Made by a program: the position numbers and the translations under genes
Notes under the pieces: model-generated
What the model saw: only the letters and a program-made list of their open reading frames with translations
Told to the model about the DNA's origin: nothing
Database searches by the model: none
Source of the DNA: Rhizophagus irregularis
Taxonomy: Eukaryota
Reading direction: 5' to 3'
Assembly (NCBI RefSeq): GCF_026210795.1
Contig: NC_089434.1
Location: forward strand, 2,232,001 to 2,296,000
DNA: 64,000 bases
Shown here: one piece after another, positions 1 to 64,000 of the stretch
Position numbering within the stretch: the stretch's first letter is position 1
How the letters are laid out: the number at the start of each line of letters is the position of its first letter

Positions 1-386
1 ACTAGTATGCGAAACATGTATCACGTGACTATAATTTGTCACTTATGTCACACCCGTATAGCTTTCAATTTTTACTATTTATTCTAGGTACTTGAATTTT
101 TTCGGTAGAAAAACCTTATTTGTCACATATTATATGTCACACACCATAATTTCGGCCAAATTTTATAATTCCAATAATTCCAGCCAAAAATTACTGTAAT
201 TTCCAATTTTGAAAATTAGAGTAATATTACACAATCCAAAAAGGCAATTTTGTTTCTCAGTAAAAATGAAAATACGTTATACAATATTCCAAAATAGGAA
301 GTTTTTATGCAGATCACCAGAAAATGATAATAATCACGTGACCTGTGTTTACACATGTAGTGTACAAATAGAAATAGTCTTATTTA

Positions 387-561
387 CAGTTCACTCTCAC
401 TATAGTAAATCCTATGGGCTGGAGATTAAAATTCGGTATAATGAGAAATTCACTATACTGAGGGTCATTTTATTATATATATAAAAAATCTGTACCTAAA
501 CTTTTCTTCATTATAGCAAGTTATTCACTATATAAAAATTCACTATAGAGAGGGTGAACTG
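387..561. mobile_element. Tc1/mariner-type MITE
   Basis: TIRs cagttcactctcactatag / ctatagagagggtgaactg; TA on both flanks. Confidence 0.75.
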
Positions 562-570
562 TATATTTAA

Positions 571-2406
571 CATATGGGCTGATTTGTTTACCTTTAATTA
601 AAATATTAATTTTATTACATTTTTATTATACAAAATACTATATAATATACAGTAAATTGGAAATGAATATTAAAAAATTTTTATTTAATGTTATTATACT
701 ATAATTTGGTAAATATTTCTTTTAAATTAATACTAGGAAACAGAAACCGTTGTAAGTCTGGAGCGAAAGATTTGTACAAAAATCCAAATATCTTTAAAAA
801 TTTAATTTGTACAAAAAATCTGGCATCCCTAAAAAAATAAAAATGAAAAATGAAACGTTAGAAATGTTTCTTTAAGGTTAAACAAGTAAGAAAAGCCTTT
901 ACAATTTACCTTTAAAAGTCTGGCATGTACAAAAAACCTGTGTTCCTAGATAAAAGAAAATAAAAACAAAATGCTAAAAACGTTTCTTTAAAGCAAAATA
1001 AATAAAAAACAACTCACCAGTCCGGTATGTACAAGAAATCCAGAAACCCTAGGAAAAAAATAAGAAAGTCGTTTAAAAGAAAAATATACTTACTAGCCGA
1101 AATCTAAAAAAAAAGGTAATCATAAACTTTTTTACTTGTTTATTTTTGATGTAGCATGAAATTTCAATACACATTCTGTGCGGACCAATTAGAAATAACG
1201 CGTGCGGACAACCGGAAATTGCCACGTGACACTAATTGTCATCGACCTTCGTAAAATTATATAGTCCTTCACTACGCTCCGAACAATAAGAATAAATCTA
1301 ATTGTAACAGCCTATTACGCGTCTTATTTATAACAATCTCCAATTTTATCCAATTAAAATTTAAGATCAGGCGAAATGTAAACAAAAACAAAAAGATCAG
1401 TCATGTAATCAAGACAAAAGAATTTTTTAAAAAATTTCAAGAAACTGCTTATAACTTGAAATTTTGTCTATGAAACTGTCTTAAGTACATTAAGTAAAAG
1501 TTTTTCAAATTAAATTTTGCATATAAAAATTTTATTTGTAAATTACATACTAAATTTATTATTAAAAAAAATTAAAAAAAGGATGTTACAAATAAGATAT
1601 GTAACAGGCTATTACAAATACATTTATTCTTAATATAATTCTTAGCACTTACTATATATGTTAAAAATTTATATCTCAACTTAAAACGTAAATATCTCCA
1701 GATCCAGTGATCCAATTGGCAAGCTCTTTTTTCGTTCATATAGACCAGATCAAAGGCTTTCCCAAAAGCCTAAATTTATAAAAAATGGATCAGTGGATTC
1801 CAAGATATTTGCATTTAAGCATGTTAAAAAGTTCATACCTCAACTTTAAACGTAAATATCTCTGGATCTAATGATTCAATCGGCGAGCTCTTTTTTCGCC
1901 TATAAAGTCCAGAACAAGGGCTTTCCAACGAGCCTAAAATTATAGAAAACGGATCAGTGAATCTTGATATATTTGCGTTTAAAGATGGTAATACAAATTC
2001 TGACATAAAATAATTATTTTTATTGTTTGAAAATATCTATTATGATACCATCTTTTATATGATATTTTTATTATACTTTTATAAACATTTATAGCTACTA
2101 AGACTATATAAATTTTTATTTTACTTTATATTTTATTAAAATATACTTACTTTTTAATAATATATGTTAAAAATTCCATATATATAAGAAATAGGTTTTT
2201 TATTAATGAAATGGATTTTTTCACACCTTTTTTACATTTAATAATTTAAGTTTCGCAAATGTAAATTTTTGTTCAACTTATTATTTAGTCAAGTGATCAT
2301 CAATCAGATGATTTTTTGGTATTATAAAACAATTTTGAGTAACAAAAATTGTGAAAATCAATTCAATAACTCTTTTTAATGCAGAGTAGACAAATCAGCC
2401 CATATG
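571..2406. mobile_element. Non-autonomous TIR element (catatgggctgatttgt ends), carrying ~0.9 kb of nested insertions
   Basis: TIR catatgggctgatttgtttac ... gtagacaaatcagcccatatg; an uninterrupted inverted copy at 60792-61712 lacks ~733-1631. Confidence 0.8.
1288..1631. mobile_element. MITE nested in the 571-2406 element
   Basis: Imperfect ~30-bp TIRs aagaataaatctaattgtaacagcctattac / gtaacaggctattacaaatacatttattctt; exact ends uncertain by a few bp. Confidence 0.6.
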
Positions 2407-2500
2407 TAGGGTTAATCACCCTATCTCAGTAGTTGGTTACTGAGACCCTCATTAAGCCTGAGTATGGTGAGGTTGCAGGTTCGATTCCCATGATCATGGA
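2407..2500 (+). repeat. tRNA-like head (SINE-like or tRNA-derived repeat)
   Basis: D-arm-like ctcagtagttggttactgag and B-box ggttcgattccc; no clean cloverleaf. Confidence 0.35.
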
Positions 2501-3357
2501 AATAAAAAAAATTTTACTGTGGACGCTACCACCAATAGCATAAAGATACAGAGATTAGGTAGTTGGACTGCACTATGATAAATTAGTGTGTACAGTTAGG
2601 CCATACATTTCAACAAAGGATCATGGTGTCCTTCTAACGTTCCCTATGAGGTCATTGGGATGTTCAGAGTCCTGTTCATGAGGTCACTGCTTGTATACCT
2701 TGGGGGTAATTTCCTGTCCAGGTGGTCCAACTGAAATGATACAGGCAAAGTTAAATCAGCTAATTTAGATGGTTCTTATAGATGGTAAAATTCTAAGTGC
2801 AATAACTTTGTGGTAGTTTACCTTCTAATAGGTTTAGGTCAACTAGGATATTCCTGAACAGACAGGTGTACTAGGTGAGGTATGGGGTTCAACTCTCCAC
2901 TAGGCGGGTACCGGGTGGCAACTTGGGTGGTAGGGCATCACTAGGATTAATCTCAAACAAATGAGTCTGTACTATCTCATGTTCTCTCTGTCTCAATAGT
3001 TACTACTATACCATTGGGAGATTTATAACTGTACCTTGGGGCTAAGGAATTGTGGGGCTATAGTGGCCTTAAGTGAGCCTTAGTTTAGTTCTGAAGTGTG
3101 AATGTTAGTACAGAAGGGTTTCTAGATGATTACCATTACATCTGACACCAAAAGTCCTCCATTACTAAGACATGCCAAGGTGGCATATAAATTTGAGTTT
3201 GTCTTGCCTCTAGAATGGATAAAGGATGAGTAGGGAGTTATAGCTAGCCAGTTAGTATTTCGTTGATGGATAGGGACTATCCTGAGGTCAAACTAAAATG
3301 GCAGTTGTAGTAATATTTGGTCAGGTTGCACATACCAGTTGGTTGGTATACGTTAGT

Positions 3358-3391
3358 ACTAGTTAATGCTCTTATAAGAGCATTAACTAGT
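3358..3391. other. Perfect 34-bp terminal palindrome (left)
   Basis: actagttaatgctctta|taagagcattaactagt. Confidence 0.95.
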
Positions 3392-4733
3392 TGCGCTATA
3401 ATGTTATCTAGTTATGAGTATAATGTTTTCTAGTTATGAGTATAATGTTACCTAGTTACTGTTTTTAGTGTTCTGTGGTCTTATTATTGCTTTATTGCTA
3501 TCCACTTGATTTTATTGCTCTGTCCTCTTTTTATTTCCTTCTAACTATCCGCTTGTTTTCATTGCTCTGTGGCCTTTTTATTGCCAAGGTGCTAGGCCAG
3601 TATTGATTGCAAAAAATCATGTTGCAGTCGGGTGGCGTAGTAAATTTGCGGATCAGATTTTGGCTGGCATTATAGCATAATTTCTGGTCGATCTTTTGGG
3701 CATGTGATTTTAGGTTCCAGCTTGGTGACATGATAGTGCTATGGTAGTATCATGGAATCATCATGGAACTGGCAGGGAACTGGCAGGGAATCAGAGTGTT
3801 TCTATTAGTTTGCCAGTTTAAGATCACTTCTTGGATGCCGAGTTATTGTCCAAAGTTTTGGCCAAAATTATTGTTAATTTACTGCACAAAAAAAAACATG
3901 TGCGAGGTGCGTTCTCAGAACCTTCCCACCACTTCTCCGTCATATTCCCACTACTTTCAAGGTTCTGTCTGAAGGATCAGATGGTTGAAGAATCAGAAGT
4001 ACCAAGATCAGCCTATGTAGTAATTACCAGGAATTAGTGCTGAATTTACTTGAAATCCCACTTTTATGTTTCCATTTGATTGCCAGGTTGAGGCACGAAA
4101 TGCCGAACTTGCAATCCATATATTTTCCCTCTCAAATTGCCATTTCTTGAATGCCGGGGATGAGGCATATGCGAAGTGTTAGTGTTGTGCTCATTCTTGC
4201 AATTCTGCCTTGTATGACCTTTTTGATTGCCGAGTGAGGCACATGCGAAGTGTCGAATTAGTTCAGACTATATTGCTTTCATACCTTTTTTCGTATATTC
4301 TCCTGAGACTTTCTGCCTTCCCGACCCCCTTTCCTGCCTATCGGCGGTAGTACCCCAAGTTGTAATTTCTTATTTCTCTTTCCTATATATTATTCTAACT
4401 TGGGGTACTACCAATTTTATATTTTATTTTTCGCTTCTGCCTTTCTAGAACCCTTTCTCGTATAGTTACTACTCTGGGATACTTTAGGATACTACCACAT
4501 CGACCACTTTGGAGTACTACCACATCGATCATTTTGGGGTACTACCACATCATTTACTTTCTCTTGGCTTGGCGCTGGGTATTACCACTAACCCAGTATT
4601 TTACTAGCAAAGCATATTCGCTCAAAATTATATAAAATTTTTATTTTAAACTTTCCAAGTTTCTCTGTTATTTTATACTGCTTTCTTGCATATACACCAT
4701 GCTTCTTGCACAAAAAAAGCCCAGCCCTAGCCC
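3358..4733 (+). repeat. Left terminal inverted repeat
   Basis: Reverse complement of 42786-44151; differences are mostly transitions; internal short repeats (tagttatgagtataatgtt; tactaccacatcga). Confidence 0.95.
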
Positions 4734-5166
4734 ACTTGTTTGTTCCGAACTGCTTGAATTAATTTTTAGTAATCTCAAGATTAAAGATATACTATATTCC
4801 TGTCTTACTATAAATCATCAATAGAATTTTGAAGCATTTCGAGTTATTTTAAAGCAAAAAGAAAGGGAAATTCGTGAAGATCTTGATTTTATAAAATATC
4901 GGTTAGACTGGAATAAACAAGAAATAACCCGTATTCATACAGTTCTTTATACTCCATATTATGATTGGATTACAGCAGGAGAAGAAATTGCAAATGTTCA
5001 TGCAGTAATCAAATCCCATATAAATAATTTTACAAGAATTCTTCCCTGTCTTATTAAGTCTTCTGTTTTACGAAATAAATTTCATGTACAATGGCAAAAT
5101 CTTTATAAACAGACGAAAAAATTGTTAAAAGATATCGATTTACTTGATGATATCAATAATACATAA
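4699..5166 (+). pseudogene. F-box-like protein; start codon lies inside the left TIR
   Basis: Manual translation MLLAQKKPSPSPLVCSELLELIFSNLKIKDILYSCLTINHQ*; TAG at 4822 where an F-box Trp is expected; frame stays open to 5166. Confidence 0.55.
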
Positions 5167-5408
5167 AAAGAGCGAATATATAGACAAAATTGTTGAGCTG
5201 TATTATCAAGTACTTTTAGCTGAAATTGCCACTTCCCGCTAAGAATACTGATAATACTTATTTTTTACTTATGCAATAGTAGTGACCAAGTTTAATTTTA
5301 CTTTTCTGGATTTGCATATATTCAGATCGATTCTTCTAACCAAACTAGTTCGAAGCTGGTGATCACTACCACAAATTTCTGTATGTGATATTCTATTACA
5401 TCTATAAA

Positions 5409-6286
5409 ATGCAAGACGAAATTGACATTAAAGCTCTGGCATATGCCCAGAGGCATGAAGAAAGATGCTTAGCTTAAGTTAGTCCTAATACATACTTTAC
5501 TAAAAATGACCAATTTTTTGAAATATTTTTATAGACCTAGATACAATGGCTTTCAAAACAATTGTGCAATTATTTTGTAAAATTTTTAAAATATATCAAG
5601 ATATATTTAAGGTATTTTTGAGATTAAAATATTAAAATAATATTAAAGTTAATTATATTATAATAATAAAATAATAACAAAAACATTAAAAAATTATTGT
5701 GATATTATTTTGAGTTATTTTTATAGACCTAGATACAATACAATTACAAAATAATAGCAAAAATATAATAAAAACATTTTGATGTATTAAATGTATTTTT
5801 ATAGTATTTTAAAATTATTACAAAATCATTTCAAAAAATTGGCCATTTTTAGTAAAGCATTTATGGGTGTGTAAGAAAAATCATCAATGGGAGGCGCCAT
5901 ATAAAAATATGAAGCAAAGTTATAGGTGGTGTAATATTTGCCCTAATGTACCGAAAAGAACATGCCATTATATTTTCGAAGATTTATTAAATAAAAAATT
6001 TCCACTCTGAAAACCTAAATTCTTGGAGGGATTACATTTAGATGGATATAATGAAGAATTAGGCTTGGCCTTTGAATATAGTGGTAGCCAATATTACCAA
6101 ATTGTCCCTTTTTTTCACCCGTAAAGGCAGATGAATCTAGACGCACAAATCTGGCGTGATGAAAAGAGGGCGCTATGCTATAGGGAAGGAGTAATTCTTA
6201 TAACTATACCCTACTGCGTAGTAGACTTAGAAACTTTTATAAGGAGCACCTTATACGCATTTGGTTATCTCCTAATACCCACCTAA
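5409..6286 (+). pseudogene. Zn-ribbon + PD-(D/E)XK restriction-like endonuclease of giant-virus type
   Basis: Manual translation WVCKKNHQWEA..WCNIC..GLHLDGYNEELGLAFEYSGSQYY..LITIPY; three in-frame stops; MITE at 5495-5857. Confidence 0.7.
5495..5857. mobile_element. MITE inserted in the nuclease gene
   Basis: TIRs ctttactaaaaatgaccaattttttgaaat / atttcaaaaaattggccatttttagtaaag; TA left, CA right; removal restores the frame. Confidence 0.8.
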
Positions 6287-7444
6287 AAGGCAACATATGC
6301 TCTTCTTTAATATGCATTAATTGTTCTCTTACAAAGGGACGCTGAGGTCCTAAATCATCTAAATAATATAAAACAAGCATTGGAGGGTTTCTCCCAACAA
6401 CAATTCTCTGGATCTTATGCATACTGGGAGACCATATCGGATTTGTTATTCTGCGTTGTTCAAAAGGATCATTTTTCCATTCTTCAGGAGCGAGCAAAAA
6501 TCGGATAGTAGTACCCTTTGGTAGTTGTGGTTCATCAACACCTATTGGACGATTATATTTTACTGATAGTTTGGAATATATCTGCTCAAGTTTTGTGATG
6601 TCATTAGGACTCATCTCAATCAATCGAGTTGGACTATCATTCATATTATCAACAATTTTTCTTGCAAACCGCTCACATTCTCTACAGTGCTTGCCAGTAG
6701 GTAGGAGAAACTCTATTAAATACTGATTTTTAAAAACTCTATATTCAAATAATCCAGCATAATGATCGATCATTGCGAAACTTATATGCCTGAAACATGC
6801 TATAATTCTTTGGATCTCAACGCCATGTTCATCCATTAATAAAGTCACGTATCCCATAAACTCAGTACCCTTATCACATTGTATTTTTCGAGGCCAGTTA
6901 AAAGGTTTATCAGGATTATCATATATACTCTTAAATGCTTCCGCAACTTCCTCACTGCTCTTTAATGTTAAAAAACGAAATCTTTATATCTAGTCGCGTA
7001 GTCTATAACCAATAGTACATAGTAATATATTGGGCCATCATCTAGTAAATTTGTATCCACATCTTCATCATATGGTATTTCGATTAAATCACATTGGTGC
7101 ACAGTATTTGGCTTCGTAATTTTAGAGTAACTGGCATAAGGTATATGCTTTGGTGAAGGACGAAAAATTTGATACATTGTTTGATTCTCAAGCCATTTTT
7201 TTACATCAATAAATGGAAAGCTGTAGCCAGCTTTTTTACAAGTATCCCACAATCCCTTAACATTTTGATACAGACCTTCAGGACGATAATATAGTTTTTG
7301 CAAAGCAAAATGCCGGTCTAAATTATGAGCTTTTTGGGGATCGATATTAATTGTAGGTGTTTGTTTTGCTATGATTTGGTCTAACTCTCGCGCTTTTTGA
7401 GGATTGATATAAATAACCGGTCTTTCAGCTTGACGCTCTTCCAT
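6237..7444 (-). pseudogene. Retroviral-like (rve) DDE integrase, Maverick/Polinton type
   Basis: LQKLYY..VKKWLENQ..PNTVHQCDL..IDYATRY, then after a frameshift near 6968 KSSEEVAEAFKSIY..IQCDKGTEF..NDSPTRLIEMSP. Confidence 0.85.
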
Positions 7445-7493
7445 TCCAATTTTTATAATTACGAAAAAAAGCTAGCATCTATAAAGTCAGATT

Positions 7494-8324
7494 CTATTTA
7501 TTAGCTAAGGAGCTTTTTTCCTTACGCTTTTGCCTAGCTTCTATCTCCTTCTGCAGATTTAGTGGAGTGTCAAACCTTAGGCGGATTGCAAGGGGATCAT
7601 CTTCCGGCCTAGTGAGATCAAATACAATAAATTCACCTCTTCGAAGGTAGCTATTAATAACTATGGATGCATTTTTTACATCATCAGTATAACGACCAAC
7701 TATCTTGGACACATCTTGTTGGCTACCACCACCGTTATACATTACTAGGTGGGAGATATTCTCACGAATGAATGTAGGGACTTTATGGTATTTTTGGGTT
7801 ACATATATACTTGAAACATTTTAATGACGTCCATTCCCAAAAAATTGGCTAATTCGATTTTGTATATGTTTGGAAATTTGCATCAGATCCTCAAAAATAA
7901 TTAGTGTGCTTCTTTCAGGTGAGAATGCTCTTGTACTAGGAATTCTTTCAGGTGAAATGTACCTGAAACTAATATCCTCATAGAAAGGCGCTTTTGGATC
8001 CTTTGCAATCATATTATATATATACCTCACATATCCCCATTTTGGCTCATCAGGATAATACCCACAAACAATTAGATCATTACATTTAATGTAGCGAGAC
8101 CCACCTTCCTCCCCTTCTTGCACATATTCATCCTTATCACCTAGAACAAGGTTTCTAAGTAAATTAGTCTTACCTGAACCACTTTTTCCAGTGACCAACT
8201 TGCTGAAAGGCTATGTCATCGCCGGATGGCCAATATTTTGGGATGATTCATGCTTTGTGACTTCATCCATATCTAAAAGACGAAGTTTTATAGGAGGTAG
8301 TCCTATCTTTTGGTTCTTCTGCAT
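7494..8324 (-). pseudogene. A32/FtsK-like DNA packaging ATPase (Polinton/NCLDV type)
   Basis: Walker A GKSGSGKT, Walker B IIFEDL, GRH*NVSSIYVTQKYHKVPTFIREN; two in-frame stops. Confidence 0.85.
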
Positions 8325-8325
8325 A

Positions 8326-9209
8326 TCAGATTGGAAATGCATAATCTTGATTTCTATTTAAGGGTATTTTATAGTTCAGAATATTTTTTTCTTCATTGTA
8401 AGATGAATATAGATGAGAGAATACGCACCTTAAGATGTATATAATTAGTAATACTATTATGAAGATGATTGCATGCTGAAAAAATAAGGAATAAGGCGAT
8501 TCTGAGGTTATTTCAGGACTAGTGATTTCGTTACCTTTCTCCAGTCCTTTATCACCTCCAATCGCTTCATTTTGCTTAGATTCGCTGGATGTTTTTGAAA
8601 TATGCTCTAATAAAAGAGAATTAGTTTCTTGAAGAAGGGAATCTTTCTCTATCACTGCCTTTTGTGCTGAAAGTAAATCATCTCTCACTCGCATTAATTT
8701 ATCCTTTTTTTTGGCCAGTGTATCTTCTAACTCTGTATTTGCCAATTCTAAACTAATATTTTCGTCAGATAGTTTTATGTATTCCAGTTCAGATTTACGC
8801 TTAAGAAAATCCATCTCTGATAATCTCTTTTGTACCAAAGAAACATCCTGCTCTAATTCCTCTATTCTTGATTGGAGAGCTTGTATCTCTTTTAATTTTG
8901 TAGCGATCTCGCTCTTAGTACTTGCAAGAGAAATCTCTTTTTGATTAATCTCATTTTTGAATTCTCTTGCTTCATCTTTAAGCTGGCATACACGCTCTGA
9001 AAAACTCTCATTATTTTTTATCAAGAGACTATTTCTAGTGCCAAGCTGAATACTTGAGCTTAAAGCGATATCTAGATCATGTTTTAAACGTTAGTTCTCA
9101 AGCTCAGTTCGGCTAGATGGATAACGATTAAATGGCGAATCTCCAAGTTTATTGCCAGATACCAAGGGTGTCTTATTATTTATTTCATTTAGCGTATATT
9201 TATTTGCCA
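8326..9209 (-). pseudogene. Coiled-coil protein with C-terminal hydrophobic (TM) segment
   Basis: 232-aa ORF with heptads and IIFIIVLLIIYIL; probable upstream ATG near 9209 separated by stops. Confidence 0.5.
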
Positions 9210-9799
9210 TATGAATTTATTTGAAGGCAAAGTTTTTTATGATTTTTTTTTTCCTGATGGCCATCAGCGAAATTATCATTCATATGTATATTTTTTTTTC
9301 GAATATGGAAAAAAGGAGTTCAGAATCAAACCAATATCAAACTAATAAAAGACCAATAATAAACTAGTTTAAAACAAATATGATATTTGAAGTATATATA
9401 TCCTAAACCTATTTTTTATTTGAATCATAATTATAGCACGTTACACTGTAAAGAAAGCGAACTACATATATGTAACACTGGTCAAAATCAATTCTATCGG
9501 GTACATATCGGGTACCTATATATCGGTGGCTAATCGGATAAATATCAGGTATTTTTACATATCGGGTACCCGATAGCTAAGCTATTAGTCACTGATATTG
9601 TATATCGGGCATTGATCTATCTTACATATATCAGGTACCCGATATGTAAATTTTAATACGTAAGATTTTTATTTTGTATAATGTACTGTATTATATATAA
9701 TCCGTTTCAACTAAAATTTTTTATTTAAATTCATTTTTTAGATAATTTTTATAAATAATTTTCTAAGAAATTTTAAAAGTCCATTTGAATAATATTTAA

Positions 9800-12700
9800 T
9801 AGGGATTTTATTTAAGAAACTTTTAAATAGATTTTTTTGAGAAATTTTTTAAGAGTTTGTTTGGAAAAATTATTTTTTTAACTAAGAGGATCATTTAGAG
9901 CATTTTTGATAGAGAATTTTCTAAAGATTTGTTTGGAGAGATTATTTTTGAGAATTTTTTAACTAAAGGGACCGTTTGGAACATTTTTTGATAGAGAATT
10001 TTCTAAGAATTTGTTTGGGAAATGGTTTTTTGAGAATTTTTTTAACTAAAAGGATCATTTGGGCATTTTTTGATTGAGAATTTTCTAAGAGTTCGTTTAG
10101 GGAAATTATTTTTTGAATTTTTTAATTAAGGGGATCGTTTAGGGCATTTTTTGATTGAGAATTTTCTAAGAGTTCGTTTAGAGAGATTATTTTTGAGAAT
10201 TTTTTAACCAAAGGGACCGTTGGAACATTTTTTGATAGAAAATTTTTTTGATAGAGAATTTTCTAAGAGTTTGTTTGGAAAAATTATTTTTTGAGAATTT
10301 TTTAACTGAAGGTATCATTTGATAGAGAAATTTCTAAGAGTTCGTTTAGGAAAATTATTTTTTGTATTTTTTAATTAAGGAGATCGCTTAAGACATTTTT
10401 GATAAAGAATTTTCTAAGAATTTGTTTGGGAAATAGGTTTTCAAGAATTTTTTAACTAAAAGGATCATTTAGGGCATTTTTTGATTGAGAATTTTCTAAG
10501 AGTTTGTTCAGGGAAATTATTTTTTGAATTTTTTAATTAAGGGGATTGTTTAGAACATTTTTTGATTGAGAATTTTCTAAGAGTTCGTTTAGGGAAATTA
10601 TTTTTTGAATTTTTTAATTAAGGGGATCGTTTAGGGCATTTTTTGATTGAGAATTTTCTGAGTTCGTTTAGGGAAATTATTTTTTGAATTTTTTAATTAA
10701 GGGGATCGTTTAGGGCATTTTTTGATTGAGAATTTTCTAAGAGTTCATTTAAGGAGATTATTTTTGAGAATTTTTTAACCAAAGGGACCATTGGAACATT
10801 TTTTAATAGAGAATTTTTTTGATAGAGGATTTTCTAAGAGTTTGTTTGGAAAAATTATTTTTTGAGAATTTTTTAACTGAAGGTATCATTTGATAGAGAA
10901 ATTTCTAAAAGTTCATTTAGGAAAATTATTTTTTGTATTTTTTAATTAAAGGGATCGCTTAGGGCATTTTTGATAAAGAATTTTCTAATGATTTGTTTGG
11001 AGAGATTGTTTTTGAGAATTTTTTAACTAAAATGAATGTTTGGAACATTTTTGATAGAGAATTTTCTAAGAATTCGTTTAGAAAATGGTTTTTCGAGAAT
11101 TTTTTAACTAAAAGGATTATTTAGGGCATTTTTTGATTGAGAATTTTCTAAGAGTTCGTTTAGGGAAATTATTTTTTGAATTTTTTAATTAAGGAGATCG
11201 TTTAGGGCATTTTTTGATTGAGAATTTTCTAAGAGTTCGTTTAGGGAAATTATTTTTTGTATTTTTTAATTAAGGGGATTGTTTAGTGCATTTTTTGATA
11301 GAGAATTTTCTAAGGATTCATTTGGAGAGATTATTTTTGAGAATTTTTTAACCAAGAGATCGTTTGGAACATTTTTTGATAGAGAATTTTTTAAGAGTTT
11401 GTTTGGGAAATGGTTTTTTGAGAATTTTTTAACTTAAAGGATCATTTAGAGCATTTTTGATTGAGAATTTTCTAAGAATTCGTTTAGGGAAGTTATTTTT
11501 TGTATTTTTTAATTAAGGGGATCGCTTAGAGTATTTTTGATAGAGAATTTTCTAATGATTCGTTTGGAGAGATTGTTTTTGAGAATTTTTTAACTAAAGG
11601 GAACACTTGGAACATTTTTGATAGAGAATTTTCTAAGAATTTGTTTGGGAAATAGTAGGACCCCAGATATCTCCAAAACAGGTCATAAGTCACACTTTCG
11701 GCAGATTGGCCCATTTTTCAGGGGCGCAAAAAATCATTTTTTGTAAATATCTCGGCATCCAGTGGTCCAATTTTGATGAACTTTTTTTTAAATTGTAGAG
11801 CTAAATGAGGGCTACAAAATAAAAAAAAAGTTCATTAAAATTGAATTACTGGATGCTGAGATATTTACAAAAAACGATTTTTTGAGTTTCAGCAAAAAGG
11901 GGTGTTTTTGGCCAAAAGTCCATTATGACCTTTATATTAGATATCCGGGGTCCTGAAATAGTTTTTCGAGAATTTTTTAACTAAAAGGATCATTTAGGGC
12001 ATTTTTGATAGAGAATTTTCTAAGAGTTCGTTTGGGGAAATTATTTTTTGTATTTTTTAATTAAGGGGATCACTTAGGGCATTTTTGATAGAGAATTTTC
12101 TAATGATTCGTTTGAAGAGATTGTTTTTGAGAATTTTTTAACTAAAAGGAACGTTTGGAACATTTTTGATAGAGAATTTTCTAAGAATTTGTTTGGGAAA
12201 TGGTTTTTTGAGAATTTTTTAACCAAAAGGATCATTTAAGGCATTTTTGATTGAGAATTTTCTAAGAGTTCGTTTAGGGAAATTATTTTTTGTATTTTTT
12301 AATTAAGGGGATCGCTTAGGGCATTTTTGATAGAGAATTTTCTAATGATTCGTTTGGAGAGATTGTTTTTGAGAATTTTTTAATTAAAGGGAACACTTGG
12401 AACATTTTTGATAGAGAATTTTTAAGAATTTGTTTGGAAATGGTTTTCGAGAATTTTTTAGCGAAAGAATCATTTAGGGCATTTTTGATAGAGAATTTTC
12501 TAAGAGTTTGTTTGGGGAAATTATTTTTTGTATTTTTTAATTAAGGGGATCACTTAGGGCATTTTTGATAGAGAATTTTCTAATGATTCGTTTAAAGAGA
12601 TTGTTTTTGAGAATTTTTTAATTAAAGGGAACGTTTGGAACATTTTTGATAGAGAATTTTCTAAGAATTTATTTGGGAAATGGTTTTTCAAGAATTTTTT

Positions 12701-15700
12701 AACTAAAAGGATCATTTAGGGCATTTTTGATTGAGAATTTTCTAAGAGTTCGTTTAGGGAAATTATTTTTTGTATTTTTTAATTAAGGGGATCGCTTAGG
12801 CATTTTGATGAGAGAATTTTCTAATGATTCGTTTGGAGAGATTATTTTTGAGAATTTTTTAACTAAAGGGAACGTTTGGAACATTTTTGATAGAGAATTT
12901 CTAAGAATTTGTTTGGGAAATGGTTTTTCGAGAATTTTTTAACTAAAAGAATCATTTAGAGCATTTTTGATAGAGAATTTTCTAAGAGTTCGTTTGGGGA
13001 AATTATTTTTTGTATTTTTTAATTAAGGGGATCACTTAGAGCATTTTTGATAGAGAATTTTCTAATGATTTGTTTGAAGAGATTGTTTTTGAGAATTTTT
13101 TAACTAAAGGGAACGTTTGGAACATTTTTGATAGAGAATTTTCTAAGAATTTATTTGGGAACTGGTTTTTTGAGAATTTTTTAACTAAAAGGATCATTTA
13201 AGGCATTTTTGATTGAGAATTTTCTAAGGATTCGTTTGGAGAGATTATTTTTGAGAATTTTTTTAACTAAAGGGAACGTTTGGAACATTTTTGATAGAGA
13301 ATTTTCTAAGAATTTGTTTGGGAAATGGTTTTTTGAGAATTTTTTAACTAAAAGAATCATTTAGGGCATTTTTGATTGAGAATTTTCTAAGAGTTCGTTT
13401 AGGGAAATTATTTTTTGTATTTTTTAATTAAGGGGATTGCTTAGGGCATTTTTGATAGAGAATTTTCTAATGATTCGTTTGGAGAGATTATTTTTGAGAA
13501 TTTTTTAACTAAAGGGAACGTTTGGAACATTTTTGATAGAGAATTTTCTAAGAATTTGTTTGGAAAATGGTTTTTCGAGAATTTTTTAACTAAAAGAATC
13601 ATTTAGAGCATTTTTGATAGAGAATTTTCTAAGAGTTCGTTTGGGGAAATTATTTTTTGTATTTTTTAATTAAGGGGATCACTTAGGGCATTTTTGATAG
13701 AGAATTTTCTAATGATTCGTTTGAAGAGATTGTTTTTGAGAATTTTTTAACTAAAGGGAACGTTTGGAACATTTTTGATAGAGAATTTTCTAAGAATTTA
13801 TTTGGGAAATGGTTTTTTTGAGAATTTTTTAACTAAAAGGATCATTTAGGGCATTTTTGATTGAGAATTTTCTAAGGATTCGTTTGGAGAGATTATTTTT
13901 GAGAATTTTTTAACTAAAGGGAACGTTTGGAACATTTTTGATAGAGAATTTTCTAAGAATTTGTTTGGGAAATGGTTTTTTGAGAATTTTTTAACTAAAA
14001 GAATCATTTAGGGCATTTTTGATTGAGAATTTTCTAAGAGTTCGTTTAGGGAAATTATTTTTTGTATTTTTTAATTAAGGGGATTGCTTAGGGCATTTTT
14101 GATAGAGAATTTTCTAATGATTCGTTTGGAGAGATTATTTTTGAGAATTTTTTAACTAAAGGGAACGTTTGGAACATTTTTGATAGAGAATTTTCTAAGA
14201 ATTTGTTTGGAAAATGGTTTTTCGAGAATTTTTTAACTAAAAGAATCATTTAGAGCATTTTTGATAGAGAATTTTCTAAGAGTTCGTTTGGGGAAATTAT
14301 TTTTTGTATTTTTTAATTAAAGGGATCACTTAGGGCATTTTTGATAGAGAATTTTCTAATAATTCGTTTGAAGAGATTGTTTTTGAGAATTTTTTAACTA
14401 AAGGGAACGTTTGGAACATTTTTGATAGAGAATTTTCTAAGAATTTATTTGGGAAATGGTTTTTTGAGAATTTTTTAACTAAAAGGATCATTTAGGGCAT
14501 TTTTGATTGAGAATTTTCTAAGGATTCGTTTGGAGAGATTATTTTTGAGAATTTTTTAACTAAAGGGAATGTTTGGAACATTTTTGATAGAGAATTTTCT
14601 AAGAATTTGTTTGGGAAATAGTTTTTTGAGAATTTTTTAACTAAAAGAATTATTTAGGGCATTTTTGATTGAGAATTTTCTAAGAGTTCGTTTAGGGAAA
14701 TTATTTTTTGTATTTTTTAATTAAGGGGATCGCTTAGGGCATTTTTGATAGAGAATTTTCTAATGATTCGTTTGGAGAGATTGTTTTTGAGAATTTTTTA
14801 ACTAAAGGGAACGTTTGGAACATTTTTGATAGAGAATTTACTAAGAATTTGTTTGGGAAATGGTTTTTCAAGAATTTTTTAACTAAAAGGATCATTTAGG
14901 GCATTTTTGATAGAGAATTTTCTAAGAGTTCGTTTAGGGAAATTATTTTTTGTATTTTTTAATTAAGGGGATCATTTAGGGCATTTTTGATAGAGAATTT
15001 TCTAATGATTCGTTTGGAGAGATTGTTTTTGAGAATTTTTTAATTAAAGGGAACATTTGGAACATTTTTGATAGAGAATTTTCTAAGAATTTATTTGGGA
15101 AATGGTTTTTCAAGAATTTTTTAACTAAAAGGATCATTTAGGGCATTTTTGATAGAGAATTTTCTAAGAGTTCGTTTGGAGAGATTATTTTTGAAAATTT
15201 TTTAACTAAAGGGAATGTTTGGAACATTTTTGATAGAGAATTTTCTAAGAATTTGTTTGGGAAATGGTTTTTCGAGAATTTTTTAACTAAAAGAATCATT
15301 TAGGGCATTTTTGATAAAGAATTTTCTAAGGATTCATTTGGGGAGATTATTTTGAGAATTTTTTAACCAAGGGATCGTTTGAAACATTTTTGATAGAGAA
15401 TTTTCTAAGAGTTCGTTTGGGGAGATTATTTTTAAGAATTTTTTAACCAAAGGGATCGTTTGGGACATTTTTTGACAGAAAATTTCTAGGAGTTCATTTG
15501 GGGAAATTATTTTTTGGGATTTTTTTAACTAAAGGGATCATTTAGGACATTTTATTTTTAATAAAGAAATTCTAAGAATTCATTTGGAAGATTTTTTGAG
15601 ATTTTTTTAATAAATCTTCTAAGGGTTCATTTGAAGAAATTTTTTAAAAAAGTTTTTTAACTAGAGGGGTTATTTCAAATATTTTTTTGATGAGAAATTT

Positions 15701-15770
15701 TCTAAGAGTTCATTTGGAAAGATTTTTTTTTGATAATTTTTAATCGAAGGGGTCATTTGGATTGAGAAAT
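9800..15770. repeat. ~80-bp satellite array with ~240-bp three-variant higher-order repeat
   Basis: Recurrent gagaattttctaaga..tttagggaaattatttttt units cycling through three variants; ends degenerate. Confidence 0.9.
11656..11955. mobile_element. 300-bp MITE inserted in the satellite
   Basis: TIRs aggaccccagatatct / agatatccggggtcct; aaatag duplicated at 11650-11655 and 11956-11961. Confidence 0.85.
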
Positions 15771-16695
15771 TTTTGTTTTTCAACGTAATTTTACCAAATT
15801 TAATTATAAATGTATTCAGGCTATAAAATAACATGTGGTAAGTTACGTTACGTAATATTGTTATCATGTGATCACATAATTTAAATATTTACATTTCGCA
15901 TTTTTGTTTATCTTATTAAAACCTTTTCTTCGTTCTCAATTTTTTTTTACTTAAAAACACAATTTTTTATCTATTTAATATATCCAGAAATACATATTTT
16001 TATATTTTTTTTTGTTTGTTATATCTAGAAATGCATAAAAAGGTATATATTACTAATATTTCTTTTCTTTATTAATGTTTTTCTACCATTTTTTTTTCGT
16101 TTCTTTCTTTTCTTTTACTAATACTCCTACTAATATATTTTTTATTATTTTTTTCTACTATATTAACATTTTTACTATTTAATATTTTCTATTAATATTA
16201 TATTACTACTGATATACGTTCTCTTTCTACTAACATTTTTTATTCTACTAACTTTTTCTTTCTGCTAATGTTTCTACTAATATTTTCTATATTTATATAT
16301 CTATACTAATATTTTTTAATAACATTCTCTTTTCTCTTACTAATATATTTATCATTAATGCTTCTTTTAAATAATCAAACAGGTATAAGCAAACAAGTGA
16401 TTTTATTTTTATGCTACTTTTAGTAGAAGTTATATATTATATATATTTATTCAAGTATTCAAGTATAATTAGTATAATTGTTTTTTTTTAATTAAAAAGT
16501 GTAAATAAATTTAAATTGTAATAAAGTTTTGAATTAAAATTAAAAAAATATATAAATTATGATTGCATTTTATAATTTTTTTGCCTGAAATAACAAACCA
16601 ATGCCAGACTAATGCCAGACCAATGTCAGACCAATATAAAATAAATTTTCTACAAGTTTTTTATTAGTATTATACAGATTTATTACTAGCAAACT

Positions 16696-17118
16696 ATGAG
16701 CAAAAAACAAACAACCCATACTCATAAATTTCTTAGATCAGATGCCCGACGCTTGTCATCTGAAGTTATTGAAGAAATTAGAAATGCTCAGAATAATATT
16801 CCAGATGCTCAGCGTATTATGTGTAAAAAGCATCATATAGGATCAACAACATATCAAAAAATAATTGATAATAAGAGGCTTCCTGAACCTACCGAGAAAT
16901 GGCGCAGAATCATAGAATCTGTCAGCATCTCTGACCAGATTTCAGAAAATAATCAGGAATCTTTACATGATACTTCCTCCTCTGCTATCATACAAGAAGA
17001 CGGGATCACTCATACGGAATATCCTATGGATAATGAGAATGATGCAAATTCTAATGGTCTGAATACAGTAACTAATGGGCGAAAAGATAAAGTTAGTCGA
17101 AAAAAAAAGCTAGTATAA
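16696..17118 (+). CDS. Hypothetical protein, possibly HTH-like; probably frameshifted at the A-run near 17100
   Basis: 140-aa ATG ORF convergent with the Gag-protease gene. Confidence 0.45.
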   Translation: MSKKQTTHTHKFLRSDARRLSSEVIEEIRNAQNNIPDAQRIMCKKHHIGSTTYQKIIDNKRLPEPTEKWRRIIESVSISDQISENNQESLHDTSSSAIIQEDGITHTEYPMDNENDANSNGLNTVTNGRKDKVSRKKKLV

Positions 17119-17342
17119 AGCCAAAATATGAATCTTCTTCTGCAGATAAAGTAGCCAATTCTTTTAAAGATGATATATCTAGACGGGAATTTGATCTTAA
17201 TAAATTAGTAAATATTACTAGAGAAGCTGTCATGCATTTGATCTATTCTCCATAAGTCGTAAGCATTTTTCTGCAAGAATATTACCTGCATTTAATGCCA
17301 TGTCAAGCCATCTCTCAGTTTTTAATAGTTGCTCTTCAAGCT

Positions 17343-20300
17343 TTACGCACTTTTTTTTAAGTTCTCTTCACTATTTGGGCTAGAGGAGTTGGTAGATGTT
17401 TGGTCCTGATCTTCTTTTAGCGGATCCTTGACTACCGAAGCCTTGCTAAAAGTTAGGATAATATATACCTTTCCATGTAACTTTATGCGAAACTGGTTTT
17501 TATTTAGATCGGGAACGCCTTGAACTTTTCGAATGTTTGACATATCAAAAAATAGCATTGGTTCTGTTTCACCATTATCAATACGAACAAAATTTCCAAT
17601 AACTGTGACCGTCTTATCTTCTTTATCCTTCAAAGTAACTGGCACGTCTGTATACCATCCTAATGAATCGGTGATATGCTTGGAATTGCCCTTTATAGCA
17701 AAATTAGATGGTTTATCAGCCTTCCATCCAAGCGCCTTGATTGCTGGGTCATTTATACCACTGACCGAACTCACTGGCAGTATCTAAAAAAGATTTGGAA
17801 ATAATTAAATCATTTATATTAGCATTCAGATATTGTAAAGATGACAACCACTCATCTGATTCTTTCGATTCCTCCTCCTGAGCCTTTCGAGACAAGCACA
17901 TTTTTCATATCGGTGGTGAGAGCTTGGACAATAGCTGATCGTACATTTCAGGTTGGCTAGATTCTAGGGGTGAGATTGCATTAGTATCACTGGTCAACTT
18001 ATCATTTACCTGTTTTTTTTTTCTGATGCATAATACCACCCATTTTCTACTTTGTCATAACCATCTTCCTCATTATCTGAATCTGGAGGCGTATATTGGG
18101 GCTGTGTAGATAGAAGTTGAAGATAGTAATATTGAGTAAAATTGGATTTAGCTACAGGATTTAATCTTGGGCAATTGTTTTTCTTATGCCCTTCCTGTCC
18201 ACAATTACTGCAATAAAAAGGCTTTCGAGATTGATCATTAAGTGATATCCTACCAAACTTAGATGTCATTTGACCAATTTCATCTATTTTTGATTCTAAT
18301 CTATCGATTCTAGATGATTGCAACTTTTCTGGCTTTTGCGGTTTAGGAGGTAGTCCATAAGCTTTTACGACCACTCTCATTATTTCTTCCCTAGTAAGTG
18401 TATCAGGGAAAGAATTAGCGCTTTCATATGTATCAAGAAGCTGTTCCATATTTTTATGAGGAACTGGTGGAGGTATCTTTTTAGTTTACTAGACCATTTG
18501 TGATTGGAAATCGGCTTTTTGTTTTTCTAATAAAGACTGGTATTCAGTTTTTTGCTGTGCTAGTGCATTCTGGATTGCTTTTTGCATATCTTCGAAAGAT
18601 ATTCCATGCTGTTGTGAGGCTGAAACAGGTGAAAGTTCATATATTTGCCGAGATGTTTGATTAGATACTAACAGATCAGATGTTCTATCGCTTTTATGTC
18701 TAGCTATTCGGCGTAATTCTATCTCATAAAGCTTTTTAGCTAATTCATCTAATGGCAAATGTTCACCAATATCTTCAGCTTTTTTAAGCAATAAAAGTGG
18801 TAAAGCATCTAAGAACTTTCTACGTAATTCTTCAGGTCTATAGTTGGCTCGTCTATCTATTCATAATATTTTTCTATATAATTCATCTATAGTCATGTCT
18901 CCCTTTCTAATTGTTCTATACATGAAATCCCAAAGTTCCTCTTCTACTGTAAGGAAATGAGTTTTTAGCCACCATACGGCTTGACCAAATCAAATACCAG
19001 CTATAACTACTGTATTTCCAGCATTAGCATTTGGTGCATTTACAGGAGCATTAGTAGGACGGCCACCTGCTATATGCCAGTCTTCATTCTAAGCATCTTC
19101 TACAGCTCTTAATTTGAATATTGCATTTCCTGGTTGGCCAACAGCCTCATTTAATGCATTAGCTCCTATCTGTACTGCAGTTCATCCATTTACTGCAACT
19201 AAGTTAGCCTGCCCTGTATTATCGAGTAAGTTAGTTAGCTCCCAATTCTGCTTTGTAGTAATCTCATCATCAAACCATTCTAAAGTCCTTCCTCTCATAA
19301 CGGCTTTTAAATGTCCTATTGCATTATTTCTTCCTGTTGGAGGACTTGCTGCATTATCATTTGGATCTATTCCCTGATTCTGCAAGTCTAGTCTAAGTTG
19401 TGCAAGAAAGTCTGGGATACTATCATCCCAGTCAAAATATGAATAAGGTATTCCTGCCATGTTTACTTGATTAGGTAGATTATTCTGAAGTGCCAAAATT
19501 TGTTCCTGCAAATTTAAATTATTCTGTCGCTCTGCTTGGGTCTTATTTTTCCATTTCTCGTATCGCTCATAGAGCCTATCACAATTAAATTCTAACAGAC
19601 CTATATTCCCTCTACTTCGCTGTAAGTGATGGGCATTTTGCTGATATAGCAATTGTAAGGCAAATTTTTCCTGTAGCAATATACCAATACAGATTCGCTT
19701 TCCTGTTATATTGTCTAACATTCTATTTACTTGATTTCGAGCATTGGTCCGCAACTGATAAAGGTCAGCAATAACCATTTGTTCCACTCCTTTAGCATTT
19801 TGCCTTCATATAATTTCATTATCATGCTCAGCCTCTACATCATATCGCCTTTGTTGCTCACGGACTAAATCCTAATGCAAATTATTCTCTTTTCAGCAAA
19901 TCTGCCTTGTCGCCCTTTTTATTTGATCAGCCAAGATTTCTCTACCTATTGTTGTATTATTCAGATAACCATCTATAGCATTTGCTAGCTCTGTGATGAT
20001 AGCCATTTCTAAGTTAATATTAGGATTATACAAGTCTAAAGAATTCCCTTGTTCTGGCAAATTTTTTTGTGATGAAATGGTTCTGATCCGACATCGCAAT
20101 TTCTCTACCTGTTCCTCAGAATTTACTAACTGATTTTCTATACTAGAAATATGTTTTTCATTATCACAAATATCCTTCTTAGCTTGATATAGTTGCTTTT
20201 AATTTCAGACTGGAGATTTCAGATTTTAACTCTACTATCTTTTCTTTCGAAGCATTTTCAAGGCGCTCTATCTCCCTATTGAGATCTTGAATTTTTTGCT

Positions 20301-20469
20301 CACATCAGGCATAATCTCGTTCCAGTTGATTAATTTGTCTCTCATTTTGGTGATTAGTATCAATTTCTATCTGCAATTCATTACGAAGATGATAATTCTC
20401 TTCTTCCAGCTCAGCTTTATGTTCTTCACATGTTTTTCTCTGCCTTGGGTGAGATCTGTGAAATGACAT
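17343..20469 (-). pseudogene. Coiled-coil + Gag-like + CCHC zinc knuckle + retropepsin-like aspartic protease; no RT
   Basis: Collinear ORF fragments; MRGRTLEWFD Gag-like segment, CSNCGQEGHKKNNC knuckle, FLDTASE near 17780 followed by IKALGW..SLGWYTDVPV. Confidence 0.75.
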
Positions 20470-20762
20470 TCTTTTTTCGTGATTATAAAAGAGAATGGGA
20501 GAACCTTTGATTTATATTGATCCTCAGAAAGCGCATGATCTTAACTAGGATCTGGGTTAAGGACTAATCTGGAAAATTTGGCAGGTGATATATTTCATTT
20601 ATAGCGCATTCGACCAATTTTACTAGGCGATCATGTATGCAGATTATTTAGCATAAAAAATAAAGAATAAGTTATACATTGCACCTTTGGCTAAATAATA
20701 TTAATTTTCAGTTAAAAGCAATAGTCTATAATTAAGATATTTCTCAGAATCAGTCAAGTCAG

Positions 20763-21578
20763 TTAGACAATTGTGATTAGTGTTCCATTTCTCAATCTTA
20801 ACGCAGTGCCTTTTGGCTGATTAAGATGGGTTAAGTTTTTTTGTTTTGCATATATAGATGAGATAAATATTTCGCTTCCACTTGTTCTATCAAACTGCAG
20901 GAGGGAATCAGGTGTAATTTTTTCAGGATATAATACCCCCCTCTGGTCAGAAGATTTTTCACACAATATTTCTGACTTTGATCTTGCAAGAAGATAGGCT
21001 TCTATATATTTATTAGTCTTGGAACATGAGTTATCCCAATGATTCTTCATCAAATCTTCAGGCTTAATCTTATACCCATATCTCCGCCATCCACTGAAAT
21101 ATGTCTTTTTTGGTTTTTCATCAGTGATCTTTACTAATTTCCAACAATCGAAACAAATAGCCATTTTGCTATTGTGAATATTAGGTCTGTGATAACCAAT
21201 GGCAACTTCTCTCCCTTCGTAGTTACTATAGTATGTCTTGGTTACTCCTTGTCCAGATGATCTGAAAAGGCAGAATACATGATAATAACTTTTATGGCCT
21301 TCAGTAATCAATGCTTGCAAAGCGTCTTTTACACGAATAGCCCATTGCTGAGGAGTTTCATACGAACTAATAATAGATAAATTATCATATCTTTTTTCCA
21401 CCTCAATCATCTTTTCGAATTGACCAGGATAATGAAAACCATATTTGTTTCTAATATATTCAATATCGTATCCAGGATGAAGATTGATGGGTTTAGGCAC
21501 AATTTTATTATAATCATTGTCTAAAATAATGTCAATACACTTATTAGGCCTTGGTCTGTTAATATGAGTTCCTGACAT
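20763..21578 (-). CDS. Hypothetical protein (271 aa), possible Zn-binding CxxC..H..C
   Basis: Uninterrupted ATG ORF; CFDC...NHWDNSC. Confidence 0.6.
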   Translation of the reverse strand: MSGTHINRPRPNKCIDIILDNDYNKIVPKPINLHPGYDIEYIRNKYGFHYPGQFEKMIEVEKRYDNLSIISSYETPQQWAIRVKDALQALITEGHKSYYHVFCLFRSSGQGVTKTYYSNYEGREVAIGYHRPNIHNSKMAICFDCWKLVKITDEKPKKTYFSGWRRYGYKIKPEDLMKNHWDNSCSKTNKYIEAYLLARSKSEILCEKSSDQRGVLYPEKITPDSLLQFDRTSGSEIFISSIYAKQKNLTHLNQPKGTALRLRNGTLITIV

Positions 21579-22205
21579 ATTTAACGATTTATAGTATTTT
21601 TAATGAATTCTGACAATTCTTTAGCAACTTATACTAGATAATATCACCATTCAAATTTATACGGATTTACTGATTAGCGATTAGTTGATTTGTAGCCGAT
21701 TTGTGAGACTACATGCTAGTAAATCCAAAATTCATTTTTTATTGTTAACAAAGTCGGATTTATATCTCGGCTAAGCTAATTTTATATTTACATGATCTAT
21801 CGTGATTAATAGGGATTAGCCGGAGGCGCTTTGCATGATGTATAACATAAAAATTTGTATCACCCTGGCTCCCAGTCAGTTCCCGGAACTTCCTCGCAAC
21901 CTTCCCGCAACTCAAATCACAAGATGATCGGCCAATCAGATTTTGCGCAGTAGCTAAGCAGTTCATATACTGTGTAGCATTTATAAGATACACAAGTTTA
22001 AAAATAATTGATAAGGTAGAAATAATAAGCATACATGGCTAAAACTTCATCAAGTGTGATTAGGTAAGTAGAAATTTCAAAATCGGAAAATTTTCAGGAT
22101 GGTCACACTTGAAAAAACAGTTGGCGCAGTAGTTCACGAGTTTTGCCAAGAAAAATTGCGTTATTATTATATGTTTATTGTTTTTAATATCTTACATTTA
22201 CATTA

Positions 22206-24560
22206 TATAGCATGATTTCACTTTGATATAACTGAAGTGGCTTTTGACAAGGTTTATAGAATAAAAAATTAGTCTTCATAGTCATAGTTCAAATCTTCAT
22301 AGTCGAAATCTTCATATATAACTTCTGTAGCTTCCCACATTGAAAGATTTTTTGGGACCCAGATCCAATCCCGAATTGTGGGTACATTACTAATAGGATC
22401 AGCAAGCATTAATTTTTTTAGTTCTCTTGTTTGTTTTTTAAGTCCATCCTGAGAACAAAAACATAAAGTTAGACTAAAGTTCCTATAATATCCATGACAT
22501 ACATATAGAAAATACTTACTATTAAAGCATATAATAGTTCGAAAACCTCTATGAATTTTTCAACTTCATCGAAAGAAAACGGTAGCACAGCAGACTTAAT
22601 CTGCGAAATCTTATAAAAATGCTTCAATTCGATCACCTAACGTGAACAACAAAAATAAGATTTGTATGGATTAAAAGAAATTATAATTATAAGACAGTAA
22701 GTATATTACCTATACATTGCACCATATATACGCATATGTTTCTTGCCTTTTCCGCGCCTTTACCTAAGTAGCCTCTAAGCAAAGAGATCAAACCAAACAT
22801 AGCCTCCTTGATGAGTTTTTCAGTATCCTCTTTGACGTGTTTCATAACAGCATTCTCCGGTCCTCCAGAAACTTCATTTCTTTATTGCTTGAAACCTTAG
22901 AACCAATTCCATCAACTTTATTTAGTGTGAAATCGAATTCTGGAAACAATTCTTTTATATCTTTTATGCAACTTGCTTGTACTTCGATCCAATCAAATGA
23001 ATACTCTCGATATACCGATTGAATCGCCTTGAATAAAGGCACTATCCTATCCACGGTATACTTCCTTTCTCCAATAAAACGATTTAATGGGCCTTTATCA
23101 GTCATGGAAAAGCTATTTCAGACAGGTGAATTAGCCAATTGTGCTAAAAGGGATGTAAAGACCATGATAATATACTCACAAGTCATATAAAATTGTTTTG
23201 CAGATTTGTTGAAATGGATGGGCTTGAGTTGAATTTAGTGGAGCCATAATATTGCTTTCGAACACATCTTTTTCTGACTGGTAGTTAATAAATTTTTTTT
23301 TAATAATATTTAACATAAGACCTAAAAAGATTTATGTATACTTACTGATAATACATTTACAATCCAAATACGAATTTCTTTCGGAATTAGATCAACATGA
23401 TCTACTTTCATTATCACACATTGATTGTTAACGTAGACTGAAAAATGTTTAGCCAGGTGTTGCATAGTGTGTTTGTAAAGGGTTGGCTTTTCTGGGGTCG
23501 TAACAGTTACTTTACGAGGTCTCATAGGTGGTGTCTTGGGCTGATGATCTCCCTCAGACTTGCGCTTTCCTGGATGATTTAAAATATTTGACAATGACAA
23601 CATAGATGTATTTGTCTAAATAGGTATAAGTAAATCAATTCGCCAAGTTTTGGAGATAAGGAAATACACAGTAGATTACCAAATCATTGTCGCCGGATTG
23701 GTATAGACCGAGGAGGTCTTGTTGCTGAATATTAAAAACATGCTGTTGACCAGCGGTCGTGCCTTCTAACATGCGTAAGACACCATCAGCCTTATAACAT
23801 AGTCATATTAGTAATTAGGATCATCATGTTGAAACTAATACTCTAAAATCACTGTATTTTTCACTTACCCTTGCGATGCCAATTCGATCCCCGTAGCGTT
23901 TTTTTTCGATCGTTGTCCAGAAATTGTGGACATTCCCAGAAGATCTCTCATTCTTTTATAGAAAAGAAAACAAATATTAATGAGGCGTATGCAGTCTTGA
24001 ATAATGAAGATAATGGGAGGGATAATTCCAACATTGACGAGGACGCAAAGTTAAATAACCTATTTTTGAAACTACCCGTATTATTGACGAATCAAAGTGG
24101 ACCATAACACAACACGAAGTCTAACAACCAGTTGGGACGAACCCATCCAGTTGCGTTATGGCAATAACGCGAAGTCTATTCAAGGACGCCTGAGGGAAGA
24201 CGAACTCCACTCTCACCCGCCAAAGCGAATTCAGCTGGCTACTCAGGGTTTGTCAATACATCACGTATTTGTCTCGGGACTGAAATGTATTCAAGTCTTT
24301 GAACCCAACCATGACTCGTCTACTTTAATCGCTAATAAATACAATACTTAACCTCAAAATTAAGAAGACACTTTCGAGCTTGATCGTGATCTTTGGATAA
24401 CAAATTCAGAGCACTCTTGTATAACATATGCTCTTTCACTTTGTCATGTGAAATCGTCTACACCCTCTCTGTACTGGAGAAACGAAAATAGTGACCAAGT
24501 CGAGCTACTCTTGAAGAACTGTTCTATTGTTTCATGCACCTGAGGTGGTATTTGTGACAT
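22206..24560 (-). pseudogene. Multi-exon gene with a C-terminal PD-(D/E)XK-like domain, decayed
   Basis: Minus-strand splice signals; exon with KVDGIG..KFLE..KEDTEKLIKE; ATG at 24560; boundaries approximate. Confidence 0.45.
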
Positions 24561-25101
24561 TTTGTTAGAGATTAGCTGAGGATTAGGTGAGGTTCGACTT
24601 ATATATTAATCTTGAGTCTAAGCCACAAAAACTGACACATGCATCACACACGGATCACGTGCCGGTCGGTCACCTCAAAAATTGGATTACTGCTCGCACT
24701 AAATAATAAAGGGAGCACTGAAATTTGCTAGGGGAAGTAAATGAAATGTAGATACGCGGAATCCTAGGCAATTTAACGCGAGTCTCAGTATCAAGTTATT
24801 TCTTAACTCTCTTTTGACGCTTAATTTTTTCATTACAAACCAGATATGGGCAAATTATTTCTCATTGATAAGCGAATGCAAAATTTATATTTGAGAACGT
24901 ATATACAAATAAAACACACCCGTTTAAAAAATTAGAAGCGAAATCTTTATTATATTTTTTTCGTAATGTAAGTAATACATGAGAAAAGGCCGGCCGGCTA
25001 TGTAAAAAAAAATGAAACTAATAAAAGATATTGGAGTAGCAGGTTGTTTCAAGGGAGGAATTTGCCGAGCCCCAACTCATATAATGGCAGTTCCTTTCCC
25101 G

Positions 25102-26038
25102 CTACTCTGCATTATTATTAAAACTAGCTACCCATGCGTTTATCTGTTTAACTGTGCTAACTTTACTACCACTAACACCATTATAAAAATTTTTCACTGT
25201 TGAAATCTTAATATTTCCTCCAAGACTACGAATATCAACTACTACCGAGAAGCACATCTCATCAAAAGTATAATTCCTCGCCTTCATAAGTCGATCAAAG
25301 TGTTGTTTAAAGCGAATTTTAATGTCTGAAGTAATATCTAAAATTCCAAATAAATTGGAACTCCCAGAAGAAGAGCTTGGAGATGAATTACTTGAAGAGC
25401 CTCGCGAATTAGTTTCAGATTCATTGGTCGAATTAGCTTCAGATTCATTGGACACACTTTGTTGGTCAAAATTGGATCTTTGAACTATTGTGTAATGTTG
25501 ATTTATTTCGTTTTGGAGATTTTCGATAACAACATTAATTCTGCCAAATTCATTACGGCAGGCTTCTTAACTTTCGTAGTTATGTTATTCAAAATTTTCT
25601 GCGCCTTCCTAGTGAAGTCATCATCACGTGCCTTGTTTTTTTTTTCGGCTTCCATGGTAAGTTTACTATTAAGTTCGGTATTAATTTTGCCAAACCCCGC
25701 ATTAACTTCTTCGTTAAATTTATTATTAAGATCATTATTGATTCTGCCGAGCTTTGCAGTGAAAGTAGGATTAATATCGGAAATACATGTGACAAATTTA
25801 TCATTAAGTTCAGTAAAGATCTGGTCATGAAGTGGCCTCTTTCCGATTTCCGGTATATTATTTAGTATACCAAGATCGTTGACAATTTTGATGACACGTG
25901 CGGAGAGTTCATTAGAGATCTTTTGTTTTAGATGGTGACGATCCCTACGAATATCGCTGGACTAACGAACAAAAAAACAGCGGTTAAAACCAAAAATGGT
26001 ATGCTTCCAGAAGAGTTGAGCAATGACAAACTGGACAT
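25102..26038 (-). CDS. Hypothetical protein with Ser-rich linker; gene model uncertain
   Basis: 117-aa terminal ORF plus upstream open minus-strand frames. Confidence 0.35.
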
Positions 26039-27102
26039 GATTAGGTAAATTGATGCGTAGTAAATATATAGAGAAGCTTATTGGTGGATCAGAATTTTTT
26101 AGATAATTTTTTTATATCAGTTATCTTGCGTAAATGTGCTGGGAAAAAGGTTTATTTTATACTGTATATCTACTACGCGCGAAAAGAGAATTTAACCCGA
26201 TTTAAATAGATCAAATAAAAAATTACGTTGCTTCATTATGTGTATTTGTCATTATTATATTTTTTCATAATTATATTTTTTTCCACCTAAAGCAATAAAA
26301 TGACGGCCTGGATCCCGTCTAATAATAACAAATGTCTCTCCCTGAATTTAACAATACGGCTTAAAATTAAATTCGACGAATTACGGTTTTATGACAACTT
26401 AATATTAATACTAATAGAGCAATGCCATATCTCAAAATTTTCCATTTATTTCCAAGATCTCTTACAAAATAGAAGATCGCATGTGGTGCATGTAAGCGCA
26501 TCTTTGTTTGAGTTCACAACCCCTATTTCAATTGTAATCACAAAAAAGGAATATAAAATGAATGGATTGAGGTCTGTAGATGACGAATCGCACATGTACA
26601 ACTAATTCCTATTCAAAAAACAGATTAATATGTGATTAACCTGTATACGTAATTTGAATGCGCTAATAAAACTAGGATAATAAAAATTTACCGTTTATCT
26701 GAGGATCTGTAAATCATTGATTCTAATCAGCTCTATTTCTATTTTTGAATTTCTTTTAACGACGCCCTGTCTTACGATCAGCATGTAAATCAGGATGTGT
26801 TATTTTTTATTAGTAATTCAGAACTGCGTAATGAGCGAGAAAGAACATACCAAAACTTCTTTTGGCTTGGCGCTGGGGAAAGTTCATCAGTATAGCAACA
26901 CAAAAATAATTCTCTTGGCCGGAGTTATTAATAGATCCTCTAAAAATAATGACTGCGGATGCCGGTGACGTACTACTGTGCATAAAATATTCTGCAGATG
27001 ACTTTTTACTGTGCACTATATTTAAGCCACCTATGTGATTTGAAAAAAAGAAATACAGTATAATTCAGTCTATGTGAATATGCAATTTATCCAATAATTC
27101 TC

Positions 27103-28860
27103 TTAGGCGGTTACCGGAGAGATAATAGGACTCATCATTGGGGAGGTTTTTCTTTCGTATCCTTCATCGCGATAGTAATAACCTCTATCACATTCACCAT
27201 ATTCATTATATCCACCGTATCCACCATATCCATCATCATCTGAATCGTCTGGAATCTCATCTTCAGAATTACTATCGGAATCAGAGTCATCATTAATTGA
27301 ATTGGGGTCGCCATCGTGCTTATTAACTTTGTTCGCCTTACCAAAATACACATCATCGTCTGAAGTGACAGTGTTCACTTTAGTGGGATTCGCCTCATTG
27401 AAAAACATATCTTCATCAAACCACGCCTCTTCCTTGGAATTATCAGAAGAATTAGAGGGTCTCTTTGGGACTGAGTCATGGGCTAATGGGATATGTGCAG
27501 TTGATTCCTTTGGAAACAAGACCTCTAATACATTATTCTGATCGGGAGTATTTACAGGCAAATTTTTTCTGGGACATAATGTCTCAGAAATTTCAGTCAC
27601 ATGATCCGTTACCAGAGGTAATTTTTCCGAAGATATTCCATAATTTATAACATCTTGAATTTGCTCATTAGTAAGCTCTGAAATAGAAGTTGCACTATAA
27701 GATTTGATATACTTGATTTTATCTAAGCCCACTTGTTCGATAAATTTATAGACTTTCTTAGCTCTCTGGGTTTTCTTGCGCAAACTATTTTGTGATACAC
27801 CTCGAAGCTGTAATCCCGTTTCTTGGGATCTCTGTTTACGAAGCAAATTAAGCTGTTTTGTAATGGAATCATACAGTAAGCCTCTTGCCTTCTTTTCATC
27901 AAATTTACCTCCATTACTTTCTATGATTCCATTGAGCTGAATTATGAAATCTTTCGCATAGAGGTACCAGTATAAAATTTCTTCCTGATTAGCTCGATTG
28001 GCTTTATCTTCAGCATCAAAAGCTTTATCGCATAACTGAGCTAGATATTGTGAGGCCTCATCAATGCTGGATTTATCAGAGGTAACTTTTCCTGGACATA
28101 ATGTCTCGGAAATTTCGGTCACATGATTTTGTTCTATTGATGGCTCTTATGAAGACAACTCCGAAGCAAATAATTCTTGCTTAAGCTTGTCCATACTCTT
28201 CCCCTTCTTGCACTTTGAATCCAGTTCGCTACATATCTTTTCTTCTGATGACGTGCTATTGCATGGCTGAGTGACCGAGTTGAGAACTTGAGACATTTTC
28301 TCTTCGGGATGTGTTGGAAGGGACTCTTGGGTTTGGCCAAAGGTGCTAAAGCAAAGTTTCTTTTCTCGATTTTTCTGCCTAATCTCATTACTAACCTTTT
28401 TCTTATACTTCTCATCCAAGAAAGCGTCCGTTTCCTTGTCTTCAGGTAATGAAGTATCCACCAATGGTTTCTCGTGATGTGTTACCGTTGGCACCTGATT
28501 TGTGACCAAATTGAAGTTAGATGAACTGATGTTAGAAGAATTATCATTTGCCGTTAAGGTGCTTTGCAGAGTCTGCTTCTGTTCCACTTTCGTGAGTTTA
28601 TCTCTAAACTCAGCATTCTCGGCCCTGAGTTTGGCATTATCAGCATCACGCCTCTTGTTATATTCTTTATTCGCTCTTAGAAATTCAGCATTCCTGCGCT
28701 TAAGTTCAACTATTTCAGCATCAGACACTGAGAGCTTGTTTCTAAGATAGGAGATTTCAGTATTCTCCTTCCTAAGCTCTGCATTCTCAGCCTCAAGCTT
28801 GACGTTCTTAAATTCAAGTTCAGTGATACGCTGTTTCAATACTTCAAGCTCAGATGACAT
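27103..28860 (-). pseudogene. Coiled-coil protein with acidic tail; broken between two ORFs
   Basis: 237-aa and 339-aa collinear ORFs; internal duplication of HVTEISETLCP. Confidence 0.6.
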
Positions 28861-30195
28861 GATCTATATGTATAACTAATACACTGTATATAAGCATTCA
28901 AAATAAAAAATATCATGTGATTTTTCCTCACAGCCCATTAGCGAAAAATGCCAAGAAAATTTTTTATTATTATATGTGAAAAATAAATACAAAGTTTCGG
29001 GTCGTAGCCCGGGATACATGACGTCTATGCTAGTATCCTATACAATTATTTTTTCTTGATTATCTCTTCTACACGGCGCTTCTTAGTTGCGAGTTCCTCA
29101 CTACCTACTGCTCTATCCTTTAATAATCCTACAATCACTTCTAAAACCCTCTTCACATTCTTACGCAATTTTGTATCATCTTTGAGAGCGTCTTCTGTTA
29201 GTGAAATTCGGTATTCAGTCCTGCTCGTACTATAGATACCTTCAGTGCTGTGAAGAATGAAGTACCAGTCAGTTCCAGTACTGACTATACCATAGACGTA
29301 GTCGTAAGTCGGGATCGAATGCATCATCCACCTTTTTTTTTTCTTGTTCATATTTATATTCATCTGAGAGAAATAGAGAAGTAAGTTAGCAATAGCCCAT
29401 GATCATCCTATAGCGAGCGAGCTAGTAGAATTTGTCATACTTACATCGCAAGCACTTCGGCATTGTAGTAAGTTTTGGTAGATACCTATAGTTGCTTGAT
29501 TCTGTTTGCCTTCGGTTATGCAAATTATTTCCTTCAGCATCTCGCTGATAATTTTTTGATGGCATAGTCGACACAGCCTGTGTTTTCTTCACCAATTATA
29601 TTTGCCTGAGATGTGATTACCATACTTACAGCTGTATGTAAGATCGTTGAAATATACTCGCACTGCATAGCTTCATTACTATCTACAACTGGACCATATT
29701 TTTTATTCTACGAAGGATGTCGTCAATATATAGCTTAAATTCGGGTGCGCTTTCGTTGATAGTATGGATGGCTATATTATGATATGTGAGCTCGAAATAT
29801 ATAAAAAAGAACTCCTTTAATCTGATATTACTTACGTGGTATGAACTGTAGAATGCGAGTTATATTACAGCTAACAATCCCATATTTCTCCAACACTTCA
29901 CTCAACTTTTTCTTAGTCTTGTACGAGGAGAACGACCTCAACTTTTTATCTTTACACTCCTTAGCGAACTTCACGAGTCTCATAGCAGATCCACCCAGCA
30001 TCTCCCATTTCTCAAGCTTTTCTTCGGTCAAGTCAAAGAAGTCCTGGCCTTTAATCTTTTCATTGTGAAGTATTTTCTCGTCATCCTCGTCAAGACCTAA
30101 GTCCTGCCCCTGCAAATATTCTATAAGCTTGGCCGTGTCATATTTTTTAATTTCGTCAGCCAGCGAGACCGTCTCATTTCTAGCAACAGTAGTGG

Positions 30196-33100
30196 CACAG
30201 GTCGAAGGGGCACCATTGTCCAAAATTCAAAAAATGCAAATTCCACATTTTTCTGGAAAATGGTGGGAAATTGTGGAAAATGCTGCATTACACTGAGCAA
30301 TTTTTTGGAATAACATTGTTACAATATTGTCCGATTTAGCAAATTTTATGAAAATTTGGGAAAATGCTACATTATATCTCAAATGTAACATTTTGTAACA
30401 TTTCGTAACATTGTTATAACATTGTCATTGAAATCAAATTTTGCTTTTTTTTTGTCAAATGTTCCAATTTTCTTGCAAATGGTGCATTTTTATGAAAATT
30501 CCACATTTTACCTCAAATGTAATAACATTTCATAAAATTGTTATAACATTTCAAATTTTGCTTTTTTTTGTCAAATGTTCCAATTTTCTTGCAAATGGTG
30601 CATTTTTATGAAAATGCCATATTTTATCTTCAATGTGATGTCATTGTAACAACATTTCATAAAATTGTTATAACATTGTCAATTAAAATCAAATTTTGTC
30701 AAATATTCCAATTTTCTGGCAAATGGTGCATTTTTTATGAAAATTCTATATTTTTTTGTCAAATGTTGCATATTTTCAGTAAATTTTACATTTTTTTGGT
30801 CAAATATTTCATTTTCGTCAGAATGTTAAAATATTACAATTTTTTTTTTGGAAAATGCTCAATAATATAGCATTACACTGAAAAATGTAGTATTTCACCA
30901 AATTACACTAAAAAGTATCACAATTATCACATTTTTTGGAAAATTCCACATTACATTAAATTATACTGAAAAATGTGGCACTATACTAAATTATGTGGAA
31001 TTGCACTAAAAAATACTACAATTACACTAGACAATGTAGCATTACACTAAAAAAGTACCACAATTATCATATTTTTTAGAAAATTTCACGTTATACTGGA
31101 AAATGTAACATTATGCTAGAAAATGCGGAATTGCACTAAAAAATGCGGAATTGCGCTAAAAAACACAAAAAAAATACTACAATTACACTGGATAACGTAG
31201 CATTACACTTAATTACATTAAAAATTGTTATGATAATTTTTATTTATTTGTAAAATTACGGACATTATTAAATTTATAATATTTATATTCTAACGCATTA
31301 TTTAACATTAAACACATTGTTAATATTAACAATGTATCAACACGATGCATGTGTTGTGTTGTTGTTTAATTTAATACTAAACCTTACTACTGAAGACTTC
31401 CTCTTTTTGTCACTATAAACAGGCGGAGGGAGCAGCAATGGCTCTCCCCCTATAGGTACTTTATGGCCTCTACCTATTTATAGAGGAGGGGCTTTTCGTA
31501 AAGTTATTAGATAGATATATATATATGTATATATATAAATATATATATACATCTATCATAATTAAATTAAAATTATAAAAAAAAAAAAATAATAATTTTG
31601 GGGAAAAAGTCCCTATTTATATAAAATTATGTATCACGCATATCACGTGATATTACTTAATAATTACCGCAGCTTTAGCTGCGGTATAGCGAAAAAAAAT
31701 TAAGCTTTTTTTAGTAAAAAGCTTAATTTTTTCTCACGATCTTTCAATTTCAACTTCTTTTTCTCCCCTTTCCCATTTCGTTTCCCTCCTTTCCCTCTTT
31801 CGTTCTCCTTTTTCCCATTTCATTTTCCCCTTTTCCATTTCGTTTCCCCTCTTTCCTTCTTTCGTTCTCCCCTTTCCCTTTTCTCCCTTCTCTTTTCGTT
31901 CTCTCTCCGCACTTTTCCCTTCCCTCTTTTTCTCCCTTCCCCTTCCTTTTTCCCTTTTTCCCTTCCCGGAATCGTCTTTCAGTAAAAACGAAATGGTAAG
32001 TTTTGAAGCGAAATGCTTCGAAACTTTTTTAAAATTTTTTTTTTGATTTTTTGTTGTAAGGAAACGTTTCTAACATTTCCTTTCTTTTTTAGGACTTTCG
32101 ACCTCGGAATTTGTAAACGGTTAGTTTCGAAGTTTTTCAAAACTTTTTTTTGTTTTTTAGGAAACTTTTCTAACGTTTCCTGTATTTTCTTTTTTTTGTA
32201 GGTCTTTCGGCTTGTTTCGTTCAATTCGGAATATTGAAATCGGTAAGTTTTGAGGTATTCGCCTCAAAACTTTTTTAAAAAAATTTTTTCTTTTTTTAGG
32301 AAACATTACTAATGTTTCCAATAATTTCTTTTTTTATAGGTCTTTTTGGCGTACTTGACTTAGGAAAATGAAATGGTAAGTTTTGAGGCGTTCGCCTTGA
32401 AACTTTTTTTTCTAAAATTCTTTTTAGGAAACATACTGACGTTCCCTTTCTTTTTTTTTGTAGAATTTCGGCGTTTTGACTTTGGGAAACGGGGAATGAA
32501 ATGATGGTAAGTTTCAAAGCGTTTTGCTTCGAAACTTTTAAAATAAATTTTTTTTTTTGCTTGTTATAAGGAACGTTTTTAACGATCCTTTATTTTTTTT
32601 GTGTAGGTCTTTCAGTATACTTCTTTGGGACTCGAAATGGTAAGTTTCGAAGCGTATGCTTTGAAACTTTTAAACAATTTTTTTTAATATTTTAGGAAAC
32701 ATTAACTAACATTTCTTTATTTTACTTTTTGTAGGTTCTGGATGTTAGAATGGTGGAAACGACCGGTAAGTTTCGCAATGTTGCATTGCGAAACTTATTT
32801 TTTTAATTTTTTTTTTAAAGAAACAATACTAACGTACGTTTCTTTTACTTTTTATAGGTTAAACACTGAAGCTATGAGGGAAATTTATAAGGAATTATGT
32901 AAGAAATGTTTTACGTGTTTCTTCTGACTTATCAGGGCAAGGGAAAACTGAATGGATTAAAGAGAATAGTTTCAGTAAAGGGAAATTTATACACAGCTTT
33001 TTAATAAGTGATGGTACCGGACGTTTGAATAATGGAAATCAAAACGAACCAGTAAGTTTCGCAACATTGTGTTGCGAAACTTAATTTTTTATTTTTTTTT

Positions 33101-35245
33101 ATTAAAAGAAATATTAACTAACGTTTCTTTTTTACTTTTTGTAGGTTCCAGACGTTAGAATGATGGAAACGAACTGGTAAGTTTCGCAATGTTACATTGC
33201 GAAACTTAATTTTATTAAATTTTTTTTTTTAAGAAACGTTAGCTAACGTTTCTTTTTTTTTTAGGAACGCCGGACAAAATTACGACCCGGACTTTAGGTG
33301 AAAGGTAAGTTTTTCATTTTTTTTTTGTATTTATTTATTAAATAACTTTTTTTTTACGAAACGTTAATTAACGTTTCAGTTTTTTTTATAGATCACGGCT
33401 TTGCTTCAAGGACAAGATTTCAAAGGTATTACCTTTGAAATCAATTTTATTTTTTTTTTGTTTAACGAAACGTTAGTAAACGTTTACTAGCGTTTCATTT
33501 ATCTTCTTTTTTTAGTTCATTTTCCGGTCACCTTCTAGAAGAATTTTGAAGGTAAATATAAGAACCTTCAAAATTCTTTCATTTTTTATTTTTTTTTTAT
33601 TACAATGAAACGTTTACTAACGTTTCGGTTTTCACTTTTTAGGTTCCAGGGCACCATTTCAACATTTCGAAGGTATTAGAACTTCAAAATTATTGGATTT
33701 TTGTTATGTAATGAAACGTTATTTAAAGTTTTGTTTATTTTTTGTTTTTTTTGTAGGTTAAAGGAATGGAAAAAATGAAAAGGAACGGGGGAAAACGAAA
33801 GGGGAAAAGGAAAACGAAAGGTAAAGGTAAAGACGAAAGGGGAAAGAGAAGATGAAAGAATTTGAAAAAGAAAATGAAAAGGGAAAGAGAAAGGGAAAAA
33901 CGAAATGGAGCGGGAACAAAATGAACATTTCGAAGGTATACTTCAAAATGTTTTTTTTATTTTGATTTTTTTCAATGAAACGTTTCTAACATTTTTTTTT
34001 CTTTTTTTTTTGTAGGTTTTCACTGGCTTCTATTTCGGCACTGGACATTTGATACATAAATAAATTAGAGGTGTGGATTATCCATGAATGGAACATCAGA
34101 TATCTAATGAATATAGACCAATATAGATTCTCATCGCTAAATAATAATTGTGTATTTTTTAATAAATAATATAATAAATTATAAATTATGTAAAATTATT
34201 AAATCAGTGTTTTAAATTGTCACAGCATTTACACTAAATTGTTTAAAATTATTACTAAATTTCACTCAATTGTCCAAAATTATTGCAAAATTATCTCCGT
34301 AAATGTTGCATTTATACCGTTTACACTCAATTGTCCAAAATCGGTAAAATATTTTCACTTAATTGTCTGAAATTATCCTAAATTCCACTAAATTATTCAA
34401 AAATTTAGCTAACATTTACCGAAAAAATGCAAAATTCACCACAATTTGCATTACATTTGCATAACATTGCCGAAAAAGTCACCTAAATTTTCAACAATTT
34501 ACATAACATTACTAAAAATATATTACAATTTACCACAATTTGCATTACGTTTGCATAAAATTACTAAAAATTTACTTAAATTCACCACAATTTGCATTAC
34601 GTTTACATAACATTACTAAAAATTTGACTAAATTCACCACAATTTGCACTTCGTTTACATAACATTACTAAAAATTTAACTAAATTTCACTACAATTTGC
34701 ATTACGTTTGCATAAAATTACTAAAAATTTAACTAAATTCACCACAATTTGCATTACGTTTACATAACATTACTAAAAATTTAACTAAATTCACCACAAT
34801 TTGCACTTCGTTTACATAACATTACTAAAAATTTAACTAAATTCACCACAATTTGCATTACGTTTGCATAAAATTACTAAAAATTTAACTAAATTCACCA
34901 CAATTTTCATTACGTTTGCATAAAATTACTAAAAATTTACCTAAAATTCACCTCAATTTACATTACGTTTGCATAAAATTACTAAAAATTCAACTAAATT
35001 CATCACAATTTGCAAAGATTTGCCTAAAATTTCCCACAATTTAATGATAATTTACTGAAAAATTTCTCAACATTTGAATTAGGAATTCTGTAGGAATTCT
35101 GCCATTTTGACAAAATTTGCCAAATTGTAAGTCCTCCATTATCCCAAAATTGTAACACAATTTACTCCAATTTACCGGGATAATTCTCAATTTGCCAGAA
35201 AAATTCCAGGCAAATTTTGCGACAATGACATCTGTTCGACCTGTG
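30196..35245. mobile_element. Non-autonomous CACTA/CMC-like DNA transposon, copy 1
   Basis: TIR cacaggtcgaa / ttcgacctgtg; 3-bp TSD TGG; subterminal repeats; related copy at 47474-52663. Confidence 0.9.
34430..35030. repeat. 52-bp subterminal tandem repeat
   Basis: aaattcaccacaatttgcattacgtttacataacattactaaaaatttgact units; also at ~51940-52450. Confidence 0.85.
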
Positions 35246-35580
35246 TGGAGGTGGAAGCTGGAGTATAAGGTGTACTAGTTTTAGACATAGTGTTACGTTT
35301 TTATAGGGATATTTGGCTCAGATAAAAAAAATAGTGTTACTTTCTGGAGTGAGATAAAATTTATTTCTGGGATGGGAAAGAGAATACTGGCCATTAATAT
35401 AGGTTTTTATGTAACACAGGCATTGCATCATTGCACGTGACCCTTTCTCATATACGTTCGATAAAATAATACTTTATTTATGAAATAAAATAGTTGCCGG
35501 TAGCCGGCCTACAATACATAAAAATTGTGACTATACTTCGTGGCTCAGGCCTATCGCTAATGAAATATAGATAAAAAAAT

Positions 35581-36033
35581 CTAATTATCTTTGCTTAGTA
35601 CCTCCGGCACCCTTTCAGCGGGAGGGTATACGATAACATTGATTCCCTTTTCACCACCAAAGATACGTTGGGGTTGTATAGGAAAATGAGTAAAAATGGT
35701 GTCTTGCAGTTCCATTCTTATTGCACCTTTTACTTCAAATTCACTGATGTTTCTTAAGCTATTGATTATAACACTATCAGCTATAAATGCAACCCTATAT
35801 AAAGCCAAATTGGTCGAATCTATATCTTGAAATTGATCTAGACGACGAGTTCTGATTGCCTCTGCGAGAGAAGAGACTCTATTGTTGTTAGCATTAGATA
35901 TCGTTACTTTAAAAATATCATTCACTCCCTTGTCAAAAATGAGACAGTTGAGAGTAATATCCCCACCAGCGAGAAACTTGTTAAGCTTGTCAGGAGTCTT
36001 AGTTTTATTAGATTCCTTGGTCTTATCGGACAT
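35581..36033 (-). CDS. Crinkler N-terminal (ubiquitin-like) domain protein
   Basis: ITLNCLI..IFKVTI..VSSLAEAI..LALYRV (LFLAK-like) ..INVIVYPP (HVLVxxP-like); upstream exons possible. Confidence 0.7.
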   Translation of the reverse strand: MSDKTKESNKTKTPDKLNKFLAGGDITLNCLIFDKGVNDIFKVTISNANNNRVSSLAEAIRTRRLDQFQDIDSTNLALYRVAFIADSVIINSLRNISEFEVKGAIRMELQDTIFTHFPIQPQRIFGGEKGINVIVYPPAERVPEVLSKDN

Positions 36034-36769
36034 CTTGCTTTCCTAAATACAAGGTCCATAGTGAGAAAACTCGCTCCTATACATACATAACTTCTAGCAT
36101 ATACATACCTTATTTTGCGTTATTTTACGGGAAAGTTTTTTGCGGAAAGTTGGCTGAACTTCCACATACCCCTACATGCTTTATATCTTGCTGGGAAAAA
36201 GAGCGCCAAGCCGAAGTTAAGGAAGTATGAGGCGTAATTAGTATTGTTGTCTGATGCCAAGAGTCCTTTGAAAGCACATGCAAATGGAATCTTCATACCT
36301 TTTCACATGGAGATCTACCAGAGATAAAGATATTAGCCTTAATTATTTTTTAAAAAATTTTGAATTACGGCTATAAGATTTTTATAGCCTTAATTAATTA
36401 CAGCATATAAAAATTTTGTATTACGACACTTTTTTGAATTACGGCTAACATCTTTAACCGGAGAGACGCAAAGGTAGTTAGTTCTTGTAGATCTCGAAAT
36501 TTCAAAGTCCTCAGCCTTTCATAACATATGCTTTTGTCGTCACTATTAACTTATAGGGTAGGTACTGTGTTGCATGTAGACCTCCTTTCAAGCGAAGCGC
36601 CTATGAAGCAGGCCATTTTTCTCATGTTTGTTCAGGGAAAAATAGAGGTACTAGTTAGCATACATAACTCAGTATGTAAAGAAATAATGTTTTACAAACT
36701 GACCGTGTGATTGGCCATTACATCATTGCACAGAAATCTATGGCTCAGCAAATTCTTCCGAGCTGAAGA

Positions 36770-37623
36770 TCACCGCTCCTGACTAGTTAGATTGGTAGTG
36801 TACCACCCCGCCATAGAGAGTCTTGTTAATTCCAGATTAAGAAAAGCAGAAATAAAATTATTATTAGAGAACCCAGATTGGGTCGAAATCTGTACATTAC
36901 TAACCTGTCTAAGACAATCACTAAATGCAGTAATAAAATCAGGCGCATTTTCCTTTTCAGCTTGAATAAGCATTTCTACCATTTTATCAGGATCAAGATC
37001 GTGACTATAATAACATCCAAATCTTTCGATATACCTTTGACTTTCTGATGACAATCCTTTATGGAATATTTCTCTAAGATGATTTTTACAGAACTTGATA
37101 ACATCATTACATCTCTTTATCTTCGAGTAATAATCCACTATTGAGTCTTCACCTTGAAGCAATAACCCATACCAGAACTTATCTACTTCATCTGCATTAT
37201 CATCTATCTTAATCTCATTTTTATCAATACCATCCGGCCATATTTCCTCTCAAAGTTCCTCAGCACTATATGGCAATTCTATTAGGTTCAAAATTTGCGG
37301 AAGATAAAAAGCATCAGATTGTGTAAATGTATGGAGTATTGATGTTGGATTTCTTACACCAGGCAGACTATATACAAATTATTTAAGTATTTTCTCCCCC
37401 AATGCCTGATTGCCTTTGTCTTCCAATAAATTTTGATTTCGCAAAATAGATCTTCCCAGTCTTGCCACTCTGATATAAATTCAGGATTTCCTTTATTATC
37501 CCATTCATACTTTGATCCATATTCTTTGATAAATTCATTGTAGCCTTCATCTGTCTCGTCATCTGACATTTTGCTAATAGAGCAATTATACTTAATAAAA
37601 AATAAAGTACTGGTAGTGTGCAT
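36770..37623 (-). CDS. Small protein(s) with a retrotransposon Gag-like segment; gene model uncertain
   Basis: LQGEDSIVDYYSKIKR..LREIFHKGLS resembles the Gag major homology region. Confidence 0.45.
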
Positions 37624-37852
37624 AGCTTCTTTTCAGTATATGCAAAAATTATGTTGCACATGACCTGACTGATGATCCACTTATTTTTCTGTCACACAGG
37701 AGTGGCCCAGCAAATTCTTCCGAGCTGATGATCATCACTCCAGACGAAAAAATAGCAATGCACCTTCGGTGAAATTATGTGATCACTGCTCCAGACTACA
37801 GTGGATCAGAAAACCTCTGCATAGTAGAAGGCATTGTGTTAAACTAGCAAAT

Positions 37853-39079
37853 TTAATAACTATACATATTGATAATTTCAGATATTTCATCATTTTCTGT
37901 AGACTCCGATTTTAGGTCTGAGTTATGCTCATCTTCAGGTCCGGAGTCTTCTAATTCTGTATCGCCTATAGTATAATTATCACCTGCATCAAGACGGTCA
38001 GATTCTTGCCTCATTGCGATTCTCAAAAGCAATTTAAGATGTTGGGGGGTTGGATTTTTGCCACCATGAACTCTGGAAGCATGTTTAAATCCATAATCTC
38101 TTAAATTTTTAGGTATGGTTCTATAAGGTTCTTGCTTCAAGAATTCATTAAATGGCCAAGCACTACGTGTCCCACTTTCAGTAAAGACAGGGTCAGATAA
38201 CTTTTTAGCCTTAATTGTATCTTGAATCCAGGTAAGCAATTCTCTTGCGCGTTCTGGATTCTTTTCCATAGAAAGAAGTGGACAAGGGATTCTTCCATCT
38301 GCCTTCTTATATCCTGTACAATACCAAGAATATCCCTCTTTATACCATGCTGGAATATTCGAAAGATCAATCCCAAGTAGTTCATCTGGCTCATAGTGCT
38401 TAATTTGAAGAGATGTTACTTCTGAAGGTCTTATACTCAACATCACTATCACATCTGCAAGATCCTCTCTAGTAGGAATTTTACTAACATCCATATTTTG
38501 GATCCTCTTTTGCACATTTGCTAAGGAGAAATGTATGGGAATTCTATCTGGATTAGCCATTCGCTTCTTAGTTCGCTTTTTTTGAATTTTGTTAGAGTCT
38601 TGAATAAGTTCCTTATCTTTGGCAAATGCTTCAATAATTGCAGGATCTACACCGCCTTCTGCTAACTTCACACGGAATGTTGACTGACGTGAAACACCGG
38701 CAACGATTTCCTTTTCATTTTTATTTTTCGGACTCACTGCCCAATGATTAGCGATAATGTTAACAAAATCACCGGCCTTAGCACAATATTCTGCCCTTCC
38801 TTCTATAGTGAGGTTTTTCTTTCTCTTATCTGGTAGGAGAGCCTCTATTTTCTCTTTACTAAATGAATGTTTAGGTTTAGCAAGAGCTACCTTAACACAT
38901 CTACGGGCCATCCAATCTGGAAGTAAAGCATCTAGTTCGGGAGCATGTTCGCTCAATTGTTCTGGAATGGAGCTAGCCGACAAATTACATTTTTCCAGGA
39001 ACTGCTCTAAGATGCTGACATAGTTATTAGTTTTAGGTTTTCGAGTCTTTAGAGCGGTTGCTTTAGTAGCCATGTACAT
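37853..39079 (-). CDS. Tyrosine-recombinase-fold protein, protelomerase (telomere resolvase)-like
   Basis: Uninterrupted 408 aa; ordered motifs SIRPSEV (R), CTGYKK (K), PKNLRDYG (R), AMRQ (His position), DNY (Y). Confidence 0.65.
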   Translation of the reverse strand: MYMATKATALKTRKPKTNNYVSILEQFLEKCNLSASSIPEQLSEHAPELDALLPDWMARRCVKVALAKPKHSFSKEKIEALLPDKRKKNLTIEGRAEYCAKAGDFVNIIANHWAVSPKNKNEKEIVAGVSRQSTFRVKLAEGGVDPAIIEAFAKDKELIQDSNKIQKKRTKKRMANPDRIPIHFSLANVQKRIQNMDVSKIPTREDLADVIVMLSIRPSEVTSLQIKHYEPDELLGIDLSNIPAWYKEGYSWYCTGYKKADGRIPCPLLSMEKNPERARELLTWIQDTIKAKKLSDPVFTESGTRSAWPFNEFLKQEPYRTIPKNLRDYGFKHASRVHGGKNPTPQHLKLLLRIAMRQESDRLDAGDNYTIGDTELEDSGPEDEHNSDLKSESTENDEISEIINMYSY

Positions 39080-39215
39080 ACTAACTGTTATCTAGGTATA
39101 TTATGTGAGAAAAAATTCAATTCGAAAAATTATATCCCACCTGGCTGAAAGTGATTTGCATGAGCATTTCTCTGATTATAACTTGGGAGATATGACCTGC
39201 TGAGACATCGCATTT

Positions 39216-39515
39216 TTGAATATCTATAATAAAAGTGAAGACGAAGTTTTAAGAATATTAATATCAAAATTACCTTGTATGGGTCGTTTTATTTGCCAAT
39301 ACATCAAGAGAGATGGTTCGATTTGTGGGAAAGGGTGCATGAGTGAATTAGGGTGTGCCAGACATTTTAATGCCCTTTCTAAAACAATATGCCCTATCTG
39401 TGGGCAGGGAACCTATTTCAAGACCGGAATCTGTAGTACACATGGTGGAATTTATGACTATGCCTGGCGCGAAAGTAAAAAAACTGAAACAAAATCTAAT
39501 ATGGTCAAGACTTAA
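39216..39515 (+). CDS. Small Cys/His-rich zinc-finger-like protein (probable ATG at 39279)
   Basis: CQYIKRDGSICGKGC..CARH..CPICG..CSTH. Confidence 0.5.
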   Translation: MNIYNKSEDEVLRILISKLPCMGRFICQYIKRDGSICGKGCMSELGCARHFNALSKTICPICGQGTYFKTGICSTHGGIYDYAWRESKKTETKSNMVKT

Positions 39516-39559
39516 CTGAATAACTATCTGTGCTGAAATATTATTTGTCCTGCCCTATA

Positions 39560-42500
39560 GAATCAAAGAGTTCCTGAATATCGTTATCTGGTTTTGGCCT
39601 ATATGGTGGAAGTTCTGGTGCATCTTTATCTCCAAAACCAGTACTGTTATATGGCTGGCGATTAATTCGATATGAATATTACCTAACTTGTTGTCCTTTA
39701 GGCCCTATTCTTTTTTTATCACTTTTTTGCATTGATTGCCTTTATAGCTGAATTAAGATCTGGTGTTGTCTTAGCATGAGACTTAAAGCCAAAGAGTGAT
39801 AAAAACTGATTTCGAATTTCTATAAATCTTTCACAGGATTGCACGAATGCTTCTGATACAATATTACCAGGAAGGATACGTTTATCATCAATGCTGGTAA
39901 AGCCTAATATTTGAAAGAGTTCTCTTATAGCCTTCCAATGATTTGCTGAATAAGATTTACGCAAGTCTTCTGCCACTGATTTTTCCAGATTCTCTTCAGC
40001 TTTATGGCAGGCCATTTCCCATTGTACATTTTCCTCAGTTTTCAATCCCTTCATTGCATTCTTCTCATCATGACCTTGCCTTCGGAAATAAGACAATTGT
40101 AAGAAATGCTTCTGAGCTTCAGGCGAACTAAAATTTTTAACGAATTTTCTATTGCAAATATTATCCCAATCCTCAATACTCATGTCTTTGCAATAAATAT
40201 TTCGCATATAAAAACGTTAAGTACTATAGTATCTGCGATAGAGTGCTCTTGGTCGAATTTAAGGTCTTTAAGGCTAAGATTTTGAGAAGTAGCAACTGCA
40301 TTAAAATCCGTTTCTTTAATAACTAATGCTAACCTCATTATGGATTCTTTTACGGTTCCCTATAACTCCTCGACTTTTATACATTTTTATTAGTTAGAGA
40401 GAAGCGCCAGTACTAGCTATAAGACTACAAAGCTTCTCAATAAAGTATCTCGCAGAAAGGCGTTTCTGATGCTTAACTTCAATAAATATTATTACAGCTG
40501 GAGATTCATCAATTTTATAAGAAATGGTATTGTTATCCTATTTACGATGACCTTTTATTGCTGTAGGTAAGTTATTAGGCCGAGCACTTTCAAGTTCTGC
40601 CCTAATATTTTCACGACCTGATGGGCAAAAAAGTTCGTTAGAATTTTTCTGATAGAATATAGAAACAATACGGCGAGAACAATCACGAATTCAATAAAGC
40701 ATTTGTGCAAAAGCTTCGACATGAACTGGAGTGGCGATGTTTGTAATAGCTATAACTATATCGAAGTGACCTGTAACCTCGAATGATATTCCTGCCTCCA
40801 TTATATTTGTATAAGCTATACAGTCAAGCTCACTCCAAGCGACATTAATATCAGAAAAGTCTTTTTGACGTTGTTTTCCATCCATATCTCCATAATAAGC
40901 ACAGGCTCTAACAGGCGAATTATCAGGTTTAGACAACTTAGATGCTTTTTCCACTAACGCTCTAGCTATCACCACTCCGGTAAATACAAATGCCACACGC
41001 TTACCCTGCCTCAAAAGGTCATATCCTATTCGCATAACTTCTGCTCCACTATTTGAATCATAAATAAATTCAACCGTCTCACCTATACGAGGCTGATACT
41101 TATTATCGACTACGCGAATATTTTCACCACAATAAATCTGGAGGAAGGTTAGTGTTGAGATATTTGCGAAGGCATCTATGGCCAAAACATGCATTGCAGA
41201 TCTTAAGACATCACGCATTGCGTTTTCAGATTCCCGTGCATTTGTACCGCTAAACATTTGGCGCATAATGGCATTAGATTCATCGAGAATAGCTACAAAC
41301 GGACGGGCTGTGAATTCGACACGAAAGAGGCTTTCAACCTGTACTATGATAATATCCCACTCATTTATAGATAAGTCTCCTTGCATATTTTGGTAGTTGC
41401 AAATTTGGAAGCCAGATGCTTTTAACTCATTAAGTTTGGATTTTGATTCATTGCTAAGAGACTTTCGGTAAAAGATCCAGATATAACATGGTAAAAAAGA
41501 AATATCATGTACTTTATCTTTCAATGCCATAATAATCTCTCTTAATGTAGTGGTTTTCCATGTCCTCAGAGGAGAACGAATAAGTGTTGTCATTTTCTCA
41601 ATACCCAAGAAATCAGAATATACTTCCAAAGCATCCTTTAATTTTTCTACATTAATTGCCATTTCTGATAATTCTATAAGAGGGCGTGGATTTGATATAG
41701 CATCACCTATTCTTTCGACTATTCCTCTCTTAGGTTTTGTAGAAATTTCAGTCACTTTTCCAAATGCTAATCCCTTATGATCTGGCTTATATTGATTTTG
41801 CTGATAGCATTTAAGTACAAAATGGCCGTTACTTCGAAGAAAGCTATATAATTGATCTCTTTCATGTTTGATTCCGCAAATAGGACATGCTTCATATAAC
41901 TTTGCTTGGAAGTTGACAAATCCCTTTTTAATATGGCCAATTTCAAGCCACTCATATTTTGCTGTAACTAAACCAGCTCTCTTGCTTAAAGCGGTTTCAT
42001 CTTCGATAGGTTGGAATTCATCCTTTTCTAGCTTTTCAGAAGAAAAGGTCTGTTGCCAGATTTCAGAATAATCAGATTTAGGTTGAACTAAATAATCTTC
42101 TAGCTTGTGATATCCTTGTTTAACTGAAGAAACCACGGGTCTTTTAACTCTATCTTCCTTTGCCGATCCAAGAAGCTGAAGACTAAAACGTGATTTATAA
42201 AGTCCAAGGTCAATAAATTCAGAATATGGTTTTCCAATCTTATCAGCAACTTTTTTCACAAATCCTCTAAAGTCTCTGTAGTCAACGAACCGTGCATATT
42301 TATACATGATATGCCAGCTACATTTATCAGAATTAGACGAACTGGCTAAGGCAAAAGCATCTAATATTGCAAAATGTTTTAAGTCAAAATATAAGATATC
42401 GGTGCAGGCAATTAAGATTCTGGATAATAAATCTTCACGAGAACTTTTACTTCCATCTAAGGAAGGGAGTTCAGGATTCATAGGATTGGGGTTCTGCCTC

Positions 42501-42817
42501 GCATCAATATCCAGAACCAGACAGAGAGGCAGATTCCCATCAATGCACTCGTGAGTATCAGGAATCCCATAAATTTCAGATGGATGATCAACTATCGTAA
42601 AACCCTTTTCTGACACTCGAACTATATATTTTGAATAAATCTCTTCAGGATGATAGGCTTCTAGAAGAGAAATATCATTTTTATTATTGGACAAATATTG
42701 AAAATACACATGATCATTGTAACCAGGCTCAAAATCAAGGTCGGCTAAACCAGAGAAGAGCCTGGTTGCATCATTTATTGTTTTAGGGCTAGAGCTGCGG
42801 TTTTTTTGCGCAAGCAT
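39560..42817 (-). pseudogene. AEP/PrimPol primase fused to a Zn finger and UL9-like (origin-binding) SF2 helicase
   Basis: VLDID, KCSWH, IDLGLY (AEP motifs); CPIC..H..C; IRSPLRTWKT, VQVESL, ILDE, AQMLY*IRD; stop at 40691, collinear fragments to ~39560; ATG lies inside the right TIR. Confidence 0.85.
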
Positions 42818-44151
42818 GGTATATGTGCAAGAAAGCAGTATAAAATAACAGAGAAACTTGGAAAGTTTAAAATAAAAATTTTATATAATTTTGAGCGAAT
42901 ATGCTTGCTAGTAAAATACTGGGTTAGTGGTAGTACCCAGCGCCAAGCCAAGAGAAAGTAAACGATGTGGTAGTACCCCAAAGTGATCGATGTGGTAGTA
43001 CTTCAAAGTGGTCGATGTGGTAGTATCCTAAAGTATCCCAGAGTAGTAACTATACGGGAAAGGGTTCTAGAAAGGCAGAAGCGAAAAATAAAATATAAAA
43101 TTGGTAGTACCCCAAGTTAGAATAATATATAGGAAAGAGAAATAAGAAATTACAACTTGGGGTACTACCGCCGATAGGCAAAAAGGGGTCAGGAAGGTGG
43201 AAAGTCTCAGGAGAATATACAAAAAAAGGTATAAAAGCAATATAGCCTGAAATAATTCAACACTTCGCATGTGCCTCACTCAGCAATCAAAAAGGTCATA
43301 CAAGGCGGAATTGCAAGAATGGGCATAACACTAACACTTCGCATATGCCTCATCCCCGGCATTCAAGAAATGGCAATTTGAGAGGGAAAATATATGGATT
43401 GCAAGTTCGGCACTTCGTGCCTCAACCTGGCAATCGAATGGGAACATAAAAGTATGATTGCAAGTAAGTTCGGCACTAATTCCTGGTAATTACATAGGCT
43501 GATCTTGGTACTTCCGATTCTTTAACCATCTGATCCTTCAGACAGAACCTCGAAAGTAGTGGGAATGTGACGGAGAAGTGGTGGGAAGGTTCTGGGAACG
43601 CACCTCGCACATGTTTTTTTTGCGCAGTAAATTAACAATAATTTTGGCCAAAACTTTGGACAATAACTCGGCATCCAAGAAGTGATCTTAAACTGGCAAA
43701 CTAATAGAAACACTCTGATTTCCTACCAGTTCCCTGCCAGTTCCATGATGATTCCATGACACTACTACAGCACTATCATGTCACCAAGCTGGAACCTAAA
43801 ATCACATGCTCAAAAGATCAACCAGAAATTATGCCATAATGCCAGCCAAAAACTGATCCGCAAATTTACTGCGCCACCTGACTGCAACATGATTTTTTGC
43901 AATCAATACTGGCCTAGCATCTTGGCAATAAAAAGGCCATAGAGCAATGAAAACAAGCGGATAGTTAGAAGGAAATAAAAAGAGGACAGAGCAATAAAAT
44001 TAAGTGGATAGCAATAAAGCAATAATAAGACCACAGAACACTAAAAACAGTAACTAGGTAACATTATACTCATAACTAGAAAACATTATACTCATAACTA
44101 GATAACATTATAGCGCAACTAGTTAACGCTCTTATAAGAGCGTTAACTAGT
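42786..44151 (-). repeat. Right terminal inverted repeat
   Basis: Reverse complement of 3358-4733. Confidence 0.95.
44118..44151. other. Perfect 34-bp terminal palindrome (right)
   Basis: actagttaacgctctta|taagagcgttaactagt. Confidence 0.95.
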
Positions 44152-44467
44152 TTAGTTAACTAATTGTACCTATGAATTACCAAGCTATAAATAGGTTCTT
44201 AAATGTGAACCTTTACCCTAAGTCAAATACAAAGACAAATCAGCCCATATGATTTATAATTTTTATTAATTATTATTTTATTTATAATCTATATATTTTT
44301 AATTATAAATTATAAAAATTGACAGTTTAATTTATATTAAATCGTGATCCATGAATGATCGACATCAGATCATATGATTTGTATATAGTAAATTTGGGGT
44401 TAAGATATATAATAACTAGCTATAATAAATTTAAATCTCTCATTGACAACCTTTAACAACCATCAAA

Positions 44468-47400
44468 ATGGTTCAAAATTTACGCGTTACTTTAATAAAA
44501 CCAGGTTCTATAGTCTCTGAGCTTCACTATGGGCCTTATTCATTTTATTGGTGGATATTTTCAGATGAAAATAAAACTTTATTTCTGATTAGGCTGGGAC
44601 AACAGACTAAAGTTCACATTAATGAAGTAAACTTTATTTTAACAATACAAACCGGTTCTGATAATAGCAAATTAATGCCAATGTACTACTGTCAAAGTGG
44701 TTTGCATGTCGTTACAGAGTCAAGTTCTACAAAGGCTATTTCTACAGCTTACAAGAACCATTTTAATACTTCAACACGCTATCCAGGATATCAAGCAATG
44801 GGTTGGAATGACAAAAATATTCTTGAAATTCTAAAAAAAGATGTTGATTATATTCCTGTTACTGTTAATGTAGGAAACTGTAAAATTTTTATTTATAGTA
44901 TGAGGTCGTCATCACATAAAAAATGGTGTTATGCGGGTTCAGGTTTTCAATCATCCCTTCTTCATAGATATGAAAAAAAACAATCAATTTTTGTATCATG
45001 AATTGAAGAAAAGAGATGCATTGTTGAAATTTACCGAGATTCCACCTTAATAAAACAATTTATAGGTAAAACACCAGATGAGGCGTAGGGAAAATCAGGA
45101 CAGCTAGAAAAATTTGCTGGTATACAACTTTTTGGTCTTGATAATCCGATTACAACAAATCTAATTCAACAGCATCGAATACCTAAATGTACTCTTGATG
45201 ACTGGAATAATGAATATATTCTAGAAAACTTATTTGATTATTATGTGAAAAGAAGAACTCTAGCAAATGCTAATTGGAAATATTTTTTTACAAATTAAGC
45301 TGAATCTGAAAATCCAATAATTGACTTTGAACCTTCTTTACATGCTATATACCCAAAAGGATATGAATTTAGTGAACGTGAATTGGGTGCATGGCAAACT
45401 ATGCTAAAAGCAGCTGGTGCAACAAATATAACTCCTTAGTCATATGAAGAATCACAGGTCGGTAAATATGATATTTTTTATTATTTTTTTTTATTCAAAT
45501 ATTAAAATGAAACATTCTATATTAGCATCAATTATGGATGAAATCACCAAATGGAGAAGCAGATAAAGTAGCAATTGCTGCTTTATACCAAAGTGGTTTC
45601 CTTACCAGTACTCCAAAAATAATGTCAAATGCAACACAAAAATTTTGGATGTGTTTTGAACGTGCACTTGCCAACAATAAAAAAACTTCTGATAGAAAAC
45701 GACGTATACTTTCTATAATTTCCAACGAATTTACTTATGAAGAATTAAAACAAAATTTGAATATAATATAATTTTGCTTTATTTACGTGAAATTTTAATG
45801 TACATATTTTTTTTGAAAATTTTTTTATTTTAAAATTATGTAAATAAAATATTATACGAAAAAAAAAGAAAATTTTATGAAAATTATACAAATACAATAA
45901 TTTTTACATCTTATTTATAATGAATATATACAGGTTGGTTCACATACTATTGTGGAATCTCGCAAACATGTACGTATCAATGGTTATGGAGCTCCTTCAC
46001 TTGTAAAATGCTTGAACAAATTGACAGATTTTTAAATGATAAAGAATTTGTTAATATGAGTTCATACAAAACTGATGCCAAATCAGGAAAACTAATCAAA
46101 TACTTATAAGATACTAAAAAACGTTATGGGAAAGATTTGTGAAAGAATATTCTAATGGTATGCATCGTACATCAATTATGACTTGTCTTGAAGGTGGCCA
46201 ATATGTATATCAAAAAAATTTAGGTGGTTTATGTTCCATATGTAATGTCTGCGGCTATATAGTATTTGGAGATATTGGAGTAATAATTTCTGCTTACGTT
46301 ATATTATGGATGAATCTTTAAAGGTACAAATAAAATTTACTAAATTTGCAAGCATAATTATAAAATCTAACGTAATTTTAATTATATTAGAAACATTTAC
46401 TAACAAAATCACAAGAATTGAGACGATACATATGTTGAGAATATTTAAAAGAACTGGTAATTACAGCATCTGGTATTGCAGTTCATAATTCTTGTATTAG
46501 TCACTGTATACTGCATGCTTTTGGAGACTGTAATCTTAATCATCCGGTTACCTATTCAAAATGTGAAAGTCTTTTCAGTTTTTTTGAAAAACTGAAAACA
46601 GCAATAAGCGAAGAATATTTTGAAATTCTTGATGAATATCAGCAAAAACTTATAGCATGGATGGCACATCATGCGCGTAAAATATACCTGAATATTCATA
46701 TGTGAACAAATTTAGAAGAATTGGATGAAGAAGGTGCTGTAATGATTGTAGATTACAAAATGAGAATATTGCCTCAAAGTGCACAGGAGACTAAAACAGA
46801 ATTTTTTGGAAAACGTGGTTGGAGTTTTCATTCTGTTCTCATATATACCAAAAATGCAGAACAAAATCAACTGGATATTCAAGTATTTGATCATTGGTCC
46901 AATGACACGCGTCAAGATGCGTAGTTTACTGCATCTTCACTTCATACTGTAATTGAAACAATGAATCCAAAGCCAAAATGGATAACAATAATGTCTGATA
47001 ATGGAATGCACTACCATTGCACAGAATTAATGTTGATTATTGGACATTGGAAGGAGTGGTATGATATAACACCTTGCAAATAGATCTTTCTTGAAGCTGG
47101 AGAAGCTAAAACTGCGATTGATTCGCATCATGCGCAGGTGCATTCAACTATGTTATCACCTTGAAAGTCAAAGATAATACTGATTGGTCAAATTCATTGG
47201 TAATAAGGTTTCGCAAGCAATAAAAAGATACATAAAACTTGGATATGATGTTGATTGTGGAGATAATATCAAATCAGCAGTAAAAGATATAGCAGGTGTC
47301 CGAGTTGCTAATTTGAATCCTAATAGAAATAATGGTAACATAAAACTCTAATTATTATGTTGTCAACCTTGAAATAAATCTAATATTTTATCAATTTAGA

Positions 47401-50400
47401 TAAAACAAAATTAAGTACCATTACGGAAATATCCAATCTGCAAGAATGGACATAGCCCATGAATGAAGAAAAACACAGGTCGAAGGGGCACCATTGTCCA
47501 AAATTCAAAAAATGCAAATTTCACATTTTTCTGGAAAATGGTGGGAAATTGTGGAAAATGCTGCATTACGCTGAGCAATTTTTTGGAATAGCATTATTAC
47601 AACATTGTCCGATTTAGCAAATTTTATGAAAATTTGGGAAAATGCTACATTATATCTCAAATGTAACATTTTGTAACATTTCGTAACATTGTTATAACAT
47701 TGTCATTAAAATCAAATTTGCTTTTTTTTTGTCAAATGTTCCAATTTTCTTACAAATGGTGCATTTTTATGAAAATTCCACATTTTATCTCAAATGTAAT
47801 AACATTTCATAAAATTGTTATAACATTGTCAATTAAAATTAAATTTTGCTTTTTTTTTGTCAAATGTTCCAATTTTCTTGCAAATGGTGCATTTTTATGA
47901 AAATGCCACATTTTATCTTCAATGTGATATCATTGTAACAACATTTCATAAAATTGTTGTAACATTATCAATTAAAATCAAATTTTGTCAAATATTCCGA
48001 TTTTCTGGCAAATGGTGTATTTTTTTATGAAAATTCTATATTTTCTGTCAAATGTTGCATATTTTCAGCAAATTTTACGTTTTTTTGGCCAAATGTTTCA
48101 TTTTTGTCAGAATGTTAAAATGTTACATTTTTTTTGAAAATGCTCAATAATATTGCATTACACTGGAAAATGTAGCATTTCACCAAATTACACTAAAAAG
48201 CATCACAATTATCACATTTTTTGGAAAATTCCACATTACATTAAATTATACTAAAAAATGTAGCACTATACTAGATTATATAGCATTACACTAAAAAATA
48301 CCGCAATTACACTAGACAATGTAGCATTACACTAAAAAGTACCACAATTATCATATTTTTTAGAAAATTTCGCGTTATACTGGAAAATGTAACATTATGC
48401 TAGAAAATGCGGAATTGCACTAAAAAACGCGGAATTGCACTAAAAAACACAAAAAAATACTACAATTATACTGGATAACGTAGCATTACACTTAATTACA
48501 TTAGATAATTTTTATTTATTTGTAAAATTACGGACATTATTAAATTTATAATATTTATATTCTAACGCATTATTTAACATTAAATTCACATTGTTAATAT
48601 TAACAATGTATCAACACGATGTGTTGTTTAATTTATACGAAACCTTACTACTGAAGACTTCCTCTTTTTTGTCACTATAAACAGGCGGAGGGAGCAGCAA
48701 TGGCTCTCCCCTATAGGTACTTTATGGCCTCTACCTGTTTACAGAAGAGGGGCTTTTCGTAAAGTTATTAGATAGATAGATATATATGTATATATATAAG
48801 TATATATATACATCTATCAAAAAAATTATAATAAAAAAAAAAAATTTTTTCAGGAAAATGCCCCTATTTATACAAAAATATATATCACGTGTATCACATG
48901 ATATTACTAATAATTACCGCAGCAGGCGCAGCTTCAGCTGTACCTGCTGCGGTATAGCGAAAAAAAATTAAGCTTTTTTAGCAAAAGCTTAATTTTTTTT
49001 TCTCACGTCCCCTTTCTTTCGACATTTCTTTCTCACCTTTCCTTTCCCCTTTCCCTTTCGTTCTCCCCTCCCTTTTCGTTTCATTTTCCCCTTTCCCCTT
49101 TTGTTCTTCCTCCCTTTTCGTCCTTTTCCCTTTCATTTTTCACTTTCCCTTTCCACTTTCTCTTTTCGTTCTTTTTTTTCCCTTCCCTTCCCCTTTTATC
49201 GTAAATTAGAAATATCAGAAATTTCCTTTCAGAAAAACAAAAGGGTAAGTTTCGAATCATTTCGAAACTTTAATATTTTTTTTTTATTTTTTAGGAAACG
49301 TTTCTAACGTTTCCTATATCTTCTTTTTTTTATAAGTCTTTTCGCCGTATTCAACTTGGAAAAACGAAATGGTAAGTTTCGAGGCGTTCGTCTCGAAACT
49401 TTTTTAAAAAAATAGTTTAATTTTCTATTTTTAGGAAACATTACTAACGTTTCCAATAATTCTTTTTTTTTTATAGGTTTTTTTGGCGTACTCGACTTAG
49501 GAAAATGAAAGGGTAAGTTTCGAGGCGTTTGCCTCGAAACTTTTTTTTCTAAATTGTTTTTAGGAAACATACTGATGTTTCCTTTCTTTTTTTTAATAGA
49601 ATTTTCAGTGTTTTGGCTTTAGAAAACGAGAAACTGAAGGGTAAGTTTCGAAGCGTTTCGCTTCGAAACTTTTTAATTTTTTTTTTAATTTTTTGTAAGG
49701 AAACGTTTCTAAGTTTCCTTTTTCTTTTTGTAGGAATGCCAGACATTTGGATGATGGAATCGAAATGAACCGGTAAGTTTCGCAACGTTGCATTGCGAAA
49801 CTTAATTTTATTAAATTTTTTTTTAAGAAACGTTAGCTAACGTTTCTTCTTTTTTTTGTAGATACACTCTGGGTTCCTTCCGATATTGGATTTCGGTTAG
49901 GTTTCGAAGTTTCGTTTCGAAACTTCGATTCTTTTTTTTATTTTTAAAAGGAACATTACTAAATACTAACGTCCTTTATTCTTTTTTGTAGGTTCCGGTG
50001 CTCCAGGATTCTGAAATGGAAAATGTAAGTTTCGTTTAACGAAACTTAATATATTTTTGTTTTTTTTAATTAAGAAACGTTCTAACGTTTCTTTTAACTT
50101 TTTTTTTGTAGGTTCCAGTACTCCAAGATTCTGAAACAAAAAATGTAAGTTTCGTTTAACGAAACTTAATATATTTTTGTTTTTTTTTTAATTAAGAAAC
50201 GTTCTAACGTTTCTTTTAACTTTTTTTTTTGTAGGTTCTGGTACTCCAAGATTCCGAAACAGAAAATGTAAGTTTCGTTTTAACGAAACTTATTATATTT
50301 TATTTTTTTTTAATTAAGAAACGTTCTCTAACGTTTCTTATACTTTTTTTGTAGGTTCCGGTGCTCCAGGATTCCGAAATGGAAAATGTAAGTTTCGTTT

Positions 50401-53400
50401 TAATGAAACTTATTATATTTTATTTTTTTTTTAATTAAGAAACGTTCTTTAACGTTTCTTTTACTTTTTTTTGTAGGTTCCGGTGCTCCAGGAGCGTAAA
50501 TTCATTAGACTATACCTGGAATAAACCAACACTAGATTATTAGGTCTTTTTAAAAATGTTAAAAGACCTGTGAGAACGCCAAGTTTCAGCATGAATATTC
50601 ATTAATGACTCTCCTCGATTCCGAAACGGAATAATGTAAGTTTCATTTTAGCGAAACTTATTATATTTTTATTTTTTTTTAAATAAAGAAACGCTCTAAC
50701 TTTTTTTTTACTTTTTTTTTGTAGGTTCAAGTGCTCCAGGATTCCGAAACGGAAAAATGTAAGTTTCGTTTAACGAAACTTATCTTTTTTGTTTTTTTAA
50801 TTAAGAAACGTCCTAACGTTTCTTTTACTTTTCTTTTCTTGTAGGTCTCCAAGTCAGGTGTCATTGGAAAGTGAAAATGGTAAGTTTCGCAATGAAACTT
50901 ACCGTGTTTTATTTTATTTTTTATTATTAGAAACATTTTTTAACATTTCTCTTTTGTTTTTTTTGTAGATTCGAGCGGGATACTTGACTTTGGTAAGTTT
51001 TGCAACATAAACGTTGCGAAACTTAATTTTTTTTTAATTTTTTTTTAAGAAACGTTCTAACGTTTCTCTCTTTTTTTGTAAATCGATTTTGGGAGTCTGA
51101 TTGATCTGGAGTTCCCTCCCTCCAGTTTCAGTCTTGGGTTTGGATAATGTTTAGGTTTTAAAGTATAACTTCGAAACTTCAGTTTGAATGGTGAGTTTCG
51201 TGACAAATATCACGAAACAAGTTTTTTTTGATTTTTTTTATTAGGAACCGTTTACTAATGTTCTTTTTCTTTTTTGTAAGTTCGGGATATCTGGGAAGCT
51301 AACTTAGGAAACATGAATCGCGTAAAACCATTGTTGAATAGAAGCCATTACTTTCCGTTCAGGTATTGGATATAGCTTGGTAAGTTTCGTACATTTCGTT
51401 ACGAAACTCCTGTTTTTTCTTTAAGAAACGTTCTAACTGAACGGTTTTCTTTTTTTGTAGATTATTGTAATGAAATAACAAAAGTAAACAGTTCTTTGGC
51501 TCCTTGCTTAGTGAGTTTCGAAGATTAACCTTTGAAACTTTTTGTTTTTTTTATGTTTGTTTTTCTTTAACATTATTGTACTTAATTACATATTATAATT
51601 GAAGAATTAGATAAATTGTTAATAAAATTAAAATCATAATAAATTGTTATAAAATTTGCATAAAATTACGCCAAATTGTTGCTTAATTATCACTCAATCG
51701 TTAGAAATTGTCTTAAAAATATTGCATTTGCACTCAATTGTCCAAAAATTTTCAAACCATTGTCACTCAATTGTTTAAAATTGTTAAAATTTTTCTAGCA
51801 TTTGAAAGTTGAATTTTGGTAAAATGGTTCATTTTTCCAAAATTTGACAAAAAAAATGCACAATTTACCAGAATTTTCCTGGTAAATTGTGCAACAATGG
51901 AAAATTTTTATTTCAAATTTGCAATTTACGTATCATTACAAAAAATTCATCACAATTTACATAACATTGGCCTAATATTGCTAAAAATTCACCACAATTT
52001 GAACTTCGTTTACATAACATTAACTAAATTCACCACAATTTGCATTACGTTTGCATAAAATTACTAAAAATTTGACTAAATTCACCACAATTTGCATTTC
52101 GTTTACATAACATTACTAAAAATTTAACTAAATTCACCACAATTTGCATTACGTTTGCATAAAATTACTAAAAATTTAACTAAATTCACACAATTTTCAT
52201 TATGTTTGCATAAAATTACTAAAAATTTGACTAAATTCACCACAATTTTCATTACATTTACATAAAATTACTAAAAATTTATTAAATTCGCATGAATTTT
52301 CATTACATTTACATAAAATTACTAAAAATTTGACTAAATTCACTACAATTTGCATTACGTTTACATAAAATTACTAAAAATTTGCCTAAAATTTACACAA
52401 TTTACATTACATTTACATAACATTACTAAAAATTTACCTAAAATTTCCCACAATTTAATGATAATTTACTGAAAAATTTCTCAACATTTGAATTAGGAAT
52501 TCTGTAAGAATTCCGCCATTTACATTGCAAAATTTGCCAAATTGTGTATCCCTCCATTATCCCAAAATTGTAACACAATTTACCCCAATTTACCGGGATA
52601 ATTCTCAATTTGCCAGAAAAATTCCAGGCAAATTTTGCGACAATGACATCTGTTCGACCTGTGAAAGTTAGTTATATTTATGCATAATGTAACTGAGGGA
52701 ATAGGAGAGTGGAAGGAATGGTCACTGAAAATATAGAAAAGATTGTTAAAAAGCGAAAAATTGAAAAACTAAATCCTACTTTTACACCACATACACAATT
52801 TACCAAACAATGGACCATGCCAATTTTGAATAAAGAAAGTGAGTTTACCTGTTTGCCATATTTATTTCTAAATATAGATAACATATTTGCTTGTTAGACG
52901 AACAGGATCCAATACAGGGTGAATCGGTAGGTGATATTAATTCTAGAATTTTTATTATATGAATTTCTTGATTATAAATCAATCCAATTATTTACAAAAC
53001 CAAATACTCGTTGATCTGACTAATCTGGAAAATAATGTAAATAATGGATCTCCAGAAACTAAGAGGTAAAATATTATATAATTGCATTTTAATTGTTGAT
53101 TATATTATATTATTTATTTTTTTATTTTTTTTTTGAAGTTAACAAGTATTTATCAGTGGATGGGCTCTAAAAGAAAATGAAAAGACTCGTCAACGTGGAC
53201 CAATAAAAAGAATATCTCAATAAGTAAAGCATCTTTTAGAATCAATGTTCCATACTGGAACAGCAAATCCTCATCAAAAATTAAATGTACAACAGATGCA
53301 TGAAGAACTGCTGAGACGTACAGAACTTGGCGAAATTGAAGAAAGTGACATACCTAAAGTATCTACAATAACAAACTGGATTTCAACTTTTTCACGTAAA

Positions 53401-53460
53401 TGGAAAGAGGCCATGGCTTTGCGTTCTTTAGAAGAAAAAACGAACTCTAAAAATTCATAA
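44468..53460 (+). pseudogene. Multi-exon DDE/D transposase pseudogene interrupted by CACTA-like copy 2
   Basis: IVDYKMRILP..EFFGKRGW, MSDNGMHYH, EAGEAKTAIDSHH motifs; many stops. Confidence 0.7.
47474..52663. mobile_element. Non-autonomous CACTA/CMC-like DNA transposon, copy 2
   Basis: Same TIRs as copy 1; 3-bp TSD AAA. Confidence 0.9.
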
Positions 53461-55333
53461 AAATACTTGTAGAAAGTACTTGTAAAGAAAGAAATATAAA
53501 TAACATTTAATAAAAGTTAAAATTTTGTACTTTGAGTGTTTTGTTAAAGGTGAAATTAATATATTATATATATACATATTTTTCCAAAATCTACAGAACA
53601 TATAAGGAAAAATAGTTTTTTTTTGTTGAACTGTATTTTCACATTGTTTATGCAGCTTGCCATGTGATTTGGAGGATCTGTAAAACGTTTTTCATGATTT
53701 TTGTCTTATTGCTATCATTAGCAATTATAAAAATTTTAATTATGATCGGCAAATTTTTACCCCAAAATGTAATAGTAATTTTGTGCTGATCTTTCACGGA
53801 CCATGACTTAATTATTTATTTTTTTATTGATAATAAAAAAAAAATTGTTAATTTTGGTAAATTGACAATTAAATTTACCGATCTACAAATAATTTTAATA
53901 AACTGAAATTATATTTTATTAAGCAAATTTAAACTTATATTATTTAGGATTTTACTATAACTCATATTTTAAGTTTTAGCAAATTAGTATAAATTTAAAA
54001 TGTGATAATTTGATTTTTAGCAAATTAAATCTATTTTAGCAGGAGCAAAAAGTGCTAAACTCAAGCAGATCAGTTATGAGTTATATATGTGATGTCTGAG
54101 GTTCTGTATATATAGTGCAATATAAAAGTAATATATTTAAGCAGTATCAAATGTATTATAAATAGTAGCGTTACTATAATTTCTTTTGATCTATATAGTA
54201 GTATAACAAACTTAATTTGCAAAATCTTATAAAATACTACTTATCAAGATTAATATGAACAACAAAAATAAGATTTGTTTTGTGATTAATAAAATGTTTA
54301 ATTTTAGTTTTAACTATTTTAAAACTGGTAAAATTAAGTAAAACTTCAAAACTTGATAAAACTCTTTTTTTTTTAATAAAGTTAAAAAATTAGAAAAGTC
54401 TTTGCTTTAATAGTAAGTATTTTATATATATATATATTATGAATATCATATTATATTTTTATTTTCAAAATAGACTTAAAAAACAAATAAAAGAGCTAAA
54501 AAAATTAATGCTTACCAATTTTACTTACAATTTGGAATTGGATCTAAGCTTCAAAAATCTTTCAATAATATTGGAAGCTTTCAACTATAAAGATTTGAAA
54601 TAAAAGATTAATATTTTATTGTTAAAAGTATATTGAAGGAAATCATGCTATATAATATATTATGTATATTAAAAGAAGAAATTTTTCTTGGCAAAAGTAA
54701 TTGGCATGATAAATTGTTACATGCAGTCTTGGAAATCTGGTGACTTCACATACTGGAAATTATAGTATTTTTTTAGAAGTACAGTCTTTAAAAAATAATG
54801 GTAGTAGTAAAAATGATACTTATTATTTTGAAAATAAATCAGCATTTTGCTATCTAAATTAATATTTGTAAAAATTTATCCTAATAAAGCAGGTGTTAAA
54901 GAGATAAAATATAAATTATTAAATCCTATGCTTTTGAAAAATAGTTAGCTTTAACGTACAGGTTTAATTTTATTTTCGGTTTATCACGTGCGATCTCGTT
55001 ACACAGATCACCAGCAGGATATCATAACGAGAAAATAGAAAAATTCAGTATCAGGTTATTTTGAATCATACTTTGACGCTACAAGTTAAATAATAAAATA
55101 CATGTAATTTCATCCCTCTTTCAGAATATATATAAAAAAAATTTTTAATATTTAATTCTAATTTTTTTATAAAACTTACCGCCATTATTTTCGCCGAGGT
55201 CTGTACAAAAAAAATCTCGAGGGAAATTCTCAAAAAACTTCTGGATAAGCCTAAACCTGAAACATTCTTTTACTACAATATCATTAATTTAAAATTGTTT
55301 TACATTTTTTGTACAATATAAGATATATTCTCG

Positions 55334-56434
55334 CTAGTTAATGGTTATTTTATATCCGTAAACGGTGGATCTCACGGTTTCGCATCCATGATCCTCTTTA
55401 AACATTGGACTCATGATTTCTTTAAAAATTTTCTCAACTTTCCACTGTAAATTTTTTGCTTCTTCGAAAAATTCCATGTCCTTATGTGCTAGATCTGGTA
55501 GGTTATGAGTAAAAAAAACCAATATTTGTCCATTAATAGGATCAAGACATTCTTTACATGTTTTTAAAAGTGCTTTGTGTTGAGAATGATTAAATATTAG
55601 ATCAGATAATATTATAAGATCATATAAATTGGATGTTTTTTCCGATTTTGAAATCGCGTTTAGTAAAGGATATGTATCTTTGCCCCATATATACCCCTGG
55701 AAATTAATAATGTATAAAATTAATTATAAGTACTTTAAATCAAATTAACAAACATAATCATAATTACCAAAACTCTTATATTATCCGTACAAATATCTGT
55801 GCTCAAATTCGTATTTACGTTATGTCGAATATTATCTATTAAATCATCGTCCGGGTAATCCGTAATAACAACCTTTGAAGAACAAAAAAACTAAATTAAT
55901 AAATAATATCCAATAATTTCACTTAATTTACTTCTCTTTAGTATACCTTTTCTGCTCCATTTACGGCTGCTATTAATGAAGGTAATGCTCCACCTGCACC
56001 GAGTTCCAAAACTTTCTTTCCTTTTACTAATTCTTTATGTTCGTCTAAATACCATGCAAAACATTTGCCTGCGTTCCATAATAAATGTGCCCATAATGGA
56101 TGTGATCCAACTAATCTTATATTTAAAGTCTTAAAATTATCTATTCAAAAAATGCATGAATATGTAAGTTCTTTTTACTTTTATCTCTATTTTAACTAGC
56201 TTGATAATTTAATTTGTACCAGACTGCAATAAATGTTCGTCTTTGCGGGAAAACGTTTGAAAAGTTGGTTTTGGTTGAGGTGGTAGATATCCTTCAGGTT
56301 CCTTATTAATATCAAATAAATGTTATTCTAAAATATTTTGTTATTTGACCAACGAATAAAAAGAACCAAACCTCAAAAATTGAAAGGTCTTGTTCGTCTA
56401 ATTGTAACTGCTCTTCGGAATTATCGAAAGTCAT
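55334..56434 (-). CDS. EFM7: Protein N-terminal/lysine N-methyltransferase EFM7 (NNT1), multi-exon
   Basis: Exons give [66 protein letters not shown] introns. Confidence 0.9.
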
Positions 56435-56557
56435 TGTCGATATAAAAAAAAATTTGTAAGTAAATTTTTCTTCAAATATTATGTACTAAAAAAAATTGTT
56501 AGTGTGTTACAAAAAAAACCGGAAAATTATTCACGTGATAAAAATGCATGTTATACG

Positions 56558-57159
56558 CAGAGACCCGGAAAAATTCCGATATCAAATCACAAATATTTAT
56601 CACGATAACAGTAAAAATTCCGATTTATTCCGATATAAATTTTACTAATCATTATAGTTATTTATTGCTATTTTGATTATTAAAGTACATAATAGTAAGG
56701 AATTTAAGTGATTCTAGATTTAAATTTTGTCTATCATCATCTAAAATTTTATTATATGCGGAAAAACTTCTTTCTACTGCGCAGGAAGAGATTGGTAACC
56801 AAATATAATTTCGCGCAATTTTTTCTAAAAGAGGAAGCTGTAATGAAACTTTATCCCAAAAAGTTGATACTATGATCACAAAAACGGCACATAAATTTTC
56901 CATTATCTGCAAAAAAATAACTTCAAAAATTTGATGAATATTTTTCTCTCTTCAGAAAATTCTTGCGCACGTGAAAAAGCAGTAACTGTGGCATTTTAAC
57001 ATTAAAAAAAATTTTTCGGAGACATTAAATTTATTCCGATGATCTGCATTTATGATTGGCTAATTGTCACGTGTCGGAATAAAATTATCAAAATTCACTA
57101 AAATTCTGTTTTATTCCATTATGTAGCAAAAATTCCGTTGGAATATTTCCGGGTCTCTG
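56558..57159 (-). mobile_element. Internally deleted hAT transposon
   Basis: TIR cagagacccggaaa / tttccgggtctctg; perfect 8-bp TSD gttatacg; hAT dimerisation remnant LPISSCAVERSFS (56658-56912). Confidence 0.9.
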
Positions 57160-57544
57160 GTTATACGGTGTTCCAAATTATATGTAGATCAATCATATGT
57201 GATGTTACATATAAAATTAATTAGTGCGGATTTTTCACTCTGTAATGTTGCCGATCATCAATCTATAGATTAATTAGTAATAAAATAGCATATTATTATT
57301 GAATTCATCATCATAATAAAAAGTACAACCACAATAATTTTTATATCAAATTGTTCATAAAAATATGCTCTTTCAAGTGACACCTTTTTTTTTTGAAATT
57401 TATATTATTTTGTGGAAAAAAAATGCTATGTAATTAAAAAAATATATGATTTTTTTGATCTTTTATTATATAAGCCTTTTGATTTTTTACTTTTAGGCTT
57501 AAAAAATAAAGGTGCCTTGATTTAAGGTATTTTTCACGCCTTAA

Positions 57545-58460
57545 ACCTAATTCACTATGACAATGAGCTATTTTAAAGTTTATAAAATAATACATAATAA
57601 TAATGACAGTAAAATAAGGGATTAATAATTTAAAGAATTAGGATGCATAGTTTAATGTATTATTAATAAAAAGCATGCATAATTTAATAATATAAGTTTA
57701 TTTTTTTTTTTAAGTTAATTTTAATTCACTATGATAATGAGCTCTTTTAAAATTGAAAATAACAAAAATATCAATAATGGTGGTAAAGTAAGGGATTAAC
57801 AATTTAAAGTATTAGGAATGCATAGTTTAATGTATTATTAATAAAAAGCATGCATAATTTAATAATATAAGTTTATTTTTTTTTAAAGTTAATTTTAATT
57901 CACTATAACAATGAGCTCTTTTAAAATTAAAAATAACAAAGACATCAATAATGGTGATAAAGTAAGGGATTAACAATTTAAAGTATTAGGATGTATAGTT
58001 TAATGTATTATTAATAAAAAATATGCATATAAATTTATTTTGTTTATGAATTTATAACATAAGTCTATAACAATAAATTCCAATTTAAAAATAACAAAAA
58101 ATCAATAATGTGATAAAGTAAGGGATTAATAATTTAAAGTATTAAACGTATAGTTTAATGTATTAATAATAAAAAATATACATATAAGTTTATTTGTTTA
58201 TGAATTTAAACTATAAGTTTATAACAATAAATTCCAATTAAAAATAACAAAAAATTCAATAATGGTGATAAAGTAAGTGATTAATAATTTAAAGTATTAG
58301 AATACTTAGTTTAATATATCATTAATAAAAGCTTTATTTTGTTTATGAACTTAAACTATAACAATGAACTTTTAAAATTTAAAATAACAAATAAATCAAT
58401 AATGATAGTAAAGTAAGGGATTAAAAATTTATCAATAAAGTAGTGCATTATAATTTAATA
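57545..58460. repeat. Degenerate AT-rich tandem repeat (~120-180 bp units)
   Basis: Recurrent aaagtaagggattaacaatttaaagtattag..tttaatgtattattaataaaaa. Confidence 0.75.
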
Positions 58461-60070
58461 ATCTAAGCTTTATTATTTTATTTTAAATTCAAAAGTATTA
58501 AATTTCCTATAAAAAAGAGAGTTTTTAAGGCATTTTTCTTTTATCATTTTTATAGCAATTAAAATGAGCAAAAAAAATGCTAGAGCTCGTCAATTATCAA
58601 ATACATATAAAATTCAGGCTGAAAAACATAACAGCTCACAACAGCTAATTATTGTTACCTATTTAGAGTCAACAAATGATAATAATTATCAAAGTAAATT
58701 TTCAATTGAAAAGTTGTGAGAAAAACTTGTTGAAAATATTAGAAATCTTCCTGCCAATGAAGTTAAAGATGCATATTATCTTTTTCAAAATATGAAATAC
58801 TAAAAAGGAAAAAATTAAGGAAAAATTTTTTCAATTTATATACAAAATAAAGCATAGAATTACTTAAATCTGAATTATATAAGTATACAGAAACAAAAGA
58901 ATACCTTCAAAAAAAAAAAGCTCAAGATAAATCTCTTAAACAAATTTGCAGCTTAAATTCTAAGGTAACAAAATTACATAAAAAGCATATATCAAAAGTC
59001 AATTCTTATGGAAGAAAGTTGTCAATTGTTAATAATGCAAAACTTAAATCAGTAATAACAAAAATAATTAAGGAAAATAAAAAAGAATTTTCACCAGAAT
59101 TTAAACTATTAACTATATACAAATAATTCAGGCTGGAATAACATCAATAAGAAGTACTGTAAAACATTGGTCAAAATCAAAACTTTCGACTGTTAAGAGC
59201 TTTCAGCATAATTTTTGCCGATTGGTCATATGATTCATCACATTTTTTGACTAATGGCAAAAATCGGTAAAATCTAACTTATACTAATTGTTATATGAAA
59301 AATTGTTCCTTTAAGATCATTCAGTAAAATTATATTGATTGGTCATATAAATCAACACAATTTTGCCAAATTTGCCAAATGGTAAAAATCAATAACTAAT
59401 TGGCAATAATTTGGCAAATCAGTTGATAAATAACTGAAATCATCAGATGATTCAAATCAACATTTTACAGGTCTTTTTTAAACAAACTTTTTTAAACTTT
59501 TATCCTTTTTCCTTCCCTTTCTTACACCTTAGTTCTTCATGTAAATATACACATTGAATTCGGTAACTTTTTATTAAATCAAAAAAGTTTTGAAACTCTT
59601 TTTAAAAAAACGTTTTTTAATGTTAAAAACATCTTTTTTTATACTTTTAGTGAATAAAATCAGTTCCAAAAGATTTTCAAAACTTTCTTATAAAAAAAAC
59701 ATTTTTTTTAATATTTTTTTTGCAGGAAATCGATTCCGACGTCGATACCATTTTTCTAAGTGAAGTTTCAAAAGATTTTTGAAACTTTCTTTAAAAAATA
59801 CATTTTTTTAACAATAAAAAACATTTTTTTTTTATTTATTTCCAGGTAAAGTTTTGAAAGATTTTGAAACTTTCTTCAAAAAAAAATGTTTTTATACTAA
59901 AAAACGCTTTTTTTTATTTATTTTGATAGGAATTAGTTCTGACGTGAATACCGTTTCCCAGGTAAAGTTTCAAAGGGTTTTCGAAACTTTCTTAAAAAAA
60001 AAAACGTTTTTATACTAAAAAACATCTTTTTTAAATATTTTTTATTTAGGAAATTAATTCTGACATAGAT

Positions 60071-60657
60071 TAGAGGTGCGCTCTGAATGAATCTACTCAA
60101 TCCGTCATCCAGATGATCACGTGACGGATCAATCTGAATTAAAAAAATTGGATCATCAGATTATCTGCAGATTGACCGGATTGATTATAATTCTGGCCAG
60201 AATTAAGTAATCAGCATGGAATTATCCTTTTTAGGGCATGAGTAAGTAAGTGAGTAACATTACACAAATCCAAAAAAGCAATTTTGTTTCCCAGCAAAAA
60301 TGAAATTTTGAGTTTCACAATAATCCTAAAAAGGAAATTTTTCACTGATCATTTAATTTCAGCCGGAATTTATGATTAGATATTTAATTATTGTCACGTG
60401 ACGCACAAATATGTCAATCGTTTCCATTTATGGTGATACCCATTCCACAAAAACCAGTTTTTCTAAATTTAGTTTTCGGTCGTATAACACAAAATTTTCT
60501 AAAAAGGAAAATTTTTTGTCGATCCCGTATAGGATTGATCGGATATCCGGTCATCCATCTGGTCTATTTGATGGATTCATCTGATCAATCTGAATATGCC
60601 TATTTGATGAATTGATTTTAGGATGATCAGATTGACCAGATTCAGAGCCTACCACTA
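60071..60657. mobile_element. hAT-like MITE
   Basis: Ends tagaggtgcgctctgaat / attcagagcctaccacta; degenerate 8-bp TSD acatagat/gcatggat. Confidence 0.65.
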
Positions 60658-60791
60658 GCATGGATACCGTTTCCCTAGATAAAGTTTCAAAAAATTTTTG
60701 AAACTTTCTTCAAAAAAAATGTTTTTATTCTAAAAAACACTTTTTTTTATTTATTTTGATAGGGAATTAGTTCCGATATAGATACTGTTTT

Positions 60792-61712
60792 CATATGGGC
60801 TGATTTGTTTACTCTGCATTAAAAAGAGTTATTGATTGATTTTCACAATTTTTGTTATTCAAAATTGTTTTGTAATACCAAAAAATCATCTGATTGATGA
60901 TCACTTGACTACATAATAAGTTGAACAAAAATTTACATTTGCGAAACTTAAATTATTAAATGTAAAAGAGCTGTGAAAAAACCCATTTCACTAATAAAAA
61001 ACCCATTTCTCATATGTATGGAATTTTTAACATATATTATTAAAAAGTAAGTATATTTTAATAAAATATAAAGTAAAATAAAAATGTATATAGCCTTAGT
61101 AGCTATAAATGTTTATAAAAGTATAATAAAAATATCATATAAAAGATGGTATCATAATAGATATTTTAATAATTATTTTATGTCAGAGTTTGTATTACCA
61201 TCTTTAAACGCAAATATATCAAGATTCACTGATCTGTTTTCTATAATTTTAGGCTTGTTGGAAAGCCCTTGTTTTGGACTTTATAGGCGAAAAAAGAGCT
61301 CGCCGATTGAATCATTAGATCCAGAGATATTTACATTTAAAGTTAAGGTATGAACTTTTTAACATGCTTAAATGCAAATATCTTGGGATCCACTAATCCA
61401 TTTTTTATAAATTTAGGCTCTTTGGAAAGCCTTTGATCTGGTCTATATGAACGAAAAAAGAGCTTGCCAATTGGATCACTGGATCTGGAGATATTTACGT
61501 TTTAAGTTAAGATACAAATTTTTAACATATATAGTAAGTGCTAAGAATTATATTAATTTAAAAGAAATATTTACCAAATTATAGTATAATAACATTAAAT
61601 AAAAATTTTTTAATACTCATTTCCAATTTACTGTATATTATATAGTATTTTGTATAATAAAAATGTAATAAAATTAATATTTTAATTAAAGGTAGACAAA
61701 TCAGCCCATATG
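60792..61712. mobile_element. Non-autonomous TIR element, inverted copy of the 571-2406 family
   Basis: Same catatgggctgatttgt TIRs; reverse complement of 571-732 plus 1632-2406. Confidence 0.85.
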
Positions 61713-64000
61713 TCCAGGTAAAATTTTGAAGGGTTTTAAAACTTTCTTCAAAAAAAAAACGTTTTTATACTAAAAAACGTCTTTTTAAATATTTTTTGTT
61801 TAGGAAATTGGTTCTGTTTTGGATACCGTTTTCCTAAAAAAATTTTGAAACTTTCTTAAAAAAAACATTTCTTAACTAAAATGTTTCTTTTTTATTTTTT
61901 GCAAAGAAAATCAGTTCTGGCGTAGAAACTGATTTTCTAGGTAAGTTTTGAAACTCTTTTGAAACTTTTTTTTAAAAAAATGTTTTTAACATAAAAAATG
62001 TTTTTTTTTTGTTTTTTTTGCAGAAAATCAGCTCTGGCATGGATACTAATATTTCAGATAAGTTTCGAAACTAAAGTTTGAAACTTTATAAAAAAAACGT
62101 TTTTTAATATTAAAAATGTTTTTTTTTTCATTTATGTATAAGAAATCAGCTCCAACATAGACGCTGATATTTTTTGAAACATCTTTAATAAAACGTTTTA
62201 ACTAAAACATTTTTTTTTTTATTTTTGTATAGAAAATTAGCTTCAACGTAGACGCTGATATTCCAGGTAAGTTTTAAAACTAAAGGTTTGAAACATCTTT
62301 AATAAAATATTTTAACTAAAACATTTTTTTATTTTTGTATAGGAAATCAGCTCTAACGTAGACGCTGATATTTCAGATAAGTTTTAAAACTAGAAGTTTC
62401 AAAACTTCTTTAAAAAAAAACGTTTATTTTAACGTTTTTTTATATTTAATTATAGAGATATCAGTTCTGGTGTGGATACCGAATCTTAAAGATAAGTTTC
62501 AAAAAAAGAATTTTAAAACTTTCTTTAATAAAACGTTTTTATACTAAAAACGTTTTTTTATTATTATTTTTTATATAGGGATATCGGTTTCAGCGTGAAT
62601 ACCAAATCTCAAAGATAAGGTTTAAAAATTTTGAAACTTTAATATAAAAAACGTTAATTTTTAACATTTTTTTTAGGGATATCAGTTCTAGCATGGATAC
62701 CATTTCCTTAGATAAAGTTTTGATAGATTTTCAAAACTTACTTAAAAAAATCATTTTTTAGTTAAAAAATGATTTTTTTTATATTTTTTTATAGGAAATC
62801 AGTTCCAGCATAAATACTATTTCCCTAGGTGAAGTTTCAAAAAATTTTCGAACCTATTTTAAAAAAACGTTTTCTAACTAAAAAACATTTTTTTTAATAT
62901 TTTTTTCACAGAAAATCAGTTCTGATGTAGATACCGTTTTCCCAGGTAAAAAAGTTTCAAAAGAATTTCGAAACTTTATTAAAAAAATGTTTTTTAATAT
63001 AAAAAATATTATTTTTTTTATTTTTTTTTAGGAATTCAGTTTCGGTATGGATATCGATACTCCAGGTAAAGTTTCAAAGATTTTGAAACTTTATTAAAAA
63101 AACATTTTTTTAATATAAAAAACGTTATTTTTTATTTTTTTTTTGTAGAAATTCAGTTCCGGTATGGATGTCGATATTCCAGGTAAAGTTTTAAAAATTT
63201 TTGAAACTTTCTTTTAAAAAAAAAAGTTTTATACTAAAAAACTTTTTTTTATTATATTTATTTGTAAGAAATTAGTTCCAGCGTGAATACCTTTTCCAGG
63301 TAAAGTTTTGAAAAATTTTCAAAACTTTCTTTACAAAAACAAGTTTTTATACCAAAAAGCTTTTTTTTTATTATATTTTTTTATAGGAAATCAGTTCCAA
63401 CATGAATACTGATATTCCAGGTAAAGTTTCAAAAAAAATTTTTGAAACTTATTTTTTTATTAAAGAATCAGTATACTAATCGTTTCTTTATTTTTTATTT
63501 AGGGTTTCTTTGGATTTTTGTTGAATAGGTGGTAAGTTTATTTTTGAAATTAAATTTTTTTAAAAGATAGTTTACTAATCATTTTTTATTTTTTTTGTTT
63601 TGTAGATTTTTCAGATCTTTGTAAATTAGACTTTTATTGGGTTAGTAAAGATGGTGGTAAATAGTAGATAATATGGCGGGTGTGTGTAGTGAATGGTAGT
63701 GAATGGTGGATGACAAATAGTAGATAGATTTAATATGTAATTTTAATATGTAAAGCAAATTAATAAAATTTAATTAATAAATTGTTATTACAAATTAAAA
63801 TTAGCTAATATACTAAATATACAAAATCGGTAATAATTAGATTGATTATTAACAATCGTCAATTTGGTTTTTACCAATTTATTACTAATTTTACTGATCG
63901 ATTTGTTGACAAGTAGCAGGCATTATGGTGCAAACAGTGTTTATTTTTCACTGTGCGGCATGTGCGCAGCGCACATAATCAGAATTTTACGCACACCTTT

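Follow-up and report, generated by a model that had tools for sequence, protein, structure and literature searches.

The window analyzed here, a stretch of 64,000 nucleotides of Rhizophagus irregularis DNA, contains a 40.8-kb element (3358-44151) that ends on both sides in a perfect 34-bp palindrome. We propose, with a probability of roughly 0.7, that this is a Polinton-like replicon of Glomeromycota with hairpin telomeres of the N15 type. The palindromes would be its telomere resolution sites, and the element would have been integrated through them; both its free hairpin form and the activities of its enzymes are what we infer. Several features are seen directly: the palindromes lie flush with a 5-bp duplication, related elements have the same 34-bp length and edge, substitutions in the two arms are mirror images, and the element carries the set of genes described below. 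A first-pass annotation of this DNA had read the ends as unfolded hairpin telomeres. That reading is supported by covariation of the arms across 15 ends and by a predicted telomere resolvase encoded in the element. A replicon with a resolvase and a palindrome at each end would most simply be linear DNA capped by hairpins and replicated by way of palindromic junctions, and such a form would explain the mirror-image changes without further assumptions.

In Polinton-type elements, a protein-primed polymerase is thought to solve the end-replication problem. If our proposal is true, this element solves the problem by bacterial-style hairpin telomeres, and yet its integration is retrovirus-like. It would further assign a role to a family of proteins that occurs across mycorrhizal fungi and lacks annotation. 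The telomere resolvases would gain a fungal branch, and the integrase implied would be one able to act on hairpin or junction DNA. The central claim lends itself to a direct in vitro test, as both the predicted enzyme and its 34-bp substrate are in hand.

Palindromic ends of the element

The left palindrome (3358-3391, axis at 3374/3375) is of the T10/A25 form and the right one (44118-44151) of the C10/G25 form. Each is identical to its own reverse complement, and the two 34-mers differ at positions 10 and 25 only. The 5-bp direct repeat TTAGT is present directly outside both, at 3353-3357 and 44152-44156. Thus, the palindromic ends, the symmetric double substitution and the junction of a full palindrome with the target-site duplication, all described in the first-pass annotation, were each found as described. 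Both palindromes are likely sites of telomere resolution, a function predicted for them here.

Eight perfect palindromes of at least 18 bp occur in the window. The two 34-mers are the longest, followed by one of 24 bp, and inside the element there is no further perfect palindrome above 24 bp. When folded as DNA, none of 200 shuffled sequences matched either 34-mer (z about -8.8), and the stem energies of the two palindromes are -13.7 and -14.9 kcal/mol. The right palindrome reaches 36 bp (44117-44152) because the target duplication starts with T.

The palindromes form the outermost parts of terminal inverted repeats of about 1.35 kb, located at 3358-4733 (plus strand) and 42786-44151 (minus strand). 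These repeats are 95-96% identical (95% over 1376 columns), and 48 of the 54 substitutions between them are transitions. Three 22-bp subterminal direct repeats (3397-3458, plus strand) adjoin the left palindrome; their number varies among related ends, and they are likely protein-binding sites.

In each of the four public runs compared, contigs carry both the 0-difference and the 2-difference version of the end, and therefore the difference at 10/25 is not an assembly error of the window. Contig depths in run X3 are about 260 for both ends, like those of other single ends, which suggests one element of the exact window subfamily in that run. Public-run contigs break at the palindrome, with no strand-change joints, and are uninformative either way on fold-back forms.

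The empty target, reconstructed from 3345-3357 and 44152-44170, is a 12-bp palindrome (TTAGTTAACTAA) resembling the element's own end. The left flank of the element is a high-copy repeat, and no such palindromic target is present at other ends. We also considered the inverted repeat at 570-2406 and 60792-61713 as the boundary of an outer element and rejected it, as it represents two copies of a small repeat. These are two MITE-like elements in inverted orientation, each about 920 bp long and bounded by short terminal inverted repeats; the left copy is split by about 900 bp, and a further end is located near 44232-44250.

Covariation of the palindrome arms

To collect related ends, metagenome contigs were scanned once with a pattern in which positions 6-13 and 22-29 were free and 4/31 and 14/21 could each take two states. 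The other 14 positions were fixed as derived from the window and public-run ends, and the pattern misses ends changed at these positions as well as other families. The scan yielded 86 stretches, or 88 loci with two viral ones. Fourteen were ends of related elements, 13 of them independent (L060 was excluded as the same insertion as L038, and L006, which has just 6 inner bases, and L017, which has 14, were retained). The remaining 74 of the 88 loci had no similarity to the window's repeat and were set aside as unrelated. In viral contigs, there were no matches to the window's palindrome, and the two loci given by the loose pattern were both unrelated.

Together with the window's own two ends, the set comprises 15 ends, with the same palindrome in 7 and a perfect palindrome in 11. 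All 15 stop exactly at the palindrome edge and continue into unrelated flanks, except that the outer edge of L074 is cut off by the contig end. No two metagenome ends share a 5-bp duplication, and the length of the duplication is thus that seen in the window only.

Compared with the commonest form, mirror-image changes are found at 6 of the 10 variable pairs (4/31, 6/29, 9/26, 10/25, 11/24 and 14/21); the change at 6/29 is a transversion (A>T with T>A). As anticipated in the first-pass annotation, the arms do not vary independently across the 15 ends, and symmetric changes are in excess. Six pairs changed on both sides were not reached in any of 500 shuffles, a control that ignores relatedness, and slid controls gave none. 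A stricter simulation of two-sided changes gave P values from 8e-5 to 1.7e-3. It was run without the window's own pair, with pair 4 counted once, with no requirement for the complementary base and with C/G sites weighted up to tenfold. Pairs 4, 6 and 11 are symmetric at both window ends, which suggests that these changes were inherited through the mobile form.

One-sided changes are limited to five, distributed among 4 of the 13 metagenome ends. All are C>T or G>A, as would result from decay once the element had inserted. In L074, 11 nt are inserted on the inner side, and the five outer bases available before the contig end mirror this insertion; the mirror reaches the contig end and could be an assembler artefact. 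As a source of symmetric arms in general, such an artefact was judged unlikely, since the arms are shorter than assembler words and one-sided variants do appear.

Additional variants were observed in the public runs. Loose ends at 3353, 3369 and 3372 show that these runs contain other subfamilies. In one such end, the outer arm has undergone three one-sided A>T changes, which are unexplained and perhaps represent a short inversion; another, more distant end has 10 differences in 58 bases. In one of the four runs, an end has C>T at position 14. Among the metagenome contigs, L058 carries such a palindromic end together with the same helicase gene as the window's element (75% amino acid identity). 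The flank at L040:1338-1656 resembles window positions 24753-25053 (71%), a sequence likeness suggesting that one element may have inserted into another. An unrelated 44-bp perfect palindrome, also centered on TTATAA and with no similarity to the window, is present in two metagenome contigs (L004/L070:388-431).

The window's own difference at 10/25 deserves separate treatment. The first-pass annotation named two independent CpG deaminations as an alternative, and the changed pair is indeed on CpG, the right end having CG/CG and the left end TG/CA. The C10/G25 form of the right end is the state common to most relatives. The difference is weak evidence, both because it is on CpG and because two independent deaminations strike one end in mirror image and spare the other in 4-5% of cases (probability 0.04-0.05). 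We somewhat favor a single CpG deamination copied through a hairpin. A slightly less probable course of events is that both deaminations occurred in the left end after insertion, which would concern the window's difference only and leave the family hairpin-ended. Deamination-type changes at 16 of 38 CpG sites in the terminal inverted repeats fit the latter course, as do one-sided C>T changes at pair 10 in 2 of the 13 relatives and the CpG methylation reported for transposons in Rhizophagus (PMC8647823). On the other hand, there is no further change among the 68 palindrome bases, and if even 10-20% of the divergence between the repeats arose before insertion, a single event with copying is 1.2 to 3 times likelier. 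The share assigned to one event spans 0 to 1 depending on this fraction (0.54 at 10%, 0.76 at 20%), and the broken genes suggest that most repeat decay came after insertion.

Gene content and the predicted telomere resolvase

An open frame at 37853-39079 (minus strand) encodes a 408-aa protein that we predict, on the basis of its structure model, to be a telomere resolvase (protelomerase). Its candidate residues are R217, K259, R327, Q358 and Y369. In an 84-row alignment, R217 is conserved in 77 rows, K259 in 72, R327 in 69 and Y369 in 62; the remainder are mostly gaps. Position 358 is Q in the window's subfamily in place of the catalytic H; it is H in most relatives (49 of 84 rows) and Q in 18.

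By sequence, the 408-aa protein has no match in Pfam, PHROGs or PDB, and none to PF16684. Profile comparison with nine protelomerases by hhalign was not significant (E 0.16-0.21, probability below 1%), with the R, K and R residues in register. A viral fold library gave weak matches only, in which the EhV86 telomere resolvase ranked second (E 0.076). A tblastn search of phages with a compact resolvase relative found nothing under E 3, and no resolvase or helicase relatives were retained from viral contigs.

The structure of the product of 37964-39079 was modeled with an alignment of 84 sequences that included distant relatives (pLDDT 88). This model superseded an earlier one built from 68 close sequences (pLDDT 65), for which the only TelA row was at rank 38 with Z 4.7. 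With the new model, Foldseek placed TelA at ranks 1-3 (E 4e-3 to 1.6e-2) and Cre at rank 4 (2.1e-2), with no match below 0.001. In VIA-align, Z reached at least 8 in 7 of 870 chains, which were six TelA structures and the ResT catalytic domain, whereas integrases, Xer and Cre scored 5.7 at most. The TelA alignments (Z 9.4-9.7) covered 237-249 residues over both domains at a high rmsd of 8.6-10.4, and that of the ResT catalytic domain (Z 9.1) covered 135 residues at an rmsd of 3.5. The model has N-terminal helices at 19-175 and a helical linker; its residues 87-365 align with TelA 127-401 at an rmsd of about 9. Model residue 365 pairs with TelA 401, and four residues on, Y369 lies opposite Y405, the TelA nucleophile (PMC3558466). 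In the ESM Atlas, 18 of 30 matches were ResT-TelK_cat clusters at 0.95, the only named family among these matches. The spacing of the motifs is similar to that in protelomerases: the R-to-H and H-to-Y distances are 29-31 and 10-12 in 94 family members, 33 and 9 in seven phage protelomerases, and 28 and 11 in TelA (PMC3558466).

The resolvase family comprises 133 database matches. All named ones belong to Glomeromycota and come from Rhizophagus, Glomus, Gigaspora, Dentiscutata, Cetraspora, Diversispora, Entrophospora, Ambispora, Acaulospora and Geosiphon. The resolvase gene and palindromic ends are seen together in the window's element only, the related contigs being too short. P0244, P0248 and P0254 are distant, compact members with the full R-K-R-H-Y set, and their hosts may be outside Glomeromycota.

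Two pieces in different frames at 6237-7471 (minus strand) are predicted to represent an rve-like (DDE) integrase. This assignment draws on ESM Atlas features, in which the frames score 0.92-0.95 to clusters where 32-39% of the members carry PF00665 (rve); the frames have no Pfam or PDB sequence match, and a search for longer relatives gave two fusions that were uninformative. An A32-type packaging ATPase with two in-frame stops is located at 7494-8330 (minus strand), and its frame, with X at one stop, matches Pox_A32 with E 4.8e-13. A replication protein gene, broken near its 3' end, occupies 39719-42880 (minus strand) and has a UL9-like origin-binding helicase domain (Herpes_ori_bp, E 7e-15; phrog_4913, E 4e-11). 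We take its N-terminal part, on the strength of motifs and with no Pfam match, to be a likely primase-polymerase.

The scan for genes covered frames of at least 55 aa outside repeats in this decayed element. Among the 65 frames, Pfam showed no match to a protein-primed polymerase B; no capsid gene was recognized by Pfam or PHROGs among the frames scanned, and no protease gene of the Polinton kind was found.

Several segments appear to be cargo or later additions. Broken frames with a zinc knuckle at 17343-19805 (minus strand; zf-CCHC, E 1.7e-4), which we assume to be gag/protease-like, are either cargo or a nested insertion. An 81-bp tandem array of about 6 kb (9810-16000, approximate limits) has a strong GC skew and is likely a later insertion. 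A host repeat at 30196-35245 is likely nested as well; its second copy, of about 80% identity, is located outside the element at 47474-52663. This 5-kb unit is repeat-rich and contains 52-bp tandem repeats and small palindromes of 20-24 bp. Nested repeats account for about 11 kb of the element. The frame at 35581-36042 encodes an N-terminal domain of the Crinkler type (E 1.6e-11).

Proposed cycle, alternatives and known systems

TelA converts a palindromic junction to hairpins by cuts placed 6 bp apart (PMC3558466). By analogy, the resolvase would make a closed hairpin of each palindrome of the element, giving a linear free form. This form would be replicated from an internal origin by the helicase/primase, giving a head-to-head dimer with palindromes at the junctions. 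The resolvase, itself predicted from structure, would then place its two cuts 6 bp from each other about the central TTATAA and, as does TelA, seal the hairpins. In a hairpin, the two arms would form one duplex, such that any change would be copied into both. Integration by a DDE enzyme requires a 3'-OH, and the predicted DDE integrase would free one 17 nt past the apex, either by nicking a hairpin or by cutting an unresolved junction 17 bp beyond its axis; both reactions leave the same ends. Strand transfer to target sites staggered by 5 bp would follow, after which repair would unfold the full palindrome. After integration, the arms would be parts of separate duplexes and decay singly, producing one-sided C>T and G>A changes.

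An extension of this scheme, which we regard as rather unlikely, is that the resolvase also excises the element. Cutting of both chromosomal sites would free a hairpin-capped linear genome, and the host ends would be fused or repaired. Such a reaction follows from that of TelA (PMC3558466), and the geometry is suitable, with one complete site on each side of the element. If the host half-sites fused, however, a single palindrome flanked by direct repeats would be left behind, and the scan could detect it; among 13 loci with at least 14 inner bases, none was without an inverted repeat, and this counts mildly against clean rejoining.

Matching arms could arise without hairpin telomeres if the palindrome were the symmetric site of a dimeric protein (the tyrosine-recombinase-fold protein as a dimer resolvase, or the integrase), with the arms matched by selection and a circle as the free form. 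We consider this improbable. Sites of the lox/dif type are 34 bp in size, as is the palindrome, and Cre and Xer were matched by fold too, but telomere resolvases score clearly above these recombinases and are the sole named family in the Atlas matches. Recombinase sites have an asymmetric spacer, whereas the center of the palindrome is fully symmetric. Constraint on the site is suggested by a difference between ends of 8% in the palindrome versus 20% in the next 150 nt (11 ends), a contrast inflated by the search pattern. Yet selection would require one-sided intermediates in active lineages, and the mirrored insertion in L074 would be hard to reach in this way.

Even less probable, in our estimate, is that arms are matched within the chromosome by repair of cruciforms or lagging-strand hairpins or by template switching, with no hairpin-ended free form. 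The stability of the stems is in its favor. This process would also account for a 10/25 change that occurred after insertion, when most divergence seems to have accumulated (the ATPase, integrase and helicase frames are broken). However, four of the 13 ends retain one-sided changes, and therefore such repair is inefficient; it also leaves unexplained the resolvase gene and the presence, at every end, of palindromes of equal length flush with the target. Hairpin telomeres used as integration ends are our preferred interpretation.

In its proposed mode of action, the element is like bacterial hairpin replicons. N15-type prophages and the hairpin telomeres of Agrobacterium and Borrelia (TelN, TelK, TelA and ResT) share with the window's element a palindromic site and a resolvase-fold enzyme with R-K-R-H-Y residues, although sequence similarity to the window's resolvase is not significant. 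The N15 type also has a primase/helicase-type replication gene, and in phiHAP-1, repA is located beside the protelomerase gene. N15-type prophages stay unintegrated. Their packaged form has one site, whereas the window's element has two full sites that are its integration ends and are flanked by the target duplication.

Phaeoviruses (EsV-1 and Ectocarpus endogenous viruses) are eukaryotic, integrate and encode a telomere resolvase, and fold-back reads have been reported at their palindromic site (PMC13236599). These giant viruses have an internal telomere site, and it is in circular form that a tyrosine recombinase integrates them at CC dinucleotides (PMC13236599). In contrast, the window's element has its sites at the ends, is bounded by long inverted repeats and a 5-bp duplication, and encodes a predicted rve-like integrase; it is not of the phaeovirus type. 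The punuiviruses of Chlamydomonas, also giant, have large terminal inverted repeats and target duplications for which a DDE integrase is thought responsible (PMC13236599). Unlike for the window's element, a hairpin telomere or resolvase is not mentioned for them in the summary given by that source.

An expansion of Polinton/Maverick elements has been reported for Glomerales, and A32 genes of fungi have been noted as fragmentary (PMC11952901, 10.64898/2026.06.19.733378, PMC8647823); the portions available of these three sources make no mention of telomeres or palindromes of such elements. Full-text literature searches, which reached few subscription journals, brought up no description of a Polinton-like or mycorrhizal element with a telomere resolvase or palindromic hairpin ends. 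We see about an even chance that such elements constitute an undescribed class of fungal elements or viruses across Glomeromycota, characterized by N15-like hairpin linear DNA, telomeres that are the substrate of the integrase, and excision in one reaction.

Like Polintons/Mavericks, the window's element measures tens of kb, has long terminal inverted repeats with a short duplication of the target, encodes an A32 ATPase and a predicted rve-like integrase, and has relatives in Glomeromycota. It differs from them in that polymerase B, capsid and protease were not found among the frames scanned and in the presence of an origin-binding helicase, a predicted telomere resolvase and palindromic ends. 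Thus, it is built like a Polinton-like element and, with no polymerase B recognized, we do not class it as a Polinton/Maverick proper. The usual Polinton has a 6-bp duplication and AG...CT ends, whereas the duplication here is 5 bp and the ends are AC...GT.

Follow-up and report, generated by a model that had tools for sequence, protein, structure and literature searches.

Gene content of the locus

We analysed a stretch of 64,000 nucleotides of the Rhizophagus irregularis genome (contig NC_089434.1, positions 2,232,001 to 2,296,000), here called the window, in which the minus strand between 20469 and 17343 encodes, in this order, a long coiled coil, a Gag capsid (CA) region, a CCHC knuckle (Pfam zf-CCHC, E 1.7e-4) and a retropepsin-like region (Table 1). 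These four parts had been predicted for the gene and were all present. The original prediction also described a single reading frame that ends right after the protease. A natural stop does close the protease at 17345, and an LKK-type tail like the one found at this stop is C-terminal in 26 of 83 homologues, but the gene consists of two ORFs, with the protease in the -1 frame relative to Gag, and both are decayed by stops and frameshifts. We counted 11 premature stops, 10 in the Gag frames and one in the protease frame, and two frameshifts near 20200 and 17770. Two frame breaks are natural, namely the end of Gag at 18006, just past the A10 run, and the stop at 17345. Past the protease the gene meets a convergent gene, and no direct repeats (LTRs) flank it in the window, both as originally stated.

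Table 1. Features of the element and of the Gag-protease gene (positions are those of the window).
Feature	Position	Strand	Remarks
Left TIR	3358..4733		1,376 bp, 95.3% to right TIR; contains 22-, 47- and 25-bp tandem repeats
Left terminal palindrome	3358..3391		Perfect, 34 bp; TSD copy 3353-3357 directly outside
Integrase-like gene	6237..7444	-	Split by a frameshift near 6970-6983
A32-like packaging ATPase, broken	7497..8354	-	Pfam Pox_A32 E 4.8e-13, read through with X
Coiled-coil protein with hydrophobic C-terminal stretch	8329..9090	-	Fused to protease in gene model P0054
Later insertion	9478..16589		~7.1 kb, 81-bp satellite, ~70 copies; missing from sister locus L035
Convergent gene	16696..~17252	+	3' of protease also in L026 and L035
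42-codon tail	17230..17358	-	-1 frame, opened by A8 run at protease end; meets convergent gene
Retropepsin-like protease ORF, decayed	17343..18022	-	-1 frame relative to gag
A10 run, likely recoding site	18013..18022	-	At gag/protease overlap; A9-10 in sister loci
Gag ORF, decayed	18006..20469	-	Coiled coil ~330 aa; capsid domain 19460-18690; CCHC knuckle 18215-18168
Integrase-start stub, 17 codons	20495..20548	+	Back-to-back with gag ATG
Intact 271-aa ORF	20763..21578	-	RNA reads from sister copies map onto it
Second, unrelated Gag CA C-terminal-like fragment	36950..37210	-	29-39% to family Gags
Tyrosine-recombinase-like ORF, 408 aa	37853..39079	-	ESM Atlas 0.95 to ResT/TelK clusters
Replication protein, UL9-type helicase	40691..42817	-	Pfam Herpes_ori_bp E 7.2e-15; NCBIfam CyRepA1 E 2.2e-19; adjoins right TIR
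Right TIR	42786..44151		Outer end is perfect palindrome 44118-44151; TSD copy 44152-44156

The gene lies inside a terminal inverted repeat (TIR) element of 40.8 kb with 1,376-bp TIRs, the left and right copies of which are 95.3% identical. We regard the element as complete in the window because each outer end is a 34-bp palindrome and a target-site duplication (TSD) of 5 bp stands immediately outside both palindromes. A candidate compensatory change between the two terminal palindromes was not used as evidence, since the paired difference consists of two CpG transitions. About 5 kb inside the element (at about 30.4-35.3 kb) match sequence outside it, and minus this repeat and the satellite insertion of ~7.1 kb the element core measures ~29 kb. 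AT-rich repeat arrays with 52-, 120-, 128- and 140-bp units are common to 30434-35029 within the element and 47674-52479 outside it, and these two stretches are apparently two copies of another repeat element. The satellite insertion shows higher-order units of 162 and 242 bp and is interrupted by a small inverted-repeat element near 11670-11950. A larger inverted-repeat pair (570-2406 and 60792-61713, pieces 96-99% complementary and ~59-61 kb apart) encloses the 40.8-kb element, which may thus be nested within another TIR element. Decayed ORFs (44447-46700, plus strand) were seen directly beyond the right TIR. The window's copy of the element is itself dead.

Other genes of the element

The packaging ATPase that had been reported for the element was recovered between the TIRs, and at 72% it resembles gene model P0078. 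The two pieces of the neighbouring integrase-like gene gave no match in Pfam, NCBIfam or PDB; the 5-bp TSD and motifs read by eye, which we take to be of the Polinton DDE type, fit a retroviral-like DDE integrase. For the replication protein, we presume from motifs read by eye that its N-terminus is primase-like. Pfam searches of the element ORFs and read-through frames yielded no protein-primed PolB, and the UL9-type helicase gene is present instead. Profile searches for a double jelly-roll major capsid, a penton and a cysteine protease were negative in every element ORF and in the six read-through frames of the 5.5 kb between 21579 and 27102. Both negatives refer to a single decayed whole element, and Pfam may miss a divergent jelly-roll; the earlier statement that no capsid is visible holds for the window copy, purely as a negative search of one decayed copy. 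The intact ORF upstream of gag had no domain match and no usable ESM Atlas match.

Some of the gene content appeared to be cargo. An ORF with a Crinkler N-terminal domain (35581-36033, minus strand, Pfam E 1.6e-11) represents host-type cargo, and the ORFs at 27103-30226 (minus strand), coiled-coil and others, had no Pfam match above the cut-off and are probable cargo as well, as they resemble what we take to be common expanded gene families of arbuscular mycorrhizal fungi. A second decayed Gag-like gene is located at 36773-37632 (minus strand), and in the similar proteins P0324, P0336 and P0342 the protease precedes the CA segment, which is an unusual order.

The ORF at 37853-39079 is possibly a telomere resolvase. 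Its family shares the residues R217 (70 of 73 sequences), K259 (64/65), R327 (61/62), H358 (39/57) and Y369 (59/59), presumably the catalytic ones, and this R-K-R-H-Y pattern is also that of the telomere resolvases ResT, TelK and TelA and of the phaeovirus FirrV-1-B51 family. The nearest named ESM Atlas clusters were those of ResT and TelK, with a score of 0.95 but 158 of 256 features in common, which is below the guide value of 170, and the palindromic DNA ends of the element are a candidate substrate. In contrast to the telomere resolvases (PF16684), none of 74 family members had a Pfam match, and the H358 position is Q in the window copy and in total in 18 of 57 homologues. The structure model (pLDDT 66) gave weak Foldseek hits to Cre (E 0.26) and TelA (E 0.57), nothing significant came from the PDB, viral or wide searches, VIA remained blank, and the family profile found nothing among PDB sequences.

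The Gag/protease junction

An A9-10 run was found at the gag/pro junction in all seven sequences that span it, and an A8-9 run at the protease end in four of five. The junction linkers (60, 66, 60, 66, 69 and 96 nt) are all multiples of three in length, and KK[K/N/R] forms the C-terminus of 17 of 45 long representatives, compared with one of 120 control proteins. Taken together, the A-runs, linkers and C-termini favour a -1 shift made by the ribosome or the polymerase. Three observations count against such a shift: no stimulatory hairpin followed the A-runs (structure z -1.9 to +1.1), in locus L050 a stop is found right past the A-run in the -1 frame, and the linker resembles an intron.

Gag and protease might also be joined by splicing out an intron of 53-59 nt, an alternative that concerns expression only and that we regard as unlikely. 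GT, a TACTAAT branch-like motif and TAG occur past the A-run, their removal restores the frame, and gene models P0010 and P0078 were built with such an intron. However, the -1 frame is open through the linker in the window and in L026, L038 and L042, the four distinct linker lengths differ by multiples of three, L035 has no GT, and the corresponding acceptor in L050 is out of frame. In three RNA runs, gag-pro reached a depth of at most 2.4 per direction, compared with up to 18 on the neighbouring ORF (reads from sister copies), and the depth of 1-2 at the junction represents too few reads to show or exclude splicing.

Distribution of the family and absence of reverse transcriptase

All 32 named sequences among 35 Gag matches and all 59 protease matches belonged to Glomeromycota, and the CA profile retrieved 455 clusters at 50% identity. 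Scans of viral contigs with Gag-Pro, ATPase, helicase, recombinase and integrase and a scan of prokaryotes with the protease yielded no loci. In Entrophospora-type copies (L050, P0045-P0048 and P0053) a different CA family is placed between the same coiled coil and protease, which suggests swapping of the capsid module.

The homologues did not turn out to sit mostly in LTR elements with reverse transcriptase (RT). A YxDD-type RT motif was absent from all 229 homologues, and Pfam detected no RT domain in the 36, 48 and 65 proteins scanned, the last being 65 of 146 new representatives, mostly the longer ones. The longest of the 59 protease homologues had 816 aa (357-2000 aa searched), and the best 150 of the 455 CA clusters did not exceed 893 aa. 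Because the family splits its ORFs, the DNA context weighs more than protein length. After three loci (L054-L056; E 2e-4, 39 aa) were left out as probable chance matches, 53 remained, of which four reach past the protease. All four have a convergent gene and none has a pol gene on the sense strand: L026 and L035 carry the convergent gene of the window, L050 has a convergent ORF in the same place, and L053 has a convergent chromodomain gene (Pfam Chromo E 2.5e-16), which does not align to the window integrase (E 2.1).

Linkage of Gag-Pro to the element

In each of the 11 informative loci, which cover the gag ATG and 75 or more bases ahead of it, the other strand carries an integrase start back-to-back with that ATG, and in L033 and L040 this start continues into the integrase body. 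Six of 59 protease gene models (from Rhizophagus, Glomus and Cetraspora) extend into a coiled-coil or ATPase gene of the window type (P0078 with Pox_A32 E 9.8e-13), and the genes are therefore adjacent on one strand. The DNA of L035 shows the order gag, pro, convergent gene and then the sequence immediately upstream of the coiled-coil gene. The protease fusion P0054 and the recombinase homologue P0133 each lie on a 70,495-bp contig of Glomus cerebriforme, presumably the same one. Otherwise the upstream neighbours of gag differ among loci, which counts against the explanation preferred below. In L001, L015, L023, L024, L030 and L034, the integrase-start stub upstream of gag abuts sequence that resembles the 3' end of the ATPase gene (window 7463-7533), which indicates rearranged copies with a recurrent junction.

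Thus Gag-Pro was not absent from sister copies but kept beside the integrase start and the ATPase module. Judged from the sequences, it is a component of the element family and not a nested LTR relic, because its linkage to the integrase start (11/11) and the ATPase module (6/59) recurs. The original prediction had left room for a truncated LTR element, and a remnant of an LTR retrotransposon, or of a non-autonomous gag-pro element, that entered the giant element a single time and was then amplified passively would explain why CA, CCHC knuckle and protease follow the Ty3/gypsy Gag-Pro order and why most copies are decayed. With ORFs that are interrupted at A-runs, a separate pol ORF could escape a test based on protein length alone, and the chromodomain gene converging on the protease in the distant locus L053 could be an LTR-type pol end. 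We nevertheless consider this explanation very improbable and largely refuted. Besides the missing LTRs, the zero count for RT and the convergent gene without sense-strand pol in four of four loci, the family keeps its natural stops and includes intact Gag ORFs across five groups of Glomeromycota (Glomerales, Diversisporales, Archaeosporales, Paraglomerales and Entrophospora), and CA types that have diverged to ~30% identity still have their flanks in common.

Predicted capsid fold and protease

Structure prediction, which had been proposed as a check, supported a retroviral or LTR-type capsid fold for the CA region of the intact sister locus L007, which is 79% identical to the window CA. With the AlphaFold2 model (pLDDT 79), the top ten Foldseek matches were all Copia, PEG10, PNMA2, dArc1 or Ty3 capsids, albeit with weak E values (0.15-1.2). 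VIA aligned 83 residues to the PEG10 CA C-terminal domain (Z 10.7, rmsd 2.8), and all 11 VIA rows with Z of at least 8 were Gag capsids. An insert of ~85 aa (NWEL...GI) in the CA N-terminal domain is kept in all subfamilies (L007:726-1493; window 19460-18690); it was modelled with low confidence, and it is possible that it forms a surface spike.

The family protease profile was nearest to DDI1 retropepsins (E 0.16), and distant family members matched Pfam Asp_protease_2 (E 1e-4 to 2e-6). A canonical D[ST]G occurred in few of 41 protease motifs (DSAS 9, DPGS 9, DNGS 6, DSGA 3), and the motif of the closest subfamily, often DSAS, DPGS or DNGS, weighs against Gag as a shell.

A putative virion shell

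The explanation that we prefer, and to which we give slightly better than even confidence, is that the window contains a decayed Gag-protease module from giant TIR elements that form a family in Glomeromycota and carry an A32 ATPase together with an integrase-like gene, and in which the module likely forms the particle shell, taking the place of the jelly-roll capsid and the cysteine protease found in Polintons. Such a family would have arisen when the morphogenesis genes of a Polinton-like element were replaced by a retrotransposon Gag-Pro. Gag would be made in bulk, and slippage of the ribosome or the polymerase on the A9-10 run would shift the frame by -1 and extend a minority to Gag-Pro, giving a retrovirus-like stoichiometry. 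The element would be copied as DNA by the primase-helicase, the recombinase would act on the terminal palindromes and perhaps produce hairpin ends, the ATPase would load the DNA into Gag shells or condense it with them, and the integrase would insert the element, leaving the 5-bp TSD. A role of Gag as virion shell in place of the jelly-roll is plausible as far as sequence data go. To our knowledge, no A32 motor operates with a Gag shell, and by our own estimate a genome of ~29 kb would be tight in a capsid of Ty3 size, which counts against a shell. According to excerpts from one study, Polintons without a capsid tend also to be without the ATPase (PMC4028283), and because of this tendency the kept ATPase argues for some shell.

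The main alternative, which we hold to be somewhat unlikely, is that Gag-Pro serves a Polinton-like element as a fixed accessory gene and does not form the shell of its DNA. It might enclose RNA or proteins of the element, in the manner of Arc-like capsids, so that they can move along hyphae, or it might act against other retroelements, and the true capsid would then be a divergent or lost jelly-roll or be derived from a helper. The loci document linkage, and a shell function of Gag is a prediction; CCHC knuckles usually bind RNA, the 5.5 kb between 21579 and 27102 are without an assigned gene, the Crinkler domain and the second Gag fragment show that the element also carries cargo, and the protease motifs are often degenerate, all of which would suit an accessory gene. 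On the other hand, neither the ORFs nor the read-through frames contained any trace of a jelly-roll, and gag and integrase begin back-to-back in a fixed arrangement. In addition, clusters that are ~30% identical retain the two-ORF recoding arrangement, as expected of a structural protein and its maturation protease.

Relation to known elements

The element resembles Mavericks/Polintons in its long TIRs, short TSD, integrase-like gene, packaging ATPase of the A32/FtsK family and size of tens of kb. In contrast to these, a protein-primed PolB, a jelly-roll capsid and an adenain-like protease were not found, and Gag-CA, CCHC knuckle and retropepsin are present instead, together with perfect terminal palindromes and a helicase and a recombinase for replication. 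On these observations the element is Polinton-like, yet stands outside of Mavericks (no PolB) and of LTR elements (no RT, no LTR). The likeness to the gag-pro genes of Ty3/gypsy, Copia and betaretroviruses, the last of which are expressed by a double -1 frameshift, consists of the predicted CA fold, the CCHC knuckle, the retropepsin, an A-rich slippery overlap and a second A-run past the protease. The element differs from them in having no RT, RNase H or LTRs, a third frame that is only the 42-codon tail, the ~85-aa insert in the CA N-terminal domain and a coiled coil of ~330 aa in front of Gag.

Polinton-like viruses (PLVs) associated with entomopoxviruses, the capsid of which is a jelly-roll, are a further relative in gene order. 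One end of these PLVs carries a module of primase-helicase and tyrosine recombinase, and, in the part of PMC11296320 concerned (section 8), they share with the element the order TIR, primase-helicase and tyrosine recombinase as well as the packaging ATPase. They differ in having a D5-type helicase, whereas the element has one of the UL9 type, a separate integrase-like gene and Gag-Pro; the same paper ventures the guess that R. irregularis carries PLV-like elements with a primase-helicase (PMC11296320). Excerpts on Tlr1 of Tetrahymena describe, as for the element, a retroviral-like integrase and an ATPase without a canonical pPolB gene, but also jelly-roll major and minor capsids, an SF1 helicase and no Gag (PMC11161782, PMC4028283). 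Mavericks/Polintons have been described, in the portions available, as expanded in Glomerales (PMC11952901) and as part of the R. irregularis transposable element annotation (PMC8647823). In the literature covered, which lay outside of the founding Maverick papers (Pritham 2007; Kapitonov and Jurka 2006), Repbase and supplements, we found no description of Gag-Pro combined with ATPase and integrase, and the accessible parts of PMC5751038, PMC11161782, PMC6431247 and bioRxiv 10.1101/2025.06.16.659975 make no mention of Gag in such elements.

The element may be a DNA virus that packs its genome in a borrowed retroviral shell. A more far-reaching possibility, to which we give a little less than even confidence, is that it represents an undescribed group of integrating dsDNA viruses in mycorrhizal fungi, with a Polinton-type integrase, an A32 motor, a primase-helicase, a hairpin-telomere resolvase and a Gag capsid matured by a frameshifted retropepsin, without RT, and thus a chimera of jelly-roll virus and retrovirus virion. 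If Gag forms the virion, the element would be categorically new. As far as we know, retroviral-type capsids are confined to elements that use reverse transcription and to genes domesticated from them, and A32 motors occur only together with jelly-roll capsids. An A32 motor working with a Gag capsid would mean that two virus realms had exchanged a capsid. It would also call for a new definition of the 'Mavericks' described as abundant in Glomerales, and the element would be a possible vehicle that carries 30 kb of DNA, cargo genes included, from one nucleus or species of these plant symbionts to another.

Follow-up and report, generated by a model that had tools for sequence, protein, structure and literature searches.

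The genome of Rhizophagus irregularis contains an intact reading frame that raises the question of whether a fungal mobile element encodes a telomere resolvase and whether such an enzyme could act on palindromes at the ends of the element. Telomere resolvases have been described in bacteria and their phage-plasmids and also in certain algal giant viruses. We analyzed a stretch of 64,000 nucleotides of contig NC_089434.1 (assembly GCF_026210795.1, positions 2,232,001 to 2,296,000, forward strand; hereafter the window), and all coordinates given below are those of the window. A preliminary description had called the product of the reading frame protelomerase-like and had proposed palindromic targets for it. 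The gene and its predicted active-site codons are located as follows.

37853-39079, minus strand: telomere-resolvase-like (protelomerase-like) gene, an intact ORF of 408 aa
37973-38431, minus strand: predicted active-site codons, whole set, from conservation, with the register to ResT from a weak hhalign match
38429-38431, minus strand: R217 codon, predicted active site, from conservation
38303-38305, minus strand: K259 codon, predicted active site, from conservation
38108-38110, minus strand: K324 codon, predicted active site, from conservation
38099-38101, minus strand: R327 codon, predicted active site, from conservation
38006-38008, minus strand: Q358 codon, predicted active site, from conservation
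37973-37975, minus strand: Y369 codon, predicted active site, from conservation

The protein consists of a helical N-terminal part, a long linker helix (residues 156-175), a catalytic domain (approximately 180-372), and an acidic tail. The five ordered motifs listed in the preliminary description were all located, namely, IRPSEV (216-221), GYKK (256-259), KNLRDYG (324-330), AMRQ (355-358), and DNY (367-369), and the intervals given there, 31 residues from R327 to Q358 and 11 from Q358 to Y369, were borne out. The spacing of ResT, which had been given as about the same, agrees for the second interval (H324-Y335, 11) but not for the first (R296-H324, 28, which is 3 short of 31); in TelN, the intervals from the second Arg to His and from His to Tyr are 33 and 9, respectively. 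The catalytic residues of ResT are R199, K224, Y293, R296, H324, and Y335, among which K224, Y293, H324, and Y335 are confirmed in the accessible part of PMC11317167, and those of TelN are R275, K300, K380, R383, H416, and Y425. A weakly scoring hhalign comparison places the predicted active site of the ORF in register with R199, K224, R296, and H324 of ResT.

Conservation was counted in 133 homologous proteins, using those with a residue in the respective column. R217 was kept in 121/124, K259 in 92/93, R327 in 96/99, R357 in 91/91, and Y369 in 89/90. At position 324, three residues ahead of the second Arg, where telomere resolvases have Lys or Tyr, Lys was found in 74 of 99 homologs, as in TelN (K380), and His was outside the four commonest residues. 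The family therefore keeps an R-K-(K)xxR-Y set, and position 358 is divided: the equivalent His, which is invariant across six aligned protelomerases, is present in 51 of the 89 homologs with a residue there, and the Gln of the window protein is shared by the other 38.

Neither the protein nor its alignments produced an informative hit in Pfam, PHROG, NCBIfam, or PDB sequences, the PF16684 HMM hit neither the window protein nor its alignments or family members, and a family HMM showed no significant match to TelN and ResT. Hhalign against six protelomerases scored 0.5% with no useful alignment; a separate run scored 0.8% (E 0.067) and, across 207 columns, placed R, K, R, and Q/H opposite one another. 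A catalytic-domain model (residues 136-378), for which 64 sequences of the family and none of a bacterial enzyme were used, reached a pLDDT of 84 and a pTM of 0.76. Against 48,161 PDB representatives, just four chains scored Z of at least 8, and all of them were telomere resolvases: two chains of TelA (Z 10.0, rmsd 5.9, 192-193 residues aligned), ResT (Z 9.2, rmsd 3.5, 135 aligned), and TelK (Z 9.2, rmsd 4.1, 163 aligned). The next best score was that of SroF (6.3), with integrases and Xer at 6.1 or lower and topoisomerases IB at 4.9 or lower. Rescoring of the Foldseek hits reproduced this order; over the two comparisons, Z values were 9.2-10.4 for telomere resolvases versus 6.3 or lower for recombinase-type proteins. 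The rmsd of TelA to the predicted model was 5.6-5.9 Å across comparisons, and identity in the structural alignments to telomere resolvases was approximately 10-12%. The TelA alignment begins at TelA residue 177 and includes the TelA linker (198-217), which the accessible text of PMC3558466 ties to hairpin refolding.

In Foldseek's own ranking, TelA came first (prob 0.99) at a non-significant E of 0.02, and among viral models the telomere resolvase of EhV-86 was the top hit, also non-significant (E 0.18). In the ESM Atlas, the best named hits of the window protein were PF16684 clusters (0.95), and the distant homolog P0268 likewise led to PF16684 clusters (0.98, 195 shared features). A full-length AlphaFold model (pLDDT 66; catalytic part approximately 50) yielded generic helical hits in fold searches and was set aside. 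The comparison with TelA/TelK on one side and Cre/XerD/Crypton recombinases on the other, which the preliminary description had suggested, did not refute it on the predicted model: TelA, ResT, and TelK outscored integrases, Cre/Xer, Flp, and topoisomerase IB, among structural hits that contained no Crypton, DIRS, or Starship recombinase and so allow no head-to-head comparison with those. The family motif is KxxR, not the HxxR of Crypton/DIRS/Starship-type recombinases, and DUF3504 was absent from the window protein and from the 25 (of 47) Pfam families listed for 67 members. The fold of the ORF product is predicted to be of the telomere-resolvase type, and the modeled structure makes it very probable that the protein is a telomere-resolvase homolog.

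We then asked on which DNA such an enzyme might act. The gene is carried by a 40.8-kb element (3358-44151) with 1.37-kb TIRs, which is the one complete element seen; its ends are composed of the following features.

3358-4733, plus strand: left TIR, approximately 1.37 kb, 95-96% identity to the right TIR
42786-44151, minus strand: right TIR, holding the replicase start codon (42817)
3358-3391, no strand: left terminal perfect 34-bp palindrome with the centre TTATAA, candidate resolution site
44118-44151, no strand: right terminal perfect 34-bp palindrome, candidate resolution site; 36 bp (44117-44152) with one flanking pair
3397-3458, plus strand: three 22-bp subterminal repeats with CTAGTTA in common with the palindrome arm; mirror copy at 44051-44112
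4405-4587, plus strand: five GTACTACC-like repeats at the inner end of the left TIR, mirrored in the right TIR

Both 34-bp end palindromes of the preliminary description were found, the right one being longer when its flanking pair is counted. Their reported co-location with the ORF holds in that all belong to the same element, but the gene is not adjacent to them, lying 5.0 kb and 34.5 kb away. The two palindromes sit exactly at the outer tips of the TIRs and are the longest perfect palindromes in the window, with arms of 17 and 18 bp (the next is 12). Block-shuffled versions of the sequence (20 in number) had longest arms of 7-13, and elsewhere in the window the centre motif is absent. A single symmetric pair of CpG-type changes distinguishes the left palindrome from the right one. 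In the left TIR, 10 of 38 CpG sites are deaminated, and the symmetric difference could arise from two independent CpG deaminations, with a chance that we estimate at approximately 3-7%. The 22-bp subterminal repeats are candidate protein-binding sites, and the GTACTACC-like repeats are candidate origin or promoter sites. The right terminus was seen in one RNA run (2 reads), and no strand-changing joint at a palindrome was listed among the contigs, which cannot show hairpins.

Besides the resolvase-like gene, the element contains these genes.

6240-7471, minus strand: rve/Polinton-type integrase-like gene, frameshifted, in two pieces, with DDE-type motifs by eye
7497-8210, minus strand: A32-like packaging ATPase, broken, in two consecutive pieces, with a weak match to Pfam Pox_A32
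39719-42817, minus strand: replicase gene, broken, with a UL9-like SF2 helicase and in-frame stops (PF02399, E 7e-15)
39216-39515, plus strand: small ORF rich in Cys/His, in divergent orientation to the resolvase gene, with the adjacency kept in relatives

The gene at 6240-7471 matched nothing in Pfam, NCBIfam, or PDB and nothing informative among the PHROGs, and we take it to be an rve-like integrase from DDE-type motifs recognized by eye. The Pox_A32 hits on 7497-8210 (E 0.0055 and 0.01) cover profile positions 13-35 and 128-166 and are collinear, below the curated cut-off. The replicase also matched phrog_4913 (E 3e-11) and, below the cut-off, CyRepA1 (E 2e-19), and its N-terminus has primase-like motifs and a degenerate-looking Walker A by eye. 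RepA of N15 matches phrog_4913 end to end, and direct BLASTP of the element replicase against N15 RepA was not significant. Since the integrase, ATPase, and replicase genes are broken, this genomic copy is dead, and the resolvase gene is the sole intact ORF of these. Neither pPolB nor a double jelly-roll capsid was found by Pfam in 38 + 119 reading-frame pieces from outside the two repeat blocks and the low-complexity frames, and no protease was detected in the element; the absence of pPolB and capsid possibly reflects loss or divergence in a decayed copy.

The interior also holds an array of ~81-bp satellite units (9700-16400, >60 copies, with a higher-order periodicity of 242 bp). The satellite is broken by an 85-bp inverted repeat (11710-11901; 82%, 22-bp spacer) that resembles 61454-61498 and is possibly a small MITE. 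The broken, gag-like region at 17343-20198 (minus strand), which includes a CCHC zinc knuckle (PF00098, E 0.00017), is probably a nested retroelement remnant, and a fragment of a Crinkler N-terminal domain, from a common AMF multigene family, lies inside the element as well (35581-36042, minus strand; PF20147, E 1.6e-11). An AT-rich repeat block, which contains many short hairpins as well as a 52-bp array, is present within the element (30196-35245) and again beyond it (47474-52663), at approximately 80% identity. A second inverted-repeat pair (570-2406 and 60792-61713; 777 bp at 95% and 163 bp at 99%) surrounds the whole element and may represent either an inverted duplication or the TIRs of an outer element.

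In a region so rich in repeats, the gene and the palindromic ends might come from different nested elements and be chance neighbors, as the satellite in the interior (9.7-16.4 kb) and the recurrence of interior repeats outside (30196-32853 versus 47474-50103, at 80%) would allow. The replicase start codon, however, lies inside the right TIR, and the order of replicase end, Cys-rich ORF, and resolvase is retained down to approximately 50% protein identity (locus L010). Synteny upstream of the resolvase gene was found in 9 of the 12 related loci with upstream DNA (5 of 17 were without it), and two of them extend to the replicase end. We regard a chance association as very improbable.

The flanks of the element carry a short duplication, identified by flank comparison.

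3353-3357, plus strand: 5-bp target-site duplication TTAGT, left copy
44152-44156, plus strand: 5-bp target-site duplication TTAGT, right copy

Among duplication lengths of 3-9 tried at the flanks, 5 bp alone fits. In 3/3 DNA runs, contigs join left-flank sequence straight to a single TTAGT and then to the right flank; because they are paralogous host-repeat copies, these contigs show the empty target state and not the same locus. Contigs of 83 bp that cross the right junction include 29 letters of the element, below the 31-letter bar. One X8 contig has the arms TAACAGTCTA and TAGACTGTTA about one base, and an X8 contig with ACTGGATAA is the mirror of X6 contigs that end in TTATCCAGT ahead of a different flank. 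These contigs hint at paralogous termini with different yet symmetric arms, the X8/X6 pairing being one that spans runs.

The same ends could be explained if the protein were the integrase or excisionase of the element, in the style of Crypton, Starship, or phaeovirus enzymes, with TTAGT as the crossover core and the palindromes as binding arms on a circular intermediate. Its fold is that of the tyrosine-recombinase superfamily, TTAGT matches the last five bases of the element (CTAGT) at 4/5 positions, and the rve-like gene is without HMM support. Such a role is nevertheless improbable in our judgment, given the separation in Z between telomere resolvases and recombinase-type proteins, the KxxR motif together with the DUF3504 result, the long TIRs and the adjacent integrase-like/A32-like pair, which suit Polintons, and the different flank that follows a paralogous end in two X6 contigs. 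The 5-bp target duplication and the separate rve-like integrase point to a different enzyme for insertion; neither feature, nor the decay of this copy, figures in the preliminary description.

If the protein is a telomere-resolvase homolog, its Gln358 has to be accounted for, which the preliminary description had already raised as a caveat. The Gln is real: its codon is covered by contigs with 0 differences in 4/4 sequencing runs from four studies, which rules out a sequencing error. A check of His versus Gln in relatives, also proposed earlier, gave the 51 and 38 of 89 noted above and placed Gln in one clade, which rules out a private decay mutation. A quick tree was drawn from the window protein and 81 distinct motif-picked segments from 304 proteins (82 rows in total); in it, all 25 Gln rows fall on one side of a branch with a support of 88, and 24 of them on one side of a branch with a support of 98; P0243, outside the tree, also carries Gln. 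The weight of the caveat is softened, because Gln is clade-wide and Asn is reported at the His position in active bacterial topoisomerases IB in the accessible part of PMC2666729; Gln358 is thus old, common to its clade, and no clear proof of death. For residues 180-372, dN/dS of the window ORF against 17/17 related loci was 0.25-0.48, and against three Gln-type loci 0.28-0.44, which indicates that the Gln clade is evolving under purifying selection. The 17 metagenome loci are 1.2-3.5 kb each, none of them reaching a terminus, and 7 of the 17 have stops within the catalytic region.

The protein might instead be a protelomerase relative that no longer forms hairpins, either a dead DNA-binding protein (the Gln clade) or a swivel or dimer resolvase acting elsewhere, with the palindromes as by-products of fold-back priming or of hairpin opening in transposition. 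The change from His to Gln at a catalytic position speaks for this, as do the fold-back ends that belong to Maverick replication models. The other four catalytic residues are kept, however, with the constraint on Gln-type loci described above, the Gln clade covers several genera, Asn at this position fits activity in the topoisomerases IB just cited, and topoisomerase IB folds score far below protelomerases. A non-resolving derivative therefore seems unlikely, although less so than an integrase, and for the Gln clade we lean slightly toward catalytic activity.

A single-sequence search gave 133 homologs, and among the 120 listed, every species-named one is from Glomeromycota; the genera include Rhizophagus, Gigaspora, Dentiscutata, Cetraspora, Diversispora, Ambispora, Entrophospora, and Geosiphon. 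When 50%-identity representatives were searched with a profile, 405 proteins matched at E<=0.001; among the 150 listed are a compact clade that lacks the insertion following the first Arg and three divergent proteins (P0262, P0266, and P0268). Together with P0304, these are divergent, Ala/Gly/Arg-rich homologs from ENA and Logan contigs, three of the four keeping His and Tyr by eye, and they suggest that the family reaches outside AMF. The Gigaspora margarita homologs P0008, P0025, and P0035 bear the NCBI name "highly derived D5-like helicase-primase," which looks mis-transferred. No locus with the gene, replicase, ATPase, palindrome, or subterminal repeat was found in the scanned viral contigs, and none in the prokaryotic genomes scanned.

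From the anatomy of the element, we infer that the terminal palindromes are resolved by the enzyme. It is reasonably probable that the predicted telomere resolvase cuts and reseals the 34-bp end palindromes and that free copies of the element are linear and hairpin-ended; that the family as a whole acts on terminal palindromes is a little more probable still. In the best model, a Polinton-like element would be inserted by an integrase and replicated as an N15-style hairpin-ended linear molecule by means of the predicted resolvase. Copying of the hairpin-ended molecule by the primase-helicase and a host polymerase would give a dimer, in which the palindrome is remade at each head-to-head junction. 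A dimer of the enzyme would then make staggered cuts about TTATAA via Tyr369 and reseal two hairpins, like TelN, TelA, and ResT. The separate rve-like integrase would insert the element by cutting 17 bp past the axis of the replicated junction; alternatively, it could nick the hairpin end 17 nt from the tip, with fill-in by the host. By either route, both ends would retain the full palindrome, and a 5-bp duplication would result. With a complete resolution site at each integrated end, the resolvase could also release the element. Resolution in place at both ends implies a break in the host chromosome, which is a difficulty for the model and may be bearable in a multinucleate host.

Taken together, the ORF most likely encodes a homolog of telomere resolvases, and the fungal element around it is Polinton-like, decayed, and equipped with candidate resolution sites at its ends. 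A far-reaching version of this reading, to which we give somewhat less than an even chance, is that AMF host widespread, undescribed integrating elements with bacterial-style hairpin telomeres and a dedicated resolvase, a eukaryotic nuclear counterpart of N15. In these elements, an N15-RepA-like primase-helicase would replace the protein-primed polymerase, the integrase would store a full site at each end, excision and capping would occur in one step, and the Gln-for-His clade would be working. If true, hairpin-telomere chemistry would extend to fungal mobile DNA through a family that is invisible to Pfam and annotated as "hypothetical," and would offer a possible answer to how ends are copied in Polinton-like elements without a protein-primed polymerase. 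The resolvase family would also help to make sense of some of the repeats in AMF genomes that are as yet unclassified; its His/Gln split would be a natural test of the catalytic set, and its members might supply new resolvases that use a short AT-rich site in the production of closed linear DNA. With a defined enzyme and a defined substrate, the claim can be tested directly.

The enzyme is of a known kind, whereas the layout of the element is one for which we found no description in the literature searched. The predicted catalytic fold and linker helix resemble those of TelA (Agrobacterium; 4dwp, 4f43, and 4e10), ResT (Borrelia; 8vs5), TelK (phiKO2; 2v6e), TelN (N15), and PF16684. The R-K-R-(H)-Y order is that of telomere resolvases, the spacing from H to Y is 11 in the window family, ResT, and TelA, and the candidate substrate is likewise a perfect palindrome. 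At the first Arg, the RPxEV of the window protein is like ResT, and the G-x-x-K ahead of the Lys is like TelN. The window family, whose activity is predicted, differs from telomere resolvases in the residues inserted between its first Arg and Lys, in ALRH/AMRQ for LGH, and in its eukaryotic host. As in N15-type linear phage-plasmids (repA + telN + telRL), the resolvase gene goes together with a neighboring RepA-like replicase and a palindromic site, and the helicase match to the N15 RepA family makes this pair an echo of N15. However, N15 does not integrate and has a single internal 56-bp site, whereas the fungal element has its candidate sites at both ends of an integrated TIR element.

Long TIRs, a short target duplication, and an integrase-like gene adjoining an A32-like ATPase are shared with Maverick/Polinton elements and Polinton-like viruses; by contrast, the AC...GT termini with full palindromes and the telomere-resolvase-like enzyme are unlike them, as is the lack of a detected pPolB, capsid, and protease. 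In the accessible part of 10.64898/2026.06.19.733378, pPolB is replaced by primase-helicase genes in group 2 Polinton-type members. The same part and those of PMC8502044 and PMC11075540 mention Polinton-like genes or Mavericks in AMF without a resolvase, and the words "resolvase," "protelomerase," and "hairpin" have 0 occurrences in 10.64898/2026.06.19.733378. No description of a fungal or Polinton-borne telomere resolvase of this family was found in the literature searched, whose coverage excludes most subscription journals, Repbase, and supplements, so that an earlier entry is possible. The Glomhopper/CryptonA elements of Glomeromycota share the host group and the enzyme superfamily but, in the accessible part of PMC13465315, have DUF3504 and an R-H-R-Y tetrad, whereas the window protein has no DUF3504 hit.

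Among eukaryotic elements, the phaeovirus endogenous giant viruses of Ectocarpus have a telomere resolvase and long-read support for a telRL-like site (PMC13236599, accessible part). They and the EhV-86 resolvase are likewise cases of eukaryotic integrated DNA with a telomere resolvase and a telRL-like palindrome; unlike the fungal element, the phaeovirus elements are giant viruses that integrate at CC by means of a separate tyrosine recombinase, with one internal linearization site and no TIR-terminal sites. The cyanobacterial PAST transposons, as described in the accessible part of 10.1101/2024.11.13.623437, pair a transposase with their own protelomerase. These are bacterial, TnsBCQ-based, one-ended, and telomeric, whereas the fungal element is two-ended and chromosome-internal.

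Follow-up and report, generated by a model that had tools for sequence, protein, structure and literature searches.

Replication and excision in the closest described systems

Polintons (Mavericks) are defined by protein-primed replication, and to our knowledge their route of excision is poorly known. Giant viruses that carry a fusion of an AEP primase-polymerase with a UL9-like helicase have genomes of 170–380 kb, which also encode their own PolB. Among the polisuviruses, AEP-SF2 fusions form a sizable minority according to a recent preprint (bioRxiv 10.64898/2026.10.13.758929), and in HSV the origin oriS consists of inverted boxes flanking an A+T spacer (PMC13483431). As for fungi, Mavericks and related A32 genes have already been reported in Rhizophagus/Glomus, with an expansion of Mavericks in Glomerales, and when PMC10640383 appeared fungi had no known dsDNA virus.

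The locus described here lies in a window (the whole analysed stretch) of 64,000 nucleotides of Rhizophagus irregularis DNA. In it, a broken gene joins a PrimPol-type AEP to a UL9-like helicase, and we consider it reasonably probable that its product initiated replication and acted as primase-polymerase for a Maverick/Polinton-like element, 41 kb long, of arbuscular mycorrhizal (AM) fungi, whose free form is predicted to be a hairpin-ended linear DNA.

The fusion gene

The features of the fusion gene are as follows.

39541..42817, minus strand: fusion gene (PrimPol-type AEP / Zn finger / UL9-like SF2 helicase / C-terminal domain), a pseudogene
42083..42556, minus strand: AEP catalytic core, about residues 88–245, with the DxD, SxH and D motifs intact
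41807..41887, minus strand: zinc finger CxxC-H-C (C311, C314, H318, C337), recognised by ligand conservation

The fusion of a PrimPol-type AEP with a UL9-like helicase is real. It had been proposed in the sequence-only reading of this DNA as an AEP / Zn finger / UL9-like helicase fusion, and it is confirmed by motifs, Pfam, a PDB profile search and structural matches. First of all, the open reading frame contains the AEP motifs D103-x-D105, S167-W-H169 and D203, the finger pattern C311-x2-C314-x3-H318...C337, which is located between AEP and helicase, and the SF2 helicase motifs, namely Walker A SPLRTWKT (415–422), QVES (493–496) and DE (512–513). The residues of the AEP, the finger, Walker A/B and QVES vary hardly, if at all, among 20 homologs that share about 20% identity; the AEP catalytic motifs are invariant or at least 90% conserved, and three of the four finger ligands are invariant, the fourth being present in at least 90%. 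In addition, Pfam assigns Herpes_ori_bp (PF02399) to the reading frame with E 6.6e-15, above the cut-off. A profile check against the herpes origin-binding protein and PrimPol families had been recommended, and it supports both halves of the gene: the profile of 52 fusion-family sequences matches HSV-1 UL9 in the PDB with E 4.8e-12 and the AEP domain of poxvirus D5 with E 0.0046.

For the structural comparison, the AF2 model was made from the near full-length homolog P0016 (pLDDT 81.8) and not from this broken copy. VIA-align superposed residues 56–298 of the model on human PrimPol 7jk1 (Z 16.8, rmsd 2.9, 208 residues) and residues 399–1112 on HSV-1 UL9 9hgi (Z 23.4, rmsd 13.0, 537 residues); the UL9 alignment of the whole model reaches, at rmsd 13, from the helicase into the C-terminal region. 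Foldseek also returned UL9, with E 2.6e-16 over 805 columns.

The Walker A motif SPLRTWKT had been described as degenerate. The motif itself stands, and the canonical GKT is indeed absent from this copy, which has WKT, GK being invariant in the 20 distant homologs; decay of this copy is ruled out as the source of the Trp, however, which is a trait of the subfamily: in the 68 homologs (out of 120) with a parseable motif, the residue before the Lys is W in 42 and G in 21. Similarly, an otherwise conserved Arg at position 214 is Gln here, the homologs having Q in 20 cases, R in 17 and W in three. The Trp in Walker A and the Gln at 214, taken together, may point to impaired enzymes in this subfamily.

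The span first given to the gene, 39560..42817, is right at 42817 but short at the other end, where the gene runs 19 nt farther, to a terminal stop at 39541–39543, and it covers more than one open reading frame. Its 5′ part is a minus-strand reading frame of 708 aa (42817–40691), closed by the first premature stop, a TGA at 40691–40693, after which three more stops and three frameshifts occur. Since the gene thus carries four premature stops and three frameshifts, as judged against homologs, this copy is a pseudogene. When it is compared with other copies in three contig sets, the differences are overwhelmingly transitions, and the other copies have another base at the first stop. Moreover, dN/dS of the fusion is 0.20–0.30 against all 13 of the 13 loci compared, which means that the fusion family evolved under purifying selection.

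Relatives of the fusion

The named matches among at least 120 listed homologs of the fusion all belong to Glomeromycotina, which, together with the integrase fragment described below, marks the host as an AM fungus. The architecture is not new: giant viruses have such fusions, and polinton-like viruses have been reported with AEP-SF2. The occurrence of UL9-like helicases and AEPs in giant viruses had been noted in the first reading, and the fusion itself is in fact found there. Its full-length structural matches include proteins of Marseillevirus and Bodo saltans virus, fragments of ASFV F1055L match too, and its relatives are mostly giant-virus proteins; in most of 45 IMG/VR loci, AEP and helicase are located on one chain.

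A phylogeny against giant-virus homologs had also been proposed. A quick tree of the helicase, with 62 rows and no outgroup, unites 10 AM proteins in one clade (SH-aLRT 99) within a group that includes three unclassified proteins (support 97); the clade is placed with two unclassified metagenome proteins, apart from the ASFV-sized loci, and the tree points to no donor. The contigs of the homologs P0277 and P0285 measure 15 and 39 kb and are filed under bacterial bins. IMG/VR yielded no relatives when scanned with the alignments of the AM fusion and of the resolvase, with the A32 fragment or with P0277, nor did GTDB with P0285, and neither of two resolvase profiles had a match in the DNA around the fusion, taken to at most 10 kb, in 45 viral loci.

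Ends of the element and the oriS-like site

The following features define the two ends; strand is given for the flanking repeats.

3353..3357, plus strand: likely target-site duplication of 5 bp, left copy TTAGT
3358..3391: left terminal palindrome, 34 bp, perfect
3358..4733: left TIR, about 1.37 kb
4346..4412: oriS-like site of the left TIR (mirror), the TIR copy of the right one
42786..44151: right TIR, about 1.37 kb, with the first part of the fusion gene inside it
43103..43169: oriS-like site of the right TIR, a 16-bp perfect inverted repeat with a 35-bp spacer of 80% AT, predicted origin
44118..44151: right terminal palindrome, 34 bp, perfect (36 bp when the flanks are counted), with a TTATAA core; predicted site of the resolvase
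44152..44156, plus strand: likely target-site duplication of 5 bp, right copy TTAGT

The element bounded by the TIRs measures 40.8 kb and has TTAGT on either flank, a pair that is likely a 5-bp target-site duplication, seen at one insertion in AT-rich DNA. The two TIRs are 96% identical (of 1,365 aligned bases 54 differ, 48 of them by a transition), and the first 32 nt of the fusion gene, including the start codon, fall within the right one. The terminal palindromes are perfect and have no asymmetric spacer. In three of the four ends compared the palindrome is one base longer, a point against the target-site duplication, and across the four ends 4 of the 15 pairs have changed on both sides; in the metagenome locus L007, the changes relative to the palindrome of the window are fully compensated. 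An outer inverted pair (570–2406 / 60792–61713) was also considered for the element ends and was rejected, as it is a separate repeat with a short TIR of its own.

The link between fusion and TIR had been set beforehand as a refutation test, and it holds elsewhere: the TIR upstream of the fusion is matched in 28 of the 36 metagenome loci tested, in some of them solely over the last 60–80 bp, and the terminal palindrome is present in two of the four loci that reach the outer end (L007 and L040), at the same distance and with unrelated outer flanks. In L017 and L022, which represent a second subfamily, the resolvase-like gene is found upstream of the fusion instead of the TIR. The metagenome loci come largely from similar accession series and are related copies; therefore, they are not independent.

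The oriS-like site is 67 bp long in all and lies upstream of the fusion, some 300 bp from its start codon; it is present in 17 of the 24 loci whose upstream DNA is long enough. Between copies its arms are only 55% identical, versus 84% for the spacer, and the arms remain paired: Watson–Crick pairing is found at 205 of 255 positions, while permutation of the arms (10,000 times) gave a mean of 140 and a maximum of 176. Two-sided changes occur in 13 of the 15 arm pairs, with a covariation of 0.669 versus at most 0.162 in slid controls; because these controls were computed over 17 related copies, neither the permutation nor the slid values are to be read as probabilities, the slid ones still being far lower. 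Such covariation would agree with a cruciform as well as with two binding sites that co-evolve. The function of the site as a replication origin is a prediction of the analysis.

The resolvase-like neighbour

Next to the fusion, two further genes are located.

37853..39079, minus strand: intact reading frame of 408 aa, likely telomere resolvase (protelomerase), with R217, K259, K324-x-x-R327, Q358 and Y369
39216..39515, plus strand: small Cys/His-rich reading frame between the resolvase-like gene and the fusion, with no Pfam hit

The putative catalytic residues of the 408-aa protein are well conserved among its homologs (R217 in 68 of 70, K259 in 59 of 60, K324 in 49 of 61, R327 in 60 of 61 and Y369 in 57 of 57), and position 358, Q in this copy, is H in 36 and Q in 18 of 54 homologs. 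Their order is that of TelN (R275, K300, KxxR383, H416, Y425), and the H-to-Y spacing of 11 residues is that of TelA. Tyrosine recombinases usually carry His where this protein has Lys (KxxR, not HxxR), according to PMC3558466. In the ESM atlas, the nearest named clusters after its own are ResT/TelK (0.95) and Phage_integrase (0.93), the match to ResT/TelK having 158 shared features, fewer than the 170 typical of same-family matches. In hhalign against 11 protelomerases, E was 0.086, a value matched by the best few among 100 column-shuffled alignments, with R and K in register, and the alignment of the family to TelN alone was not significant. The AF2 model of the protein has a pLDDT of 67 and is poor over the catalytic region; fold searches on this low-confidence model gave generic helical matches, with TelA at Foldseek E 1.7 and Z 4.7. 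No match to the family was obtained by Pfam (72 homologs), PDB profile, PHROGs or tblastn against phages. In summary, the residue pattern makes a telomere resolvase the likely identity of the 408-aa protein, one that is not statistically established.

The two genes also occur together elsewhere. By locus tag, the fusion and resolvase-like genes are neighbours twice in G. cerebriforme and also in D. epigaea and R. clarus, and they are adjacent in L017 and L022. In a polyA run labelled as the same species (the strain may differ), there are almost no reads over the resolvase reading frame.

From the palindromes and the resolvase-like neighbour, we infer that the free element would have hairpin ends; among the contig matches listed, the DNA data being assembled contigs, there is no strand-changing joint. 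An alternative is that the fusion replicates the element but has an ordinary tyrosine recombinase as its neighbour; the palindromes would then serve for recombination or for the resolution of dimers, and the element would be a circle when free, as has been proposed for polinton-like viruses with an AEP and a recombinase. The profile and fold tests, which did not establish a protelomerase, leave room for it, and AEP replicases are reported together with tyrosine recombinases in polisuviruses in a preprint (bioRxiv 10.64898/2026.10.13.758929). However, the KxxR of the protein, the higher rank of ResT/TelK over Phage_integrase in the atlas, the perfect palindromes without spacer and the DDE-type integrase that the element already has all speak against a recombinase, and we consider this alternative unlikely while still giving it some weight.

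Integrase, ATPase and interior of the element

Two genes of Polinton type are located near the left end.

6237..7444, minus strand: rve (retrovirus-type) integrase, frameshifted near 6970–7030
7494..8240, minus strand: A32-like packaging ATPase with in-frame stops; Pox_A32 at E 1.7e-13, with X read at the stops

Homologs of the integrase at 77–89% identity bear PF00665, the ESM atlas gives rve at 0.94, and the homologs checked have Asp as their third acidic residue; a fragment of the integrase is identical to a protein labelled Rhizophagus irregularis. One gene model of R. irregularis, P0441, joins integrase and A32 ATPase. The link of these two genes to the ends described above comes mostly from this one window. 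No DNA polymerase, pPolB included, was detected by Pfam in the reading frames and stop-to-stop fragments of at least 42 aa outside the satellites and most long opposite-strand frames, and neither a double jelly-roll capsid nor a cysteine protease was found by Pfam or PHROGs, which a divergent capsid in a decayed copy would escape. Pfam detected no replication gene in the element other than the fusion. The interior also holds nested repeats, an 81-bp satellite and 120-bp repeats, the latter occurring outside the TIRs too.

These repeats, the mostly giant-virus relatives of the fusion and the lack of a detected capsid gene would agree with a composite origin of the 41 kb, in which a giant-virus-derived TIR transposon (fusion plus resolvase) was invaded by an unrelated Maverick fragment (rve plus A32) and by host repeats. 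On the other side, a 5-bp target duplication suits an rve integrase and not a tyrosine-type enzyme, the 25 longest inverted repeats include no second TIR pair around the rve-A32 block, and the R. clarus homologs of integrase and fusion come from contigs of equal size (144,524; 1,230,704; 2,265,359); a composite is, in our judgement, decidedly unlikely. Finally, that the fusion is what decay has left of a giant-virus insertion, or a gene domesticated by the host, with an incidental TIR link, as asfarvirus-like giant insertions in R. irregularis (PMC10640383) and the same architecture in ASFV F1055L might suggest, is highly improbable and largely refuted by the TIR linkage in other loci, given more than 120 Glomeromycotina copies that form one clade (SH-aLRT 99, 10 sampled) and are mostly TIR-linked, and a start codon that lies within the TIR.

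Proposed replication cycle

The fusion had been called the likely replicase. A role in replication is upheld, and the gene product is more likely an initiator and primase-polymerase that works with host polymerases, the copy in the window itself being dead. For the hairpin-ended element, the cycle can be pictured in four steps. First, the resolvase-like protein would cut the terminal palindromes at the TTATAA core, seal the hairpins and in this way free the element from the chromosome. Second, the UL9-like part would bind and open the oriS-like site in the TIR, and the AEP would prime there; because PrimPol-type enzymes are poorly processive, host polymerases would probably do most of the synthesis. 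Third, copying through the hairpin would regenerate the palindromic junction, which would be resolved by the resolvase. Fourth, the substrate of the rve integrase would be a form whose hairpin has been opened 17 bp past its axis, and its insertion would yield full palindromes at both ends together with the 5-bp duplication. Neither a terminal protein nor pPolB would be needed in this scheme; the earlier proposal of internal priming without pPolB is supported in that Pfam finds no pPolB fragment, the hairpin ends being deduced from the palindromes and the resolvase-like neighbour.

Novelty and significance

In the literature searched, there is no report of a protelomerase with a Polinton or with arbuscular mycorrhizal fungi; among the matches listed in further searches, one set names no telomere resolvase, and in another the only papers on a protelomerase are a phaeovirus study (PMC13236599) and its preprint. 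The word stem 'telomer' does not occur in the main text of the polinton-like virus preprint (bioRxiv 10.64898/2026.10.13.758929). The combination of an AEP fusion with predicted hairpin ends and a telomere-resolvase-like enzyme was not found described for Polinton-like elements and looks new, with the reservation that Repbase or the original Polinton/Maverick papers may cover AM elements.

If the proposed cycle is true, the integrase and ATPase of Polintons have been kept while internal priming and hairpin telomeres provide another solution to the end-replication problem, and Polintons would be linked with the hairpin-ended genomes of some giant viruses. In the broader view, AM fungi would harbour a widespread, undescribed dsDNA virus-like family that combines rve and A32 of Polintons with a PrimPol-UL9 initiator of giant-virus type, for which the oriS-like sites of the TIRs are the target, and with a eukaryotic protelomerase with sites at both ends that excises the element directly as a hairpin-ended linear replicon, and some AEP-linked 'tyrosine recombinases' of other polinton-like viruses would perhaps be resolvases too; we hold the chances of this broader view to be evenly balanced. 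The intact 408-aa enzyme, its presumed 34-bp substrate and the candidate origin of 67 bp make the question testable, and a compact protelomerase adapted to eukaryotes could serve as a tool enzyme.

Comparison with known systems

The element resembles Mavericks/Polintons in size, in its long TIRs, in having an rve integrase and an A32 ATPase and probably in its target duplication, and differs from them in that no pPolB, capsid or cysteine protease is detected and in its palindromic termini and resolvase-like gene. Vertebrate Mavericks have a 6-bp duplication and AGT...ACT ends, whereas in the element the duplication reads as 5 bp (one insertion) and the ends are ACT...AGT. In polinton-like viruses with AEP-SF2 or AEP-SF3 replicases, pPolB is likewise replaced by an AEP-helicase fusion, SF2 being reported as a minority; in the preprint (bioRxiv 10.64898/2026.10.13.758929), DDE integrases go with PolB and AEPs with tyrosine recombinases, while the element joins an AEP to a DDE-type integrase and a protelomerase-like enzyme.

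The giant-virus fusions (ASFV F1055L, Marseillevirus D2XAI8 and Bodo saltans virus A0A2H4UVH4) have the same order of AEP, Zn finger, UL9-like helicase and C-terminal domain in about 1,050–1,200 aa, at about 20–25% identity. They are, however, one gene in a large genome, whereas in the integrated 41-kb element no replication gene besides the AM fusion was detected. HSV-1 UL9 and oriS are alike in the helicase, perhaps in the C-terminal fold (aligned at rmsd 13), and in the inverted boxes around an AT-rich spacer, but UL9 has no fused primase; the AM fusion has one, and the arms of its site vary between copies yet stay complementary.

As regards the ends, phage N15, Borrelia ResT and the phaeovirus have, like the element, a resolvase-type catalytic set and a palindromic site with a 6-bp core, and in phage N15 the resolvase and replication genes likewise lie near the tel site. 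The phaeovirus EVEs have one internal telRL site and are excised as circles by a separate recombinase, according to PMC13236599, whereas the element has a full site at each integrated end, so that the resolvase itself could excise it.

Repeats within and around the element

The 40.8-kb Maverick/Polinton-like element is rich in repeats, some of which lie in its TIRs, some in its interior and some also beyond its ends, as follows:

3397–3458 and 44051–44112: three 22-bp direct repeats per TIR, immediately interior to each terminal palindrome
9800–16000: 81-bp satellite with higher-order repeats, about 6 kb, within the element
570–2406 and 60792–61713: small separate repeat with its own short TIR, two copies in opposite orientation

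The 22-bp direct repeats are partially conserved in L007 and L040, two metagenome loci carrying homologs of the primase–helicase fusion, and they are possible binding sites for the resolvase-like protein or the integrase. Arrays of the same 120-bp and 52-bp AT-rich repeats are located at 31900–35100 in the element and at 49200–52500 outside it; since they are found on both sides of its boundary, they probably represent a nested host repeat. A further end copy of the small separate repeat is located near 44230–44255, about 80 bp beyond the right TIR.

Other reading frames between the TIRs

Further frames were recognized in the element:

20198–17343, minus strand: long broken gene encoding a zf-CCHC domain (Pfam E 1.6e-4), a coiled coil and a stretch that resembles Gag on visual inspection
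36033–35581, minus strand: ORF with a Crinkler N-terminal domain (Pfam E 1.3e-11)
5789–6262, plus strand: broken frame similar, as judged by eye, to giant-virus restriction-like endonucleases

The zf-CCHC gene could be element cargo, a relic of a nested LTR element, or a stand-in capsid in an element where no jelly-roll capsid was detected. This gene precedes a frame that looks, on visual inspection, like an aspartic protease; no reverse transcriptase was detected. The Crinkler ORF may be cargo resembling a host effector, or a nested insertion. The Pfam search of the endonuclease-like frame returned zero matches.

Resolvase-like and integrase families

In a second subfamily, the resolvase-like gene is located upstream of the fusion, divergently oriented and in the place of the TIR (L017:887–2032 and L022:2–679, both metagenome loci). 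The Gigaspora resolvase-like homologs P0128, P0145 and P0155 are annotated as 'highly derived d5-like helicase-primase', and this naming hints that some members of the family may be paired with a D5-type replicase instead of the fusion. As for the integrase, the third catalytic residue of rve integrases is usually Glu; in the present family (homologs P0384, P0386, P0389, P0390, P0394 and P0395) this position is Asp.
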